A DNA stretch of 63,363 nucleotides, filler included. It is 5 parts of 5 records of this genome, joined end to end, with 100 filler letters (N's around TTAATTAATTAA, not from the genome) between each part and the next. Parts side by side here need not be neighbours in the genome. Positions count along the whole stretch, not along the records: positions 1 to 16,213 come from SRR20825019_1862; 4 more parts are not named here. One strand, 5' to 3'. The notes beneath the pieces were generated by a model. The model worked only from the letters and a program-made list of their open reading frames with translations. It ran no database searches and had not been told where the DNA came from. The translations under genes were made by a program, and so were the position numbers. Below are positions 1 through 63,363 of the stretch, piece by piece; the first letter of the stretch is position 1, and each line of letters opens with the position of its first letter.

Positions 1-69
1 TATTTTATTTTATTTTATTTTATTTTATTTATTGATTTATTGATTGGTTGATTGGTTGGTTGGTTGATT
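1..69 (+). repeat. (TATTT)n microsatellite grading into ATTG/TTGG low-complexity sequence, probably intronic
   Basis: TATTT tandem copies at 1-30, then attgattggttg; followed by a pyrimidine tract and TTTAG acceptor ending at 93. Confidence 0.8.
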
Positions 70-93
70 TTGTCCTCACACACTTTTCTTTAG

Positions 94-1898
94 GTTACAA
101 TGAACAATATTATATTGTATCTGTTGGATCTGAACCTGGCGTCCAGAATGCGAAGAACAATACTATTTCGGGAGACAGACTTAGCTATATGATCTTGAAC
201 GATACCCTTTCTTCCGCATCGGTTGTATTTGCTACGGTTCAAGGATTTAGCGCATCGCAGGTGGGAGCTAGGTGTACCATTATCATGAAGCCCTTCACGT
301 CCCCGGACCCAGGCTGTGCTCCAGGACAGATTATGTGTGATGATGGTGTGTGCTACGACTATACACACACCTGTGCAACGACTAAGTCATGCCCGGCTGG
401 CCAGAAGCTATGTAATGACCTCTCATGCAAGGTCACCTGCAACAAACACAACGGCTGCCCCGTAAATGTGGCTCGCTGCTACACGGGCCGATGCACGACG
501 GACACATCTCTCTGCTCCATGGGATGTAATACAGGGCAGGTGTTGTGTGGAGGACAATGCAATGATCCGTCTTCGTGCACCTCCCCAAAGTCATCTCGCC
601 AACCTGTTGCTCAGAGTCTTCCTGCGTATGATTCTTCGGGCAGCCGCGTGCAAAGCTATGTGGACGTAGTAGACTCTGCCGATGACTTCCTGATGCGGGT
701 GACATTGCCAAGCAGCGGGATCGCATCTACTAGCGGGTCCACCGAGGTATATATCAATGTAGCGTCAGTGTCGGACTCGGAATATACGTCGGCAATCGAT
801 AGCTCGTTTACATCGACGGAGTATCTCGCATCTTCTGTAGTGGATGTGACCTTCCTTGATGCTGATGGAGCGGAAGCAGTCGTGAGCGGATCCGTTGACC
901 TGCACTTCACAGCCGATACCAATGCTGGTATTGCAATGAAGTTGCAATACCTTGACACCGCATCAGGGCGATGGGTCACTGAATCAGAATCGGTTGTAGA
1001 TGGCTCATCTACCACTGGGGTTAGCGGTACTTATTCGGCAACAGCAACTCATTTCACCGCTTATGCGCTGACCGGAGATGTAACCAGTACCAGTGCGGAG
1101 AATATTGCACTATGGGCCTCGGCAACGTTTTGGATTATTGTTGTCTGTGCATGCGTGGCGTGCCACATTGTCCTGTGCTGCATTATTCTGGTGACACCGA
1201 CTGTGATCCTGCCATGTGTTGCGCAGGCATTGGGCTGCAGCGGTATTGCCACCATCACGACCGGCTCAGCTTGTGCTTTCATTTGCACCACGATTCCATG
1301 CTGCGCTGGGTTCCGGCACGGAATGAAACACAAGAAGAAGCGCCGCCGCTATCGCAAGGAGAAGCTCAACAGGGTTGCTCCTGTGAATTCCTTTGGCGCG
1401 GAAAGTGATGATAGCATGATTCAAATAGACGCTGAAGAGATCAAGCCCAACAGGACTCCTCGAATCCCGGCGATTCTCAGCGCTAGGTCGGACAGCTTCA
1501 GGAAGGGATACAAGATTGCGGATACCGAGTCTCCAGCCCTTCCAAACAAGGGGTACAACATGTCTGATGAAGATTTTGGCTTTGATGAGGTGATTGTGCT
1601 GGATGAATACCAGGATTACAGCGACTCCCCTAAGCCGACTCGGGCATCCCCGGTCATGATGCAAAGAGCCAAGGGCTCAAGCAAGCACATGAAAGACAAG
1701 CCTAAGATTGCAAAGCGGCGCAGCGAAGTTGAAGGAACGCCGGTTTTGCCCTTCGAGCCGGATCCGATAGTAGAAAAGAAATTCGAAAATGACTTGATGA
1801 TGTATGACTTGGAAGAGAGCAGGCCAATGGAGGGCGATAGCAGGCCAGGTTTGCGTGGCTCGGTTATTGAAAAGTTGGGCTTCAGTGATAGTGACTAA
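94..1898 (+). CDS. 3' exon of a membrane protein: Cys-rich repeats, GPS/ZU5-like HFT motif, hydrophobic Cys-rich TM segment, low-complexity cytoplasmic tail (5' exons missing)
   Basis: ORF 48-1898 with a likely acceptor AG at 92-93; repeats CAPGQIMCDDGVC/CPAGQKLCNDLSC/CNTGQVLCGGQC; GRWVTE...ATHFTAYAL before the hydrophobic stretch; polybasic KHKKKRRRYRK stop-transfer. Confidence 0.7.
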
Positions 1899-2238
1899 GC
1901 AATGCTTGGTTGCGTCGCTCACACATAAAATGGCTGGGCTCATTAGACTGTCTCGTGCGTCATTTGTTTCATTATTGTCTTTCCTTGCCGCCTTCTGAGC
2001 CTTGGTGCCTCTAACATATTCGGTCGCGTGTCAGTACCAAGCAGTGTTGTCACCCAGTGCATCACCCTCGCAGTAGGGATTCGGTCTAAAAAAATGACCG
2101 CCTTTCCATATCTCACGGCCTCTTCGCCAAGGCTAGAAGCCGGCATTATTGGCACACCAAACACACAAATGTGGCATGCAACAGGTACTGCCACGCTGCG
2201 CCTTCCAAGAGTTCCTGGTTTCGTCAACAAGTCCAAAT

Positions 2239-3051
2239 TCAACTGGATCCTGCCTTGGCCTTTTTCTGCCGCTTTTTCTGTTGTTGATACGGATTCTTCC
2301 CCGACGGTGCTCCATGCTTGCCGTGCCCGGGTGAGTTCGTGTGGAGCTCCCTGTTCGTAATGGCCGCGGTGACCAATGGGCGTACTTTGCGTATCGTGAT
2401 GTGTATGCAAGACACGGCCCGCACTGAAGAAACGGTTTCGTGAGCAACAATTAAAGCACTTGCAAGAAGAAACCACCGCCGCACGAATATACTAACAGCC
2501 TAACCTACCTCTGCTGATCGGATCAAGCTCCTCGAATCCGGGAAGAGGCTCATAGTCGTCGACAACTTCGACGGTGCCGGTCCGTGGGCCAAGCGTGCAG
2601 GTGCTATCCTCATCCGCTAGTCTGAGAGTACGGGAGTTGGCCTCTTCAACACAACACTTTATATGGTGAACTTACGTCCGCGCCGCTGCAACAGCAAGGC
2701 CTAGGGCGGCACCCATGCCATGAAGAATAACAAAACTATCCTGTCCCTAATAGAGCGCAAACTCCGTCAACCTCATGACGACCAAAACGAAAGAGAAAAG
2801 AAAAAAAAATCACTTGATAACATAAGAAAATACAAATGCGCTTTCCGCACCTTGGCCAGAACTGCCCGTGCGCGTCTCAACACTGAGCCCATTCCATTTT
2901 TACGAGACACGAATATGTCGCGTTTCGACGCCGGGGTTCTTGTGGCAGCTCGGCGCACGTGGCGATAAACTGCTGGGTTTGGCTGTTTCTCTCCGTCGAG
3001 GTCAACATAGCACTCGTCGGTATCCATTGGGTCGTCAACCTCCTCTGCCAT
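2239..3051 (-). CDS. POP7: RNase P/MRP subunit Rpp20/Pop7 (Alba fold), 4 exons
   Basis: Manual splicing over 3 GT-AG introns gives YRHVRR..RDIFVSRK..LRRARAVLAK / FVILHGMGAALGLAV / GTVEVVDDYEP / VSCIHITIRK, collinear with Rpp20 motifs DIYV, IHGLGLAI, TVELVDELEP, SAIHIRV. Confidence 0.85.
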
Positions 3052-3119
3052 GATTTCGGACTATGTACCTTTAAGTCAGCGCTAAGGAGGACGCTCTTGT
3101 CAGGTCTATATGTGAACTG

Positions 3120-3500
3120 ACTCGGCCCCGGCACCGTCTGCGCGGCGCGGCAGCCCGGCCGGCCGGCTCGCCTGGCCGCGCGGGGGCCCGGCCCGGCGCC
3201 GGCCGCCGGGGCCGCCGTCACGGTCCGTTCCCCGGTACAGTACGGTCCGGGCCCGGTCCGGTGCCCGGTCCCCCGGGCAGCCGAGCCGAGCCGCCGCGCG
3301 CCGGGCCCGGCGCGGCGGGGCTGGCCGGGCCCAGGTGGGGCGGCCGTCCGGTCCGGTCCGGAGGCGCCGCCTCCCCCCGGCTCGGCCCGCGCCCGGCCGG
3401 ACGGCACCGTCAGTCCACCTGACCTGACTCCGACTCACTCGGTCCCCCGTGGAGGCCCGGCCACCCGCACCGGCCGCCCGGCCGGCCCGGGCTCACTCGA
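3120..3500. promoter_or_regulatory. Extremely GC-rich (CCGG/GGCC-rich) island between divergent POP7 and BRF-like genes; putative bidirectional promoter
   Basis: Almost purely G/C sequence, no credible ORF, lies between two head-to-head start codons; poly-T at ~3508-3524. Confidence 0.55.
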
Positions 3501-3718
3501 TAACGTTCTTTTTTTTTTTTTTTTCCAGGCCACCCGGTCGGATCCCGGCCCGTGACCGGACACGCTGGCAGGATGGCAAGGCCTGCCGGGTACTGACAGT
3601 ACCATAGGTCGCTAGAAGTATATTTCAGTCACCTGCCCTGGTAGGCCATCATCTATATTCGTGAACAAAGTTCGTTGGAGTAGCTGAAGGGACAGAGGTC
3701 AAAGCGACCGTCCCACTC

Positions 3719-5362
3719 ATGGAGAGTGGACTCACAGTATGCCCAGCATGCGGAGAAAGGGCTGTTTGGGAGGATGATGGGGCCGCAAACGGACAGGCAG
3801 GCTCTCGAGTGTGCGAGGAGTGTGGAGCCATTGTTGAAGACCCTGTCCCGCAACCACAAGGGTCCAACGGAGTCTTTGATGGGGAGGGGAGGTCGACTAC
3901 ATTTGTAGGTAGGAGCGGGCACAGCACGGGTCGGCGTGCAATGGGAGCACGGGCCCATGGCAGCCGGCCCGCTTTTCCGTCTGATAGTCGGGCGCAGGGC
4001 GCGAACAGGGCGCTCACGCGGCTTGGTGCCTTGTGCAAACTACCACGTTCGACCGTCGACCAGGCCAGGGCACTGGTCGAGAGATACACGGACAGGTGCC
4101 AGGGCCGGCGAATGGGGCAGGGATTGCGCTTTGAACATCTTGCTCTCGCAGCACTGTACACGGTGTCGCGTGTATCACATCCAGCCACGGGCACGCCTCC
4201 TGGCTGCGGCGGCAAGGAAGCTGGAAGTCAAACGATGACGTTAGGGGCGCGCACTGTTGCCAGGCCTGTAACACTGCGAGAAATGTCTGCGGCTGTAGGG
4301 TTCAGTGTCTATCATGTAGGCAGAGAATACGGCCGTCTCCTTCGTGGTCTCCAGCTGAAGGTAGAACCGGTGGATCCCGTCATTCACCTCGACCGGGTGC
4401 TCGCCGCGCTGAAACCTGCCATTGTTGGTCAGGAGTCCGGGTCGTTGTCGAAGGATCAATCCATTGCTATCGCGCGCACCAAAGTCCGGGCGACAGGGAT
4501 CCTTGCTCTTTCCAAAGAGGATTCTCTCACCACGGGACGGCAGGCTTTGGCTCTGGCAGGCGCAGCCGCTACAGTTGCTGCAACTGTAGAGCGAATGCGC
4601 ATGACGCCAGCCAAGGGAGTGTTGAGTAACAAGGACGCATGTGCGTTGTTGGGTGATGTGCCTTTGAAGGCGTTGAGTGCTCGGCGCAAGGAGATCCTGA
4701 ACAGCCTCGTGGCCCGGCTGGAGGTGCTGCCGTGGGGCGCGGGTGCTGTCATGGCTGGCTCAAAGGAAGAAGACTTGTGCATCTCGCTAGACCGCATCCT
4801 CATCCACAGTGTTGCAGGGGCACCCACTATTGGGGCACCGAAATCCAGTATGCCAGATCAGCTCGGCACTATATTTGCTAAGATAGAGGCCGCCGATGAT
4901 GAAACTATTGTTGTTTCCAGGGCATCTGTGAATCCCAAAGCATTCGAAGTAAGCAAGGAATCCCGCGAGCGTCGGCTTGCCAAAGTGGAGCAGGCCTTGC
5001 AGAGACTCGGTCATCTTGAGGACATGTCACCTGGGCCATCTGCGCCCAAGGGCCGATCGATGAAGAAGCGCAAAAGAGATGTGTCTAAGGTTGAAGATGT
5101 AGTCACTGAGGATCCTGATGCAAGCTGGGATGCCCCAAGCAATCCTGGCGGCAATGGCGACAACGACGATGAAGACGCACTGATAGAGCGCCTATTGATG
5201 GAGGGAGTGAGCGTGCAGGCAATTGTGGATGGGTACTTTGACTCCAAAGATCATATCCGACCTTGTCCTGGGTGGGCCACGGGCCCCGGTGCTTCCTCCA
5301 CGTTGACAGAAGAAGATCTTCCGGAAGAAGATTTAAGTCAGTACATCACAGATGTTACATGA
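3719..5362 (+). CDS. TFIIB-related factor (BRF2/BRF1-like), intronless
   Basis: N-terminal Zn ribbon CPACG...CEECG; cyclin-fold motifs ALAALYTVSR, PVTLREMS, VGREYGRLLRGL, PVDPVIHLDR, LTTGRQ; acidic C-terminal LPEEDLSQYI as in BRF proteins. Confidence 0.8.
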   Translation: MESGLTVCPACGERAVWEDDGAANGQAGSRVCEECGAIVEDPVPQPQGSNGVFDGEGRSTTFVGRSGHSTGRRAMGARAHGSRPAFPSDSRAQGANRALTRLGALCKLPRSTVDQARALVERYTDRCQGRRMGQGLRFEHLALAALYTVSRVSHPATGTPPGCGGKEAGSQTMTLGARTVARPVTLREMSAAVGFSVYHVGREYGRLLRGLQLKVEPVDPVIHLDRVLAALKPAIVGQESGSLSKDQSIAIARTKVRATGILALSKEDSLTTGRQALALAGAAATVAATVERMRMTPAKGVLSNKDACALLGDVPLKALSARRKEILNSLVARLEVLPWGAGAVMAGSKEEDLCISLDRILIHSVAGAPTIGAPKSSMPDQLGTIFAKIEAADDETIVVSRASVNPKAFEVSKESRERRLAKVEQALQRLGHLEDMSPGPSAPKGRSMKKRKRDVSKVEDVVTEDPDASWDAPSNPGGNGDNDDEDALIERLLMEGVSVQAIVDGYFDSKDHIRPCPGWATGPGASSTLTEEDLPEEDLSQYITDVT

Positions 5363-5583
5363 CAGAGCGCGATCCAGGTTTAGTCTCCATCTTGTTCGAC
5401 TTCCCCACTGCTGCTTTCTCCGCTGTAGCTTTCCGAGCTCTCGTCATCTTGGTAGTCAGTGGCATCATCCATCGAACTCCCGCCAGCCGCATCGAAAACA
5501 AAGTCCACCGGTTTTACCTGTCTTTTTCCTGGGGCCCGCGGAGTTGTCACTGCACTGAACTGTTAATCTTGCGATTCATTAGG

Positions 5584-6361
5584 TCACCCTGAGGCCCAAA
5601 TTTCCCTACCAATGTTGTAATATAGCAATTCGTTCGAGATATGTTGGTATGCCCCTTTGCCCTTGTTTTTCTTTTTTGATGGTGGGGGTGGAGGGGGCTC
5701 TTCGCTACTTTCGCCACCATCTCCACTGTCGTCCTCGCTGTCCTCGCTGCCATCACTACTATACATTTCAACACTACTTTCATCTTCGCTTTTTTCAACC
5801 GGTTTCGGGGTCGATTTCTTCCCTTTGGAAGAGCTGGCACCCGTGCTTTCAGTCTTTGTGAGATTTTCTCCTCCCCGCTTTTTTGCGCCTGGCGATCGAC
5901 CGCTTGGTGGTGGCATTTTGCACGGAACCCTTGTACACCTAGACGCACCTACATATTGTATCATGTATCAATATTCATGTGTATAGTACTCTTTATCACA
6001 AACACATACCCTTGCTTTTCGGAGCCTTGCTCACTTCTGAAGGGGCGTTCAGCCTTTCTTTCTTCGTAGCAAATTTCTTTGCAACCCCCTTCTTCGCTTC
6101 CAGCTCACGAGACGGCATTGATGAGGATGTGCTCCGCTCCCGCTTGGACGAGCGCAACTTTTGGGACTCTTTCCCTGTCGCTGTTGCTGTGCAGTGAGAT
6201 CGTTTACCCAGATGCCTTTTTTGCGGTGTAGTCGCATTTTCCTCTAAAGAAGTGACTTTTGCAGCTTCCTCCTTTGACGCCTTTTTTGCTGGAGTTCGCG
6301 TTGACTGCACGCTCTCAATGAACTTCAAGCTCGGTGCCCTTGAACGAACTGGCCGAGGCAT
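5584..6361 (-). CDS. Hypothetical Lys/Ser-rich low-complexity protein, at least 2 exons; ends uncertain
   Basis: ORFs 5996-6361 and 5584-5964 joined by a GTATGT...TAG intron; basic and acidic tracts; no recognisable domain. Confidence 0.45.
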
Positions 6362-6529
6362 ATTCTCTTTTAAGTGTCTTCAGCACGGGATGTTCGTGTA
6401 CATCTTACTTTATTTCTCTTTGGAACTTTCGCAGGTCATTCAGTCCAAGTAGGCGGAAGCGGGAGACCATGAGAGTAGCGCGAGTGAAGTCAGATCAGGT
6501 GGTGTAGCCATGTAGTGGGCGATGACCCA

Positions 6530-7045
6530 GCAGCTGTCCGGCCGTGCCGCTCATCAGCAAGGCAACGCACAACCGCGGGACGGGCGGTGTTGGACAAGCG
6601 GACTCGGTCGCGCGGCGAGTCACCGGAGGGCCCCGGGTGGCCCGCCCGGCGGCCCGCCCGCGCCCCGGGGCCCGGGTCGCCGCGGGCGGCGGGCCGAGGG
6701 GAGGCCCCGCGTGGCGGCGGCCTCCTCAGCACGTCAGTTGCGGGGGCCGGGCGCACACGGATCAGACTCCACGAACGCGGTCAGCGCGCTATCAAGTTTC
6801 GAGGAGGAACTCGGCCCTAGGCTAGCCAGTGGTGCACCCGACCAGCAGCCACGCGGCGTCATGGCACTGCCAACACTGGATGACTGATGACAGGGCGAGC
6901 ACACCGTCCCGCGCGGGCCGGACGGGGTTCTTCCGGTCGGCGTGACGTCCCGGATCAGAGACCCAAGTAGGTCAGGCCCCCGCCTTAGCGAGAACAAGCC
7001 GTGCACTGCCGCTCCTAGCCTCAGCACTAGACATTGGGGCGACAG
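6530..7045. promoter_or_regulatory. GC-rich island upstream of the minus-strand hypothetical gene
   Basis: Same CCGG/GGCC-rich composition as the other 5' islands; only spurious Pro/Arg/Gly ORFs. Confidence 0.45.
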
Positions 7046-7046
7046 C

Positions 7047-7091
7047 CCCCTAACCACTAACCAGTCCCCTAACCACTAACCAGTAACCAGT
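7047..7091 (+). repeat. Tandem 19-bp repeat CCCCTAACCACTAACCAGT x2 plus partial copy
   Basis: Exact copies at 7047-7065 and 7066-7084, then AACCAGT. Confidence 0.85.
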
Positions 7092-7196
7092 GCCACCGAC
7101 AGGTTCTGCCCGCGGTAGTCTCCACCCCTACGCGTTAACAAACGAAAGCACTCTTTTAATATTGTACTTCACAACCTCTAGAAACGGGTGGGACCA

Positions 7197-8452
7197 TTAG
7201 GTGGACTTGCTCTTGCGCCGATCACCAACATACTCATCAAAGAGCTGAGGATATGTCTTAGCCTGCTTCTTAAGGTGGCCCTTCACATCGCCAAGAAGGC
7301 GATCAAAGCCCTGCTTGTCCAATGAAAGCACAGTACACTTCGTCTTTGCTGTGACATCTGCTGCACGTGGTGCCTCGTTCAAGAGCGCAAGCTCACCAAA
7401 GTAGTCACCGCGCTTGTAAGACTTGACTTTTTCGACAGACTTGTCATCCTTAGTCACGCTGGCGAATGCCTCTCCCTTCTCAAGAATATACATACGCTCC
7501 CCGGTCTCGCCCTTGGTGATAATTCTTTGATCGGGCTCGAAGTATTGCGGTTGAAGAACATCAGCAAGATGACAGATGTTGTTCTTCGACATTGGCTCTG
7601 CTCCATGTGTCAATACGGAATTCAGCAAAACATATTCGACATTACGTACTCAGGAAAGGAACCTCTTTCAAGAACGTCTCTGCATCCGCAAGTTGCTGAC
7701 ACCATGTCAGTGATGGCAACCACAAGCCAGTTGGAACAATACCTTGGCGCGAAGGTCGATGCGCACACGCTGGAAAGTCCCACGATCCAGCTTCCATAAC
7801 ACGCACTGTTTCTTTGCCTGTAGTTCCATCAGTTTCGCCTGCGCCTCTGGTATCTCCATGCGCCACCACGCTTACCTGAACAGTGGCAGCACGAGGGGCA
7901 TTGTACATGAGCGCAAGCTCGCCGAAGTACTTCTCTTTACCAATAGTTGCCTAAGATCACCACGGTGAGGTTCATTGAAATACCAACTGTCAGAAACATA
8001 CAAGGTACTTCGACTCTCTCTTAGGATCTTCTTCGTCATATTTGTAAATATCACACTCTCCACTCTCAATGATGTAGAAGTAGTCAGCAGCCAAACTACC
8101 TTGTTCGATGATCTTATGTCCAGCCTTCTTTACCACTTCTTTACGCATGACGTCGATAACCTCGTTCATGGTCTCCTCGCCTGTACCTTCGAAAATAATG
8201 ATCCCAGAAAGGACCTTCTTGAGCCATTCTCTATCTTCATCGCTACAACGGAAAGTTTAACTTTTGCTTTCGCACTAAGAAGTACCAACCGTACCTCTTC
8301 GGAAACTTGGATGCCTTAGCACCAGAACTTCCTGGGACTTCAGCACTCACACCGCTACGGCGACGATTCGCAGGAGGCACCTTGGCCTCGCCTACAGTCT
8401 CTACTTCGAGTTTGTCCGCCGCACCCTTCTCGCCACCACAAACTTGGCCCAT
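7197..8452 (-). CDS. cAMP-dependent protein kinase regulatory subunit (two CNB domains, no D/D domain), ~6 exons
   Basis: MGQVCG N-terminus; inhibitor site RRRSGVSAE; CNB-A YFGELALMYNAPRAATV; CNB-B YFGELALLNEAPRAADV; five ~50-nt GT-AG introns restore the frame. Confidence 0.92.
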
Positions 8453-8639
8453 AGTTAACACTCTTTGCTTACACATGCAGGGATAGTGTCACTAATATCC
8501 ACAGAGAGCTACCCAGCCGCACACACAGCGAGCGTCGCGCGCACCATGACGTCAGCCGGCGCTCTTTCCGGTATTCCAGCCAACCATCGGTCAACCCACT
8601 ACTGTGGCTTTCCGAGCACTGAGTGGTTTGGAGCTCAGG

Positions 8640-9450
8640 CCGAGCGGGGTCAAGTGTGTCACCGGGTGGCACCAGACTGAGCGTCGTCAGCTCGGCCGCC
8701 TAATGATGACAGTAGGTCACGATCTCGCCAGCGGGCGCCGGGTCACCGCCGCGGAGGGTTTCCGTGGAGAGGGCCGGGGTCTGCTGCACGCTCAGACTGA
8801 CCCCCCGCCCGGCGCCCCGGCACTGCAGGCTTCAGCTAATCAGGGACCAACGAGGCCGCGCTCGCACTCATCATCAGGGCACCGGCAGCGCAACTTTCGT
8901 CAGCGCCGGCCCCACCCCAGTCCTCCGGGGCCGCCCGCCGTGCGGCTCGCTGCCGGGACGGCCTGCCGTCAGCACTGCTGGTGCCTTGCTGGTGTGAGTG
9001 AGATGCACCTTCCTTGCCCCTCAACCTAAATACTTTTGCGTCGAGATATATCGTTATATTGAGAGTTTATAGTTTGCACGTAGCAATTAGAGCTTTCAGA
9101 CATCATTTGAAACGGCCAGACCCAACACACCTTCATCAGGGAGTTGTGGCAAGTTCAAAGTAGTTGTCGTTGCCCCAGCGGGTGCAGCCTATCATGGACG
9201 TGGCGTGGACTCAAATGGACTGGCTGGCGCCCAGGCCGGTAGGGCTGAGTCGTGGTGATGGGGTCACCGGCCGCCGCCACCGGCCGCTCCTGTAACAGGC
9301 AGCCGGCCGGACCGCCACTGCTGGGCCGAACTAGAGCTGGTCGCAGCCGAGTCCGCCGTTCATGTGCGTTTGGCCAAACAAATCAGTCAGGCATGGACGG
9401 ACAGTCGGCCGCCATGTCCATCTCCGCAGTCCCAGCACGCGTTCGCAGGC
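8640..9450. promoter_or_regulatory. GC-rich bidirectional promoter region between PKA-R and the divergent tubulin
   Basis: Two GC-rich blocks (~8640-9000 and ~9220-9450) around a more AT-rich core; genes are head-to-head. Confidence 0.5.
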
Positions 9451-9523
9451 CGGCGAGGGAATATATGTCTCCGAGACATCAGTACAAATGTCTGTAAACA
9501 AGTTCATTCCCTTTAGTGCAGCT

Positions 9524-11517
9524 ATGCCTACCGGAGGTGAAGCCATATGGTTTCAAATAGGTGGCGCAGGAAACGCCGTTAGCGGAAACTTCTGGTCTCT
9601 ATGTGCAGCGGAGCATGGCTTGTCATTGGCGGGTGAGCTCGTCACCAACTCTGTAGAAGAGTCTCAGAAGAGGCATGCATTCTTTCAGGAGGGTTCGGAC
9701 GGTATGGCTAACGATATTGTGGCTATGGGTCGCTTTGGCTAACTGTTGTTTAGGCACTTACACCCCACGCTGCATTGCTGTCGACTTTGATAAGGCATCC
9801 TTGGAAGATCTTGGTAACCAGCATAAGTTCTTAAGTAATGAGCGCATCAGTCACGTAGCGGGCGAAGGGAAAACAAATCTTGACTACATGCAAACGAAAA
9901 CTCGCGTTGGTCCTGAGCTCTCGGCCCCCCTAAAAGAGGCTTACAGAAAAGCAGCTGAGAGGTGTGACAGGGTTAAGAGTGTGAACCTTTGCTACAGTTC
10001 TCCAGGAGGAACTGGCGGGCCGGTTGCACAGTGCATTGATTTCGGGGATGACGGGTTGGAGTGCTCTTTCGATGGGGCTGTATTAGAGGGTAACAAGGCA
10101 GGGGTCAACCACTACATAATTGGTGCAGACTCAAAGGTTGATAGGCTATTGAGGACGCGAATGAGGAATAGTGCGTTGACAATGTACCAAAGACTTGACC
10201 CGAATTCAAACTCGACCGTCGTCCTCTTCGACAACAGCCACTATGAGAGAACTTTGGCTAGCTCGGGAGAGGTGTTCAAGGTGTCACAGCAGGGCATGAA
10301 CTCGTTGAACAGCGCGCGCGCCCTTGGGCAGCGAAGGAGGAATAAGGGAGTGGGGTCAAAGGCGGACCCTTCATCCCGGGCGGGAAGCTTTGGAGTTAAC
10401 TTGCACGAGAAGGCCCACTTGTTGCTTGGAGACAAAATGGCAGAATACTTACAGGATAGTGTATTCCCCACGTTGGTCCCCGCATTAGAAGAGCTGCTGT
10501 ATGGAGTGAAGGATGCGTGCTTAGATTACTCTGACAGACTCTTTGGTGATCGGATGAAAACTGAAATCCCCGATGACTTTGATCCCAAAAAGTTCCTGTA
10601 CACGTATCTCAAGTCACACAACCCCTTCACCATTGCAAAGGAACGTGCTTCTTGGAACGCACTAATTGCACAGTCCATTGCCTCGGCCACCGCTCCTCTT
10701 CGCCTTCCATGCATCAACTATAACGATACCTCCTATATGCAGAAGGTATCCTTGAACGGACAGTTCCGCCTTATGAGCTGTGGATTGTGCCCTTTATTCA
10801 TAGAAGGTTAGTTACTTTCAAGAGCGAGCTTAACCTTTTAATAACCTCATTACTCTGCAGACAATATTGTGCAGTGGCCTCAGGTATTTGATTCTGAGTT
10901 CTTCCCTGCATCCAAGCCGAGTGGGCGCCGCACTTGGGGAGATACCATTGTTTCGTCGTTTTCTATGTACCGGGGCAATGATGTGAACGTTGGTGATGTA
11001 AACGAACAGTTGATGACTCTTGGAGACAAGCAAGGTACAAGTGATATAGGTTAATTTGTCAAATGCATCTAAAGGAATATTTCAGAGGAAAATGGAGATG
11101 TTTTCAGGAGATACGAGTTCATCCCTGCGAATATGACGGGTGATGCATGCACATACGCGGCTGGTGATCAGCAAAGCAGCGTTTTCACGGTTGCTGTTTC
11201 GACTGGACTATCCAACGACTTGGAAAACTTGGCGAACGTGTTGGACACATCGCTCCGTGAAGTGGATCAACATCTTGTAAGTTGTAATGCTTGTGTGTTA
11301 CGAATGCGTTTGTTTACGACTCTTTCAGCTGAATCAGTTGGACAAAACGGGTGGGACTTCCCTTCTTACGGCAGCGAGAGGGCTTCGTGCTGAGGCCAAT
11401 AAGCTCCGCTCTTATTGCTGGAGGCCGAAGATCCCTGGTCAATCCAATGCTGCGTCCTACAGTGAAGATGAAGCAGAGGTTGATGAGACACAGAACGGTG
11501 TTGAGGTTGGCGTGTAA
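9524..11517 (+). CDS. Highly divergent tubulin-family protein with an inserted Dpy-30/RIIa-like D/D motif; 5 exons
   Basis: Exons 9524-9701, 9754-10806, 10861-11034, 11086-11276, 11329-11517 (all GT-AG). Collinear tubulin motifs: EAIWFQIGGAGNAVSGNFWSLCAAEHGL, FFQE..GTYTPRCIAVD, RKAAERCD, SPGGTGG, LFDN, NALIAQSIASATAPLR, MYRGNDVNVGDVN, acidic C-tail. Confidence 0.85.
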
Positions 11518-11609
11518 CGAGATCGTTTAGGCAGAAATAAACCTTGTTTGTTTGCTTGCCGCAATTATAATTAATTAATCACAAGAATATCGAAAGTTAG
11601 TGAACTGGT

Positions 11610-11960
11610 CAGAAGAGGGCCGCCGGACAAGCGATTCTGCCCACGGGAGTGACGGGGAGCCCCCACGGCGATCATCCAGACCGCCGGGTGGCCGGCCGAC
11701 CGGCGCAGTCCGGCGGTCGGCAATCCGGCGTGCCCAATCAATTTGAACTGAACGGCGCCCCCAAAAATTTTTGGGGCCGCCGGTCCGCCGTCCGGAGAGT
11801 GCGGGTATGGTCCCGGGGCCGCCGCGACGCGGTGCCAGGCCCGGCCCGCCGGCCGCTTCAGTTTTGCCGCCCCGCACTGCATGTTCGGCTGGATGGGAGG
11901 GGTTTTGCGGGCGAGGCGGCCGGGCCGCCGGTTACATGCTGTCCGCCGACGGATTCTGAG
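11610..11960. promoter_or_regulatory. GC-rich island upstream of the gene at 12138, containing a 30-bp palindrome
   Basis: Composition; CGGCGCCCCCAAAAATTTTTGGGGCCGCCG at 11753-11782. Confidence 0.45.
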
Positions 11961-12137
11961 CAAAAGCCATTCTTGCCGTAGTGTCTCAACATGTAGCGGA
12001 CAGTCTAGCTAGGCCCTAGCAGCTCGTCAGTGTTGTGAAGCCCATGTGAAGCCTTTCAGATCGCCTTCTAAGAACTCTCTCTCTCATCATATATTGGTAC
12101 TGTTTTTTACCAAACACCACGTGTGCGAGCGTTAGGC

Positions 12138-13428
12138 ATGCCAGTGTCTGGAGGCGCCGCACCTGGCCGCGTAGTCCGGTTGCCGTCCAACTCCAGCGGC
12201 GACTCGGCTAAGAAAACGGTTGTGAAGATTCCTGCGTCAGCAAGATCGGAACCCGAAAAACAACCACCTGCAGTGTCAAACAAGGGCCCCCGCATATCAT
12301 GGAGAGAAGATAAGTACGTGCTTTTGCAGGTTGCCATAGGAATATGCTGAACTGTGAGTAGGTACCATGTTGTTCTAGGAAAACCGAAGAACCTGTATGG
12401 CACGAAGCCTCAGGTGGCCACTGTAGTTCCGGAAAAGCGCCCGGTTGTAAAGGCGGAAGTGAAAGTAGTTAACAGCGCAGGCGGGAGCCAGGAGGTTCCT
12501 ATTCAGCAAGCTGCGCCTAGTTCCGGGATCACAAAGAGCAAAGGTGAAACTGTATTTTATTTAAACTGGTGAAGGGGTTTGCTGACACCACTTGCAGTTG
12601 TCTTGGGAGGTCAAGGGCCAAAAACCCCTCAAACAGGGCCAACTGAAAAGAAGGTCGTCACCATTCCTAAGCATGTAATTTCTCCTCAGCTGAAACCTGA
12701 AGATCCTCCGAAAGCACCAAGGGTTGCATGGCCGGATCAAAAGTACAAAATCACACCGGGCAAGCCAAAGGATCTATATGGCCGCTTAAACGAACGGAAG
12801 GTGTGTTTGTTGCAGAGGGGGGTTGCTCATGGTCCCTGAAAGAGAGTATTTCAGAGTGAACAGGCAGCTATCGATGCGGGGAAGGTAGTTGAAAAGGATG
12901 GGTAGGTAGAGCTAGTGCCGAAGAATGTTGTGGTATCAACCCTTACCCAGGGTAAAAATTGTCAAGGGAAAACCTAGGAATCTGTACCAAAAGGGAAAAT
13001 CAGTTTCTGCACCTGAACCGTGTGCCATTTGTTTTCATATGCCGTGATAGAATTACTGATCAGTTTTCTCAGCATTCATGATAGGCTAAGTGTCGACGGA
13101 GGGATCAGCACCAAAGATCTCAAGTCTAGTAGGGGCGGCCTCAGTGCAAGGCCCTCGAGTGGAACAAAGGAGGGAGGTCGATCCATTAAGGATCGGTTGG
13201 GGGAGAATTCAGCGAAGAACGCCAATCAGGTTAAGCGCAAGTTTAGTGATGGGCAGCAGAAGCGTAAACGCTCTGATGGGGACGGCAATAGCTCCGCCGG
13301 CTTTTCATCTGTGGTATGTTGGCCTGTTGTTCTAAACACTTGCCTTCGCTAAATATCACATACAGGATGTTCCACTGGAGGCGCTAATCGTAGGTAACAA
13401 CAAAAAGAAGCGTCGTTCTTTTGGTTAA
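12138..13428 (+). CDS. Hypothetical basic, Pro/Lys-rich multi-exon protein with three GKP[KR][ND]LY repeats
   Basis: About six short GT-AG introns join the ORF fragments in frame; ends KKKRRSFG* (NLS-like). Confidence 0.6.
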
Positions 13429-13506
13429 AAGATTTCGTTGCTCTCCTTGACCGAAATATTTTTGTTTGGCGTGTGTTCACACGTGTAAGGATTGGTTGCT
13501 TGGTGA

Positions 13507-15295
13507 TTATTCCGGATCCACTCGCATCGGTGAAGTGCTGCTTGACTCAGACACGCGGGCGACTAACCACTCAGAGGAAATTTGCGGCGCGTGAGCATCG
13601 CATGTTAGCAGTGCACCGTTTCCTTTGCTGCCAAGGAACGTTTGCCCTCCGCTATCCATGGCAAACCGAACCTAGACCGGCATCAGAAGACATTCGAAGA
13701 GCTACATTGGTCATCATCAATACATACCACACCGCCACTTTGAACCCAGAAGAACACCGTTGCATCTTTACCAAGCTTGGTTAAATTATGCCTAACAGGA
13801 TTCATATTTAGATACCCTCCTGCATTCTTGTTAGGAATTGACAACAGCCCCAGTGGAGTTTAACGACAAACCTCCGTGTGAACTCCAAAGCACAACTGGA
13901 TTTCCAACATCAATGTGTGTAGTATCCGTAGGCTCCATCGGGTTTATCAACACCCACTCCTCTGCGAAAGACGGGTACGTTCCTCTAGCCGCAACCCCCT
14001 TTCCATAACCATCACCATCGGACAGGTATTGTTGATTCATAAGGCAAACCAGGGTGACCACCTCATGGTAAACAAAACTGCTTTGGGTTGGCACCATATC
14101 GCCACGTGAAAGTTTGAGTCGAGTGCTTTCTGCCAATGCCTTATCTTGCCCTCGGAGAGCCTGCAGATGCACTTGCCGTTCGAGTTCTCGAGTATTAGTA
14201 ATGGACTTCCGCGCGTTGGCCTTAATCCTATCGAGCTCGAGAGCATCCTTTAGGCCGTTCGGATTCGAAGAGACAACCCCAACAACGCCAGGTGCTGTCG
14301 TGTTGTGGCCATCCAAGACAACTGTCGGACTCGGAGAATCCTTTGCTGCTGCATCCTGAGCGCGCTGCAACACCTTAGAGGATTCTGACGGGACCACATT
14401 ACTATGTTGAACAAAATCGGCCACACGATGTTCACCGGACTCCCACGGTGGAGTTGATGGCCTGTCTTCTATTGTGGCCTTGAGGTCCCTCGATGTGCTG
14501 CAGTAGTTGCTTCCTGACTTCTGCCTATTCATCTGGTTCTGCAGCTCAATCCAAACAATATCCTCAAACTGCCATGGCTCAAGCACGTAGTCCCAGACCT
14601 GGAGATGACACAATAGTCCAGAGAGATAATTCTTCCACCGGTGGTCCGTGTTGCAGCACCTCCAATTTGTCACATCCGGAAATCGACCATAGTTTGGCTG
14701 CCACTCTACTTGTCCTACAAGGTTGTCTCCATGACTTTCCGGCAAGTACAAACGAGCGACTCCATCCGATACCGTAATCACGACAATGTAATGTTGATGG
14801 GGAGACGCACGCACCCCAAAGGAGGGCGTGCCATCCTTGCAAGTGTTTCCAATCCACCACTCCATATTCTTCAATGCCACTCGAAAGCCCCCACAACTTC
14901 CCTTTATCCCACGAACCAATATGTCCTGAAAACCATTCGGGACCTCTTCATCCAACCGCAGGAAAAAGCTCACGGTAAAACTCGGAAAGAACCTATCGGG
15001 AGGCGACATCTTAAACTGACCAGTGGTGTCACGAGTCAATGGCTAGCGAAACGCGTTTAGTTAAGTTAGGATATGAATGAGTGCACACAACTTCTTTACA
15101 TACATCGTACTGCCATTCACCCACAGCTGGAAGAGGCGGGGTGTTTCCACGAATTTCGCCTCCTTTGCGTTGCAGCTCTTCATCATTAACAAGGGCCGAT
15201 TCTCGAGATGGAGTAATAGTGGGATCATTGCGAGCAGCGGCAAAGGCGAGCACCGCTAAAAGGAATAGCGAACAACCAAAGAGACGGTATCCCAT
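13507..15295 (-). CDS. Secreted protein with LamG/concanavalin-like domain and C-terminal beta-trefoil (fascin-like) region, ~4 exons
   Basis: Signal peptide MGYRLFGCSLFLLAVLAFAAA; SFTVSFFLR...HYIVVITVSDGVARLY...GLLCHLQVWDYVL LamG pattern; introns near 15040-15100, 13820-13870, 13670-13725. Confidence 0.6.
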
Positions 15296-15439
15296 GCTGC
15301 CGATTTCTTTTTTACCGTATTCCACTAAAGACTCTCTTTTGGATGTGCAGCTACAAAAACAAGTGCCTTTTATACGGAGCGCGCGGGGTTTGGGGTGGCT
15401 ACAAGAGCTGCGACACAAGTCTAGAGTGAGTGGGGGTTC

Positions 15440-16213
15440 GGGAGCACCTGTTCCGGGGTCGTGCCCAGTGGCCGCTTTCGTGTCACAGCCTGGCGCCGGC
15501 CGTGCCAGTGAGTGTGACCCGGGGCCGGGGAAGCCGCCGGTCATAACGCACCGGATAGCTAGTTGGGTCGTTCAGTCGGCGACAGCGCACCGGCGGCCCG
15601 GTTGTTGTTGCCCGGCCAAGATGGGCCACGACCCCGGCACTCACTGCACCGGCAGCACCGGCGGGCGGGTACGGATTCGGAAGCGAAATCTTACCTACGA
15701 CCTCTCTATTCTATCTCCTATAGTATCTCGAATCTCGAGATGAAATTTGACAAGCGGTTGACACAATGTAGCAGTTGATTACTGACTTTGCTGCGGTGGT
15801 GCACCAGCGGCACGGGCGACCCTGACCGACCTGGGGAGTATTGCCGGCGGGCGACACTGGAGGAGGGCGACAAGGCCGGGACCATCACGCCGTCGTCCGG
15901 TCCCGGCAGCGGCGGCACGCCGGCGCCGTGCGGGCGCCCGGCGCACCGGCCACAACAGTGTGGGCACGGCGGAGGATGGAACTGCTTCCGAGCCGTAGGG
16001 TGGCGTGCCAGCCGGAGACCGGATCCGGCAGCCGGGAGACTGACACTGGCTGAGGGTTCACATCCGCGGCCAGCTAGGGTGCGACAGTCGTCCCAGGGAC
16101 ATGCACTGTCCGCGACCGTGTCGCCGGCGAGCAGCGCCATCCGGCAGCCCCCGGCTCACCCCGGCCGCTGGCCGCCGGTTAGGTGGCGCCGGGAGGGGGG
16201 GGGGGGGGGGGGG
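15440..16213. promoter_or_regulatory. GC-rich island upstream of the LamG gene, ending in a 19-G run at the contig end
   Basis: Composition and position 5' of the ATG at 15295. Confidence 0.4.
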
Positions 16214-16313
16214 NNNNNNNNNNNNNNNNNNNNNNNNNNNNNNNNNNNNNNNNNNNNTTAATTAATTAANNNNNNNNNNNNNNNNNNNNNNNNNNNNNNN
16301 NNNNNNNNNNNNN
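16214..16313. other. Artificial contig linker
   Basis: N44-TTAATTAATTAA-N44, stops in all six frames. Confidence 0.98.
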
Positions 16314-17279
<966 letters not shown>

Positions 17280-17469
17280 GTCTCTCGGCGTCCCCTGTTT
17301 ACCCATGTCCCTGTTCATCGCGCCATTAGCGGTTAGCGTCTTGATTGTTGCTTCATCCTATAACGATGGCTCGTGCCAGCGGCAATGCTGCAATGCGCAA
17401 TCCGCGCTGGTGATAGCCTCACCGAGCCGGGCTAGCTTAGGCGTCACACATCTTTCGCGAGCCAACGCC

Positions 17470-18015
17470 ATGACGGCAACAGAGAAACTGGACACCATCG
17501 AAATCAGGGCCGCCACCGCCGGGGAAGCCGTCGAGATTGCCCGCTTTCACGTAAAAATCTGGCGCGAGACCTACAAGGACATGGCGCCGGAAGAAGCCGT
17601 GCGCGTGCTGAATGAAGACCGCCGCCTGCCCGGCTGGATCGAGACCCTCTCCTCGACCGACGACCGGAAGAATACGCTGCTCGCCCTCAGCGGCGGCACG
17701 ATTGTCGGTCTGGTCAGCTATGGGCCTCCAGCATCCGAAATCTTCGGCGACAGGGGGGAGATCAAGCATCTCTATGTCGACGGCAGCCAGCGCGGCCGGG
17801 GCCTCGGACGGCGTCTGCTCAAACAGGCCTTTCAACGGATGGGAGAGGCCGGCTTCAACGGCGTCGGCCTGTCCGTGGTCACAGAAAACATAGCGGCACG
17901 GCGTTTCTACAAATCCCTTGGAGGAGTGGAGCACGCCGAATTCCAGGACCCCGGACCGATCTGGAAATCCAGCAACATCCTTGTCGTATGGCCCGCCGAA
18001 ACCGGAGCACGCTGA
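17470..18015 (+). CDS. GNAT family N-acetyltransferase
   Basis: WRETY, GEIKHLYV..QRGRGLG, NIAARRFYKSLGG. Confidence 0.9.
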   Translation: MTATEKLDTIEIRAATAGEAVEIARFHVKIWRETYKDMAPEEAVRVLNEDRRLPGWIETLSSTDDRKNTLLALSGGTIVGLVSYGPPASEIFGDRGEIKHLYVDGSQRGRGLGRRLLKQAFQRMGEAGFNGVGLSVVTENIAARRFYKSLGGVEHAEFQDPGPIWKSSNILVVWPAETGAR

Positions 18016-18185
18016 CGGAAAAATCGTGCCGGGCCAAGACCATCCGAAGCCGTTAAGGCCACCCGCGCCCATGACCGGCAAGGCAGCAATGCGCAATCAG
18101 CGCTGGTAGAAAATGCGCTGGGGCATATCCTGACAGCCTTCCGAAGGTAATGGACATGGCGCGCCGAGCGTCTGCAGATTCCCAA

Positions 18186-19166
18186 ATGGCGCTCGCCTCC
18201 CCATCGCTGTCTTCCCGCTTCTCTGCCCTGTCACCGAACACGCAAGGCGCGCTCTGGATTGTCGTCTCCTGCGTGCTGTTTTCCATCATGCAGGCGGAGG
18301 TAAAGCTACTCGGCGAGCGGCTGGACACTTTCCAGATTGCCTTTTTCCGATGCGCCTTCGGGCTGATCGTCATCCTGCCTTTCATGGCCAAGGCCGGCCC
18401 GGCCGTGTTCAGGACAGAGCGCCCGCTCGCCCATTTGCTGCGTGGTTGCCTCGGCGCCGGGGCCATGTCCTGCGGCTTCTATTCCGTGACCCACATGCCG
18501 CTGGCCGACGCGACAGCCATCAGCTTCGCCAAGCCGCTCTTCATGATCGTGCTGGCCGTGCTGTTCCTGAACGAGCAGGTCCGCTGGCGGCGCTGGACGG
18601 CAACCGCCGTCGGCTTCGTCGGCGTGCTCATCATGGTCCGGCCCGGCTCCTCCGAGATCGGCTTTGCCGCCGGTGTCGCCCTGCTCGGCACGCTGTTTGT
18701 CGCGCTTGTCGTGGTGGTGGTGAAGAAACTCAGCACGACGGAATCCCCACTCACCATTCTCTTCAGCTTCGGCATCATCTCGACCGCGATCATGACCATT
18801 CCGGCCATCCTGGTCTGGCAGCAGCCAACCTGGACCGAGATGGGGATGATGCTCGCCGTCGGCGCTCTCGGCTCCGCCGGGCAGGCCTGCGCGGTCAAGG
18901 GCTTCAAGATCGGCGAGGCAACGGCGGTGGTGCCGTTCGACTATTCCCGGCTGATCTTCGCGGGCTTCATCGGTTTCTGGCTATTCGGCGATATTCCGGG
19001 ACTGCATACGCTGGGCGGTGCCGCGCTGATCGTCACCTCGACGCTCTACATCGCCCGCCGCGAGGCAAAGCTCGGCAAGACGCCAATACGCAACAAGACC
19101 GATCATCATCCGGTTGTGCTGGTTGGTGACGAAAAGCCGGACAATATCGAAACGAATGCCCGCTAG
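18186..19166 (+). CDS. DMT/EamA family transporter
   Basis: About 10 TM segments, QIAFFR, LADATAISF..PLF, PFDYSRL; start could be 18150 or 18156. Confidence 0.9.
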   Translation: MALASPSLSSRFSALSPNTQGALWIVVSCVLFSIMQAEVKLLGERLDTFQIAFFRCAFGLIVILPFMAKAGPAVFRTERPLAHLLRGCLGAGAMSCGFYSVTHMPLADATAISFAKPLFMIVLAVLFLNEQVRWRRWTATAVGFVGVLIMVRPGSSEIGFAAGVALLGTLFVALVVVVVKKLSTTESPLTILFSFGIISTAIMTIPAILVWQQPTWTEMGMMLAVGALGSAGQACAVKGFKIGEATAVVPFDYSRLIFAGFIGFWLFGDIPGLHTLGGAALIVTSTLYIARREAKLGKTPIRNKTDHHPVVLVGDEKPDNIETNAR

Positions 19167-19172
19167 TCCGGC

Positions 19173-19670
19173 CTAGAATGACCCGGCCATGCCGCTTGCC
19201 ACTGCATTGGCGAGTGCGATCAGCACGAAGATCGTCAGCCACTTCCGCAGCTTTGCGTACCATTCCGGCAAGAACCCGGCATGACAGGCGCGCACATCGA
19301 TGAAATAGGCGAGCGTGACCCCGAGCGCGATCAGTACCAGCCCTAAAAACGGCCCAAGCAATGTGGCGATCCAGGCGATCAGTGCCGGCACCACGCTCCA
19401 GCCGTAACGGGCCCAGGCCGCCCGGTCCATTTCCTCTTCATCTTCTTCCCGCGCCTCTTCCAGCTCGCCCTGCCACATGGCGGCACCCCAATGCACGGCG
19501 CCAAGGAAAGAGAGGATCGCCGCGCCATAGGTGATCAGGCTGTCGATCAGCACATAGCCATAGAGCGGGTCCGTCAGCCAGATCGGCAGGGAAATCACAT
19601 AGAACGGAATAAGGCCGCCAAGACCGAGGATCAGGGCGGGGCGGGGCACGTCTTGGAAGGTCGGCAGCAT
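19173..19670 (-). CDS. DUF3429 family membrane protein
   Basis: LGLGGLIPF, YGAAILSFLGAVHWG, PEWYAKLR; AAGGA RBS before the ATG. Confidence 0.85.
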   Translation of the reverse strand: MLPTFQDVPRPALILGLGGLIPFYVISLPIWLTDPLYGYVLIDSLITYGAAILSFLGAVHWGAAMWQGELEEAREEDEEEMDRAAWARYGWSVVPALIAWIATLLGPFLGLVLIALGVTLAYFIDVRACHAGFLPEWYAKLRKWLTIFVLIALANAVASGMAGSF

Positions 19671-19793
19671 CGCGGCTGATTCCTTTGCCGCGCTGGACGC
19701 GCGGGTTGCTTTCGGTTTCACTGCGCCCCGTTATACCGTTCAAGCATCCGGCCAGCAAAGGCCGGACCCGAAAGCACCGGAGGAAACAGGAAC

Positions 19794-20555
19794 ATGCAGG
19801 TTCAGGGGCAAGCCGCGATCGTCACGGGCGGCGGCAGCGGGCTCGGCGCAGGCACCGCGCGGGTACTGGCAGCGGCAGGCGCGAAGGTCGCACTGTTCGA
19901 CGTCAATGAAGAGGGCGCACAGAAAGTCGCGGCCGAAATCGGCGGCATTGCCGTTCCGTGCGATGTTTCCGACGCGGCTTCCGCCGAAGCAGCCATCGCC
20001 ACAGCCCGCGACGCCCATGGCCCGGCCCGTATCCTGGTGAATTGCGCCGGTATCGCGCCCGCCGAACGCATCGTCGGCCGGAACGGCCCGATGCCGCTCG
20101 ACAATTTCCGCAAGGTCATCGAGGTGAACCTGATCGGCACCTTCAACATGATGCGCCTCGCCGCCGCCGACATGCAGGGCACGGACCCGCTGGATGACGG
20201 GGAGCGCGGCATCGTCATCTCCACCGCCTCCGTCGCCGCTTTCGAAGGCCAGATCGGCCAGAGCGCCTATGCCGCATCGAAGGGCGGCGTGCATGCGCTG
20301 ACTATCGTCGGCGCCCGCGAATTCGCCAAGGCGGGCATCCGCTTCAACACCATCGCGCCAGGCCTGTTCGGCACCCCAATGCTGCTCGGCATGCCCCAGG
20401 ACGTGCAGGACAGCCTCGCCGCCACCGTACCCTACCCCTCCCGTTTCGGCACGCCAGAGGAATACGCGAAACTGGCGATGGCGATGATCGACAATGTCAT
20501 GCTGAACGGCGAAACGGTGCGGTTAGACGGCGCTATTCGGATGCAGCCACGGTAA
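19794..20555 (+). CDS. SDR, 3-hydroxyacyl-CoA dehydrogenase type 2 (HSD10-like)
   Basis: TGGGSGLG, VNCAG, FEGQIGQSAYAASKGG, LNGETVRLDGAIRM. Confidence 0.93.
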   Translation: MQVQGQAAIVTGGGSGLGAGTARVLAAAGAKVALFDVNEEGAQKVAAEIGGIAVPCDVSDAASAEAAIATARDAHGPARILVNCAGIAPAERIVGRNGPMPLDNFRKVIEVNLIGTFNMMRLAAADMQGTDPLDDGERGIVISTASVAAFEGQIGQSAYAASKGGVHALTIVGAREFAKAGIRFNTIAPGLFGTPMLLGMPQDVQDSLAATVPYPSRFGTPEEYAKLAMAMIDNVMLNGETVRLDGAIRMQPR

Positions 20556-20577
20556 ACCGAGCACTGCCCACAAAATC

Positions 20578-20660
20578 CGTCATTCCCGCGCAGGCGGGAA
20601 CCCAGGTGATCGAAGAACACCGTCCGTCTTCCCTGGGTCCCTGCTTCCGCAGGGATGACG
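20578..20660. repeat. REP/RPE-like palindromic element between convergent genes
   Basis: CGTCATTCCCGCGCAGGCGGGAACCCAGG...CCTGGGTCCCTGCTTCCGCAGGGATGACG inverted pair, the GTCATTCCCGC-type repeat common in alphaproteobacteria. Confidence 0.8.
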
Positions 20661-20688
20661 ATGGAGGAAGGAAGGAGGCGGGCGAGCT

Positions 20689-21414
20689 TCAAACCCCGCC
20701 CAGCAGCTCTTCCACATAGGCCGGCACGATCTCGCTGGCCGGACCGTAGCGTTTCTCGGTGAACAGTGTGGCGCCCTCCGACGGTTCCAGATTGAGCTCG
20801 ATCGTGTGGGCGCCGTGCATGCGGGCTTCCTGGACGAAACCTGCTGCCGGATAGACGTTGCCAGAGGTGCCGATGGAGATGAAAAGGTCGGCGTCGGAGA
20901 GCGCTTCGTAGATCTCTTCCATGTAGAGCGGCATCTCGCCGAACCAGACGACATGCGGACGCAGCGTTCCGGCCTCGTTCGTCGCCGGGTTGCGGCTTTC
21001 CAGCGTCAGCTCATCCCGCCAGTCAAAGATCTCACCGGTCCGCTCGCAACGGGCCTTCAGCATTTCGCCATGCATGTGCAGCAGGCTGGAAGAGCCCGCG
21101 CGTTCATGCAGATCGTCGATGTTCTGCGTGACCAGTAGCACATTGCCCTGCCAGCGCTTTTCCAGCTTCGCCAGCGCCGCATGGGCCGCGTTCGGCACCA
21201 CGTTACTGTCCATGAGGGAACGGCGGCGGGCGTTGTAGAATTCATGCACCATCACCGGGTTGCGAAGATAGCCTTCCGGCGTCGCGACATCCTCCAGATT
21301 GACTTTCGACCAGATCCCGTCCGCGTCCCGGAACGTGTCGAGGCCGGATTCCTTGGAGATGCCCGCGCCGGTCAGGATAACGATGGAAGCATCGGGAGAA
21401 AGATTGAGCTGCAT
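20689..21414 (-). CDS. cobB: NAD-dependent deacylase (class III sirtuin)
   Basis: [44 protein letters not shown]. Confidence 0.93.
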
Positions 21415-21423
21415 GAGGGGCTC

Positions 21424-21879
21424 CTAGCGGCGGTCCTGGAAAAATTTGCGGAGCAGATCACCGGCCCGGCTTTCCTCCACCCCGCCGATCACTTCCGGCG
21501 CATGATGACAGGTCGGCTGGCTGTAGATCCGGGAACCATGCTCGACCCCGCCGCCTTTCGGATCGTAGGCGCCGAAGACCAGACGGCGGATGCGGGCGAA
21601 GCTGATCGCCTGGGCGCACATCGGGCACGGCTCCAGCGTCACATGCAGATCGCAGTCGATCAGCCGCGGCGAGCCAAGCGTCACCGCCGCTGCCCGGATC
21701 GCCAGGATCTCCGCATGCGCGCTCGGATCGTGCAGCTCCTCCACCCGGTTACCGGCGGCAGCCAGCACCGCACCGTCCGGGCCGGTCACCACCGCGCCCA
21801 CCGGAACCTCGCCCCGTGCAGCAGCCGCTTCCGCTTCGGCCAGCGCCCGTGCCATAATTGTCTGATGTTCAGTACTCAT
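21424..21879 (-). CDS. tadA: tRNA adenosine(34) deaminase
   Basis: GEVPVGAV, HAEILAIR, TLEPCPMC, YDPKGG. Confidence 0.9.
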   Translation of the reverse strand: MSTEHQTIMARALAEAEAAAARGEVPVGAVVTGPDGAVLAAAGNRVEELHDPSAHAEILAIRAAAVTLGSPRLIDCDLHVTLEPCPMCAQAISFARIRRLVFGAYDPKGGGVEHGSRIYSQPTCHHAPEVIGGVEESRAGDLLRKFFQDRR

Positions 21880-21956
21880 AGCTCCATACCTAGCGGGAAG
21901 CGGTATTGCATCCAAGCCGTTTGCATCCTGACGCGTCCGCGCGTAAGACCTGCTTC

Positions 21957-23078
21957 ATGAGCGATTTCAGCGAAATTTTCACCGAAGACCGTGGCCCGGA
22001 ACGGATTGCCAAACGGCTGGCCCGGGCCGGACTCTGCTCCCGCCGCGAGGCGGAGCAGTGGATTGCCGACGGACGGGTCGAGCTGGACGGCGAAGTCCTG
22101 ACCAGCCCTGCCGTTACCGTCACCGGGGAGTCGAAGATCCGTGTCGATGGCAAGGCCTTGCCGGTGATCGAGCCGACCCGGCTCTGGCGGTTCAACAAGC
22201 CGCGCGGCGTGGTGACAACGAACAAGGATCCGGAAGGCCGGGAGACCGTGTTCGACCGGCTGCCCAAGGATCTGCCGCGCGTGGTGACGGTTGGCCGCCT
22301 CGATTTCGATACCGAGGGCCTGCTGCTGCTGACCAATGACGGCGCCCTGTCCCGGCTGCTGGAACTGCCCTCGACGGCCTGGCTGCGGAAATACCGGGTC
22401 CGGGTCTATGGCTCCATTACCGAGAAATCGATTGCCCTGCTGAAGTCCGGCCCGACGGTCGACGGCATCAAATACGGAGCGGTCACGGTCGAGCGCGATA
22501 TCGAGGGCAAGGCGAATACCTGGCTCACCCTCGGCATCCGCGAAGGCAAGAACCGCGAGATTCGCAAGCTGATGGAGCATGTCGGCCTCAAGGTGAACCG
22601 GCTGATCCGGGTATCCTACGGCCCGTTCCAGCTTGGCGACTTGCCGGAGGGCGAGGTTCTGGAAGTCCGGCAGGCCACGCTGAAGGAACAGCTCGGCATC
22701 CGCGAGGAGAAGACCGGCACGGCGAAAGCGAAGGCGAAAGCGCCGTTCAAGGGCACACACCGTCCCGGATCGAAGGATGATTCCGGGAAAGCCGGAACAG
22801 CGAAGCCCTCGGGCGCCGGCAAGCCAAGAGGTGCTCCAAAACCGGGCGGTGCCGTCAAGGTCAGCGGACCTGGAAAGCCCGGAGCCCCCGGAAGGTCCGG
22901 AGCCACTGGTAGATCCGGCGCTTCCGGGAAGACGGACGGCGACAGAAAGCCCTCGACGCGTGGCGCGGCAGGCAAGCAGAATATAAAGCGGGACGCCTCC
23001 AAGGCCGGCCCGGCTCGAGGAGACAAGAATGCGGATCGTCGCGGGCAAAAATCGCGGAACCAAACTCGCCGCCCCTGA
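21957..23078 (+). CDS. rluB: 23S rRNA pseudouridine synthase (RluB-like) with Lys/Gly-rich tail
   Basis: [17 protein letters not shown]4 domain, [25 protein letters not shown]. Confidence 0.88.
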
Positions 23079-23601
23079 GAACTGGAACACACGGCCGACC
23101 GCCGACCGGACACGGGAATCCCTGTTCGGTGTTATTCAGGGCGGCAGGCTCGGCGATGTGCTGACGGATGCGCTGGTGGTGGATGTCTTTGCAGGCACCG
23201 GTGCGCTCGGCCTCGAGGCCCTGTCACGCGGGGCGACGGAAGCGGTGTTCATCGAAAACGACAGGGAAGCCGTTCAGGCACTGCGCGAGAATATCGCGCG
23301 GCTGAAAGTTACTGACGCGGCTATCGTGATCGAGGGGGACATTCTTTCGCTGCATCGCACGGCGCCGCGTCCGGCAGGCCTGATCCTGATGGACCCCCCC
23401 TATAACAGCGGCCTTGCCGCGCCTGCGCTCGCCCGGCTGCACAAAGGCGGCTGGATCGATGGCGAGACGCTGATCGTCGTCGAATGCGAGAAGTCGGAGC
23501 AGCTGGAAATTCCGGAATGGCTGGACGTGCTGGATAACCGGCGCTACGGCAAGGCCCAGATCAGCTTCCTGCGCCCGGACATGTCCGGCGGCGCCGACTG
23601 A
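23029..23601 (+). CDS. rsmD: 16S rRNA m2G966 methyltransferase
   Basis: [42 protein letters not shown]; overlaps the rluB 3' end by 50 nt. Confidence 0.92.
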
Positions 23602-23628
23602 GGAAACACCGTCAAGGGGAACTGCGCC

Positions 23629-24099
23629 ATGCATCTCGAAGGGTCCTGCCATTGCGGCGCCGTCCGCTTCAGCCTGGAAAGCAAGCATCCCACGCCGTTC
23701 AACCGCTGCTACTGCTCTATCTGCCGGAAGACGGCCGGTAGCGGCGGCTATGCCATCAATCTGTCCGGCGACTTTGACAGCCTGAAGATCGAGGGCGCGG
23801 AGAGCATCGCGAAATACAGCGCCGTGATCGACGGCGAGATCAGCCCGGCCGAGCGCAGCTTCTGCAAGACCTGCGGCTCCGCCCTTTGGCTCTGGGACCC
23901 GCGCTGGCCGGAGCTGGTGCACCCGCAAGCCGGCGCCATCGACACGCCGCTTCCCACCGCGCCGGAACTGACGCATCTGATGCTTGAGGCAAAACCGGAC
24001 TGGGTGCCGCTGGAGGAAGGCGCGCATGACCAGTGCTTCGATGCCTATCCGGAGGAAAGCATCGAAGCCTGGCACAAAAGGCTTGGGCTGGAGCGGTAG
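23629..24099 (+). CDS. GFA family (CENP-V-like) Zn protein
   Basis: GSCHCGAV, CYCSICRK, RSFCKTCGS. Confidence 0.9.
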   Translation: MHLEGSCHCGAVRFSLESKHPTPFNRCYCSICRKTAGSGGYAINLSGDFDSLKIEGAESIAKYSAVIDGEISPAERSFCKTCGSALWLWDPRWPELVHPQAGAIDTPLPTAPELTHLMLEAKPDWVPLEEGAHDQCFDAYPEESIEAWHKRLGLER

Positions 24100-24145
24100 A
24101 GTCCCGTCCGCAAGGCTACCCCTCCTTCATGCCAGGGCCACATCA

Positions 24146-24180
24146 TTGCCATATGGCGTAAAATACACTATATTGCGCCA
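24146..24180 (+). promoter_or_regulatory. Sigma70-type promoter overlapped by an inverted-repeat operator upstream of the TA pair
   Basis: TTGCCA (24146-24151), 17-nt spacer, TATATT (24169-24174); IR TGGCGTAAAATA-cac-TATATTGCGCCA; GGAGG RBS downstream. Confidence 0.65.
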
Positions 24181-24194
24181 CATGGAGGTTTCCG

Positions 24195-24608
24195 ATGATC
24201 AGCTTGCATCCAATAGCGACGGAACCCGCTGAATTCCGCATGGCCCCTATCACGGACGAAGAGGGCGCGGCACTCTTCCGTGCTGCCGTGAGACTGTTCG
24301 CGCATTGGGATCTGACGGACGAGGACGCGGCAACCCTGCTTGACCTTGCCCCCCGCACCTATGCGCGCTGGAAGACCGGCAAGACCGGACGCCTTGGCCG
24401 GGACCAGAAAACCCGGCTGGCAATAGTGATGGGCATCCATAAAAGCCTGCGCATCATTTTCACCGACCCGGCGCGCGGATATGCCTGGATCGGCAAGCCG
24501 AACGATGCTTTTGGTGGTGAAAGCGCGCTTGATGTGATGCGCCATGGCGACATGACCGACCTGATACGGGTACGGGACTATCTCGATGCCGAACGCGGGG
24601 CCTGGTGA
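24195..24608 (+). CDS. Antitoxin Xre/MbcA/ParS family
   Basis: HTH AATLL..RTYARWK; C-terminal WIGKPNDAFGGESALDVM...VRDYLDAERG. Confidence 0.88.
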   Translation: MISLHPIATEPAEFRMAPITDEEGAALFRAAVRLFAHWDLTDEDAATLLDLAPRTYARWKTGKTGRLGRDQKTRLAIVMGIHKSLRIIFTDPARGYAWIGKPNDAFGGESALDVMRHGDMTDLIRVRDYLDAERGAW

Positions 24609-25315
24609 AGGACGTTCCTGTCAGTTCCGTTGCCTGGACCGGCGCCCGGCGCATTATCAGGTCTCTCCACCCGCCCATTGATCTGTTCGAGGATATTGCC
24701 GATCCCGAAGACTGGGCGCTTCTGATATCCGCCGAGCAGAAGTCCAATCCGCGCATTCTGGAAAGTGTGGGCCGGCTCGACCTCGTGCCACCGCAGAGGC
24801 GCGTTTCAGGCCCTGGAGCCTCTTTCCTCATGGCGCCCTTCACCCATGCCAGCAGGGACAGGCCAAGCCGGTTTTCCGCTGGGCAGTACGGCGTTCTCTA
24901 TGCGGGCGATTGTTTCGAAGTTGCCCTGTTCGAAACCATCCACCATCACGAACGGCTGATGCGTGCGACGCACGAAGAGCCGGGCTGGACATCCCAGTTC
25001 CGGGAACTTCTGCTCAACATCGATGCCTCGCTTGCGGATCTTCGGCTCGATCGGGAACGGTTCACCCCGGAACTTGATCCACATTCCCATGCCGCCGGAC
25101 AAACTCTCGGAAAGCACCTCAGGGAAACGGGCCGGGACGGGGTTGTCTATCCAAGCGTCCGCTACCCCGAGGGAAGCGCAGCTGCGCTTTTCCATCCGGA
25201 TCTGGCGTCCCTGCCAGTACAGGGACGCCACCTCGATTATCACTGGAATGGCGAGGACGTCGATCTGGTCCGCGATCATGCACGAAAGCAGGTGTTCCGC
25301 GTCAAACGGTCATGA
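24605..25315 (+). CDS. RES domain toxin (MbcT/ParT-like NAD+-consuming enzyme)
   Basis: SRFSAGQYGVLYAG, ALFETIHH, GVVYPSVR; GTGA overlap with the antitoxin. Confidence 0.88.
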   Translation: MKDVPVSSVAWTGARRIIRSLHPPIDLFEDIADPEDWALLISAEQKSNPRILESVGRLDLVPPQRRVSGPGASFLMAPFTHASRDRPSRFSAGQYGVLYAGDCFEVALFETIHHHERLMRATHEEPGWTSQFRELLLNIDASLADLRLDRERFTPELDPHSHAAGQTLGKHLRETGRDGVVYPSVRYPEGSAAALFHPDLASLPVQGRHLDYHWNGEDVDLVRDHARKQVFRVKRS

Positions 25316-25330
25316 TCGTTGACCCCTCCG

Positions 25331-26215
25331 CTACCCCCCGAGGAACAGACGCCCCACTTCCGGGTTGGCCAGCAATTCCTCGCCGGTGCCCGCCATGGCC
25401 GTTTGTCCCGAAACCAGCACATAGCCGATATCGGCGAATTCCAGGCCCTTCTTGGCGTTCTGCTCAACCATCAGAATGGTCTTGCCCTCGACCCGTTGCA
25501 GGTCGTCGAGAATCTCGAACACCATATCGATGAAGCGCGGCTCAAGACCGATGGACGGCTCGTCCACCAGCAGGATTTCCGGCTCCATGACCAGCGCCCG
25601 GCTGATTTCCAGCAAGCGCCGTTCGCCGCCGGACAGCACCTTGGCCTGATGGTTCCTTCGGGCGGCGAGGCGCGGGTATTTTTCGAAAATCCGCTCCGCC
25701 GCTTCCCTGGCTTCCGTCGTCGTCTCCTTCAGATAGCCGCCCATCCAGAGATTTTCCTCCACCGTCATCCCGCCGAACACGGACTTGTCCTGCAGGATGT
25801 AGGCGATGCCCGCATTCTTCAGTTTTTCGTTGGAGGAGAGGTGGGTGACATCCTTGCCGCCGACAATGACGGAGCCGGAGAAGATATTGGTGAAGCCGAA
25901 GATCGAGTGCAGGATTGTCGATTTGCCCGCCCCGTTCGGGCCGATCAGGCAGCAGGACTGCCCCTTGCCGACCTTGAGGGAGAAGTCGTGCAGGATCTCC
26001 ATCTTGCCGTAACCGGCTTTCAGCTTGTCGATTGTGAGATACGGGCCAGGCCCGGCCAGCGCATCGATCCGGGCCTGGTCCGGGCCGTCAGCGATGGCTT
26101 CGACTTGCCGGACCACATCCTCGACGGAAATGACTGTCTCGACGCCACCCTTGCCATAACCGCTGATGCGCGTCTCGCTCACCGTCACACTCACGGTTTC
26201 TTCCTTGTCGCTCAT
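25331..26215 (-). CDS. Branched-chain amino acid-type ABC ATPase (LivF-like) with N-terminal extension
   Basis: GPNGAGKST, LSGGE, LVDEP, VEQN. Confidence 0.9.
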   Translation of the reverse strand: MSDKEETVSVTVSETRISGYGKGGVETVISVEDVVRQVEAIADGPDQARIDALAGPGPYLTIDKLKAGYGKMEILHDFSLKVGKGQSCCLIGPNGAGKSTILHSIFGFTNIFSGSVIVGGKDVTHLSSNEKLKNAGIAYILQDKSVFGGMTVEENLWMGGYLKETTTEAREAAERIFEKYPRLAARRNHQAKVLSGGERRLLEISRALVMEPEILLVDEPSIGLEPRFIDMVFEILDDLQRVEGKTILMVEQNAKKGLEFADIGYVLVSGQTAMAGTGEELLANPEVGRLFLGG

Positions 26216-26964
26216 CAGTGGGCTCCCAGATAGGCTTCGACCACGCGCGGGTCGTTCTGAACCTCTTCCGGCGAGCCGGTGGCAAGCAGCTCTCCATGAG
26301 CCAGACAGGAGATCCGGTCCGCCAGGTTCATGATCACGCGCATATTGTGTTCGATGACGAAGAGGGTGATGCCGAACTGCTCGTTCGCCCGCTTCAGCCG
26401 GTCGATCAGGCCATTGATCAAGGTCGGATTGATGCCCGCCGTCGGCTCGTCCAGCAGCAGAACCTTTGGCCGGTTCATCAGCGCCATGGCGAATTCCAGC
26501 AGCTTTTGCTGACCGAAAGACAGCTCCCCCGCGATCAGAAAGCGTTTCTGGTAGAGCCCGACGAATTCGAGAATCTCCTCGGCAAAAGCCTCGGTCTCCC
26601 GGTCATGCATGGAGCCGAACATGGAGCCGAGGCCCTCTTCCCGGTGCGAGACCGAGATCAGCATGTTCTTCATGCAGTCCATCTTCGAATAGATCCGGGT
26701 CTGCTGGAAGGTCCGGAGCAGGCCGAGCCTGGCAATGTCCGGCACCCGGAGCTTGGAGATCTCCTTGCCCTTGAATTTGATCGAGCCTTCGTCGATCGGG
26801 TGATAACCGACGATCGAATTGAAGAGAGTCGTCTTGCCCGACCCGTTCGGCCCGATCAGCCCGGTGATGCCGCCCTCGGCGACATCGATGCTGACATCCT
26901 TGTTGGCGACAACCCCACCGTAACTTTTGGAGACGCCGCGCACCTCGATTAGCGATCCGCTCAT
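26215..26964 (-). CDS. ABC ATPase (LivG-like)
   Basis: GPNGSGKTT, LSFGQ, LLDEP, IEHNM, VVEAYLG. Confidence 0.92.
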   Translation of the reverse strand: MSGSLIEVRGVSKSYGGVVANKDVSIDVAEGGITGLIGPNGSGKTTLFNSIVGYHPIDEGSIKFKGKEISKLRVPDIARLGLLRTFQQTRIYSKMDCMKNMLISVSHREEGLGSMFGSMHDRETEAFAEEILEFVGLYQKRFLIAGELSFGQQKLLEFAMALMNRPKVLLLDEPTAGINPTLINGLIDRLKRANEQFGITLFVIEHNMRVIMNLADRISCLAHGELLATGSPEEVQNDPRVVEAYLGAH

Positions 26965-28019
26965 TCCGCTGCCTCCGTCTGTCCGGCCCGGGTCATTTTC
27001 TCATCCACAGTCACGCCGAACAGCGATGGCCAGCGATCCTGCGCCCAGCCGAGAATACCCTGCTGGAAATAGACGATATTGATGATGATGATCGCCCCCA
27101 GCGCGACCCACTGCCAGCCGAGCAGATGGGTCCAGGTCACTTCCTTGACGATGTGGAACAGGATGGCGCCAAGCACCGGTCCCCAGACCGTGCCCTTGCC
27201 CCCGACGAGGGCCATCGCCACCATGAAGATGCCGAAGGTCGCCGTCGGGAAGGCCACTTCCAGTGGCTCGATGAAACCGGACATGTTGCCGAAGATCGCC
27301 CCCGCCACGCCCATGAAGAAGGCCGCGATCATCCAGGCGATGACCTTGTAGCGGTTGGTGTGGATACCCATCGCCTCGGCCTTGTCTTCGTCGTCCCGGA
27401 TGGCGTTCACGGCCAGGCCGAAGCGGGTCTTGTAGATGGCCCGGATGATCATGTGCGAGACGATGGCGAGGACGAACAGCATGACGTAGAAGACCAGCGA
27501 GCCCGCCCCGGCCGCACCGGGGAAGACCGGCATGGAAATGCCGCTGCCGCCACCAACATAACGCCAGCCGCTGACCAGTTCCGCCACGGCCACGGCAAGC
27601 CCGAGAGTACCGATGGCGAAATAGGGGCCGCGCAGCCCCAGCATGAACGGCCCGACAATCATCGCGAACACCGTCGCCGCGACCCCGCCGAAGCCGATGC
27701 CGAGCAACAGGCCCGTCCAGTATTGCGAGACAGTGAAGTCCACCTTGATGGCACCGAAGGCCGCCGTGTACTCCATCACGTCATAGACGAGACCGATCTG
27801 CACCACGGCCGAGGCGTACATGCCGATGCCGAAGAAAGCGATATTGCCGAGCGAGTTGTAGCCCATCTGGCCACCGGTCATGTCCCAGGTGACGGCCATC
27901 AGGACCATCAGCCACATCACCGCCATCTGGCTGGTGAAGGACGGGAACAGCAGCGGCACGAAGATGCCGGCTGCGATCAGACCGGCATAGACACTCATGT
28001 CGAGATTACGCGCCTTCAT
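26961..28019 (-). CDS. ABC permease (LivM-like)
   Basis: GPYFAIGTL, AIRDDEDKAEAMGI, GGKGTVWGPVLG. Confidence 0.9.
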   Translation of the reverse strand: MKARNLDMSVYAGLIAAGIFVPLLFPSFTSQMAVMWLMVLMAVTWDMTGGQMGYNSLGNIAFFGIGMYASAVVQIGLVYDVMEYTAAFGAIKVDFTVSQYWTGLLLGIGFGGVAATVFAMIVGPFMLGLRGPYFAIGTLGLAVAVAELVSGWRYVGGGSGISMPVFPGAAGAGSLVFYVMLFVLAIVSHMIIRAIYKTRFGLAVNAIRDDEDKAEAMGIHTNRYKVIAWMIAAFFMGVAGAIFGNMSGFIEPLEVAFPTATFGIFMVAMALVGGKGTVWGPVLGAILFHIVKEVTWTHLLGWQWVALGAIIIINIVYFQQGILGWAQDRWPSLFGVTVDEKMTRAGQTEAAE

Positions 28020-28912
28020 CGAACCACCTGCCGAAGTCTGTAAAGCTGAACCAACCGGATCATCAGCACCACGACCAGCAACCCGACGACGGCGGCGATG
28101 GCGAACTCTGCACCGAACACGAAGCCGGCATAGTTCTCCCAGATCCCGAGACCGAAGCCGGCAATGATGACGCCCGGCAGATTACCGAGGCCAGCGGCCG
28201 TGACGATGATGAAAGACCGGATCGAATGAACCAGGCCGTAGAACGGCTGGATGTTCCAGATCATCGCCACCAGCACCCCGGCGGCACCGCAGATGGCGGC
28301 GTTCAGGGCAAAGGTAAAGGCATAGACCCGGTCCGTATTGATGCCGAGCACCCTGGCCGCACGCGGATCCTGTGCCGTCGCCCGGATCGCCTGCCCCATT
28401 CGCGAATTACGCATGAACAGGATGAGTCCTATCGCCAGGACGGCCGCCAGACCAAGGCTGACAAAGCGGATCACCGGAATGCTGAGCTCACCCAGACTGA
28501 GGGTACCGAAGCCCGCTTCCGCGATCCGCACCTCGGGGCCAAACACCAGATTCAGGGACTGCTGGATCAGCAGACTGAGCCCGAAGGTGGCAAGCAGCGA
28601 AGTGAACATGTCACGGTCCACGACCCGCTTGATGATCGTTATATAGATCACCCAGCCAAGGGCGAACATCAGGACAAAGGCCACCGGCAGGGCAACGATC
28701 GGATGAATCCCCCATAACGTCGCCTGATAGGCCAGATACCCCCCGAGAATCACAAGCTCGCCCTGGGCGAGATTCTTGACGTTCATAACTCCCCAGACAA
28801 GCGCCAGACCGTAGGCGGCCAGTACGAAAATGCCTCCTATCAACAGCCCCTGAACCAGCAGGTCCACGGCGAAGATCGGCGCCTGGAAGAGGATTGAAAT
28901 ATTGTCGAGCAT
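28016..28912 (-). CDS. ABC permease (LivH-like)
   Basis: GLALVWGVMNVKNLAQG, GQAIRATAQD..AARVLGIN. Confidence 0.9.
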   Translation of the reverse strand: MLDNISILFQAPIFAVDLLVQGLLIGGIFVLAAYGLALVWGVMNVKNLAQGELVILGGYLAYQATLWGIHPIVALPVAFVLMFALGWVIYITIIKRVVDRDMFTSLLATFGLSLLIQQSLNLVFGPEVRIAEAGFGTLSLGELSIPVIRFVSLGLAAVLAIGLILFMRNSRMGQAIRATAQDPRAARVLGINTDRVYAFTFALNAAICGAAGVLVAMIWNIQPFYGLVHSIRSFIIVTAAGLGNLPGVIIAGFGLGIWENYAGFVFGAEFAIAAVVGLLVVVLMIRLVQLYRLRQVVR

Positions 28913-28968
28913 GGAACGCTCAGCCTTTCATCCTGGTGGCGGCCGAAAAACGACCAGCCATGAGAAGG

Positions 28969-29001
28969 AGGCGCGGCGGAGGGAAAGCCCCCGCCGCGCC
29001 T
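28969..29001 (-). terminator. GC-rich hairpin between the substrate-binding and permease genes (mRNA stabiliser or partial terminator)
   Basis: AGGCGCGGCGG...CCGCCGCGCCT inverted repeat. Confidence 0.6.
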
Positions 29002-29015
29002 AACATGTCAAAGGC

Positions 29016-30269
29016 TCAGTATTTAGGCTGACGCGGATGCCGGACCTTGGACGAGGCCCATTTCGTCGGCGCGACCACGTTGTATTCGCCATCCTGGATC
29101 TGCCGCAGCACCATCGGCTTCGCGATGTTGTTGCCTGCCGGCGAGAACTTGATCTGACCGTAGAAAGTCGCCAGATCGGTGTCGGCAATGGCATCACGCA
29201 GAGCTTCGGTATCGAAGCTGTTGGCCCGCTCGAAAGCATCCTTCCAGACCTGCACCGCCGCAGAGGCCTGCGCGGCCTGATACGGAACGGTCTTGTAGCT
29301 CGGGTAGGTTTTCTTGAAGAGCGCATCATATTCGGCGGCTGTGCCGAACAGATCATCCTTGTAGCTCAACGTTTCAGACCACTGTGTCGGGCAAAGGATA
29401 CCCTCCATCGGGCCGGCGCCGAAATTCTCGGTGATCTTCGCCGACTCACAGTGAGTCATGGCGATCATCGGCACGTCGAGCTTCAACTCGCTGATCTGCC
29501 GACCTGCTGTCACGGCACCTTTGGCATGACCGGAAATCACCAGAAGATCCGGTTTCAGCGCCCGCACCTTTGTCAGGGTCGAGGTCATGTCGGCCAGGTC
29601 ACGCGGCAGCTTGTCGTCGATGACGATCTTCATGTCGAACTTCGCTGCGTCCTCGACCACACCGGCCCGGACATCCAGCGAGAACGGATCGTTCTCGAAG
29701 GCCAGCGCGACCTTGACGTCGGACGGTTTCTTACCCGCCTTCTCCGCAAGTTCAGCCGCCAGGGCGACGGCACTGGCGAGGTACAGCTCGGAAGTCGAGA
29801 GCACCGCGAACATGTAGCGGTAGCCCTGGGTGAAGAGCGACCGTGAGGCGCCTTCAGCCTCGATCATCGGGATCTTGTATTTCTCGGTGACCGGCGCGAT
29901 CGCCTTGGTCAGGCCGGAACTGTACGGGCCAAGCATAAATTTGACGCCGTCCTGATTGATCAGACGCTCGGCAAGCTGCGCACCGCGAGCCGGAGTCGAC
30001 TCATCATCGTAATACGCGATCTTCATCTTGTAGCTCTTGCCGCCGACCGTCACACCGCCAGCCTTGTTGATCATGTCGAGTGCGAGCTGGTACCCGTTCT
30101 GCGTATCGATGCCGTTGGTGGAGTATTTGCCGGTCAGTGACATCGCCGCACCGAGCGTAATGGTATCCCCTTCGACCTTCGCGTCGGCGGGTGCCGCAGC
30201 GAGACCGAGTGATGCCGTCAACGCGGCCGCAATCGTAGCGGCACGCAAATCCATTTTCTGGAAACGCAT
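29016..30269 (-). CDS. ABC substrate-binding protein (LivJ/K-like, PBP1)
   Basis: Signal peptide, SLTGKY, YDDES, LGPYSSGLT. Confidence 0.9.
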   Translation of the reverse strand: MRFQKMDLRAATIAAALTASLGLAAAPADAKVEGDTITLGAAMSLTGKYSTNGIDTQNGYQLALDMINKAGGVTVGGKSYKMKIAYYDDESTPARGAQLAERLINQDGVKFMLGPYSSGLTKAIAPVTEKYKIPMIEAEGASRSLFTQGYRYMFAVLSTSELYLASAVALAAELAEKAGKKPSDVKVALAFENDPFSLDVRAGVVEDAAKFDMKIVIDDKLPRDLADMTSTLTKVRALKPDLLVISGHAKGAVTAGRQISELKLDVPMIAMTHCESAKITENFGAGPMEGILCPTQWSETLSYKDDLFGTAAEYDALFKKTYPSYKTVPYQAAQASAAVQVWKDAFERANSFDTEALRDAIADTDLATFYGQIKFSPAGNNIAKPMVLRQIQDGEYNVVAPTKWASSKVRHPRQPKY

Positions 30270-30428
30270 TTCAAGTTCCTCCCTTGTCCTAGGAAGGCCG
30301 CAGGCACATGCCCTAACCGCAATTTTTGTTTTTCTGGCGGCGCGAACTCCCTATTGGGTGAAACGTTAGGTAATCCCCCCTCGCAACGCCAGCCTTTTTT
30401 CCGCAATGCGCGAAGTGCAAGTCATGCA

Positions 30429-31265
30429 TCACTCAAGATTGAAACCTTTACCCTTTAAATATTTGGCTAATTGCTTGCGCTCCGGTTTTGAAACTTGACG
30501 CGCCTTGTCTTCCGACCACCCGTAATCTTGCGCCAGCCCGTATTCGCCAACCAATCTTTGTTTTTCATCCGGAATTTGAAAACGCGCGCTGCGACGGGCG
30601 TCATACCCGGAAATTTCCCGTTCAAGGGCGCTGTCGTCGTACCGATCCGTATGAACGAATACCGAAGGCGGCAGCCGCAGGCTGATATGCCCCTCTCCGG
30701 CCGGCCAGCCGAGACAGAAACCGCAGATCGGGAAGACGTGATCCGGCAATTCCAGCAGCTCCGAAACCACCTCGATATGGTTCCGGATCACGCTGATAGG
30801 GCACCCGCCGAGCCCGACGGATTCCGCCGCCCGAATGAAATTCATCAGCACCAGCCCAGCATCGACCGCCGCGTTCAGCACGGAATCAAGATGGTCGTTG
30901 GCAAAGCTCTTGCCGCGCATCTCCGAGACCTTGCGGATACGCCTGTTATCGGCCAGGAAAACCATGAAAACAGGCGCGTCCGCGATCCACGGCATCTCCG
31001 GCATCAGCGCCTCGATCTTCCGGCGCTTCTCCGCATCCCGCACGATCAGCACACCGGACTGCTGAAGGTCCGATTTGGCAGGGGCGGAAAATGCCGCCGC
31101 CAGCAGCACCTCCAGAAGATCGTCCGCCACCGGGTTCGGTTTGTAGCGGCGATGGGAGCGATGCCCGAGGATATGGGCAAGATCCCCCTCGGCCGGCATG
31201 TCCCGGCCCGCCTCCACCGGCAGGCCAAAGCGGTCTTCCATCAAATCGGCGATTGTCTTCGTCAC
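30429..31265 (-). CDS. Nitroreductase (NfsA/FRP-like)
   Basis: HRSHRRY, APAKSDLQQ, VDAGL, GLGGCPISVIRN, RLP; GTG start after GAGG. Confidence 0.85.
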   Translation of the reverse strand: MTKTIADLMEDRFGLPVEAGRDMPAEGDLAHILGHRSHRRYKPNPVADDLLEVLLAAAFSAPAKSDLQQSGVLIVRDAEKRRKIEALMPEMPWIADAPVFMVFLADNRRIRKVSEMRGKSFANDHLDSVLNAAVDAGLVLMNFIRAAESVGLGGCPISVIRNHIEVVSELLELPDHVFPICGFCLGWPAGEGHISLRLPPSVFVHTDRYDDSALEREISGYDARRSARFQIPDEKQRLVGEYGLAQDYGWSEDKARQVSKPERKQLAKYLKGKGFNLE

Positions 31266-31475
31266 GGTCCCGTTCCTCCTCTGCGGATGGCCGAGAGTAA
31301 GCAAGCCCTGCACCCGGCCGCAACTCCCGCCCGCAATGTCTCCGCAACGCAATGCAACCAGCGGTGTCGCACGGGGCGGTTCACGAAAACCTCTCCGCGC
31401 CTTGACTCATCCGTCTTAATCGTGACGAATCGACCGCCCGCCGACAGGCTTGCGCCGCTCTCATGGAGGAAAACG

Positions 31476-31682
31476 GTGTCTGACAGATCTGATTTCGAGA
31501 ACCGGAATCGTCAGGATATTTTCAAGCGCCTCGGAATGACGGAACTTGAAAGCCCCAGCCTTCCTGCTAACCCGGCAGCGGAAGGAACCCGATCACCCGA
31601 TACCGACGGCAAAGGCCCCTGTCCGGAACATCCTCTCGGCAACGATCTTTTTTACGTCCTCAGAAACGCGTATCGTCCCTGA
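31476..31682 (+). CDS. Small hypothetical protein (68 aa)
   Basis: GGAGG Shine-Dalgarno just before GTG at 31476; fills the intergenic gap. Confidence 0.45.
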   Translation: MSDRSDFENRNRQDIFKRLGMTELESPSLPANPAAEGTRSPDTDGKGPCPEHPLGNDLFYVLRNAYRP

Positions 31683-31744
31683 CCGGGCCGTTCTCCGGCC
31701 ATGTGAATATTCTTTAACTCCAAGTTGTTTGCCGCGGAGAGACG

Positions 31745-33181
31745 ATGCGCAATCTTGTGATAAGCGGCGGTATCGTCGTGACGATGGATTCCGGGCGACG
31801 GGTTGTCGAAGGCGGCACGGTGCATGTCCGGGACGGACGGATTGCCACCATCGCCGGGCCGAACGAAGCCATCAGCACAACGGACAGCGCGGAGATCATC
31901 AATGCAGCCGGCATGCTGGTACTGCCGGGCCTGATCGACGCGCATGCCCATGCCGGACACGCGCTGGTGAAAACCCTCGGCAGCGACGATGGCCAGGCTT
32001 GGTTCGATGCTTGCCGGCAGATCTACACGCTCGGCTCGGACGAGGAATTCTGGCGCGCCGATGCCGCGCTTTTCGCCCTTGAGCGGATCAAGGCCGGGGT
32101 CACCACCGGCGTCTCGATGCTTGGCGGTGGCGACAGCATCAGCAGGACCGATCATCCGGGCGTCGCGGACGCGCATTTCAACGCCATCAGGCAGGCAGGC
32201 TCCCGCGCCATGCTCGCCGTCGGCGCCAACCGGCCGCCATTTCCATGGCGCTTCAGGGACTGGGATTATGGCGAGAACGAGCGGGATATCAGCTTCGCGC
32301 GGCAGCTCGACGTCAGCCGGAAGATTGCGGAGAAATGGCACGGAGCGGAGAGCGAACGGCTCTCAGTCGCGATCACCTACCCCGTCTCGCGCCTGGGAGA
32401 GCCGCTGCCGGAAGGCGTGACAGCCGATCTTGTGACGGAGCACGCCCGGCAGGTCCGCGCCCTCTCGAAAGAACTGGGCCTGCGTTTTACCCAGGACGGG
32501 CACCGCGAGGGCAGCATCGCCTATGCCCACAACACACAGGATTTGCTCGGCGCGGATGCCTTCCTCTCCCACTGCACCAACCTGACCGAAGCGGATATCG
32601 CCGCCTTGCGGGAAAGCGGCGCCAGCGTCGTACATAATCCGTCCGCCGTCGCCTCGATCAACGGACGCTGCCCGGTGCCGGAGCTGATCGACCAGGGCGT
32701 GACCGTCGCCATTGGTTCTGACGCGCCCGCACCGGATCGCTCTGGCGACATGATCCGGCACATGCAGCAGGCCATGCATTATCACCGCCGGCATTTCCGG
32801 GACGATCAGATCCTGCCGCCGGGCAAGGCGCTTGAAATGGTCACCATCGATGCCGCGAAGGCCATCGGCATGGAGCGTGAGATCGGCTCGCTGGAGCCGG
32901 GCAAAAAAGCCGACATCGTGCTGCTTGATCTGCGCAAGCCGCATCTGGTGCCCGCCAACATGCCGCTGCACCGGGCGATCTATTTCGCCAACGGCGCCGA
33001 TATCGACACCACCATCGTCGACGGCAAGGTCCTGATGCGAGGCCGTTCCGTTACCAGCCTCGACGAAGGCAGCGTACTCGATGCGGCGGACGCGGCCATT
33101 GCAAAGGCGCTGGAACGCACCGGCCTAACCGGGTTGCTGGAGACCCGTTCCGGCTTCTGGGGACAAAGCCGTTACGACTAA
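31745..33181 (+). CDS. Amidohydrolase family (MTA/SAH/triazine deaminase-like)
   Basis: PGLIDAHAH, SHC, HNPSA, IGSD, IGSLEPGKKAD. Confidence 0.88.
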   Translation: MRNLVISGGIVVTMDSGRRVVEGGTVHVRDGRIATIAGPNEAISTTDSAEIINAAGMLVLPGLIDAHAHAGHALVKTLGSDDGQAWFDACRQIYTLGSDEEFWRADAALFALERIKAGVTTGVSMLGGGDSISRTDHPGVADAHFNAIRQAGSRAMLAVGANRPPFPWRFRDWDYGENERDISFARQLDVSRKIAEKWHGAESERLSVAITYPVSRLGEPLPEGVTADLVTEHARQVRALSKELGLRFTQDGHREGSIAYAHNTQDLLGADAFLSHCTNLTEADIAALRESGASVVHNPSAVASINGRCPVPELIDQGVTVAIGSDAPAPDRSGDMIRHMQQAMHYHRRHFRDDQILPPGKALEMVTIDAAKAIGMEREIGSLEPGKKADIVLLDLRKPHLVPANMPLHRAIYFANGADIDTTIVDGKVLMRGRSVTSLDEGSVLDAADAAIAKALERTGLTGLLETRSGFWGQSRYD

Positions 33182-33284
33182 CTGCCGAGGGTGAACAGGA
33201 GCTGACCCGGACTTTTTCCACGCCCGCCTCTTTCCGTCCTCCGATTTCGGCGCCACACTCTCCGGTATAAAAAGGAGTGGTGGA

Positions 33285-34019
33285 ATGCAAGACACCGCCG
33301 ATAGGGAAGAAATGCTGACAGTGGAAATCTGGCGCGGCCGCGATGCCGGCGCGCTGCGGACCTACACTGTGCCGCGCCGGCAAAGCCAGACCGTGCTGGA
33401 CGTGGTGACCTGGGTGCAACGAAACGAAGAGCCTGCGCTGGCCTACCGGTTCGCCTGCCGGGTCGGCATGTGCGGCTCCTGCGCCATGCAGGTGAATGGC
33501 AAGCCGCGCTGGACTTGCCGGACCCATGTCTCCCGGGTTGCCAAGGACGGTCATCTCCGGATCGAGCCGCTGGCCAATCTGCCGCGGATCAAGGATCTCG
33601 CCACCGACATGGCACCGTTCTTCGAGAAATGGCAGGGCGCCCGCGGCCGACACGAGCCGACCCGGACCCGTTATGAGCCGATGGCCCCGGTCTCGTCCGA
33701 AAGCCCGGCCCGTAAAGCCGCGAATGCCGGGATCGAATGCATAAATTGCGCGGTCTGCTACGCCGCCTGCGACGTGGTTGGCTGGGATGAAAACTATCTC
33801 GGCCCCGCCGCCCTGAACCGGGCCTGGACCCTTGCCAACGATGAGCGAGACGCGGACAAGGGCGGACTGCTCCAGGCGGTGTCGCAAGGCGGCGGCTGCC
33901 ACTCCTGTCATAGCCACGGAAGCTGCGTCGAGCATTGCCCGGTCGGCCTCAACCCGACAGCCGGTATCGCCGGGCTGAAGCGGATGACGCTCGCCGCGCT
34001 GATGAAGGGCGCGCTCTGA
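33285..34019 (+). CDS. Succinate dehydrogenase/fumarate reductase-like Fe-S subunit
   Basis: CRVGMCGSC..C, CINCAVCYAAC, CHSHGSCVEHCP. Confidence 0.9.
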   Translation: MQDTADREEMLTVEIWRGRDAGALRTYTVPRRQSQTVLDVVTWVQRNEEPALAYRFACRVGMCGSCAMQVNGKPRWTCRTHVSRVAKDGHLRIEPLANLPRIKDLATDMAPFFEKWQGARGRHEPTRTRYEPMAPVSSESPARKAANAGIECINCAVCYAACDVVGWDENYLGPAALNRAWTLANDERDADKGGLLQAVSQGGGCHSCHSHGSCVEHCPVGLNPTAGIAGLKRMTLAALMKGAL

Positions 34020-34348
34020 TGCTGGAAGCCCGCCTCTATCTGCTGCAACGCGCCAGCGCCATGCTGCTGGTCCCGCTCCTGCTCGCCCATCTGGTGATGA
34101 TCCTCTATGCCATCGAGGGTGGGCTTTCGGCAGCCGAGATCCTCGGCCGGACCCGGGGCAACCTGCTCTGGGCCGGATTTTATGGCCTGTTCGTCACGGC
34201 AGTGGCGCTGCATGCGCCGATTGGGTTGCGCAACATCCTGCGGGAATGGACCCGCTGGCGCGGCCGTTCCCTCGATCTCGCCACGCTTGGTTTCGGCGCC
34301 CTACTGTTCGGCCTCGGCCTGCGCGCCGTGCTGGCGGTGACGGTATGA
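34019..34348 (+). CDS. Complex II-like small membrane anchor subunit
   Basis: QRASA, two His in TM helices, TGATG overlap with the previous gene. Confidence 0.8.
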   Translation: MLEARLYLLQRASAMLLVPLLLAHLVMILYAIEGGLSAAEILGRTRGNLLWAGFYGLFVTAVALHAPIGLRNILREWTRWRGRSLDLATLGFGALLFGLGLRAVLAVTV

Positions 34349-34686
34349 TGCGGGCCTCACGCAACCATCCGGGCTGGTGGGCGGCGCTCGGCCACCGGCT
34401 TTCCGGCCTCGCCCTTGCGCTGTTCCTGCCGGTGCATTTCCTTGTGCTGGGTCTGGCACTGGACAACGACGCCGCGCTCGACAGCGTGATCGCCTGGACC
34501 GATCAGCCGCTGGTGAAAGTCGCCGAATGGGGGTTGGTCATGCTGCTGACCCTGCATCTCGGCTTCGGGGTGCGGGTGCTGGCGCTGGAATTCCTGCCCT
34601 GGCGCGATCCCCTGAAAACCCTGATTTCAATCGGCGCCGGCGCTTCCGTGCTGGCAGGCCTGCTGTTCTGGATCGTCGCGCTATGA
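34345..34686 (+). CDS. Complex II-like cytochrome b anchor subunit
   Basis: HRLSGLAL, LHLGFGVR. Confidence 0.8.
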   Translation: MMRASRNHPGWWAALGHRLSGLALALFLPVHFLVLGLALDNDAALDSVIAWTDQPLVKVAEWGLVMLLTLHLGFGVRVLALEFLPWRDPLKTLISIGAGASVLAGLLFWIVAL

Positions 34687-36440
34687 GCCAACCTCTCGAG
34701 ACCCTCCGCACCGACATCCTGATCATCGGCTCCGGCGGGGCCGGGCTGATGGCGGCGCTGCATGCCTTGCAGGCGGACCCGGATCTGGATGTCACCATCG
34801 CGGTGAAGGGGCTGATCGGCAAATGCGGCTGCACCCGGATGGTGCAGGGCGGCTACAACGTGGCACTGGCGCCGGGCGATTCTGTCGAGCGGCATTTCAT
34901 GGACACCATCGTCGGCGGCAAATGGCTGCCGCGTCAGGATCTCGCCTGGAAGCTGGTGGACAAGGCGGTCGAGCGGATCCATGAGCTGGAGAACGAGCTC
35001 GGCTGTTTCTTTGACCGCAATCCGGACGGCTCGCTGCATCAGAAAGCCTTCGCCGGGCAGAGCTTCGACCGCACCGTGCACAAGGGCGATCTGACCGGGA
35101 TCGAGATCGTCAACCGGCTGATGGAGCAGATCTGGGCGCGCGGCGTGAACAGGCTGGAAGAGCACCGCGCCATCGAGTTGATCCCGGCCCGGGACGGCAG
35201 CGGTATTGCCGGGGTTCTGCTGGTGGATATGCGGACCGGGCAGTATCGCTATGTCGAGGCCAAGGCCGTGCTGCTGGCGAGCGGTGGCGGGCCGACCATG
35301 TATCTTTATCACACGCCGTCCGGCGACAAGGCCTGCGACGGCATGGCCATGGCGCTGCGCCGGAACCTGCCGTTGCGGGATATGGAAATGGTGCAGTTTC
35401 ATCCGACGGGACTGCTGGCGGGGACGGATACGCGGATGACCGGCACGGTTCTGGAAGAAGGATTGCGGGGCGCTGGCGGGTATCTTTTGAACGGGGCGGG
35501 TGAGCGCTTCATGAGCCGCTATCACGAGCACGGAGAGAGGGCGACGCGGGACATTGTCAGCCGGGCGATTTATGCCGAGATGCGGGCCGGAAATACCACA
35601 CCAAACGGGGGTATTTTTATTCAGATGGCGCATCTCGGAAAAGAGAATGTTTCCAAGAGATTCAAGGGGATGGTCGAACGTTGCGCCGATTGCGGCTTCG
35701 ATCTGGCCGGCGGACGTGTGGAAGTTGTGCCGACCGCCCATTACATGATGGGCGGCGTCGAGTTCGAGCTGGATTGCGGCACCGGCCTGCCCGGTCTGTT
35801 CGCCGCAGGCGAGGATTGCGGCGGGGTACACGGCGCGAACCGGCTCGGCGGCAACGGCGTTGCCAACTCCACCGTCTTCGGCGGCATCGCCGGGGAGAGC
35901 ATGGCGGCTTATGTGCAAAACGAAAGCGCCGCCTGGCGCGAAGCCGACAAAACCGTGCTCGAAGCCGGCATTTCCCGTGCAGAACACCCCTTCCAGGCGC
36001 GCGGCGGCAACCTTTCCGAGTTGCGCGAACGGCTGAGCCACTGCATGTGGGACGATGTCGGCATCCTGCGCACCCGCGACGGGCTGCGCTCCGCCCTGAC
36101 CGCGCTCGGCGATTTCCGGGCGGAGCTGCACGAGACCGGCCTTGCCGACGGCGACCGGGCCTTCAACCTGACCTGGCACGACTGGATGAACCTGGAGAGC
36201 CAGATCGATGTCAGCGCCGTGATCGCCACCGCCGCGCTCGGCCGCGAGGACAGCCGCGGTGCCCATTTCCGCGAGGATTTCCCGGAGACCGGAGCGCTGG
36301 AGGAAACCCGTTTCACCCGCATCACCCAGTCCGATGCCGGGCTGGCGCTGGACATGGTGCCGGTGGATTTCTCCATCGTCGCGCCGGGCCAGTCTCTGAT
36401 CGAGGACGAGGCCGGTGCGCCCCCAACCGCAGCGGAGTAG
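34683..36440 (+). CDS. SdhA/FrdA/NadB-family flavoprotein, non-canonical
   Basis: IIGSGGAG, QFHPTG, RDIVSR, AHYMMGG, HGANRLGGN, SRGAHFR; CGCTRMVQGG in place of SHTxxAQGG. Confidence 0.9.
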   Translation: MSQPLETLRTDILIIGSGGAGLMAALHALQADPDLDVTIAVKGLIGKCGCTRMVQGGYNVALAPGDSVERHFMDTIVGGKWLPRQDLAWKLVDKAVERIHELENELGCFFDRNPDGSLHQKAFAGQSFDRTVHKGDLTGIEIVNRLMEQIWARGVNRLEEHRAIELIPARDGSGIAGVLLVDMRTGQYRYVEAKAVLLASGGGPTMYLYHTPSGDKACDGMAMALRRNLPLRDMEMVQFHPTGLLAGTDTRMTGTVLEEGLRGAGGYLLNGAGERFMSRYHEHGERATRDIVSRAIYAEMRAGNTTPNGGIFIQMAHLGKENVSKRFKGMVERCADCGFDLAGGRVEVVPTAHYMMGGVEFELDCGTGLPGLFAAGEDCGGVHGANRLGGNGVANSTVFGGIAGESMAAYVQNESAAWREADKTVLEAGISRAEHPFQARGGNLSELRERLSHCMWDDVGILRTRDGLRSALTALGDFRAELHETGLADGDRAFNLTWHDWMNLESQIDVSAVIATAALGREDSRGAHFREDFPETGALEETRFTRITQSDAGLALDMVPVDFSIVAPGQSLIEDEAGAPPTAAE

Positions 36441-36572
36441 ATGCCAACCGCAGCGGAATAGCGCCCGGAATAAAGCGCGGCCAGTAAAGCGCGGCGAGAC
36501 GCCTCATAGGCGAATCGGCCGCACATGGTAGAGTGAGCATCGGACAGGCTCTGCCTCTGGAGGGCAAGAGAC

Positions 36573-37694
36573 GTGAAATTTCATCCCGAACGGGACTCGC
36601 TGACCCTGGAATTGCACGCCCGCCCGATCCGTCCGGTGCGGGCGCCGCTCCGCATCAGCCATATCGGTTTCGGCACCGGCGAGCATGGCGGCGACCGGGA
36701 TTTCGAGGATCTCGTCGCGCTCTGCCGCAAGTTCGGCAAGGCCGAGCCCTCCGCCGACATGAAGCATTTCACCGCCGATCTCGGCCCCTTCACCGTGAAG
36801 TGGGAGCGCCATACCGAGTTCTCGACCTACACCTTCCTGCGCGAGGAAAGTTTCGAGGCGCCGTTCGAGGAAACCGTCTTCGGATTGCTGCCGGCGGACT
36901 GGAAAGAGGCGAAGTTCGGCGAGGTCATGGTCGCGGTGCATCTCGCAGTCGCGGACGGCGTGGACGCACCGCTCGACGGCAACAAGCTGTCCCGCTGGTT
37001 CGACGGAAACGAGGTGTTCGCCAATCGCATGGAGAAGGAACGGGTCGAGATCTACGGCGACCTGCGCACCCATGATGACGGCTTCGACCGGATGTATCTG
37101 CGCGCCGGCGACCTCGGCCAGGAACTGCTCGGCCAGACCGTGCAGCGGGTGCTGGAGCTCAACACCTATTGGCGCCTCTCCCTGCTTTCGCTGCCGATCG
37201 CCCGGGAAAGCAGCCCGAAGCTGGAACGGATCGAGCGCGGGCTGGCCAAGATCGCCGCCGAGCTCGCCGACGGCGATCAGGATCGCAGCGACGAAAGCCT
37301 GCTCGACCCGCTGGCCGCGCTCTCGGCGGAGCTGGAGACCATCATCGCCAGCTCCAGCTACCGCTATCGCGCCAGCACCGCCTATTTCGAGATCGTCGAG
37401 GGAAGGCTGCGCCAGCTCGGCGCGGTCAACCTGAACGGCTACATCCATCTGTTCGACTATCTGATGCGCCGGATCGATCCGGCCCTGCGCACCTGCTGGT
37501 CGGTGCAAAGCCGCCAGGAAGCGATCTCCAAACGGGCCTCGCGCCTCTCCAGCCTGCTGCGCACCGGCATCGAGGTGAAGGTGGAGCGGCAGAACCGGGA
37601 CCTGCTCGACAGCATGAACCGCCGCGCCGCCCAGTCCCTCGCCATCCAGCGTACGGTCGAGGGACTGTCCGTGGTGGCGATCAGCTATTACGCC
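36573..37694 (+). CDS. DUF3422 family protein (3' truncated)
   Basis: ELHARP, WERHTEFSTYT, QRVLEL, QRTVEGLSVVAISYY. Confidence 0.88.
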
Positions 37695-37794
37695 NNNNNN
37701 NNNNNNNNNNNNNNNNNNNNNNNNNNNNNNNNNNNNNNTTAATTAATTAANNNNNNNNNNNNNNNNNNNNNNNNNNNNNNNNNNNNNNNNNNNN
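37695..37794. other. Artificial contig linker
   Basis: N-run/TTAATTAATTAA/N-run. Confidence 0.98.
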
Positions 37795-40700
37795 GTCAGG
37801 ACGGGCATAGCTGGGAGGGTAATGGTTACGACGAGTGCGTTAACCTCACCAAGGTAGACGGTGAAAGGGGCGTCGCGGCTTCCACGGGCAAGGGCGATTC
37901 CCTCAACCGTGACACCGAACACAATCAGCGGGACCACATTGAACGTCACAACAGAATTGGCGAAGTCATCCTCGAAGTTTCCGGCGCTGGTAATGGAGGT
38001 GCGGTCACGCCACTGGAAACTGACATTCTGACTCGCTCCGACTCCAATGGCCGTCACAGTCAGCTCCTGGCTGAGGGGATCCAGCATTGCGCCCGTGCTC
38101 GTCGCAGACCACGACATCAGGGGTGATGATAGCGCGAGGGTCGTACTCGACTGCACGATCAGCTCCACGCTCTGGCCCGCGAGGGGGGCGGCGGTGATCA
38201 AGACGGGGATGGTCTGCGCATTCTGCCCACCAAAGTACAGGGTCGACCGCGTGCGGGACGTGTCGATCATGATCTTCTCAAGTGGTAGGAAGTACAGGTT
38301 GGGGATGGTGATCGAGCTGGGGCCGTTGAAGTCGACTCCTCCGCTCAGTGTGAAGGCAGCAGTGACATTGTTGACCACGCTGTTGCTGAAGATGTAGGCC
38401 GTCACTCGGATCTGAGTTCCGATCAGGATGGGGTTGCCAAGGTTGATTGGGATGCAGGGATTGATGGACGAGCAGTACGTCACGTCGTTGTTGGCAGGGA
38501 CAACGGAGATGGATCCAAAGATCGTCTGCCGTGGAATATCAAACTGCACGCGGAGGGCGTTGGTCTGCTTGATATAACCGTTGCGTCCACCGCCGGGCCG
38601 GGCGAGCGAGCTGAGTAGCTGGTGGCTCACGTCGAGGTTGTCAATCACTTCACATGACGATGGGGCCAGGTTGTCAAGGTTGTACTCGGACACACTGCCG
38701 CTGAATCGAAGGGTGATGTTGGTGGCGTTGGTCAGTGCGACACCCTTGATGAAGAAGTACTGTGTCTTGGCAGTGTACTGCCCAAATTGCAGCTGCACCA
38801 GCGGGAATCGAAGATACACGGGGTCGAAGAGGGGCTCCACAACGAGCTTGCCGCGGGACGGGAGCTCGCTGAGCGTGATGGCAAACTGTCGCTGCGCCTC
38901 CACCTCGCCTGGCACAACGATGTAGGTCGCAGTTAACACGGGGTAGTACACGCGCTTCTTTGGCGTCGCAATGATCGAGAAGGGTTCTGGCGCGGAGTAG
39001 GTGGGGTCGGGAATGGTGCAGGTTATTACGGTGGAGCCAGAGGACAGGGGGGTCACGCGAACCTCGCTTGCGCCGATGATTGTCACGGAGAACTGGTTGG
39101 ACGACGTGATGCATCGGAGCCCGGCGACAGCAGGGGTGATCACCACGGTGACCAACTCCTGCTCCACCACCTTGAACTCAAAGTCACTTGGCGCCTGGGA
39201 CACCGGCTTCAGAGCAACAACAGCCATCGACTCGGACGCGTCCATAACTCGCATGGCGATTCGCGTTGGTGCAGACACGATGGTGTACTGCATGTAGCTC
39301 ACGCGGGACGTTGGATACACACCCTGGATCGAAAACTGCTGCCACCGCTGGCCTCCAGCCGCGAAGTTGAGGACTGTGGGCGTAAGAATGAAGGCTGACG
39401 TCTCACCTCCCACGCTCAGGTACAGCGACACGCTGGAGTTGTCGGGGATGGTCACGTTGATAAGCTGCTTGTTCTCCTTGTTGACGTACAGCTCCTTGGG
39501 GGGTATGGTGAAGTCGATCAGCAGCAGGGGGCTGACGCTCACGCTCACAGACCCGGGCCAGCTTCCAACGAGATCCTTGCCTTCTCCCTCCACGCGGAAC
39601 ACAATCGTCACAGGCGCGGCGCTCGGGGACACTCCAACAATGTAAATGAACTGCTCAACGGGGCTGTCCGCGGACCACTGCAGCCGCTCGGGCTGGATTC
39701 GCACCTCAGGGCCGGTGGACTCGGGCACAAGCTCGAAGGACGCACTTCGCTCGTTGCCGAGCTGCGTGGGAAGCGATGAGACGTCGAAGAAGACCTGGAT
39801 CTTGTTGGCGTCGCCCTCGAACAGCTGTGGTGGCACATCCGTAGTCTGGCGCACCTGTATGAGCGGCAGGAAGTTAGTGAGGTGGTCGGGGATCGTGGAG
39901 CCGCCAATGAAGTTGGACGTGATCGTGAAGTTGAAGCTAGCGATCTCGGTGGCGTTGTTACTGACCTCGATCGCGATCTCACTGCGGGATCCGTAGCCCC
40001 AGTGGAGCTCGCGCTGTACCAACGCAGACCCGTTCGTGGAGATGGTGATGTTGACGAAGTTCAGCTGGTCGAAAATGGTCTCGCGCAGCGTCAGAACAGC
40101 AACCTGTGGGGCAGACCCGGCGTACATGGCGGTCGGCCAGTCAATGGCAAAAGGCGTCGGTTCGAGGGTCACGAAGTTGCGATCGGCAACAACTCGACTG
40201 TACTCGTCCACGGCTCCCAGAACGGTGAACGTCATGATGTGTGGGGGGCACGCGCGAATTACACTCACCCCAACCAGCTGCTCCACTGGTGCCAGGGGGT
40301 CGTCGCCATTGAACTCCACCTCGGTGCGGTCAAGCGCAATGCATTCGAGGCCAAGATCGTTCAGCTCTGGCTCCAGCCGCACGAACAGCTGTGTCCCAAC
40401 GCTTGGGATGATTCCAACATTGACGCCGATGGAGTAGCGGACGCCCTTGATGAGCTCGTATGGCATCTGCGTCGTCGAGATGGTCTGAGGGACGCTGATG
40501 CTGAGCTCACCACTGTACGCACTCGTCACGAACCGGTACGACCCGCTGACATCCAGCCGGATATTGAAGTTTCCACTCTGCTTCACAGCCGTCAACTGAA
40601 TGAACTGCTCGCGACCAACCGTGGTCGACGTCCACGAGATGTTCTGTGGCGTCCACGACAGGGAGTTGTTGGCGCCCTCCCACCTGGGGGCAACAGTGAT

Positions 40701-43700
40701 GGTCTCACCGGGGAACGGCAGCTCTTCGATGGTGACGCGCACCAGCACCTGCTGGCCAACAACCAGCACGCCAGGGACGGTTGCAGTCACGCGCTTGGGT
40801 CCGAACACCTCCAGGCGCCCGTCCCCGCTTGCTTCGGCCTGGAAACGAGGGGGGCCTGTGACAATGAACTTGATGGCGGCCTGTGGGGACACAGACACGG
40901 CCTGGATCAGCAGCTTCTTGGTGAGCGGCGTCAGGGGGGATGGTGCCCACACAGCAGGCGCCACGTTGATGGAGCCTTGGATGCCGGAATACAGGGGCTC
41001 AACGGTCATGGACTCGTCGGGGCCTAATGCCTCGGGGATTGTCACATCGAGGTCAAGTGCAGCACCGCCCACGAACATGAAGTAGTCAGTCGACCCAGAC
41101 GTCGAGTCCACGACGGACACAGTTTGCAGTGGTAGTGCGGTGAGCGTGACGGTGGCGGGAAGCTGGTTGACGAAGATGTTGCTGTGACTCGCTGAGGTGC
41201 GGATCACAAGGCCGCTTCCAACGCACGTTGCCGTCACGTAGGCGATCTTGGAGTGGTCCTCCTGGTTTCCAGGCGCCCAGAACAGAGCGTTGGGGGACAC
41301 GGTCAGGCAGGGGGAGTCGGAGGCAAAGGTCACGGAGATGGAGTCGGACAGTGGCATGGTCACCGTTGGATCAAGCGTCACATTCAGCTGAACGCGGTTA
41401 GCCGCCCCAAGGAAGACACGAGCGGGCGGGCTTGCAAGGGAGATGGTGTGCAGGTTGCGGGTTTCAACAGTGAAGCGCTGTGGGGACGAGGTGTACCCAG
41501 CACCATCTACGGCGTACAGCAAGCTGCAGGGGGAGCTGGGTGTCACGCCGCGAAGCTCGATGACCTTGGACAGGACAGCGGGCGACTCGCTCGCGTTGAA
41601 CCATACCACGGATGGGGTGAAGGTCACAATGTTTCCGGCGGGGCAGATGAGCTGCGGGGTCACCTTGAGGGTGCCGTTGGTGGGTGCGCGTCCAATGTTG
41701 ACGAACGTCTGCACGTAGATGCTGGGCTTGATGTACACAACAATGTCCGGGGACGGTGTGTTGACCACAACCTGCGATCCAACAGCCACCTTGACTGTCC
41801 TGGGAGCGGGTATGGCAACGCGGGCAGCGTCGTCGGCGGAGAGCTCGAAGGAGATGGTGATGTCACGTTCCTGTGAGGGAGTGATGTATCCGGTGACGGT
41901 CTTGCCTAAGACGATGTTCAGTGAATTGGAGGGGGAGAAGGTCAGCACGCCAAGGGGGGATGCGATGAGCTTGATGGTGAGCGAAACGTCTTCAGGAAGT
42001 GTGAAGGTGACAGCGGCGGAGTTGTTGATGAAGACAATCAGTGGCATCTGGATGCTGATCTGCAGCAGGGCCTCGAACTGGAAGTTGAAGGAGAAGGACA
42101 CAGCCTCGTACTGTGGGTCGTTGTACAGTCGAACGGAGATGGGCTGTAGGTTGGTGGGCGAGCGGCCGGAGAAGGTCAGCAGGCGAGAGAGGACGGTTGC
42201 AGAGCTGTCCCACTGGGTGGGGGGTGGTAGCACGATGTTGGATGGAGAGCCGCCATACTGAAGCTCGGCCAGAAGCGCCGACCCGGGGGACGGCTTCTCC
42301 GACACGGTGATCGACACACTTGTTTCCTCACCGATAGTTGCGGCCGTAACTGGCGCGGGGCCAACAACCGTGATCTTCTTGAGCGGCCGGAAGTTGACAA
42401 CAAGCCCCGTACCAGCCATCCTCGGGCTGAGCACAACACGTCGGGCGGAGCTGGTGAACGACACAGTGAACGCCACCCACACAGTTTCGTACGCGTACAC
42501 CTGGAAGACGGGCGAGGACGTCGACACCTCCAGGGACGTGGGGAAGATGTTGAGGTAGTCACTGGCGTTCGACTGAAGTGTCACGGTGATTGTCTCCGAT
42601 GGCCCGAGGGTTCCAAAGTTGACGGCAAGTGAGATCTTGTTTTGCTCCAGTACGTACACAAAGGCGGGGGGGTCCACGAGGTCGAGGGGGTACGGTTCCT
42701 CAACAGTCACCGCCCAGGACGCGGGCCGTGGTGCCTTCTCGAACCCAATCACACCCATGATGGCAACGGATATAGGGAGCGTAAACACGCCAATGACGTT
42801 GGCAACAGCGGTGAAGTTTAGGGTCGTGGCAACGGACGCTTCGAACTGAACGCTGGCGGGGGTGAGTTGAATACCAGCCAGTCCACCCGCATCAGTCCCA
42901 GTCGAGCTGGTGTCGGGGGTGATTGCAATGGCTCCAGTCGGGGGCGCAATCGGGAGTGTCACGGAGAAGGTTGTCGACAGGCCGCGGTACAGATTCGCGG
43001 GACCCAGGAAGTACATGGGGTAGAGCGGCGCAAATCGCACGATGAACGAGGGAATCGACAGGATGAAGAACTCAGACGTGGAGTCGCCACTGGTTGTGAA
43101 CCCAATGCGGACGGTGAGGGGTGATGTAAGCGGTTTGATGACGAACGTTGCCTTCACGGCTCCGTCCGAGATCGACTGGTCGCGTCCGGGGGTCACGGTG
43201 TACAGAGACTCGTCCACAGCCACCAGCGAGTTGCTCGTGCGGTTCTTCTCGACGGTCAACGACACTCCCATTGGGCCAGTCGGCACCTTGGGCAGCGTCA
43301 GCTCGACGGTGATGGTTTCCTGCTCGTACACAAGTGTGCCGGAAATACTTCCGCCATACACCTCCAGGGGGAGGATGGTTACGCGTAGGGGAACAGGTTG
43401 GACGAAGAAGGCGGTGGGGTCGTCCATCACGATGGGCAACACAAGCTCGCCGCTCGACGCGCTCAGTCCACGAAGGGTGGCGGTCATCACCAACGGCGAG
43501 CTGGAACCAAACACGAACACACTCTGGCTCAGCTCAAACTCGCTCGACACAGTGAAGGTCAGGGTGAGGTTGTTGCCACCCACGGGTCGCCGTGCAATGG
43601 CCACGCTGAACATGATGGCGTTGGTGGATCCAATGTAAACACCAGCCTTCCACCCACTGACGGCAACCTCGTTGTCCGGGTTGACCTGGAGGGTTGACTC

Positions 43701-46700
43701 GATTCCCACAGCGGAGAACTCGGTGCTACCGGATGTGGAGATGCGGAGCGTGGTTGAGGGCATGACGTTGGCGGTGGCGAAGATGGTCAGGGACTGGGTC
43801 TTGCTGCCCGACGGGCTAAATGTGAGCGTGGTGGGGGAGATGCCAAGGGGGTAGGACGAGCCGGGGAGGGTCAGCGTGATGGTCAGGGGGGCCATTGGTA
43901 GTCGGGGTAGGGTCACAACGAATGTCTGGTTGTCGTTGACGTACATGGACGTCAGGTACCCGGCCAAGGTAACACCGAGGAGCGCCTGCACAGGCACAGG
44001 TGTCACGGTTGCGTTGACGGTGGGCGCGTACTCGTTGGACTGCGACCGAACAAGGAAAATCTTAGTAGCGAGGAAGTTACCAACGCCCAGCCCCTCCAGC
44101 GTAACGGTGACGGTTGGCGATCCGGCTGACAGCGACACAGTGCTGGGGCTTGCGACGACAGATGTGGACGAAACGTGGGAGATGGTGATCACGTCGGTGG
44201 ATAGAGTTGGCATGGACTGCAGGCGGAGCTGGATGGTGCGACGGTTGGCGGCGGTGATGAACATCTCAGATGGAAGGTTGTCGATCACTACATAGCGGCG
44301 GGGGCGGACAGTGGTCACGAACTGGGGAACAGTGGCGTAGTAGAAGGCGCCGGCTGGGCCAAAGAGGGTGACATTGAGGTTGGCGGGGCCAGCAGGAAGG
44401 ATACCGTAGACGTCAACAGTTGCGGTGAGCTCCGTGGCACCGGCCTTGAACTCGGCGATGGTGCAGTTGAGCCCACCGGCGATTTGGTAGTCAAGGCGCA
44501 CCTGCAGCGTGCCCACAAGGGCAGCAGAGCCAATCGTGATGGTCAGAGTTACAATGTTCCCGACTACAAGCAGTTGCGTGCTGGGGTCAAAGGTAAGCGT
44601 GAGTGGAATCCGCAATAACACCTTAAGCTTCACGGCGCCGGTGGGGATGAAGATGGACGTGCCTACCACGACGGTGGCGGAGAGGTCGGCGGGGGTTGAG
44701 TCGACGAGACCAGTGATATAGACGATGGTGCGGTTGACACCAGGCGGGAATTCGACAGTCGAGTTGCTGAAGCTGATTGCTCCAGAGGCGCCAGCAAACG
44801 AGAGCTGCACACGCACGCCAGTGTGGCGAAGCGCGGGGGTTCCAAGGTCAACAATGATTGGAATGGCACTGCCGATGTACGTGAACAGAGAGCCGTCGGC
44901 GGCGTCGGTCATATTGGCGAGGGTGGAGATGGTGACGGACTCGCGTGGGTAGATGCGCACGGTTGACGTGGCAGCGCTGACAGCGGCGAAGATGCTCTTG
45001 CAGGGGCCGGACACGGGAAGGGTGACGGGGACGTTACCAACGGATGTCTGGGAGGCAGTCAGCACAACCGACTTGGAGAGGGCGGTCGCTCCAGACAAAA
45101 ACGTCACGCCAGCCGCAGGTGCAAACGCAGCATCACCGGAGCCGAACGAAGGGACCACGCTGATCGACCCAGCGCACTGGGGTGACCGTTGGAGCTGGAA
45201 TGTGACAACGCTGGTGGTGCCAACGTACATTCCAGCCGCTAGACCAGTGGCGGTGATGGGGTCCAGGGCACGCACATCCACAACAAGTGGCTGGGGGGCA
45301 TCGTAGTTGGCGCTGCCGTCCACAATACTGATAGTCAGCGTGATGTTGCCAACGGGCTGCAGGGCCTCGACGGTGAACTGCTGGGTCTTCGCAGACGAGC
45401 TGGTGAAGTCGAACAGAGACGACACGGACACGGCCTGGGCGTTGCTGGGGGTGATGACGAGCGCAAGGCGTGTTCCGGGGGGTGGGGGCAGGCCAATCTC
45501 AACAGTGCCAGATATGGTCTGGCCAATGTAAACGAACGACGCAATGCTCACGAGAATGTCGCGCGCGCTGGCAACGTCCACAACGGCTGATGGAATGTTC
45601 AGCGTCGTTTCGTAGATGGGCGGGGCAGCGAGTGTGAACGTCAACACAACTCCCTTCTGCTGCGCAGTTGCCGTCACTCGGAAAGTGGTCTGCAGGACGG
45701 TGTCGCCTGGGTTCCACGTGATCGTGTTTGTGCTGGGGAGCAGGGATGGGGAGCTGCTGCTGATGTACACCTTCACGGGCCCGTATGAGGCAGGCGGTGC
45801 GTAGCTGATCTCGATGTCAAGGGCGAACTCTTGAGTCGCAAACACGGACTTGGGCACCGTGTTCAGGAACCGCACAACTCCCAGTGCCTGGAACCGCACT
45901 GGCACCGAGCGCGCAGCGGGTTGGGGGAAGTAGCCGATCGCATTGCCAGTGTAGGCAAGTGACAGCGCCTCGTTGGACGACGTGGCCGCGAGAGCCTCGA
46001 TGCTGAACGTCCCGCTTGTCTGTCCAGCGCCAAGCGTGATCGACAGAGGGCTGAACCGGACAGCGGTTGGGGACCCAGCTAGGAAGAGCGGGGTCACAGT
46101 GACGGTCCCCATCGAAGGGGCTGTGGGGAGGGTGACGGTCATGTTGCCCTTGAGGTTGGGGCTCACATACACCACAGCAGGTGAGAAGCTGAGACTGAAG
46201 GTGACGTTGACGATGGGCCGGATGTTGATGGGGAAGATGAGGCTGGGGGGCAGGTCGTACTCGGCTATGGCGCTGTCGCTGAAGGTGATTCTCAGCGACG
46301 TGGCGACGGTGGTGGAGACCTGCGCGGCAGTGGCAAACGTCGAACGGTTGGCGCTTCCAGAGGTGAACACAAGTGACGTCAGTGCAAGGGTCATTGCCGA
46401 GGGGCTGCTGGTGTCCGCAATCGAAAGGGTCAGCGACGCACCCACGGCCTCGGGAAGCCCACTCACTGCAGCCCACAGGTCCAGGCGATCCACGCCGCCA
46501 CCATAGAGCTCGGTCTTCGACACGGCAGCAGACACAGTTTTCAGCGGGCGCACATTGAATGTCGTAGATGGGACAATGCTGACGTTGAAGGCAGTTGAGG
46601 TTCCACTCACCGACACCTCCACCAGCGCAGGGGAGCACTGGGCGGTCGCCTTGTATGTAATTGTTGTTGTAGTCGCAGATGTCATGTCGACAACGGTGGG

Positions 46701-47123
46701 GGTCAGGGGTTGGAGAGCGGCTCCGTTTGGTACACCTCCACACTTCACTGAGGTGGAGATGGAGAGGCTTCCAGCCGAAGGGGCAGACCCAGAGGTAGTG
46801 ACGGTGACATCAACACCCTGGCGAACGAACAGAAGTGTTGCGTTACTCGTGATGGACACGGTCTCGAGGTTTCGGACAGACACGGTCAGAGTGTCGGTGA
46901 TGGGCGTGTATTGGGCCGATGCGGAAACGGGGAGGGAGAACGAAAGCGTGGTGGCGGTTGGGGCACGAATCTCGAAGCACATGGTCCGCTGCGACGTGCC
47001 TACGAAGCTCAGCGATGAAACATTTGTCACTACACCAGGTATGGTGGTGTTGATGGTTGCAACAGTGTTGATCTCGCTGGCCGTCACGCACGCAACGAAG
47101 GGGTTTTGATTCGTAGCCCCCAC
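37795..47123 (-). CDS. Internal fragment (>3100 aa) of a giant Ser/Thr/Val/Pro-rich surface protein with tandem ~100-aa Ig/Calx-beta-like repeats
   Basis: One uninterrupted frame across the whole contig; recurring [LMV][YF][VI]G...V.L...P...V.P...P..L.F...F.V.[AG] pattern. Confidence 0.8.
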
Positions 47124-47223
47124 NNNNNNNNNNNNNNNNNNNNNNNNNNNNNNNNNNNNNNNNNNNNTTAATTAATTAANNNNNNNNNNNNNNNNNNNNN
47201 NNNNNNNNNNNNNNNNNNNNNNN
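47124..47223. other. Artificial contig linker
   Basis: N-run/TTAATTAATTAA/N-run. Confidence 0.98.
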
Positions 47224-47311
47224 CCCCCCCCCCCCCCCCCCCCCCAACACACATAAGTTAATGTTACTTTGATAACAACTTCGCAAAGCAGCTGCTGGTT
47301 GCGGTTTTAAC

Positions 47312-48030
47312 ATGTTTCGGGGTTTGCTTAGAACAAGTAGCATGTTGGCACGGTGAGTGCTGTTGGTTTATGGGTGGTTATCAGCTTTCCTGACATGAAT
47401 GTCAAGTGCGGCGCCGGTGGCGCAGACATTCCCGGTGACGAACCGGTGTGGTTTGCTAGCCATGACACACATGGGCAGGGGAATGAACACAGCTGCAACA
47501 AAGGAAAAGCCCTCCTGGAAATGGAGGTCTGCTATGGGGGTCTTGAATGAAATCAAGTTGGAGGAGTTTGCCAAGGCCAAGGCGGCAAAGCCGTTTGACA
47601 TTAAGGACATTAAGCCGGGGCAGGTTTTGGAGGTTATTTATACACAAAAGAATGCCAAAGGCAATCACCTTTCCGTGATGGGACGGTGCATTGCGCTAGA
47701 CAAAAATGTATGTTGGTGTGGTTTGGTCCCGAGAAAACTTGTAACTCTGTTGGCAGGGGGCTTTGACGAGCTTGACACTAAGGAATGTCTTTGAAAAGGA
47801 GACTGCAGGTATTTGAGCCTCGACTGCTTTCAAGTCTTGGACTTATTATGGTGTGCGCAGAAATATCGGTCAGGGTATTCAGTCCACTTGTCCACGATAT
47901 TAATATTCTTGCGGAGGCTAAGGGGAAACTGCGCACGAGAAGATCAAAGCTTTATTACTTGCGGGAGAGACCCTTGGCCGAGAGCACATTCACACCGAAG
48001 AAGTACAAGCCCAAGAGCAATAAGAAGTGA
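47312..48030 (+). CDS. MRPL19: Mitochondrial ribosomal protein bL19m, 4 exons
   Basis: Presequence MFRGLLRTSSMLAR; IKPGQVLEV, GRCIA, TSLTLRNV, FSPLV, RRSKLYYLRE; three ~50-nt introns. Confidence 0.85.
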
Positions 48031-48084
48031 AGTGACATTCGCCCTCGCAATTACGTGTTATTGTTGTATGGTGTTGGGCCTTCA

Positions 48085-51000
48085 TCATCCAGCGAGGTCG
48101 TTCAATTTCTCAAGTATCAGTGTGATGACCTGGCTTGTAACGCGGCCCACTCCTGGTTTCTGTGACACCAACGCCGCGATTTCCTCAGCTTGGGTGGCGG
48201 ATAGGTCAAGGTACTGCGATGTGAGGTCACCATCGATGGAATTCTTGGCCGTGTCTGTGTTGGACCGATAGAGTTCATGCGGTGCGCCCAAGAGTGGTTT
48301 GGTCTCTGGATGGTTTGCCATAACACTTTGAACAGCGCGCAGAAGCTGCAGTTCATTCTTAGGAAGCATCGCCGCTACAATGATGCTGCCCAGAACGGTG
48401 CACAGAACCACAGTCTACGACAGAGCATTCAGAACAGATGACGTCACGGTTTGCAGTGGTGCACTGCACAATATTACCGGGATGTCGGGGGACGCCGCAT
48501 CCTTGTAAGACAGCCTCCCTCTCCGCACACGCAATGCACTCTCGCCAAGCTCGTAGAAACTGTGTGAAACGAGGTTCCGCTCGGGGCTCTGTGAGTTGGC
48601 TGCATCGCCGTGAGTGATCAGTACCCAAGTCACGGCATGCACACACACCTTCGCTGCCATCACAAACCAAGGTGAATATCCCTCCCCGAATCTCTAGGCC
48701 GATGGCTACCTCGTCATCAAGGACCAGGCAATCCTGAACTAATCGGGCTGCACGATCACTGTTGCATACGATTAGCTTCGACGTTCTTGATGAAACGCGC
48801 CAGGCACCTGTGCAGAAGCTCCAGCTTCTCTTCATCTTCTCTAAATGCGTAGAATAATATGCTGTCGTTCCGTGTGCCCACTACTACACGGCTGCACATG
48901 CATTAGAGTTTTTAAAGAGTGAGAACGGACATGTCTATACCTCAGGCCTGCCGATATCGATGTAATGCATCCTCGCGTAAAGTGTTTACATGCTGTTGTT
49001 GGGACGATTAGCTGCTAGCACCAAAGGTTACGGTGCCCAATATTACCCTCTCGCGGACGCCAACTAGCATCAGGCTGCCCTAGCGAGTCTTTGGCATAAA
49101 CATGTAGCCGTTCTCCAGACGACACCATCAAGAACCTGCAAAATAGTGAGCATTGACTGTGCCCCAAAGAAAGACGGTCCTGTACTTTGTCTGATAGGTA
49201 GTCATCGCATAGACGGGATGCCTTAACGGGACATCACATATGGCTCGCATTTCATAGATGTCTTGCAGCTGCTGCAACGATAACGTAAGCAAGGGATAAC
49301 GCCGCAGCTGTATGGCAATATACATTCTCGTTCGTATCCACGTCTGTCATGACGAAGTTATCAGATGCTTCGCTAATCGTAATAAGGTGCAACCGGCCCG
49401 TCATTTGACCAGATTCCATCTGGCAACCAACACATATGACGTCAAAGTCGTCGCCAATGGGATGCCACCCTTGGAACACCAGTAAGTCACTGACGGGCGG
49501 CACAGTACGAATAGATATACTTGTAATCGAGTACGCCTTCTGATTAGTCAAGGTGAACGAGCCGCAAACAGTGCCATATGTTGTGTCAACTATTTCTATA
49601 ACACTGCCATGAAACTCAGCAACTGCTCAGCGTGTCCCTTTGCAAAAACAGACCTTGATTTGTTTGGCAGAACACAAGCCACCACAAGCTTTTGAATCCC
49701 TTCATGGAAGAGAACCCTCACTGGAGTCTGTAATAGTAATTCAGCCCAGCTTGCTACGAACAACAACCTGTTCAATGCACCTTGTGCAACGGAATAGATT
49801 GTTCAGACAGATTCCTTGTTTGATCCAGAGTGACGACATGAATGCTCTGGTCAGCAACGAATATGAACCCATCAGGGCAGTCCTCGCAGATGAAACAAGA
49901 CGCGTGTGACACCTAAGCAAGCATTAACAAATCACGAAGAGGATTGACAGAATCCATAACTTCTCACCAGCGGAAAACTAATGCAGGTGAAGAGCAGCCG
50001 GTTCTTTGCAGGAGACACGAGCCACGGCCTATCTGATAGCGCCAGCACCCCGCAATCAACCGAAGACTGCCGCGGGATGAGCTGAATAGGAGCACTGTAA
50101 TCGGTTAGTAATGGATTTCTAAACATCCTACCCGATTACTCACGTTCCCAGGCGATGCACGTATGCCTGGTATTGTGGGCGAACAGCTGCACCGAATGCT
50201 CCCAAGGGCCTGGAATTCCAGTCACTTTGAGCAGTTCTTAACGCACACATACACCGCTTACCAGCTCATTGTGATCACAGAACCATTACGCAGACCCACT
50301 ACCACGTATATCTTGTCACAGAACACCATCCGCATGCTCTCGGGTATAGGTCCTTTGTCTACAATCTGTCCAAGCTGCACTGTTTCAAGCCTCGTAATCT
50401 TTTTCTTGGCCGAGTCACTTTCGCTTGGCGAGGGCAGCTGCAAAATCTCCAATGTTGCGCCGTATGTGCCGACCACACATACGTCACTAAGCGTTCTTCC
50501 ATCGCTTGCACCACCCCACAGCCTTGAGTCCTCCGCCGCGGTAGGAGTCCCCAGCCCGCTGGACGGGATATCAATGCAGCATCCCTCATGCTGCACAGCC
50601 ACGTGGTCCACTTCCACCACATCAACTCCGCTGTTTACAAGTCAGCTATTGGTACCTAACCATCGCCTGTAACCGCCCATACTCACCCGGTGACGTTGTT
50701 GTGAACAATGCTCAGAACCAGAACCGCTTTCATCTTCGACAAGCATACAACTATCCGACTTCCCAGTACCGCGCATGCACTGATCCGACATTCCTCCGGC
50801 GGGGACCACCTCATATTCTGTGATTCAGTTCGCCCAGATGAAGGACGGACAAGCCATATACCAGTATCCAGCACTTGAGCAATGTAACCATGGACCGCAG
50901 TGCCCACGTACAGTGTCCGCCTATCCAGCACAAAGCCGCTGTCATCACTGATGTCTTGCATATCGTTGCTCGCTGAGAGGACCCTCGTTGCATTGACAAA

Positions 51001-52492
51001 TGACAACACCATTACTGAATGGTATGTATCGCCGGAGTTCTGCTTGACGGTCCACACCCCAGTCACCCCGACATAGTCTGGAGATGTACTCCCCAACTTG
51101 GCGACACCCATGCCGCTTCTCAACGCCCTAACACACCCAGATTCCTCCTGACCCGTGCACATAAACAGCTGTTCCTGCTGTCCATCCCCCGCGTTTGCAA
51201 TCACAAAGTCCCTTGCAGGTGAGAAATTGGGAATGCTGGTGCGATGCTCCAGCGAAAATGGAACCGCTTCTGAGGGAATGATCTCAAAGACCCCGCCATC
51301 ACAGAGATCACCTGCCATCACCACATGCCTGTCATTGAGTATCGCCATGGACGATGTCGAAGGAAGTGTGCCTTTTCCAATCACCTCCGCACACACCAGA
51401 GACCGCCGCCCGTTCGGCCCTGGGCCGCAAGAGAACATGTTGAGGCTTCCCATTTCAGTCGCGACAAGGATGCGATCCTCACCCAGCTGTGCACTGGAAG
51501 TCATCAGGAGCGGTTCTGTAGAGCAAGTTACCTCGCCAGTGAACATGACCCCCGCTACTGACAACTGATACATGTAGGCTCCTCTCTCATGGAGGAGAAT
51601 GCAGCAGTCGCCGAACAATCCAGTCGTTGGCACGATGGAATAAACGTCGATAGAGCATGGGACACCATGGGTCCACTCGATGGTATTGGACACCATGTCA
51701 TAGCGCAGCACCCCCAAGGTCCGCGCAGCCTCGTGGGAGGGATGATACAGCACGCAGAGGGTTGCCACCTCGTCAATGATCGGCCCGCACCATTCCATAC
51801 ACAAAACGACACCATTCACCGTTGTCTTCGCCTCTGCTGCAACAATGGCGTCTGCATCATCAGACGGCCGGACTGAGTACACTCGCAGCGTATGCTGCAC
51901 AGACGCCACCGCCATGGCGCAACCACCTGCGTGGACGGCAAGGGAGTTTCCGGCACTGGTCCGGTTGTGCCCGTTCGACAGTGTGATGGTGGACAGATTT
52001 TCAAAGCGAGATTTTTCTGAGTTGTATCCTACAAGGACAAGCTTGCCCGACACGGAGAGCACAGCGAGAAGATCCAGCCCAGCATACTGCCGGTGCCCCA
52101 AGTCGTTGCGATATTCACCTGTGATGGCACCGTCAAACCGCTGCCTGGCAATGCCATACGAATACACACCTGCCCAGGGTAGCTTTCTTATTGCTCTAAC
52201 TGTATCAAATAGGGGCTGCTGAGCCACGGTGCACAAAGCCCCGCTCTCATCCACAGTGTTTATCTCAAGCACATTTTCCTGCGTGGAGACATGTCAGTCA
52301 TGCTTGAGCGAGCTCTTTAGACAGTGAGATACATACCCGAACCAGAACCACACCCGAACTCATGGGGTTGATGAGTCTCGCCACAATCACGTGAGTCACC
52401 GCGCTAGCATGAGCAACACTACGAAAGTATAAACCCCACTCTGGAGAAGCCTGCTGCGGAGGCGCGGAAGACCCAGCCGTGGCCGTCGCCAT
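48085..52492 (-). CDS. DDB1/SF3B3/CPSF1-family triple beta-propeller protein, multi-exon
   Basis: DLLAVLSVSGKL, PNFSPARDF, CTG....VRALRSG, GVTGVWTVK, VVVGLRNG, LALSDRPWL, C-terminal IDGDLTSQYLDL. Confidence 0.82.
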
Positions 52493-52559
52493 ATCTTGAG
52501 GTTGTGTGAGGACTCTTCACCATCTTCACACATATTTAAATTCTAGCTAGTGTCTGCCG

Positions 52560-53290
52560 CATGGCGGGTTGGCACGCGGCCGCATTCCGCCGGCTGGAGG
52601 CTCGCCACGTTATGCGCTTCAGTCAGGGCACGCCCCCGACTTGTTTCCCGGCGGCGCCGGCCGAGCTCCCCCGGCGGAGCCGCCCCGGCTTGAGCGCCGC
52701 GTGACCGGACGGCACGGCGACCCGCCGCGCGGCCCGGCCGGTCCGACCGTGGCCGGGCGGCGCCGCGGCGCCGCGGCGCGCCGCGCTGCAACGGTGGTGG
52801 CGCGGCGACGGTGACCCGCGACCACCGCGGCGGCCCCGGCCGGCGCGCCCCGCGTCGCTCAGGCGCGGCGGGCGCCGCGGAGCGTTTTTGGCTCCCGGGC
52901 CGCTCGGACCGGAGGGGGCGCACGCCATCGCCGATCGCAGGCGGCCCCGCCGCCGGCCCGGGCCAGCCGACTCGGCCTCAGTGGAACGATGGCGAAGAAT
53001 GACTTCCCGCCGTGACCGCGGTCCGCTCGATGCGCCCGGCTCGCATCACTGAGATGGCATCGGCGGCCGGCCGACGATGGTGAGTGCAGTGCATGAGATC
53101 CAAACCTGAGCCCCCGCCCTGCAGTGCTCGCCCGCGGCGTCCGGACGCGCCTGAGCCTGGCCCGGCGGGCCCGCGCCCCGCCCGGCCGCCGCGGGGGCGG
53201 CGCGGTCCTGGCCCCGGCCCGGCCCGGCCCGGCCCCGGGCGCGGTGCTGCACCCCTCCGGACTGGCGATCCCGTGCCCGCGCCTACATGA
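52560..53290. promoter_or_regulatory. GC-rich bidirectional promoter island
   Basis: Between head-to-head propeller and PDRG1 genes; same composition as the islands in contig 1. Confidence 0.5.
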
Positions 53291-53396
53291 CGTACACGAC
53301 GTTGTTCAGCGCCACCAGTCGCACCTCAATACTGCGCTTAAATACGTTTTAGTATGTCCTACAGGATGTGTAACAACCCCGTTACAGAGGATTGGC

Positions 53397-54059
53397 ATGG
53401 ACGACGTCAGAGACATGTATGAGGATATTCGTCTCAGTGCTTACACAGGATGAACTCATAAGCTCCATAGTCAGGACACCATTGAGGCTCACCAGAACCT
53501 GTCGGAAAATGTTGTTCTCGACAGGGATAGGGTAAGACTCTCGCCCCGCCTCTCATCCAACCCGCCCAAAATCGCGACGCTTGCACAGTAAACACCAGCA
53601 ATAGCGACACCTGCATCAACAGAAATTACAACAACAAATCGCGCGTAGGCCTAACTTGTTACCGCAGTTTCGCTTGTTATCTTCACGGAAGAAGTCCAAC
53701 GACCAGGCGATTTCCCATTTGGATACGGTTGGTTCGAAGGGCAACGATAAGGTGTGGATTGCCCGAGGTGACCTCTTTTGGAACCTGCCAACTTCTACCG
53801 CAAAAAAGGTTTTGAAGGAGGACCAGGGCAGATTGGATGAGGATATGAAGGATATTGAAAAGGGGTTTAAGTCGAAAGTGTTGAAGCTGAACAGAATGGA
53901 GCAGGAGTTTGCAGGCCGCACTGACGTGAGTTGGTTGTGTTTGCATTTGAAAGTTGTATTTACTGTAAGCAGGTCCGAACCATCGACCTCAAGTTGCTAA
54001 GAGACCCGGAAATCAGTTCAATTATTGACAAATATCTGAAAAATTCGAGCTCCAGTTAG
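53397..54059 (+). CDS. PDRG1: PDRG1-like prefoldin-family protein, 4 exons
   Basis: Spliced MDDVRDIQDTIEAHQNLSENVVLDRDR/FRLLSSRKKSNDQAISHL..KVWIARGDLFWNLP..AKKVLKEDQGRLDEDM..KSKVLKL/..LKLLRDPEI parallels the PDRG1 layout. Confidence 0.72.
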
Positions 54060-54132
54060 CTGAAGATTCACTCGAGTGTCACGCTGGATGTCATCGAGCG
54101 TGAATATCTGCTCGCTCCTGTTAATGGGCGCT

Positions 54133-54797
54133 TCATGCCGATTGGAAGAATTGTTGAGACAACTGAGACCCGACCGTAGCTTCGTCTCGGAGAATCATGA
54201 TGCCATCCATCCTTTCATCTTTCAAACTGAGCTCATCTTCAGAGCAGATCATTCCAACTGATGCGACACCCCGCAGTTTGCTTTTCTTCAGTTTTTTGCC
54301 CTAAAGATCCGCGTAAATGTTTATGTTGCAGTTAAAAATTACTTACACACGCACCTGTATCCTAGTGCCAACCTTGGCCACTGGCACTTTGAGCCCTGCA
54401 GTCTGGAGGTATCTCCTGTGAGCCTCTCTTGACTTCATTTACCCATTGCACTGCCACTTACAACATTAGGAGCCCCACAAACAATAGTGAGATTCTCCTC
54501 GGCGCCTATGTCCACAGTACACACACGCAATCTATCGGCGTTGGGATGCCGCTCGCAGCTTATGACATGTCCTACAACAACTCCATCTGGAAATGAAATC
54601 GTTTCTGTTGAAGACGTCAAGGGGCTCAACTCTCTTGGGGGCTCTGTTGTGATTTTGGTCGCCGTCGCCGGTGTAAGGTCAACCGCGTGAGTCGCGCACC
54701 CCCAGCGACTCAGGAAGGGCGGCTGCGGAACAACGGAGACGCCGTTAGCCCACGCTGCCAAGTTAGTGGTCCTTCTGAGTCCTCGCAAAATCGACAT
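54133..54797 (-). CDS. Stand-alone bacterial PheRS-beta B2/YtpR-type tRNA-binding OB-fold protein with a putative mitochondrial presequence, 3 exons
   Basis: [68 protein letters not shown], then a stop; Arg-rich [10 protein letters not shown]-terminus. Confidence 0.8.
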
Positions 54798-56020
54798 TCC
54801 GCTAGTTGCGGTTGAGCACAGTCTACTTTCAACAATAGTTTTTTCAACTGGTTTAATTTGTGTTGTTCACGGTCATTCTGACGTGTTGTGGGCTGGTCTT
54901 GTGAGAAGATAGAGCTGGGTTGTGTTCCATTCTTGGGTGCCGCTGGTGGCTTGCCGGCCGGGCAGTCTGGGCTACGGGGCCGCTATTCTTCGGGGGGCCA
55001 CGGTCGAGCTTGCCGCCGCGACACTGTCCCCTCGGCGCAATGCATGGGACCAACGAAGGTCCTCCGGGGCGACACAAACTGACCCGCACTTACCAGTCCG
55101 GTGAATGAAATGAGCCGCACCCTGACCTGACTGCTGAGGACCGCCGAGGAGGCGGGGGCCTCCCTGGCCAACCGTGCATGGTGAACGTGACGGGACCCGC
55201 CGGCGCCTGGGCACCCGACCGTCGCCGGTCACTGATTGATGAATCGGGTCAGTATGGTATCGATCTCGAATAAACCATTGCGCTGGCCCTGCCCGGGTCA
55301 GTGGGTGTGATTGTGTACTTGGTTGTTTATTCCTCCACAAGACTGTACGCTACTTCCAGAGTACTGAGTAGGTACAGTAGATCGAGGCGCCACGATGATG
55401 AGCCTAGCTGGTGACCCGGCATTTACTCACCTGCGGCACCAACATTTAGGGCACCGGCAATCCGCAGGACATTAAGAGATCCGCGATCCGTTACAGCGTC
55501 GGGCATTGATTCGATGACGTGGACTGCCTTCACACAGTGGTGTACGTTGAATAAGATTCATGGCTGGGTGTTGAACCCTGACGTTCTTCGATCTTGACTG
55601 ACGCCAAATGTATTTAGCCATCACTGCCGTTGGAGGACCACATCAACGAACAGAAGCGCCGGCTGCAGAGGAAGCAGAGAAGAACAGGCAGCATTCACGG
55701 CGCCCATCAGAAGCATCGACCGAAAATGGCAGGCCCGGGACCGGCACTCATGGAGGTTCGGCTGGACAGGAGGCACTTGACGAATCATCTGAACTTTCGG
55801 GATGGCTTGCATCAGTTGTCTTTCCTTACTTCGGCACCAACCGGTCCGTCCCAAAACCTGAAAAGACTCCACGGAACCCATGGCTGGAGGGAGATGACTT
55901 GAAGGAAAGCAACAGAGGGAAACGTGATCGCGGAAAGAAACGGACGAATGCAAAACTGACCCCTTGACTCCATGATGGCCATTCATGAGGCATGAGCGAC
56001 CACTGATTCACTGAATGTCT

Positions 56021-56779
56021 TTACTCTATAATTTCCTGGTGCTTTCTCTTTTTCGAGGGATCCGGGTATATCGTTACGTTAGGGGTGATTTTCTTGGCTG
56101 CGGCGATGTGGTGGTGTGCTTTGCTGTGGTAGAACATGTATTCGATGTAGGGGCGATGCGGGTCAAGCTTGGATGGATCGATCTCCGTGGTCCAGTAGTT
56201 GAAGCGCTCGACCAAGGCGACCATTCTGTCCTCAAACGTCACTCTATGGCCGTCGTACTCATCCGGGTTCACGCGCAGCCATACGGTAGGCAGAACGCGG
56301 TTGTCAATCATAGCTGCCTCACAGGTATCACTCAATTTGCCCAGTTCACAGACAGTAGACCTATCTTGATGACTGTGCTCGTCGATCTCAATAAATAAAG
56401 CCATTTCCTTAGAAATCCATGCCCAATCCGGTCGGCGCTTGAGGGTTGGACAAGCCTTGGGGCAGACATGAGTGTCGTCGCTCATGCTGCAAGCAGGAAG
56501 GCGATCGCGTATGGCCTCTTTGACCAGTTGTTCGGGTCGCTTAACCTGACCATCCTTGTCGCACGACACACAACGCGTCATACCCGACCGGCGCCTTTGG
56601 AGGGAAACATTTGTTACAACACTAGGCATATCTCGCAAAAATGAGGTGAATTTTGTAGTTGTTCTACAGTCAGACACTCTGTACAGAACTTTTTGAGCCT
56701 TTCGTGTGGGCATAAAAGGCCGGGCGTGCACACTGTGCAGTTTTGCTTCAGGCGCTGCTCTCCCTCCGGGTGGTGCTCA
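56021..56779 (-). pseudogene. Disrupted virus-like Cys-rich Zn-finger + PD-(D/E)xK/Vsr-like endonuclease
   Basis: RRPD..IEIDEHSH..CE..VWLRVNPD..YMFY; upstream CTVC/CPH..CTEC/CEIC motifs in a different frame (shift near 56620); no introns. Confidence 0.65.
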
Positions 56780-56849
56780 GGCGCCTGAAGGCAAACTGCT
56801 CAGTGTGCACACCCGGAATTTTTTGTACTGAGCACCACCCGGAGGGAAA
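56720..56849. repeat. Interleaved inverted repeats (A-B-A'-B') at the contig end
   Basis: ~36-bp imperfect IR 56720-56755 vs ~56781-56816; 19-bp exact IR TCCCTCCGGGTGGTGCTCA 56761-56779 vs 56829-56847. Confidence 0.85.
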
Positions 56850-56949
56850 NNNNNNNNNNNNNNNNNNNNNNNNNNNNNNNNNNNNNNNNNNNNTTAATTA
56901 ATTAANNNNNNNNNNNNNNNNNNNNNNNNNNNNNNNNNNNNNNNNNNNN
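56850..56949. other. Artificial contig linker
   Basis: N-run/TTAATTAATTAA/N-run. Confidence 0.98.
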
Positions 56950-57444
56950 GATTTCCACGAAATTGCAGGGCATGTGCCGATAGTCGAACTGTTGGGCGAT
57001 GATCCCGTCCCAGCCATCCTTGCAGGCGCCCGGCGAGCCCGGCAGCACGAACACGAAGGTGCGCCCGACAAGCCCTGCGGTTGCGCGCGACTGAACCGTC
57101 GACGTTCCGATCTTCTCGAACGAAATCCTGTGAAAGATCGCCGAAAAGCCGTCCATCCGCTTGTCGAACAGCGGTTCGATCGCTTCCGGCGTCACGTCGC
57201 GGCCGGTAAAGCCGGTTCCGCCGGTGGTCACCACTACATCGATACCGTCATCCGCACACCAGGCTTTCACGGTCTCGGCAATCGCTGTCCGGTCGTCGCC
57301 AACGATCCGGCGTTCGACCAGAACATGGCCCGCGGTCTCGATCCGCGCCGCCAGCGTGTCGCCGGAGCGATCGTCGGCAAGGCTGCGGCTGTCGGACACG
57401 GTGAGCACGGCAAAGCGCACGGGAATGAAAGGGCGGTCGCTCAT
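56950..57444 (-). CDS. moaB: Molybdenum cofactor biosynthesis protein B (3' end truncated)
   Basis: VLTVSD, TTGGTGFTGRDVTPEA, LPGSPGAC, PCNFVE. Confidence 0.93.
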
Positions 57445-58334
57445 GTGATGTCTCCTGAGGCAAGCGTGGCGACGACGAACCAGTCGGGAAAAGCCGTCGC
57501 GAGGCTTCGCGCCGCAATTTCGGCGCTTGCACGGTCGGGGTAAAGGCCGAAACAGGTTGCCCCGGAACCCGACATGCGCACGAGATCGGCCCCGGTCGCC
57601 GCCAGGGCATCGGTAACGGCGTGGATCACCGGCGCGATCCGGCTTGCGGGGATTTGAAGATCGTTGCGCGCGCCCTTGATGAGGTCAAGCCAGTCTTCGG
57701 CCCGTTGCGGCATGTCGCCGGCCAGAACCGGCGGATTGTCGCGATGCTGGAGCGCCTGGAAAACGGCAGGCGTCGCCACCTGCCGCAACGGGTTTGCCAG
57801 CACGAGGAACAGCGTCGGAAAGCCCGGGGCCTTCGTGATTGCGTCGCCGATCCCGCGCGCAAGGAGCGGTTCGCCGGCAAGGCACATCGGTACGTCGGCG
57901 CCGAGCGAAAGCGCGAGCGACGACGGTATTTCGCCGGGCAGGCGCCAGAGCTTTGAAAGGCCACGCAATGTTGCCGCTGCATCCGCCGAGCCGCCGCCGA
58001 CGCCGGAAGCGGGCGGCAAGCGCTTTTCCAGATGGATATGGACAGGCCCCGGCGAAAGCCCCTCGGCCTCGGCATGGGTCCGCAGCAGGTTGCGGGCCTT
58101 GGGCACGAGGTTACCGCTTTCAGGATCGTCGCCGCGCGGCACGCTGTCGGCAAACCGGCCGGAAACCGTGAAACAGTCGGCTTCAGCCTCGGTGAAGGTC
58201 AGCCGGTCGCCGAATTCGGCGAAAACTACCAGCGTGTCGAGCAGGTGATAGCCATCGCCGCGCCTGCCGGTGACATGAAGCGCCAGGTTGATCTTGGCGC
58301 GGGCCTCGGCCTGCAAGGCCGCGCCGTCAGCCAT
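57441..58334 (-). CDS. ispE: 4-diphosphocytidyl-2-C-methyl-D-erythritol kinase
   Basis: AKINLALHV, GYHLL, GGGSADAA, LGADVP, MSGSGATCFG. Confidence 0.95.
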   Translation of the reverse strand: MADGAALQAEARAKINLALHVTGRRGDGYHLLDTLVVFAEFGDRLTFTEAEADCFTVSGRFADSVPRGDDPESGNLVPKARNLLRTHAEAEGLSPGPVHIHLEKRLPPASGVGGGSADAAATLRGLSKLWRLPGEIPSSLALSLGADVPMCLAGEPLLARGIGDAITKAPGFPTLFLVLANPLRQVATPAVFQALQHRDNPPVLAGDMPQRAEDWLDLIKGARNDLQIPASRIAPVIHAVTDALAATGADLVRMSGSGATCFGLYPDRASAEIAARSLATAFPDWFVVATLASGDIT

Positions 58335-58336
58335 GG

Positions 58337-60142
58337 TCACGGCGTCTTGACGGCGTCTCCGTCTCCCTCGGGCGCCTTGGCGAGCGGGGTGTCGTCGTTT
58401 TCAACCGTCAGCCCGTTGGCGATCTTGTCCTCGATCTCCGGCACCAGATCCTCCTCCGGCTCGACGGAAAGCGCCTTCTTCCACTGGTAGATCGCCTCGA
58501 GCTTGCGCCCGACCTGCCAGTAGGCGTCGCCGAGATGGTCGTTGATCGTCGGGTCGCCGGTGTCGAGTATCACCGCGCGTTCCAGCTCGCGCACCGCCTC
58601 GTCATAGCGCCCGAGCCGGAAATAGGCCCAGCCGAGCGAATCGACGATATAGCCGTCATCGGGCCGTTGATCGACGGCCTGCTGGATCAGGTCGAGGCCT
58701 TCCTCGAGATTGATGCCCTGATCGATCCAGGAATAACCGAGATAGTTCAGCACCTGCGGCTGGTTCGGATAAAGCTCAAGCGCCCGTTTGAAATCAGGTT
58801 CGGCCTTGTCCCATTGCTTCAGCCGTTCATAGGCAATGCCCCGGCGGTAGAAGATGCCCCAGTCCTCGGGTGATGCGACCGGGCCGATACGCGCCACCGC
58901 CTGATCCAGGATATCGGCCATCGCCTGAAAATCCTTCTGTTCCGAATAGACGCCGGAAAGCGCCAGATAGGCCCGGCGGTCGTCCGGCGCCTCTTCGATC
59001 AGGGCGGTCAGATGGGTACGTGCTTCCTCAGGACGGTCGAGACCGGCAAGCGCGAGACCCTGCTGCAGCTCGGCGAGGCGATATTGCGGGGCGTCTTCGG
59101 GAATGCGGGAAAAATAGCCGAGCGCGCGCTCTGGCTTGTCATTGGCTGCGGCGACGATGCCCTGTAGGTAAAGCATATCGGGGTCGTCGGGCGTCAGCGC
59201 TTCGGCGAGTGCCAGATAGAGCGATACGATATCGTCGCTGCCGCCCTGGTTGAGGGCAGCGGCAAGTTGGAAAAGGACGCTGCTGGCACCCTCCGCAGCG
59301 GTTTTCGGCAGCGCCTGGATCGGATCGCCGGCCTCGATGCGCTCGCGGACCGGATCGAGCACGGCCGGGTTGAGGCCATAGGTTTCCGCTGTCGACACGG
59401 TGTCGAGCGCCTTGCGTGTGTTGCCGGCCTCCACCTCGATCGAGGCAAGGCCAATCACGGTCTTCAGCATCGTATCGGGCGAGGTCACCCCGCCTTCGCG
59501 ATCGAGCAGGGCGTCGTTCAAATAGCTGCGCGCCTTGGTCGTGTTGCCAGAAGCGGCGGCGATCGCGCCGGCATTGTAATTGGTGAAGAGATCGTACCAG
59601 GGCGGGCCGGAAAGCGCGTCGACCGCCTTCAGCGCTTCATCGGTCTTGCCCTCGCCGTACAGCGTCCAGGCCACCAGCAGGCCGGAGATCAGGTCGTTGA
59701 GCGGTGCGCCGCCATAGGCCTTGAAGCGCGGAACCGCCTCGTCGTATCGTCCATCCTGAAGGGCTGCGAGCCCGAGCGCCAGATCGCGCAGCGGCACGAG
59801 TTGCGGCTCGTCCGATGTCTTTTCGGCCTGCGCTTCGGCGGCCTTCAGGTCGCCGCTGAAGATCAGGGTGACGAATAGCTGGTTGTTGGTGCCGGTGTCA
59901 TAAGGTTCATGCTGCAGCGCGCGACGGAAATAGGCGATCGCGCGCTCCAGGTCATTGTCCATCGCCGCTGTCTGGCCGGCCAGCAGCGCCCCGGCAAAGC
60001 TCAACGCGCCCTGGGCATCATAGACCGGGTCGGTCACCGTCGCGTCCTTGGCGTTTGCCGTCATCGGCCCCGCCGACATTGGCAAAGCGAGCGCCGCGGC
60101 AAAAAGCATGGTTCTCAGGCGGGGTTTCTTCAGGCTGGTCAT
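58337..60142 (-). CDS. Exported tetratricopeptide repeat protein
   Basis: Signal peptide; VLNYLGYSW, IVDSLGWAYF, INDHLGDAYW; conserved position upstream of ispE. Confidence 0.9.
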   Translation of the reverse strand: MTSLKKPRLRTMLFAAALALPMSAGPMTANAKDATVTDPVYDAQGALSFAGALLAGQTAAMDNDLERAIAYFRRALQHEPYDTGTNNQLFVTLIFSGDLKAAEAQAEKTSDEPQLVPLRDLALGLAALQDGRYDEAVPRFKAYGGAPLNDLISGLLVAWTLYGEGKTDEALKAVDALSGPPWYDLFTNYNAGAIAAASGNTTKARSYLNDALLDREGGVTSPDTMLKTVIGLASIEVEAGNTRKALDTVSTAETYGLNPAVLDPVRERIEAGDPIQALPKTAAEGASSVLFQLAAALNQGGSDDIVSLYLALAEALTPDDPDMLYLQGIVAAANDKPERALGYFSRIPEDAPQYRLAELQQGLALAGLDRPEEARTHLTALIEEAPDDRRAYLALSGVYSEQKDFQAMADILDQAVARIGPVASPEDWGIFYRRGIAYERLKQWDKAEPDFKRALELYPNQPQVLNYLGYSWIDQGINLEEGLDLIQQAVDQRPDDGYIVDSLGWAYFRLGRYDEAVRELERAVILDTGDPTINDHLGDAYWQVGRKLEAIYQWKKALSVEPEEDLVPEIEDKIANGLTVENDDTPLAKAPEGDGDAVKTP

Positions 60143-60224
60143 CCGCTCCCTTTCATTGACGGTCGGGCATTGGCGGTCGGGCATTGACGTTCCGGCATTG
60201 GCAGTCCGGGCGGGCGCGCGTCGG

Positions 60225-61241
60225 TCAGTTGATCCGCGCGATGCAGAAATCGATCACTTCCTCAAGGGCGTGCCGGCCGGTGGAACGCGGCAGACCCGAC
60301 AGCGATTCGCGCGCGGCCTCGCCATAGGACAGGGCGCGATCGACAGAATCGGCGAGCGCCTTATGCTTTTCGAGGAGGAATCGGGCTTTTTCGAGGGCGG
60401 TGTCGTCATTCTCGCCATCTTCGATGGCGCTGCGCCAGAACGCCTTTTCGCCGTCATCGCCGCGCTGATAGGCGAGGATGATCGGCAACGTCACCTTGCC
60501 CTCGCGGAAATCATCGCCGACATTCTTGCCGAGATCGGCGCTGCTGCCGCCATAATCGAGCACATCGTCGACGAGCTGGAAGGCGATGCCGAGCGCCATG
60601 CCGTAATCACGCAACGCCTCGCGGTCGGCCGCGTTCGCCCCGGCGATGATCGGCCCGACCTCGGCGGCGGCGGCGAAAAGCTCGGCCGTCTTGCCGCGGA
60701 TGACGGCGATGTAATCCTCCTCGGTGGTTTCCATCTTCTTGGAGACCGAAAGCTGCAGCACTTCGCCCTCGGCGATCACGGCGGCGGCATCGGACAGCAC
60801 CGAAAGCGCCTCCATCGAGCCGGTTTCCACCATCATCCTGAAGGCCTGGCCGAGCAGGAAATCGCCGACCAGAACGCTTGCCTGGTTGCCCCAGATCATC
60901 CGGGCGCTGGACTTGCCGCGCCTCAGATCGCTTTCGTCCACGACATCGTCATGGAGAAGCGTCGCGGTGTGCATGAATTCGACACTGGTCGCCAGCCGGA
61001 CATGATGCTCGCCCCGGTAGCCGAACATGGATGCGGTCGCGAGCGTCAGCATCGGGCGCAGCCGCTTGCCACCGGAGGAAATGAGATGATTGGCGACTTC
61101 AGGGATCATTTCGACATCGGATCCCGCTTTCGACAGGATCAGCGCATTGACGCGCTCCATATCGGAACGGGTCAGGTCCACGATGGGCTTGACCGAGCCT
61201 GAAGTTTTGTTCTCTTTAACCAGTGGTGTAACGGCGCCCAA
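60225..61241 (-). CDS. ispB: Octaprenyl/decaprenyl diphosphate synthase
   Basis: GGKRLRP, HTATLLHDDVVD, FQLVDD, GDDFREGK; probable TTG start after AAGGAG. Confidence 0.92.
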   Translation of the reverse strand: MGAVTPLVKENKTSGSVKPIVDLTRSDMERVNALILSKAGSDVEMIPEVANHLISSGGKRLRPMLTLATASMFGYRGEHHVRLATSVEFMHTATLLHDDVVDESDLRRGKSSARMIWGNQASVLVGDFLLGQAFRMMVETGSMEALSVLSDAAAVIAEGEVLQLSVSKKMETTEEDYIAVIRGKTAELFAAAAEVGPIIAGANAADREALRDYGMALGIAFQLVDDVLDYGGSSADLGKNVGDDFREGKVTLPIILAYQRGDDGEKAFWRSAIEDGENDDTALEKARFLLEKHKALADSVDRALSYGEAARESLSGLPRSTGRHALEEVIDFCIARIN

Positions 61242-61343
61242 GTGAGCTCGCTCCTTTTCATGCATTCATGCCGACAATAGGGAGCGGCAGAAGCAGCGAC
61301 AAGGGGCAATGTGTTCCTTTTGCATGAAATTCAGGAGTGATGA

Positions 61344-61574
61344 ATGGCCCTTGTCAATCTGTTGCGGACCAATGACGCCGTGGTGCTGGGCCTCGTCGAA
61401 AGCCTCTTCAAGGAAGCCGGAATTCATTATTTCGTGGCTGACCGCGCGATGAGCGTGATGGAGGGATCGCTCGGTCTTCTGCCGCGCCGCTTGATGGTGG
61501 AGGAGAGTGCCGAGGCGGAGGCCCGCGCGCTTTTGACCGATGCCGGGCTCGGCAAGGAACTGGAGCCGGAATGA
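61344..61574 (+). CDS. DUF2007 family protein
   Basis: LLRTND, MSVMEGSLG..PRRLMV. Confidence 0.85.
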   Translation: MALVNLLRTNDAVVLGLVESLFKEAGIHYFVADRAMSVMEGSLGLLPRRLMVEESAEAEARALLTDAGLGKELEPE

Positions 61575-62377
61575 CGGCGGATGGCTTCACCGTCGACGCC
61601 TTCCATCGCGGCCGCTTCCATCTCGTGCAACCGAAGGGGAGGGGGCATCGGGCCGGCATGGACGCGATGCTGCTCGCCGCGATGGTCGAAAGCTCGGCCG
61701 CAACAGACGGAAAACCTGTTCGTGTCGCCGATCTCGGGGCAGGAGCGGGGGCTGCCGGATTTGCGGTCGCGTCCCGCATTCCGGATGCAGAAATCTCGCT
61801 GTTCGAGCTTTCGCCGGAAATGGCCGATTTTGCCCGCCGCTCCGTGGCGCTTGCTGAAAACGCCGGGATCATGCCCCGCATCCGTGTCTTCGAAGCCGAT
61901 GTCACCCTGACCGGCGCACGCCGCAATGCCGCCGGCCTGACGGACGACAGCTTCGATCACGCCATCATGAACCCGCCGTTCAACGAGGCCGCAGACCGCA
62001 AGACGCCGGACCGGTTGAAACAGGTGGCCCATGCGATGGAGGCGGGCCTGTTCGAGGCCTGGATCCGCACCGCCGGGGCGATTCTGAAGCCCGGCGGCCA
62101 GCTTTCCCTGATCGCCCGTCCGCAATCGTTGAGCGATATCATCGCCGCCTGCGGCAGGCGCTTCGGCGGGCTCGAGATCACGCCGGTGCATGCCCGCGCC
62201 GGCGAGGATGCCTTCCGCATCCTGGCAAGCGCCATCAAGGGCTCGCGGGCCCGGCTTGCGCTGCGCGCGCCGATCATCATGCACGGCAGCGACGGCCACG
62301 CCTTTCTGCCCGAAGTCGATGATCTCAACAATGGCCGGGCGGGTTATCTCCGCCGCAAAACAGGTAAATCAGCCTGA
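61571..62377 (+). CDS. tRNA1(Val) A37 N6-methyltransferase (TrmN6/YfiC-like)
   Basis: GHRAGMDAMLLAA, DLGAGAG, MNPPF. Confidence 0.85.
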   Translation: MTADGFTVDAFHRGRFHLVQPKGRGHRAGMDAMLLAAMVESSAATDGKPVRVADLGAGAGAAGFAVASRIPDAEISLFELSPEMADFARRSVALAENAGIMPRIRVFEADVTLTGARRNAAGLTDDSFDHAIMNPPFNEAADRKTPDRLKQVAHAMEAGLFEAWIRTAGAILKPGGQLSLIARPQSLSDIIAACGRRFGGLEITPVHARAGEDAFRILASAIKGSRARLALRAPIIMHGSDGHAFLPEVDDLNNGRAGYLRRKTGKSA

Positions 62378-62464
62378 TCTCAGGCTTATTCGCTTGCCTG
62401 GCCTTGTCTTTGGCGGCATCGCGCATACATGCGGTCGATCGAGTTGAAACCCGAAGAGGACGCC

Positions 62465-63331
62465 ATGAAAAGCCTGGTTGCCGGTCTTGTTCCGAAGAGA
62501 TTCCGCAAGGATAAGACGGTTATTCCCGTCGTCCGACTTGCCGGTACGATCCTGGCTGGCGGTTCGCCCGGGCGGCGCAATCTGAACCTCGCCTCGGCGG
62601 CCCCCGCGCTTGAAAAGGCGTTTTCGATGAAGGACGCGCCCTGTGTGGCGATCTCGCTCAACTCGCCCGGCGGATCCCCGGTCCAGTCGCGGCTGATCTA
62701 TCAGCGCATCCGCGCGCTGGCCGAGGAGAAGCAGAAAAAGGTGCTGATCTTCGTGGAGGATGTCGCCGCCTCCGGCGGCTACATGATCGCGCTTGCCGGC
62801 GATGAGGTCTTCGTCGACCCGACATCGATCGTCGGCTCGATCGGCGTGGTCTCCGGCGGCTTCGGCTTTACCGAGATGATCGGCAAGCTCGGCGTCGAGC
62901 GCCGCGTCTATACCTCGGGCGAAAACAAGGTCATGCTCGACCCGTTCCAGCCGGAAAAGGAAAAGGATGTCGAATTCCTGAAGGGGCTGCAGAACGAAAT
63001 CCACCAGGTCTTCATCCAGATGGTGAAGGATCGGCGCGGCTCCAGGCTTTCCGACGATCCGGATCTGTTTTCCGGCCTGTTCTGGAGCGGCCTCGGCGGC
63101 GTCGAGCGCGGCCTCGTCGATGGCGTTGGCGAGATGCGTGCCACGCTGAAAAGCCGTTATGGCGACAAGGTCGAGTTGAAACTCGTGACCGGACCGACCA
63201 ATTTCCTCGGTCGCAAGCTGCCGGGCGTTGTTGCCGGCGGGTTCAACGGCGCGGAAATCGCCGCGGGTTTTGCTTCAGGGCTTGCCGAAACCGCCGAAGA
63301 GCGGGCATTATGGGCGCGCTACGGGCTTTAG
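62465..63331 (+). CDS. S49 family peptidase (SppA-like)
   Basis: NSPGGSPVQS, AASGGY, GSIGV, GENK. Confidence 0.92.
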   Translation: MKSLVAGLVPKRFRKDKTVIPVVRLAGTILAGGSPGRRNLNLASAAPALEKAFSMKDAPCVAISLNSPGGSPVQSRLIYQRIRALAEEKQKKVLIFVEDVAASGGYMIALAGDEVFVDPTSIVGSIGVVSGGFGFTEMIGKLGVERRVYTSGENKVMLDPFQPEKEKDVEFLKGLQNEIHQVFIQMVKDRRGSRLSDDPDLFSGLFWSGLGGVERGLVDGVGEMRATLKSRYGDKVELKLVTGPTNFLGRKLPGVVAGGFNGAEIAAGFASGLAETAEERALWARYGL

Positions 63332-63363
63332 AGCGCCGTGCGTCCATCCGGACGCACAAAGGA

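Follow-up and report, generated by a model that had tools for sequence, protein, structure and literature searches.

An expressed, very divergent tubulin-superfamily protein with a long internal insert and a candidate DPY30-type motif

Few eukaryotic proteins are as constrained as tubulin. Large internal insertions are rare in it, as are paralogues that fall beyond the alpha to zeta classes, and both usually mark a specialised microtubule structure. The Misato/DML1 proteins are tubulin-like and carry foreign segments. Protists have lineage-specific divergent tubulins, according to the accessible parts of two reports (PMC3382179, PMC9081340). On the side of docking proteins, the DPY30 motif of EFCAB5 pairs with AK7 in bovine sperm RS3 and docks on CFAP91, as described in the accessible part of that report (PMC11779644).

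The gene described here lies in a window of 63,363 nucleotides (the whole stretch of DNA that was analysed, filler included). It is an expressed, correctly spliced gene that encodes a tubulin core without the GTP-loop signatures, and it has no relative in the protein libraries searched. The original prediction was of a five-exon, alpha-like tubulin, collinear from end to end, with a Dpy-30/RIIa-type docking (D/D) domain inserted between H6 and H7. Pfam, PDB and AF2 tests and the large homologue searches were run on exon pieces, and the other tests of the protein locally on the spliced 594-aa product.

The gene and its transcript

The gene is real, transcribed and spliced as predicted. A 594-codon open frame runs across five exons, separated by four GT..AG introns of 52, 54, 51 and 52 nt. 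All features given here are on the plus strand. The coding part of exon 1 (9524-9701; amino acids 1-59 plus one nucleotide) begins at the first ATG of the transcript and covers tubulin S1-H1 and the T1 loop. Intron 1 (9702-9753, 52 nt) is followed by exon 2 (9754-10806; amino acids 60-410), which holds the remaining GTPase domain, the insert, H7 and later strands, as placed by the frame, the contig and the profile matches. Intron 2 (10807-10860, 54 nt), exon 3 (10861-11034; amino acids 411-468), intron 3 (11035-11085, 51 nt), exon 4 (11086-11276; amino acids 469-532) and intron 4 (11277-11328, 52 nt) come next. Exon 5 (11329-11517) encodes amino acids 533-594 and the stop; tubulin similarity is undetectable in it by hhalign, and it ends in an acidic tail (11455-11514).

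These boundaries rest on the frame and on one cDNA-type contig of 1850 nt from public sequencing run X1, a run whose kind is unrecorded. The contig matches the window over 9496-11530 with no differences, which defines the transcribed region. Exactly the four predicted GT..AG introns are skipped, so the five-exon model agrees with the contig without a mismatch. The possibility that the insert is spliced out did not hold, because the contig skips those four introns alone and keeps the insert, placing it in the mature RNA. Within exon 2 the contig is continuous over 9753-10804, with neither differences nor gaps. Its 5′ end at 9496 directly follows adaptor-like loose letters, and its 3′ end at 11530 lies 13 nt beyond the stop. 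No Rfam families were found in the window, and a repeat scan around the gene gave nothing relevant.

Relationship to the tubulin superfamily

Judged by profile and alignment scores, the 594-aa product is a genuine, very divergent tubulin-superfamily protein. Exon 2 alone matches the Pfam Tubulin family (PF00091) at 36.4 bits (E 8.6e-9), above the gathering cut-off of 33. Exon 1 gives a match of 21.8 bits (E 2.5e-4) that is collinear with that of exon 2. In PDB searches, tubulin-family chains made up all 60 of the best matches listed for exon 1, with tubulins from E 7.5e-5 over chain residues 3-53, and tubulins made up 59 of the 60 best matches listed for exon 2. A profile built from 38 metagenomic alpha/beta tubulins matches the spliced protein at 66.4 bits (E 1.2e-22), with amino acids 6-150 falling on columns 3-147 and amino acids 360-470 on columns 225-339. 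The first of these matches (9539-10025; 59.6 bits, hmmsearch domain 1) covers the N-terminal GTPase domain and spans intron 1; amino acids 1-150 alone align with tubulins by hhalign at probability 98.3 and E 1.1e-14.

The hhalign match to H7 and the intermediate/C-terminal domain covers amino acids 360-491 (10653-11153) and spans introns 2 and 3. When amino acids 351-594 are aligned alone with the 38 tubulins, they fall on columns 224-355 with probability 89.5, E 2e-6 and a score of 50.1. None of 100 shuffles of this post-insert part reached that score, the best of them scoring 31.4. Homology thus extends through H7 and the intermediate/C-terminal domain on the strength of amino acids 351-594 alone. 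Searched singly, exons 3 and 4 gave no tubulin match in Pfam or PDB.

The claim that the protein is tubulin from end to end stands in one sense and fails in another. The spliced protein forms a single collinear hhalign alignment with tubulins over amino acids 5-550 (probability 97.8, E 8e-13, about 25% identity), but neither amino acids 151-232 nor amino acids 470-594 give a significant hhalign alignment with tubulins by themselves. In the last ~100 amino acids tubulin similarity is undetectable. A single-sequence AF2 model of exon 2 had a pLDDT of 35.8 and was unusable.

The GTP-loop motifs of the protein read as degenerate. The T1 loop is GGAGNA against GQAGxQ in the profile, and the pattern GQxGxQ is absent. 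The signature of the tubulin T4 loop is GGGTGSG, a PROSITE-type pattern. Here the T4 loop is PGGTGGP against GGGTGSG in the profile, with four of the seven positions kept, and falls outside the signature. The T7 region is INYNDTSYMQ, with a gap at the catalytic position of the profile; no acidic residue aligned at the T7/H8 catalytic position in the hhalign alignment with the 38-tubulin profile.

The label alpha-like did not survive. The protein scores 60.8 bits with an alpha profile of 26 sequences and 56.9 bits with a beta profile of 12; the sequences had been sorted into alpha and beta by a rough N-terminal pattern that mislabelled one or more of them. Pairwise phmmer comparisons with 86 ORFs put beta-type sequences (GQCGNQ) in 10 of the top 11 places, the best at 52.8 bits, and the best alpha-type reached 47.3 bits. 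The best PDB matches of exons 1 and 2 are a mixture of alpha, beta, gamma and Asgard tubulins, with gamma-tubulin chains scoring like alpha and beta. In this comparison with alpha and beta tubulins and PDB gamma chains, the sequence is not assignable to alpha or beta.

Searches for relatives were empty. No homologue was found among 1.84 billion representative proteins at E<=1e-3; there were no homologous proteins for exon 2 at near lengths, nor for exon 1 or the insert at longer lengths. In metagenome contigs 76 pattern stretches were matched, none confirmed as a related locus, and tblastn found no paralogue within the window. The ESM Atlas gave no usable match for exon 2, and for the insert it gave bacterial and viral clusters only, of unrelated or unknown family. 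The protein is a lineage-restricted member of the tubulin superfamily and a new, expressed variant.

The insert and its possible docking function

The stretch from the T4 loop to H7 is 209 residues long here, compared with 77 in alpha/beta tubulins. Amino acids 151-359 (10026-10652) are 209 residues without a significant tubulin alignment by the 38-tubulin profile or hhalign; presumably the H4-H6 equivalents come first and are followed by an insert of ~130 aa. An insert of over 100 aa had been predicted, and the 38-tubulin profile bears this out, with ~130 extra residues ahead of H7. The identification of LFDNSHYERTL as H6 holds at the level of the motif, but its alignments are non-significant (-1.5 bits in the exon 2 PDB search, and MAFFT). 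MAFFT misplaced the tubulin rows beyond H6 in all layouts (whole, trimmed and fragment sets), glocal hmmalign did not bridge the insert, and no significant alignment fixes its left edge. The most likely site of the extra ~130 residues is the H6-H7 loop. They form a basic low-complexity linker and, after it, a helix-loop-helix.

The D/D reading of this helix-loop-helix is plausible as a function of the insert, falling a little short of an even call. The predicted motif, which runs from AEYLQDSVFPTLVPALEELL to FDPKKFLYTYLKSHNP, does occupy the claimed positions 10437-10625. In this DPY30-like motif, helix 1 (YLQDSVFPTLVPALEELL, 10443-10496) matches positions 4-21 of the 42 in the Pfam Dpy-30 profile (PF05186), the sole Pfam family that matches the insert, and the match is confined to this helix. 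Candidate helix 2, FDPKKFLYTYLKSHNP (10578-10625), carries the pattern P..FL..YL...NP; it is helical in an AF2 model and takes part in a noise-level alignment with PDB chain 9fqr_Xl. The monomer model of a 74-aa piece has a pLDDT of 74.4, with a helix over residues 4-43, a loop, and a helix over residues 57-68. The D/D reading is weakly supported: helix 1 has a sub-cut-off Dpy-30 match, the helix 2 pieces have no Pfam or PDB match, and Foldseek returned no D/D fold.

The most serious rival, and quite possibly the correct one, is that this is a fast-evolving, lineage-specific tubulin paralogue whose insert is a disordered or helical expansion that resembles Dpy-30 by chance. The Dpy-30 score in exon 2, the unbiased value, is 12.5 bits (E 0.12), in keeping with a chance likeness. 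Insert pieces score higher (15.5 bits for 132 aa, 16.6 bits for 24 aa, and 17.1 bits with E 0.0046 for the 74-aa piece, which was picked post hoc), and no form tested reaches the gathering score of 22 bits. Two pieces that cover helix 2 matched no Pfam family, 28-aa pieces around helix 1 and around helix 2 each had no PDB match, and RIIa did not appear in Pfam scans of the insert at E<=10. In pairwise comparison, both helices align with residues 171-223 of 9fqr_Xl at E 0.15-0.52, which is noise level, and in the same search an unrelated RNase HII (E 0.047) outscores the 9fqr match (E 0.15). The linker between helix 1 and helix 2 is ~27 residues, and that of canonical DPY30 is much shorter, which speaks against the D/D reading. 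Foldseek against PDB gave two matches at E<=10, neither of them D/D; this null is a weak test because the model is a monomer of a presumed obligate dimer. A complex prediction for two copies of a 96-aa insert piece gave a score of 0.01 and a mark of 0.32, with the partner's fold uncertain, and does not bear on binding either way. The empty ESM Atlas results also fit a chance likeness, as do the lineage-specific divergent tubulins of protists in the parts of the reports cited above (PMC3382179, PMC9081340).

Other features of the insert speak against coincidence. Dpy-30 is the one family that matches it, and a second, predicted helix with P..FL..YL...NP stands after helix 1 in the expected order. 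The noise-level alignment with 9fqr_Xl takes in both helices, with YL.D..PTLVP..E..L ... IP..FDP..L..YL...NP as the common pattern. A real D/D domain interrupted by a long loop would yield exactly such a half-profile match.

A decaying duplicate, transcribed but functionless, is improbable. It would account for the degenerate GTP-binding motifs, for the lack of tubulin similarity in the last ~100 aa and for the absence of homologues among the 1.84 billion representatives. Against decay, 594 codons stay open over five exons with four precise splices and no contig mismatches, and significant alignment persists in the core helices and strands. That the insert is an artefact, from a missed intron or misassembly within exon 2, found no support and is refuted, because the spliced contig crosses the insert unbroken over 9753-10804 and so rules out an unspliced intron in exon 2, and a genomic-DNA origin of the run would leave four clean GT..AG joints unexplained.

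The protein retains a tubulin core, with the N-terminal nucleotide-binding domain, H7 and the intermediate domain, and in our preferred model this tubulin-fold module would be docked or paired through the helical insert. The H6-H7 loop of alpha and beta tubulin is found on the longitudinal interface that faces the plus end, and near the lumen. An insert in this loop would sit at the longitudinal interface, so an ordinary lattice subunit is unlikely. The analogy is with DPY30 and RIIa domains, which pair and then settle on an amphipathic helix in a scaffold. Such a docked tubulin might belong, for example, to a microtubule-associated complex, flagellar or apical, in an alveolate-like protist. 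The full model, a non-lattice tubulin with an internal DPY30-type module in the H6-H7 loop that is docked on an AKAP-like amphipathic helix, is tentative and, taken as a whole, rather unlikely. That the insert is a D/D module with a partner, that the protein no longer polymerises and that it may serve a cilium are inferences.

If the D/D module is real, the protein would be the first fusion of a tubulin with a D/D domain, and a case of a tubulin paralogue put to new use as a scaffolded component that does not polymerise. It would give the tubulin fold a new placement, by docking on a scaffold helix rather than by polymerising, and the docking partner would offer a handle for finding the parent structure. 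If the insert is not D/D, work on the evolution of tubulins still gains a clean example of an orphan member.

Comparison with known systems

The likeness to Misato/DML1 lies in a tubulin-related N-terminus broken by non-tubulin segments. Misato/DML1 identity was considered and rejected: no Misato-type Pfam family matched any exon at E<=1, and the N-terminus fits true tubulins (residues 3-53). With the PKA RIIa D/D domain the insert shares the general idea of a helix-turn-helix module, but it has no RIIa Pfam match.

Like the radial-spoke docking pair EFCAB5 and AK7, the insert has a YL..V.P.L..L helix and, after it, a candidate P..FL..YL..NP helix, a likeness at noise level (E 0.15). The 9fqr chain (1509 aa) is named 'A-kinase anchoring protein 14' in the PDB match table, and from its chain length it may be EFCAB5. 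Its inter-helix linker is lengthened too, and that of the present protein is longer still. Unlike the DPY30-motif docking proteins, where the motif is terminal, the motif here lies inside a tubulin fold.

The Tetrahymena beta-like tubulins and the Naegleria mitotic tubulins are, like this protein, non-canonical extra paralogues of one lineage. In the accessible parts of their descriptions, those tubulins are recognisably alpha- or beta-type, and none is described as having an internal docking-type insert. In comparison with the alpha, beta and gamma tubulins themselves, the T1 and T4 loops are degenerate, ~130 residues are added ahead of H7, and H11-H12 similarity is undetectable. What is shared with them is the collinear N-terminal GTPase domain and the H7/intermediate domain, the GGTG core of T4, FDN at the expected H6, the N of H7, and the acidic C-terminal tail.

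Gene structure and expression

The gene lies on the plus strand, in five exons at 9524-9701, 9754-10806, 10861-11034, 11086-11276 and 11329-11517, each supported by a reading of the open frame and by a cDNA-type contig. Four GT..AG introns of 52, 54, 51 and 52 nt separate the exons, which join into an open frame of 594 codons. The contig (1850 nt) comes from X1, the sole public sequencing run found to contain the gene stretch, and maps to 9496-11530 without mismatch or gap; what it lacks is exactly the four predicted introns. In this run, of unrecorded kind, 24 loose letters stand before the 5′ end of the contig, presumably the tail of a SMART-type template-switch oligo, and because of these letters we read the run as cDNA. 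Transcription probably starts at or close to position 9496, and the ATG at 9524 is the first downstream of that position.

The contig also continues unbroken through exon 2 and the entire insert, so the insert is retained in the spliced RNA and the five-exon splicing of the original prediction is confirmed. The tubulin gene is real and expressed, and the earlier observation on 9524-11517 was largely correct. The gene body has about 50% GC, compared with GC-rich flanks at 9180-9480 and 11600-11950 (GGCCGG-type runs), and the 3′ flank holds a 36-nt palindrome at 11750-11785.

A divergent tubulin with extra residues before H7

Databases were queried with single exon pieces, and the spliced product was compared locally. 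Exon 2 matches the Pfam Tubulin family (PF00091) at 36.4 bits, above the cut-off of 33 (E 8.6e-9, profile 43-129), exon 1 matches it at 21.8 bits (profile 2-37), and exons 3-5 match no tubulin family in Pfam. In phmmer searches of the PDB, exon 1 aligns to tubulin residues 3-53 (best E 7.5e-5), with all of the best 60 chains tubulin-family, including gamma, BtubB and Asgard tubulins. Exon 2 aligns to residues ~59-151 (best E 0.019), with tubulins making up all but one of its best 60 chains; exons 3 and 4, each searched alone in the same way, gave no tubulin match.

Reference tubulin genes were collected from metagenome contigs by a degenerate motif pattern, giving at least 118 loci. A profile was built from 38 ORFs (425-470 aa, M[RK]E start, GGGTGSG present), 80 of the loci being left out as partial or intron-broken. 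The spliced protein scores 66.4 bits against it (E 1.2e-22, one target), in two collinear domains: profile 3-147 on aa 6-150 (59.6 bits) and profile 225-339 on aa 360-470 (4.2 bits). With hhalign, the spliced protein gives one collinear alignment, aa 5-550 on columns 2-401 (probability 97.8, E 8.4e-13). Aligned alone, the portion downstream of the insert (aa 351-594) places aa 359-491 on columns 224-355, from H7 to past the YRG..DV motif (probability 89.5, E 2e-6, score 50.1), and none of 100 shuffles of this part reaches that score (mean 15.4, sd 2.9, maximum 31.4). The tubulin identity is therefore solid, and the proposal of a divergent tubulin paralogue stands. The claim that the protein is collinear with tubulin from end to end holds at significance for aa 6-150 and aa 359-491 but not for the remainder, as aa 151-232, the insert (aa 230-358) and aa 470-594 gave no significant tubulin alignment when run alone in hhalign.

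The description of the protein as alpha-like is not supported. Class profiles score 60.8 bits for alpha and 56.9 bits for beta, on a sorting by a crude N-terminal pattern that mislabels at least one ORF (L084). Compared pairwise by phmmer with 86 tubulin ORFs, the protein scores highest against beta-type sequences, which take 10 of the top 11 places (up to 52.8 bits); the best alpha-type reaches 47.3 bits. The protein is not alpha-specific. By alignment to the 38-tubulin profile, the T1 loop reads GGAGNA against GQAGxQ and the T4 loop PGGTGGP against GGGTGSG; in the profile and hhalign alignments alike, the T7 stretch has no residue at the catalytic position. Judged from these alignments, the nucleotide-binding loops are degenerate.

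The first domain ends at aa 150 and H7 begins at aa 360; the 209 residues in between stand against 77 profile columns, and therefore include ~130 extra residues, in agreement with the predicted internal insert of more than 100 aa. Its proposed site between H6 and H7 agrees with a motif-level alignment setting ...NSALTMYQRL...VLFDNSHYERT opposite tubulin T5-H5-S6-H6, but this left edge rests on non-significant alignments (a second PDB stretch at -1.5 bits, and MAFFT). The first part of the insert, about aa 230-283, is a basic, low-complexity stretch, and the second is the segment at 10437-10625 flagged in the original prediction. At the start of the insert, 120 aa before the significant H7 match, MAFFT and one PDB alignment pair QQGMNSLNSARALGQ (10224-10300, aa ~235-252) with the beginning of tubulin H7. 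This stretch could be what is left of the original H6-H7/H7 junction, or the trace of a partial duplication. In sum, the locus is expressed and spliced as predicted, and its product is a member of the tubulin superfamily in which the core is conserved, the GTP loops are degenerate and ~130 residues are added ahead of H7.

Homologues of exon 2 were not found among the 192-613-aa proteins of a 5.8-billion collection, among 1.84 billion representatives of any length (E<=1e-3) or in metagenome contigs, and exon 1 and the insert found none among longer proteins. The protein appears to be an orphan within these libraries, which may hold few protist proteins.

Genomic surroundings

Four linkers (16214-16313, 37695-37794, 47124-47223 and 56850-56949), each 44 N + TTAATTAATTAA + 44 N, a six-frame stop spacer, split the window into five separate contigs, so adjacency across them means nothing and the true neighbours of the tubulin gene lie only within 1-16213. 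That contig ends in a poly-G run (16196-16213), probably a sequencing artefact. Upstream of the tubulin gene and head-to-head with it, at about 7197-8256 on the minus strand (within a region of interest at ~7197-8488), is a gene whose exons share out two cyclic-nucleotide-binding domains. In the PDB it best matches a TGME49- (Toxoplasma-) tagged chain and chains named as putative PKA regulatory subunits and as cGMP-dependent kinases, a weak hint of an alveolate-like source. The ORF presumed to form the N-terminus of this gene product starts MGQVC..., carries an RRRSGVSAE stretch that we take to resemble a PKA inhibitor site, and shows no RIIa domain. A PKA-R-like gene lacking a D/D (dimerisation/docking) domain thus adjoins a tubulin gene with a D/D-like insert.

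GC content varies between the pieces, about 0.5 versus 0.6-0.66. Those of low GC are confirmed as eukaryotic by a TFIIB-like ORF (3665-5362, plus strand; zinc ribbon and TFIIB repeat, weak matches) and a CPSF1/DDB1/RSE1-type double beta-propeller ORF (50683-52293, minus strand). A stop-free frame of 3142 codons (37743-47171, minus strand) fills its whole contig piece from linker to linker and matches no Pfam family at E<=1e-3. On the GC-rich piece at 56950-63363, the minus-strand genes stand close together and seem to lack introns; they encode a molybdopterin-binding MoCF_biosynth domain, a GHMP kinase, a long TPR protein and a polyprenyl synthetase. The piece has a bacterial look and may have entered the assembly from a contaminant or a symbiont.

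A possible docking function for the insert

The original prediction saw a D/D domain of the DPY30/RIIa type in the insert. Dpy-30 (PF05186) is the sole Pfam family to match there, always at profile 4-21 of 42 and on YLQDSVFPTLVPALEELL. It scores 12.5 bits (E 0.12) for exon 2, 15.5 bits (E 0.014) for a 132-aa piece, 17.1 bits (E 0.0046) for a 74-aa piece and 16.6 bits (E 0.0064) for a 24-aa piece, all below the gathering score of 22; the E-value not chosen post hoc is the 0.12 of exon 2. AF2 folds the 74-aa piece as helix (4-43), loop and helix (57-68), with pLDDT 74.4. The match to this one family and the helical model favour a D/D domain; the low scores and the results that follow fit the main rival, in which the tubulin is just as divergent but its insert lacks a D/D function. 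Foldseek of this model against the PDB gave two matches at E<=10, neither a D/D domain; pieces with helix 2 matched no Pfam family; 28-aa pieces around either helix found nothing in the PDB; and the ESM Atlas held nothing relevant to the insert. We regard a D/D domain as possible, at close to an even chance, and the rival as a tentative reading, somewhat less than evenly probable. As a lead, the D/D interpretation is attractive but unproven.

In the PDB, phmmer places both helices of the 74-aa piece on residues 171-223 of a 1509-aa chain of 9fqr (E 0.15), with the common pattern YL.D..PTLVP..E..L ... IP..FDP..L..YL...NP. An unrelated RNase HII ranks above it in the same search (E 0.047), so the match is at noise level. 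The chain is labelled 'A-kinase anchoring protein 14' in the match table; from its length, we guess that it is EFCAB5. Entry 9fqr is the bovine sperm 96-nm repeat, in which, according to the published work, EFCAB5 has a DPY30 motif that forms a dimer with the corresponding domain of AK7 and docks onto CFAP91 (PMC11779644; PMC12423330). Among the literature matches listed for tubulin with DPY30/RIIa, titles and abstracts describe no tubulin-D/D fusion, and those with both kinds of term concern radial-spoke proteins; supplementary files could contain lists of divergent tubulins. The literature covered also includes a tubulin-family survey (PMC4202323), by term search.

Our preferred reading, at close to an even chance and a little ahead of the rival, is a non-canonical tubulin-fold protein that would pair or dock through the helical insert in the manner of DPY30/RIIa modules. 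A point against a D/D domain is the linker between the two helices, which at ~27 residues is far longer than that of canonical DPY30. The H6-H7 loop of alpha/beta tubulin sits at the longitudinal interface facing the plus end, next to the luminal taxane pocket. Because of this position, a 130-residue module in the loop would be expected to hinder ordinary head-to-tail assembly on the plus-end-facing face.
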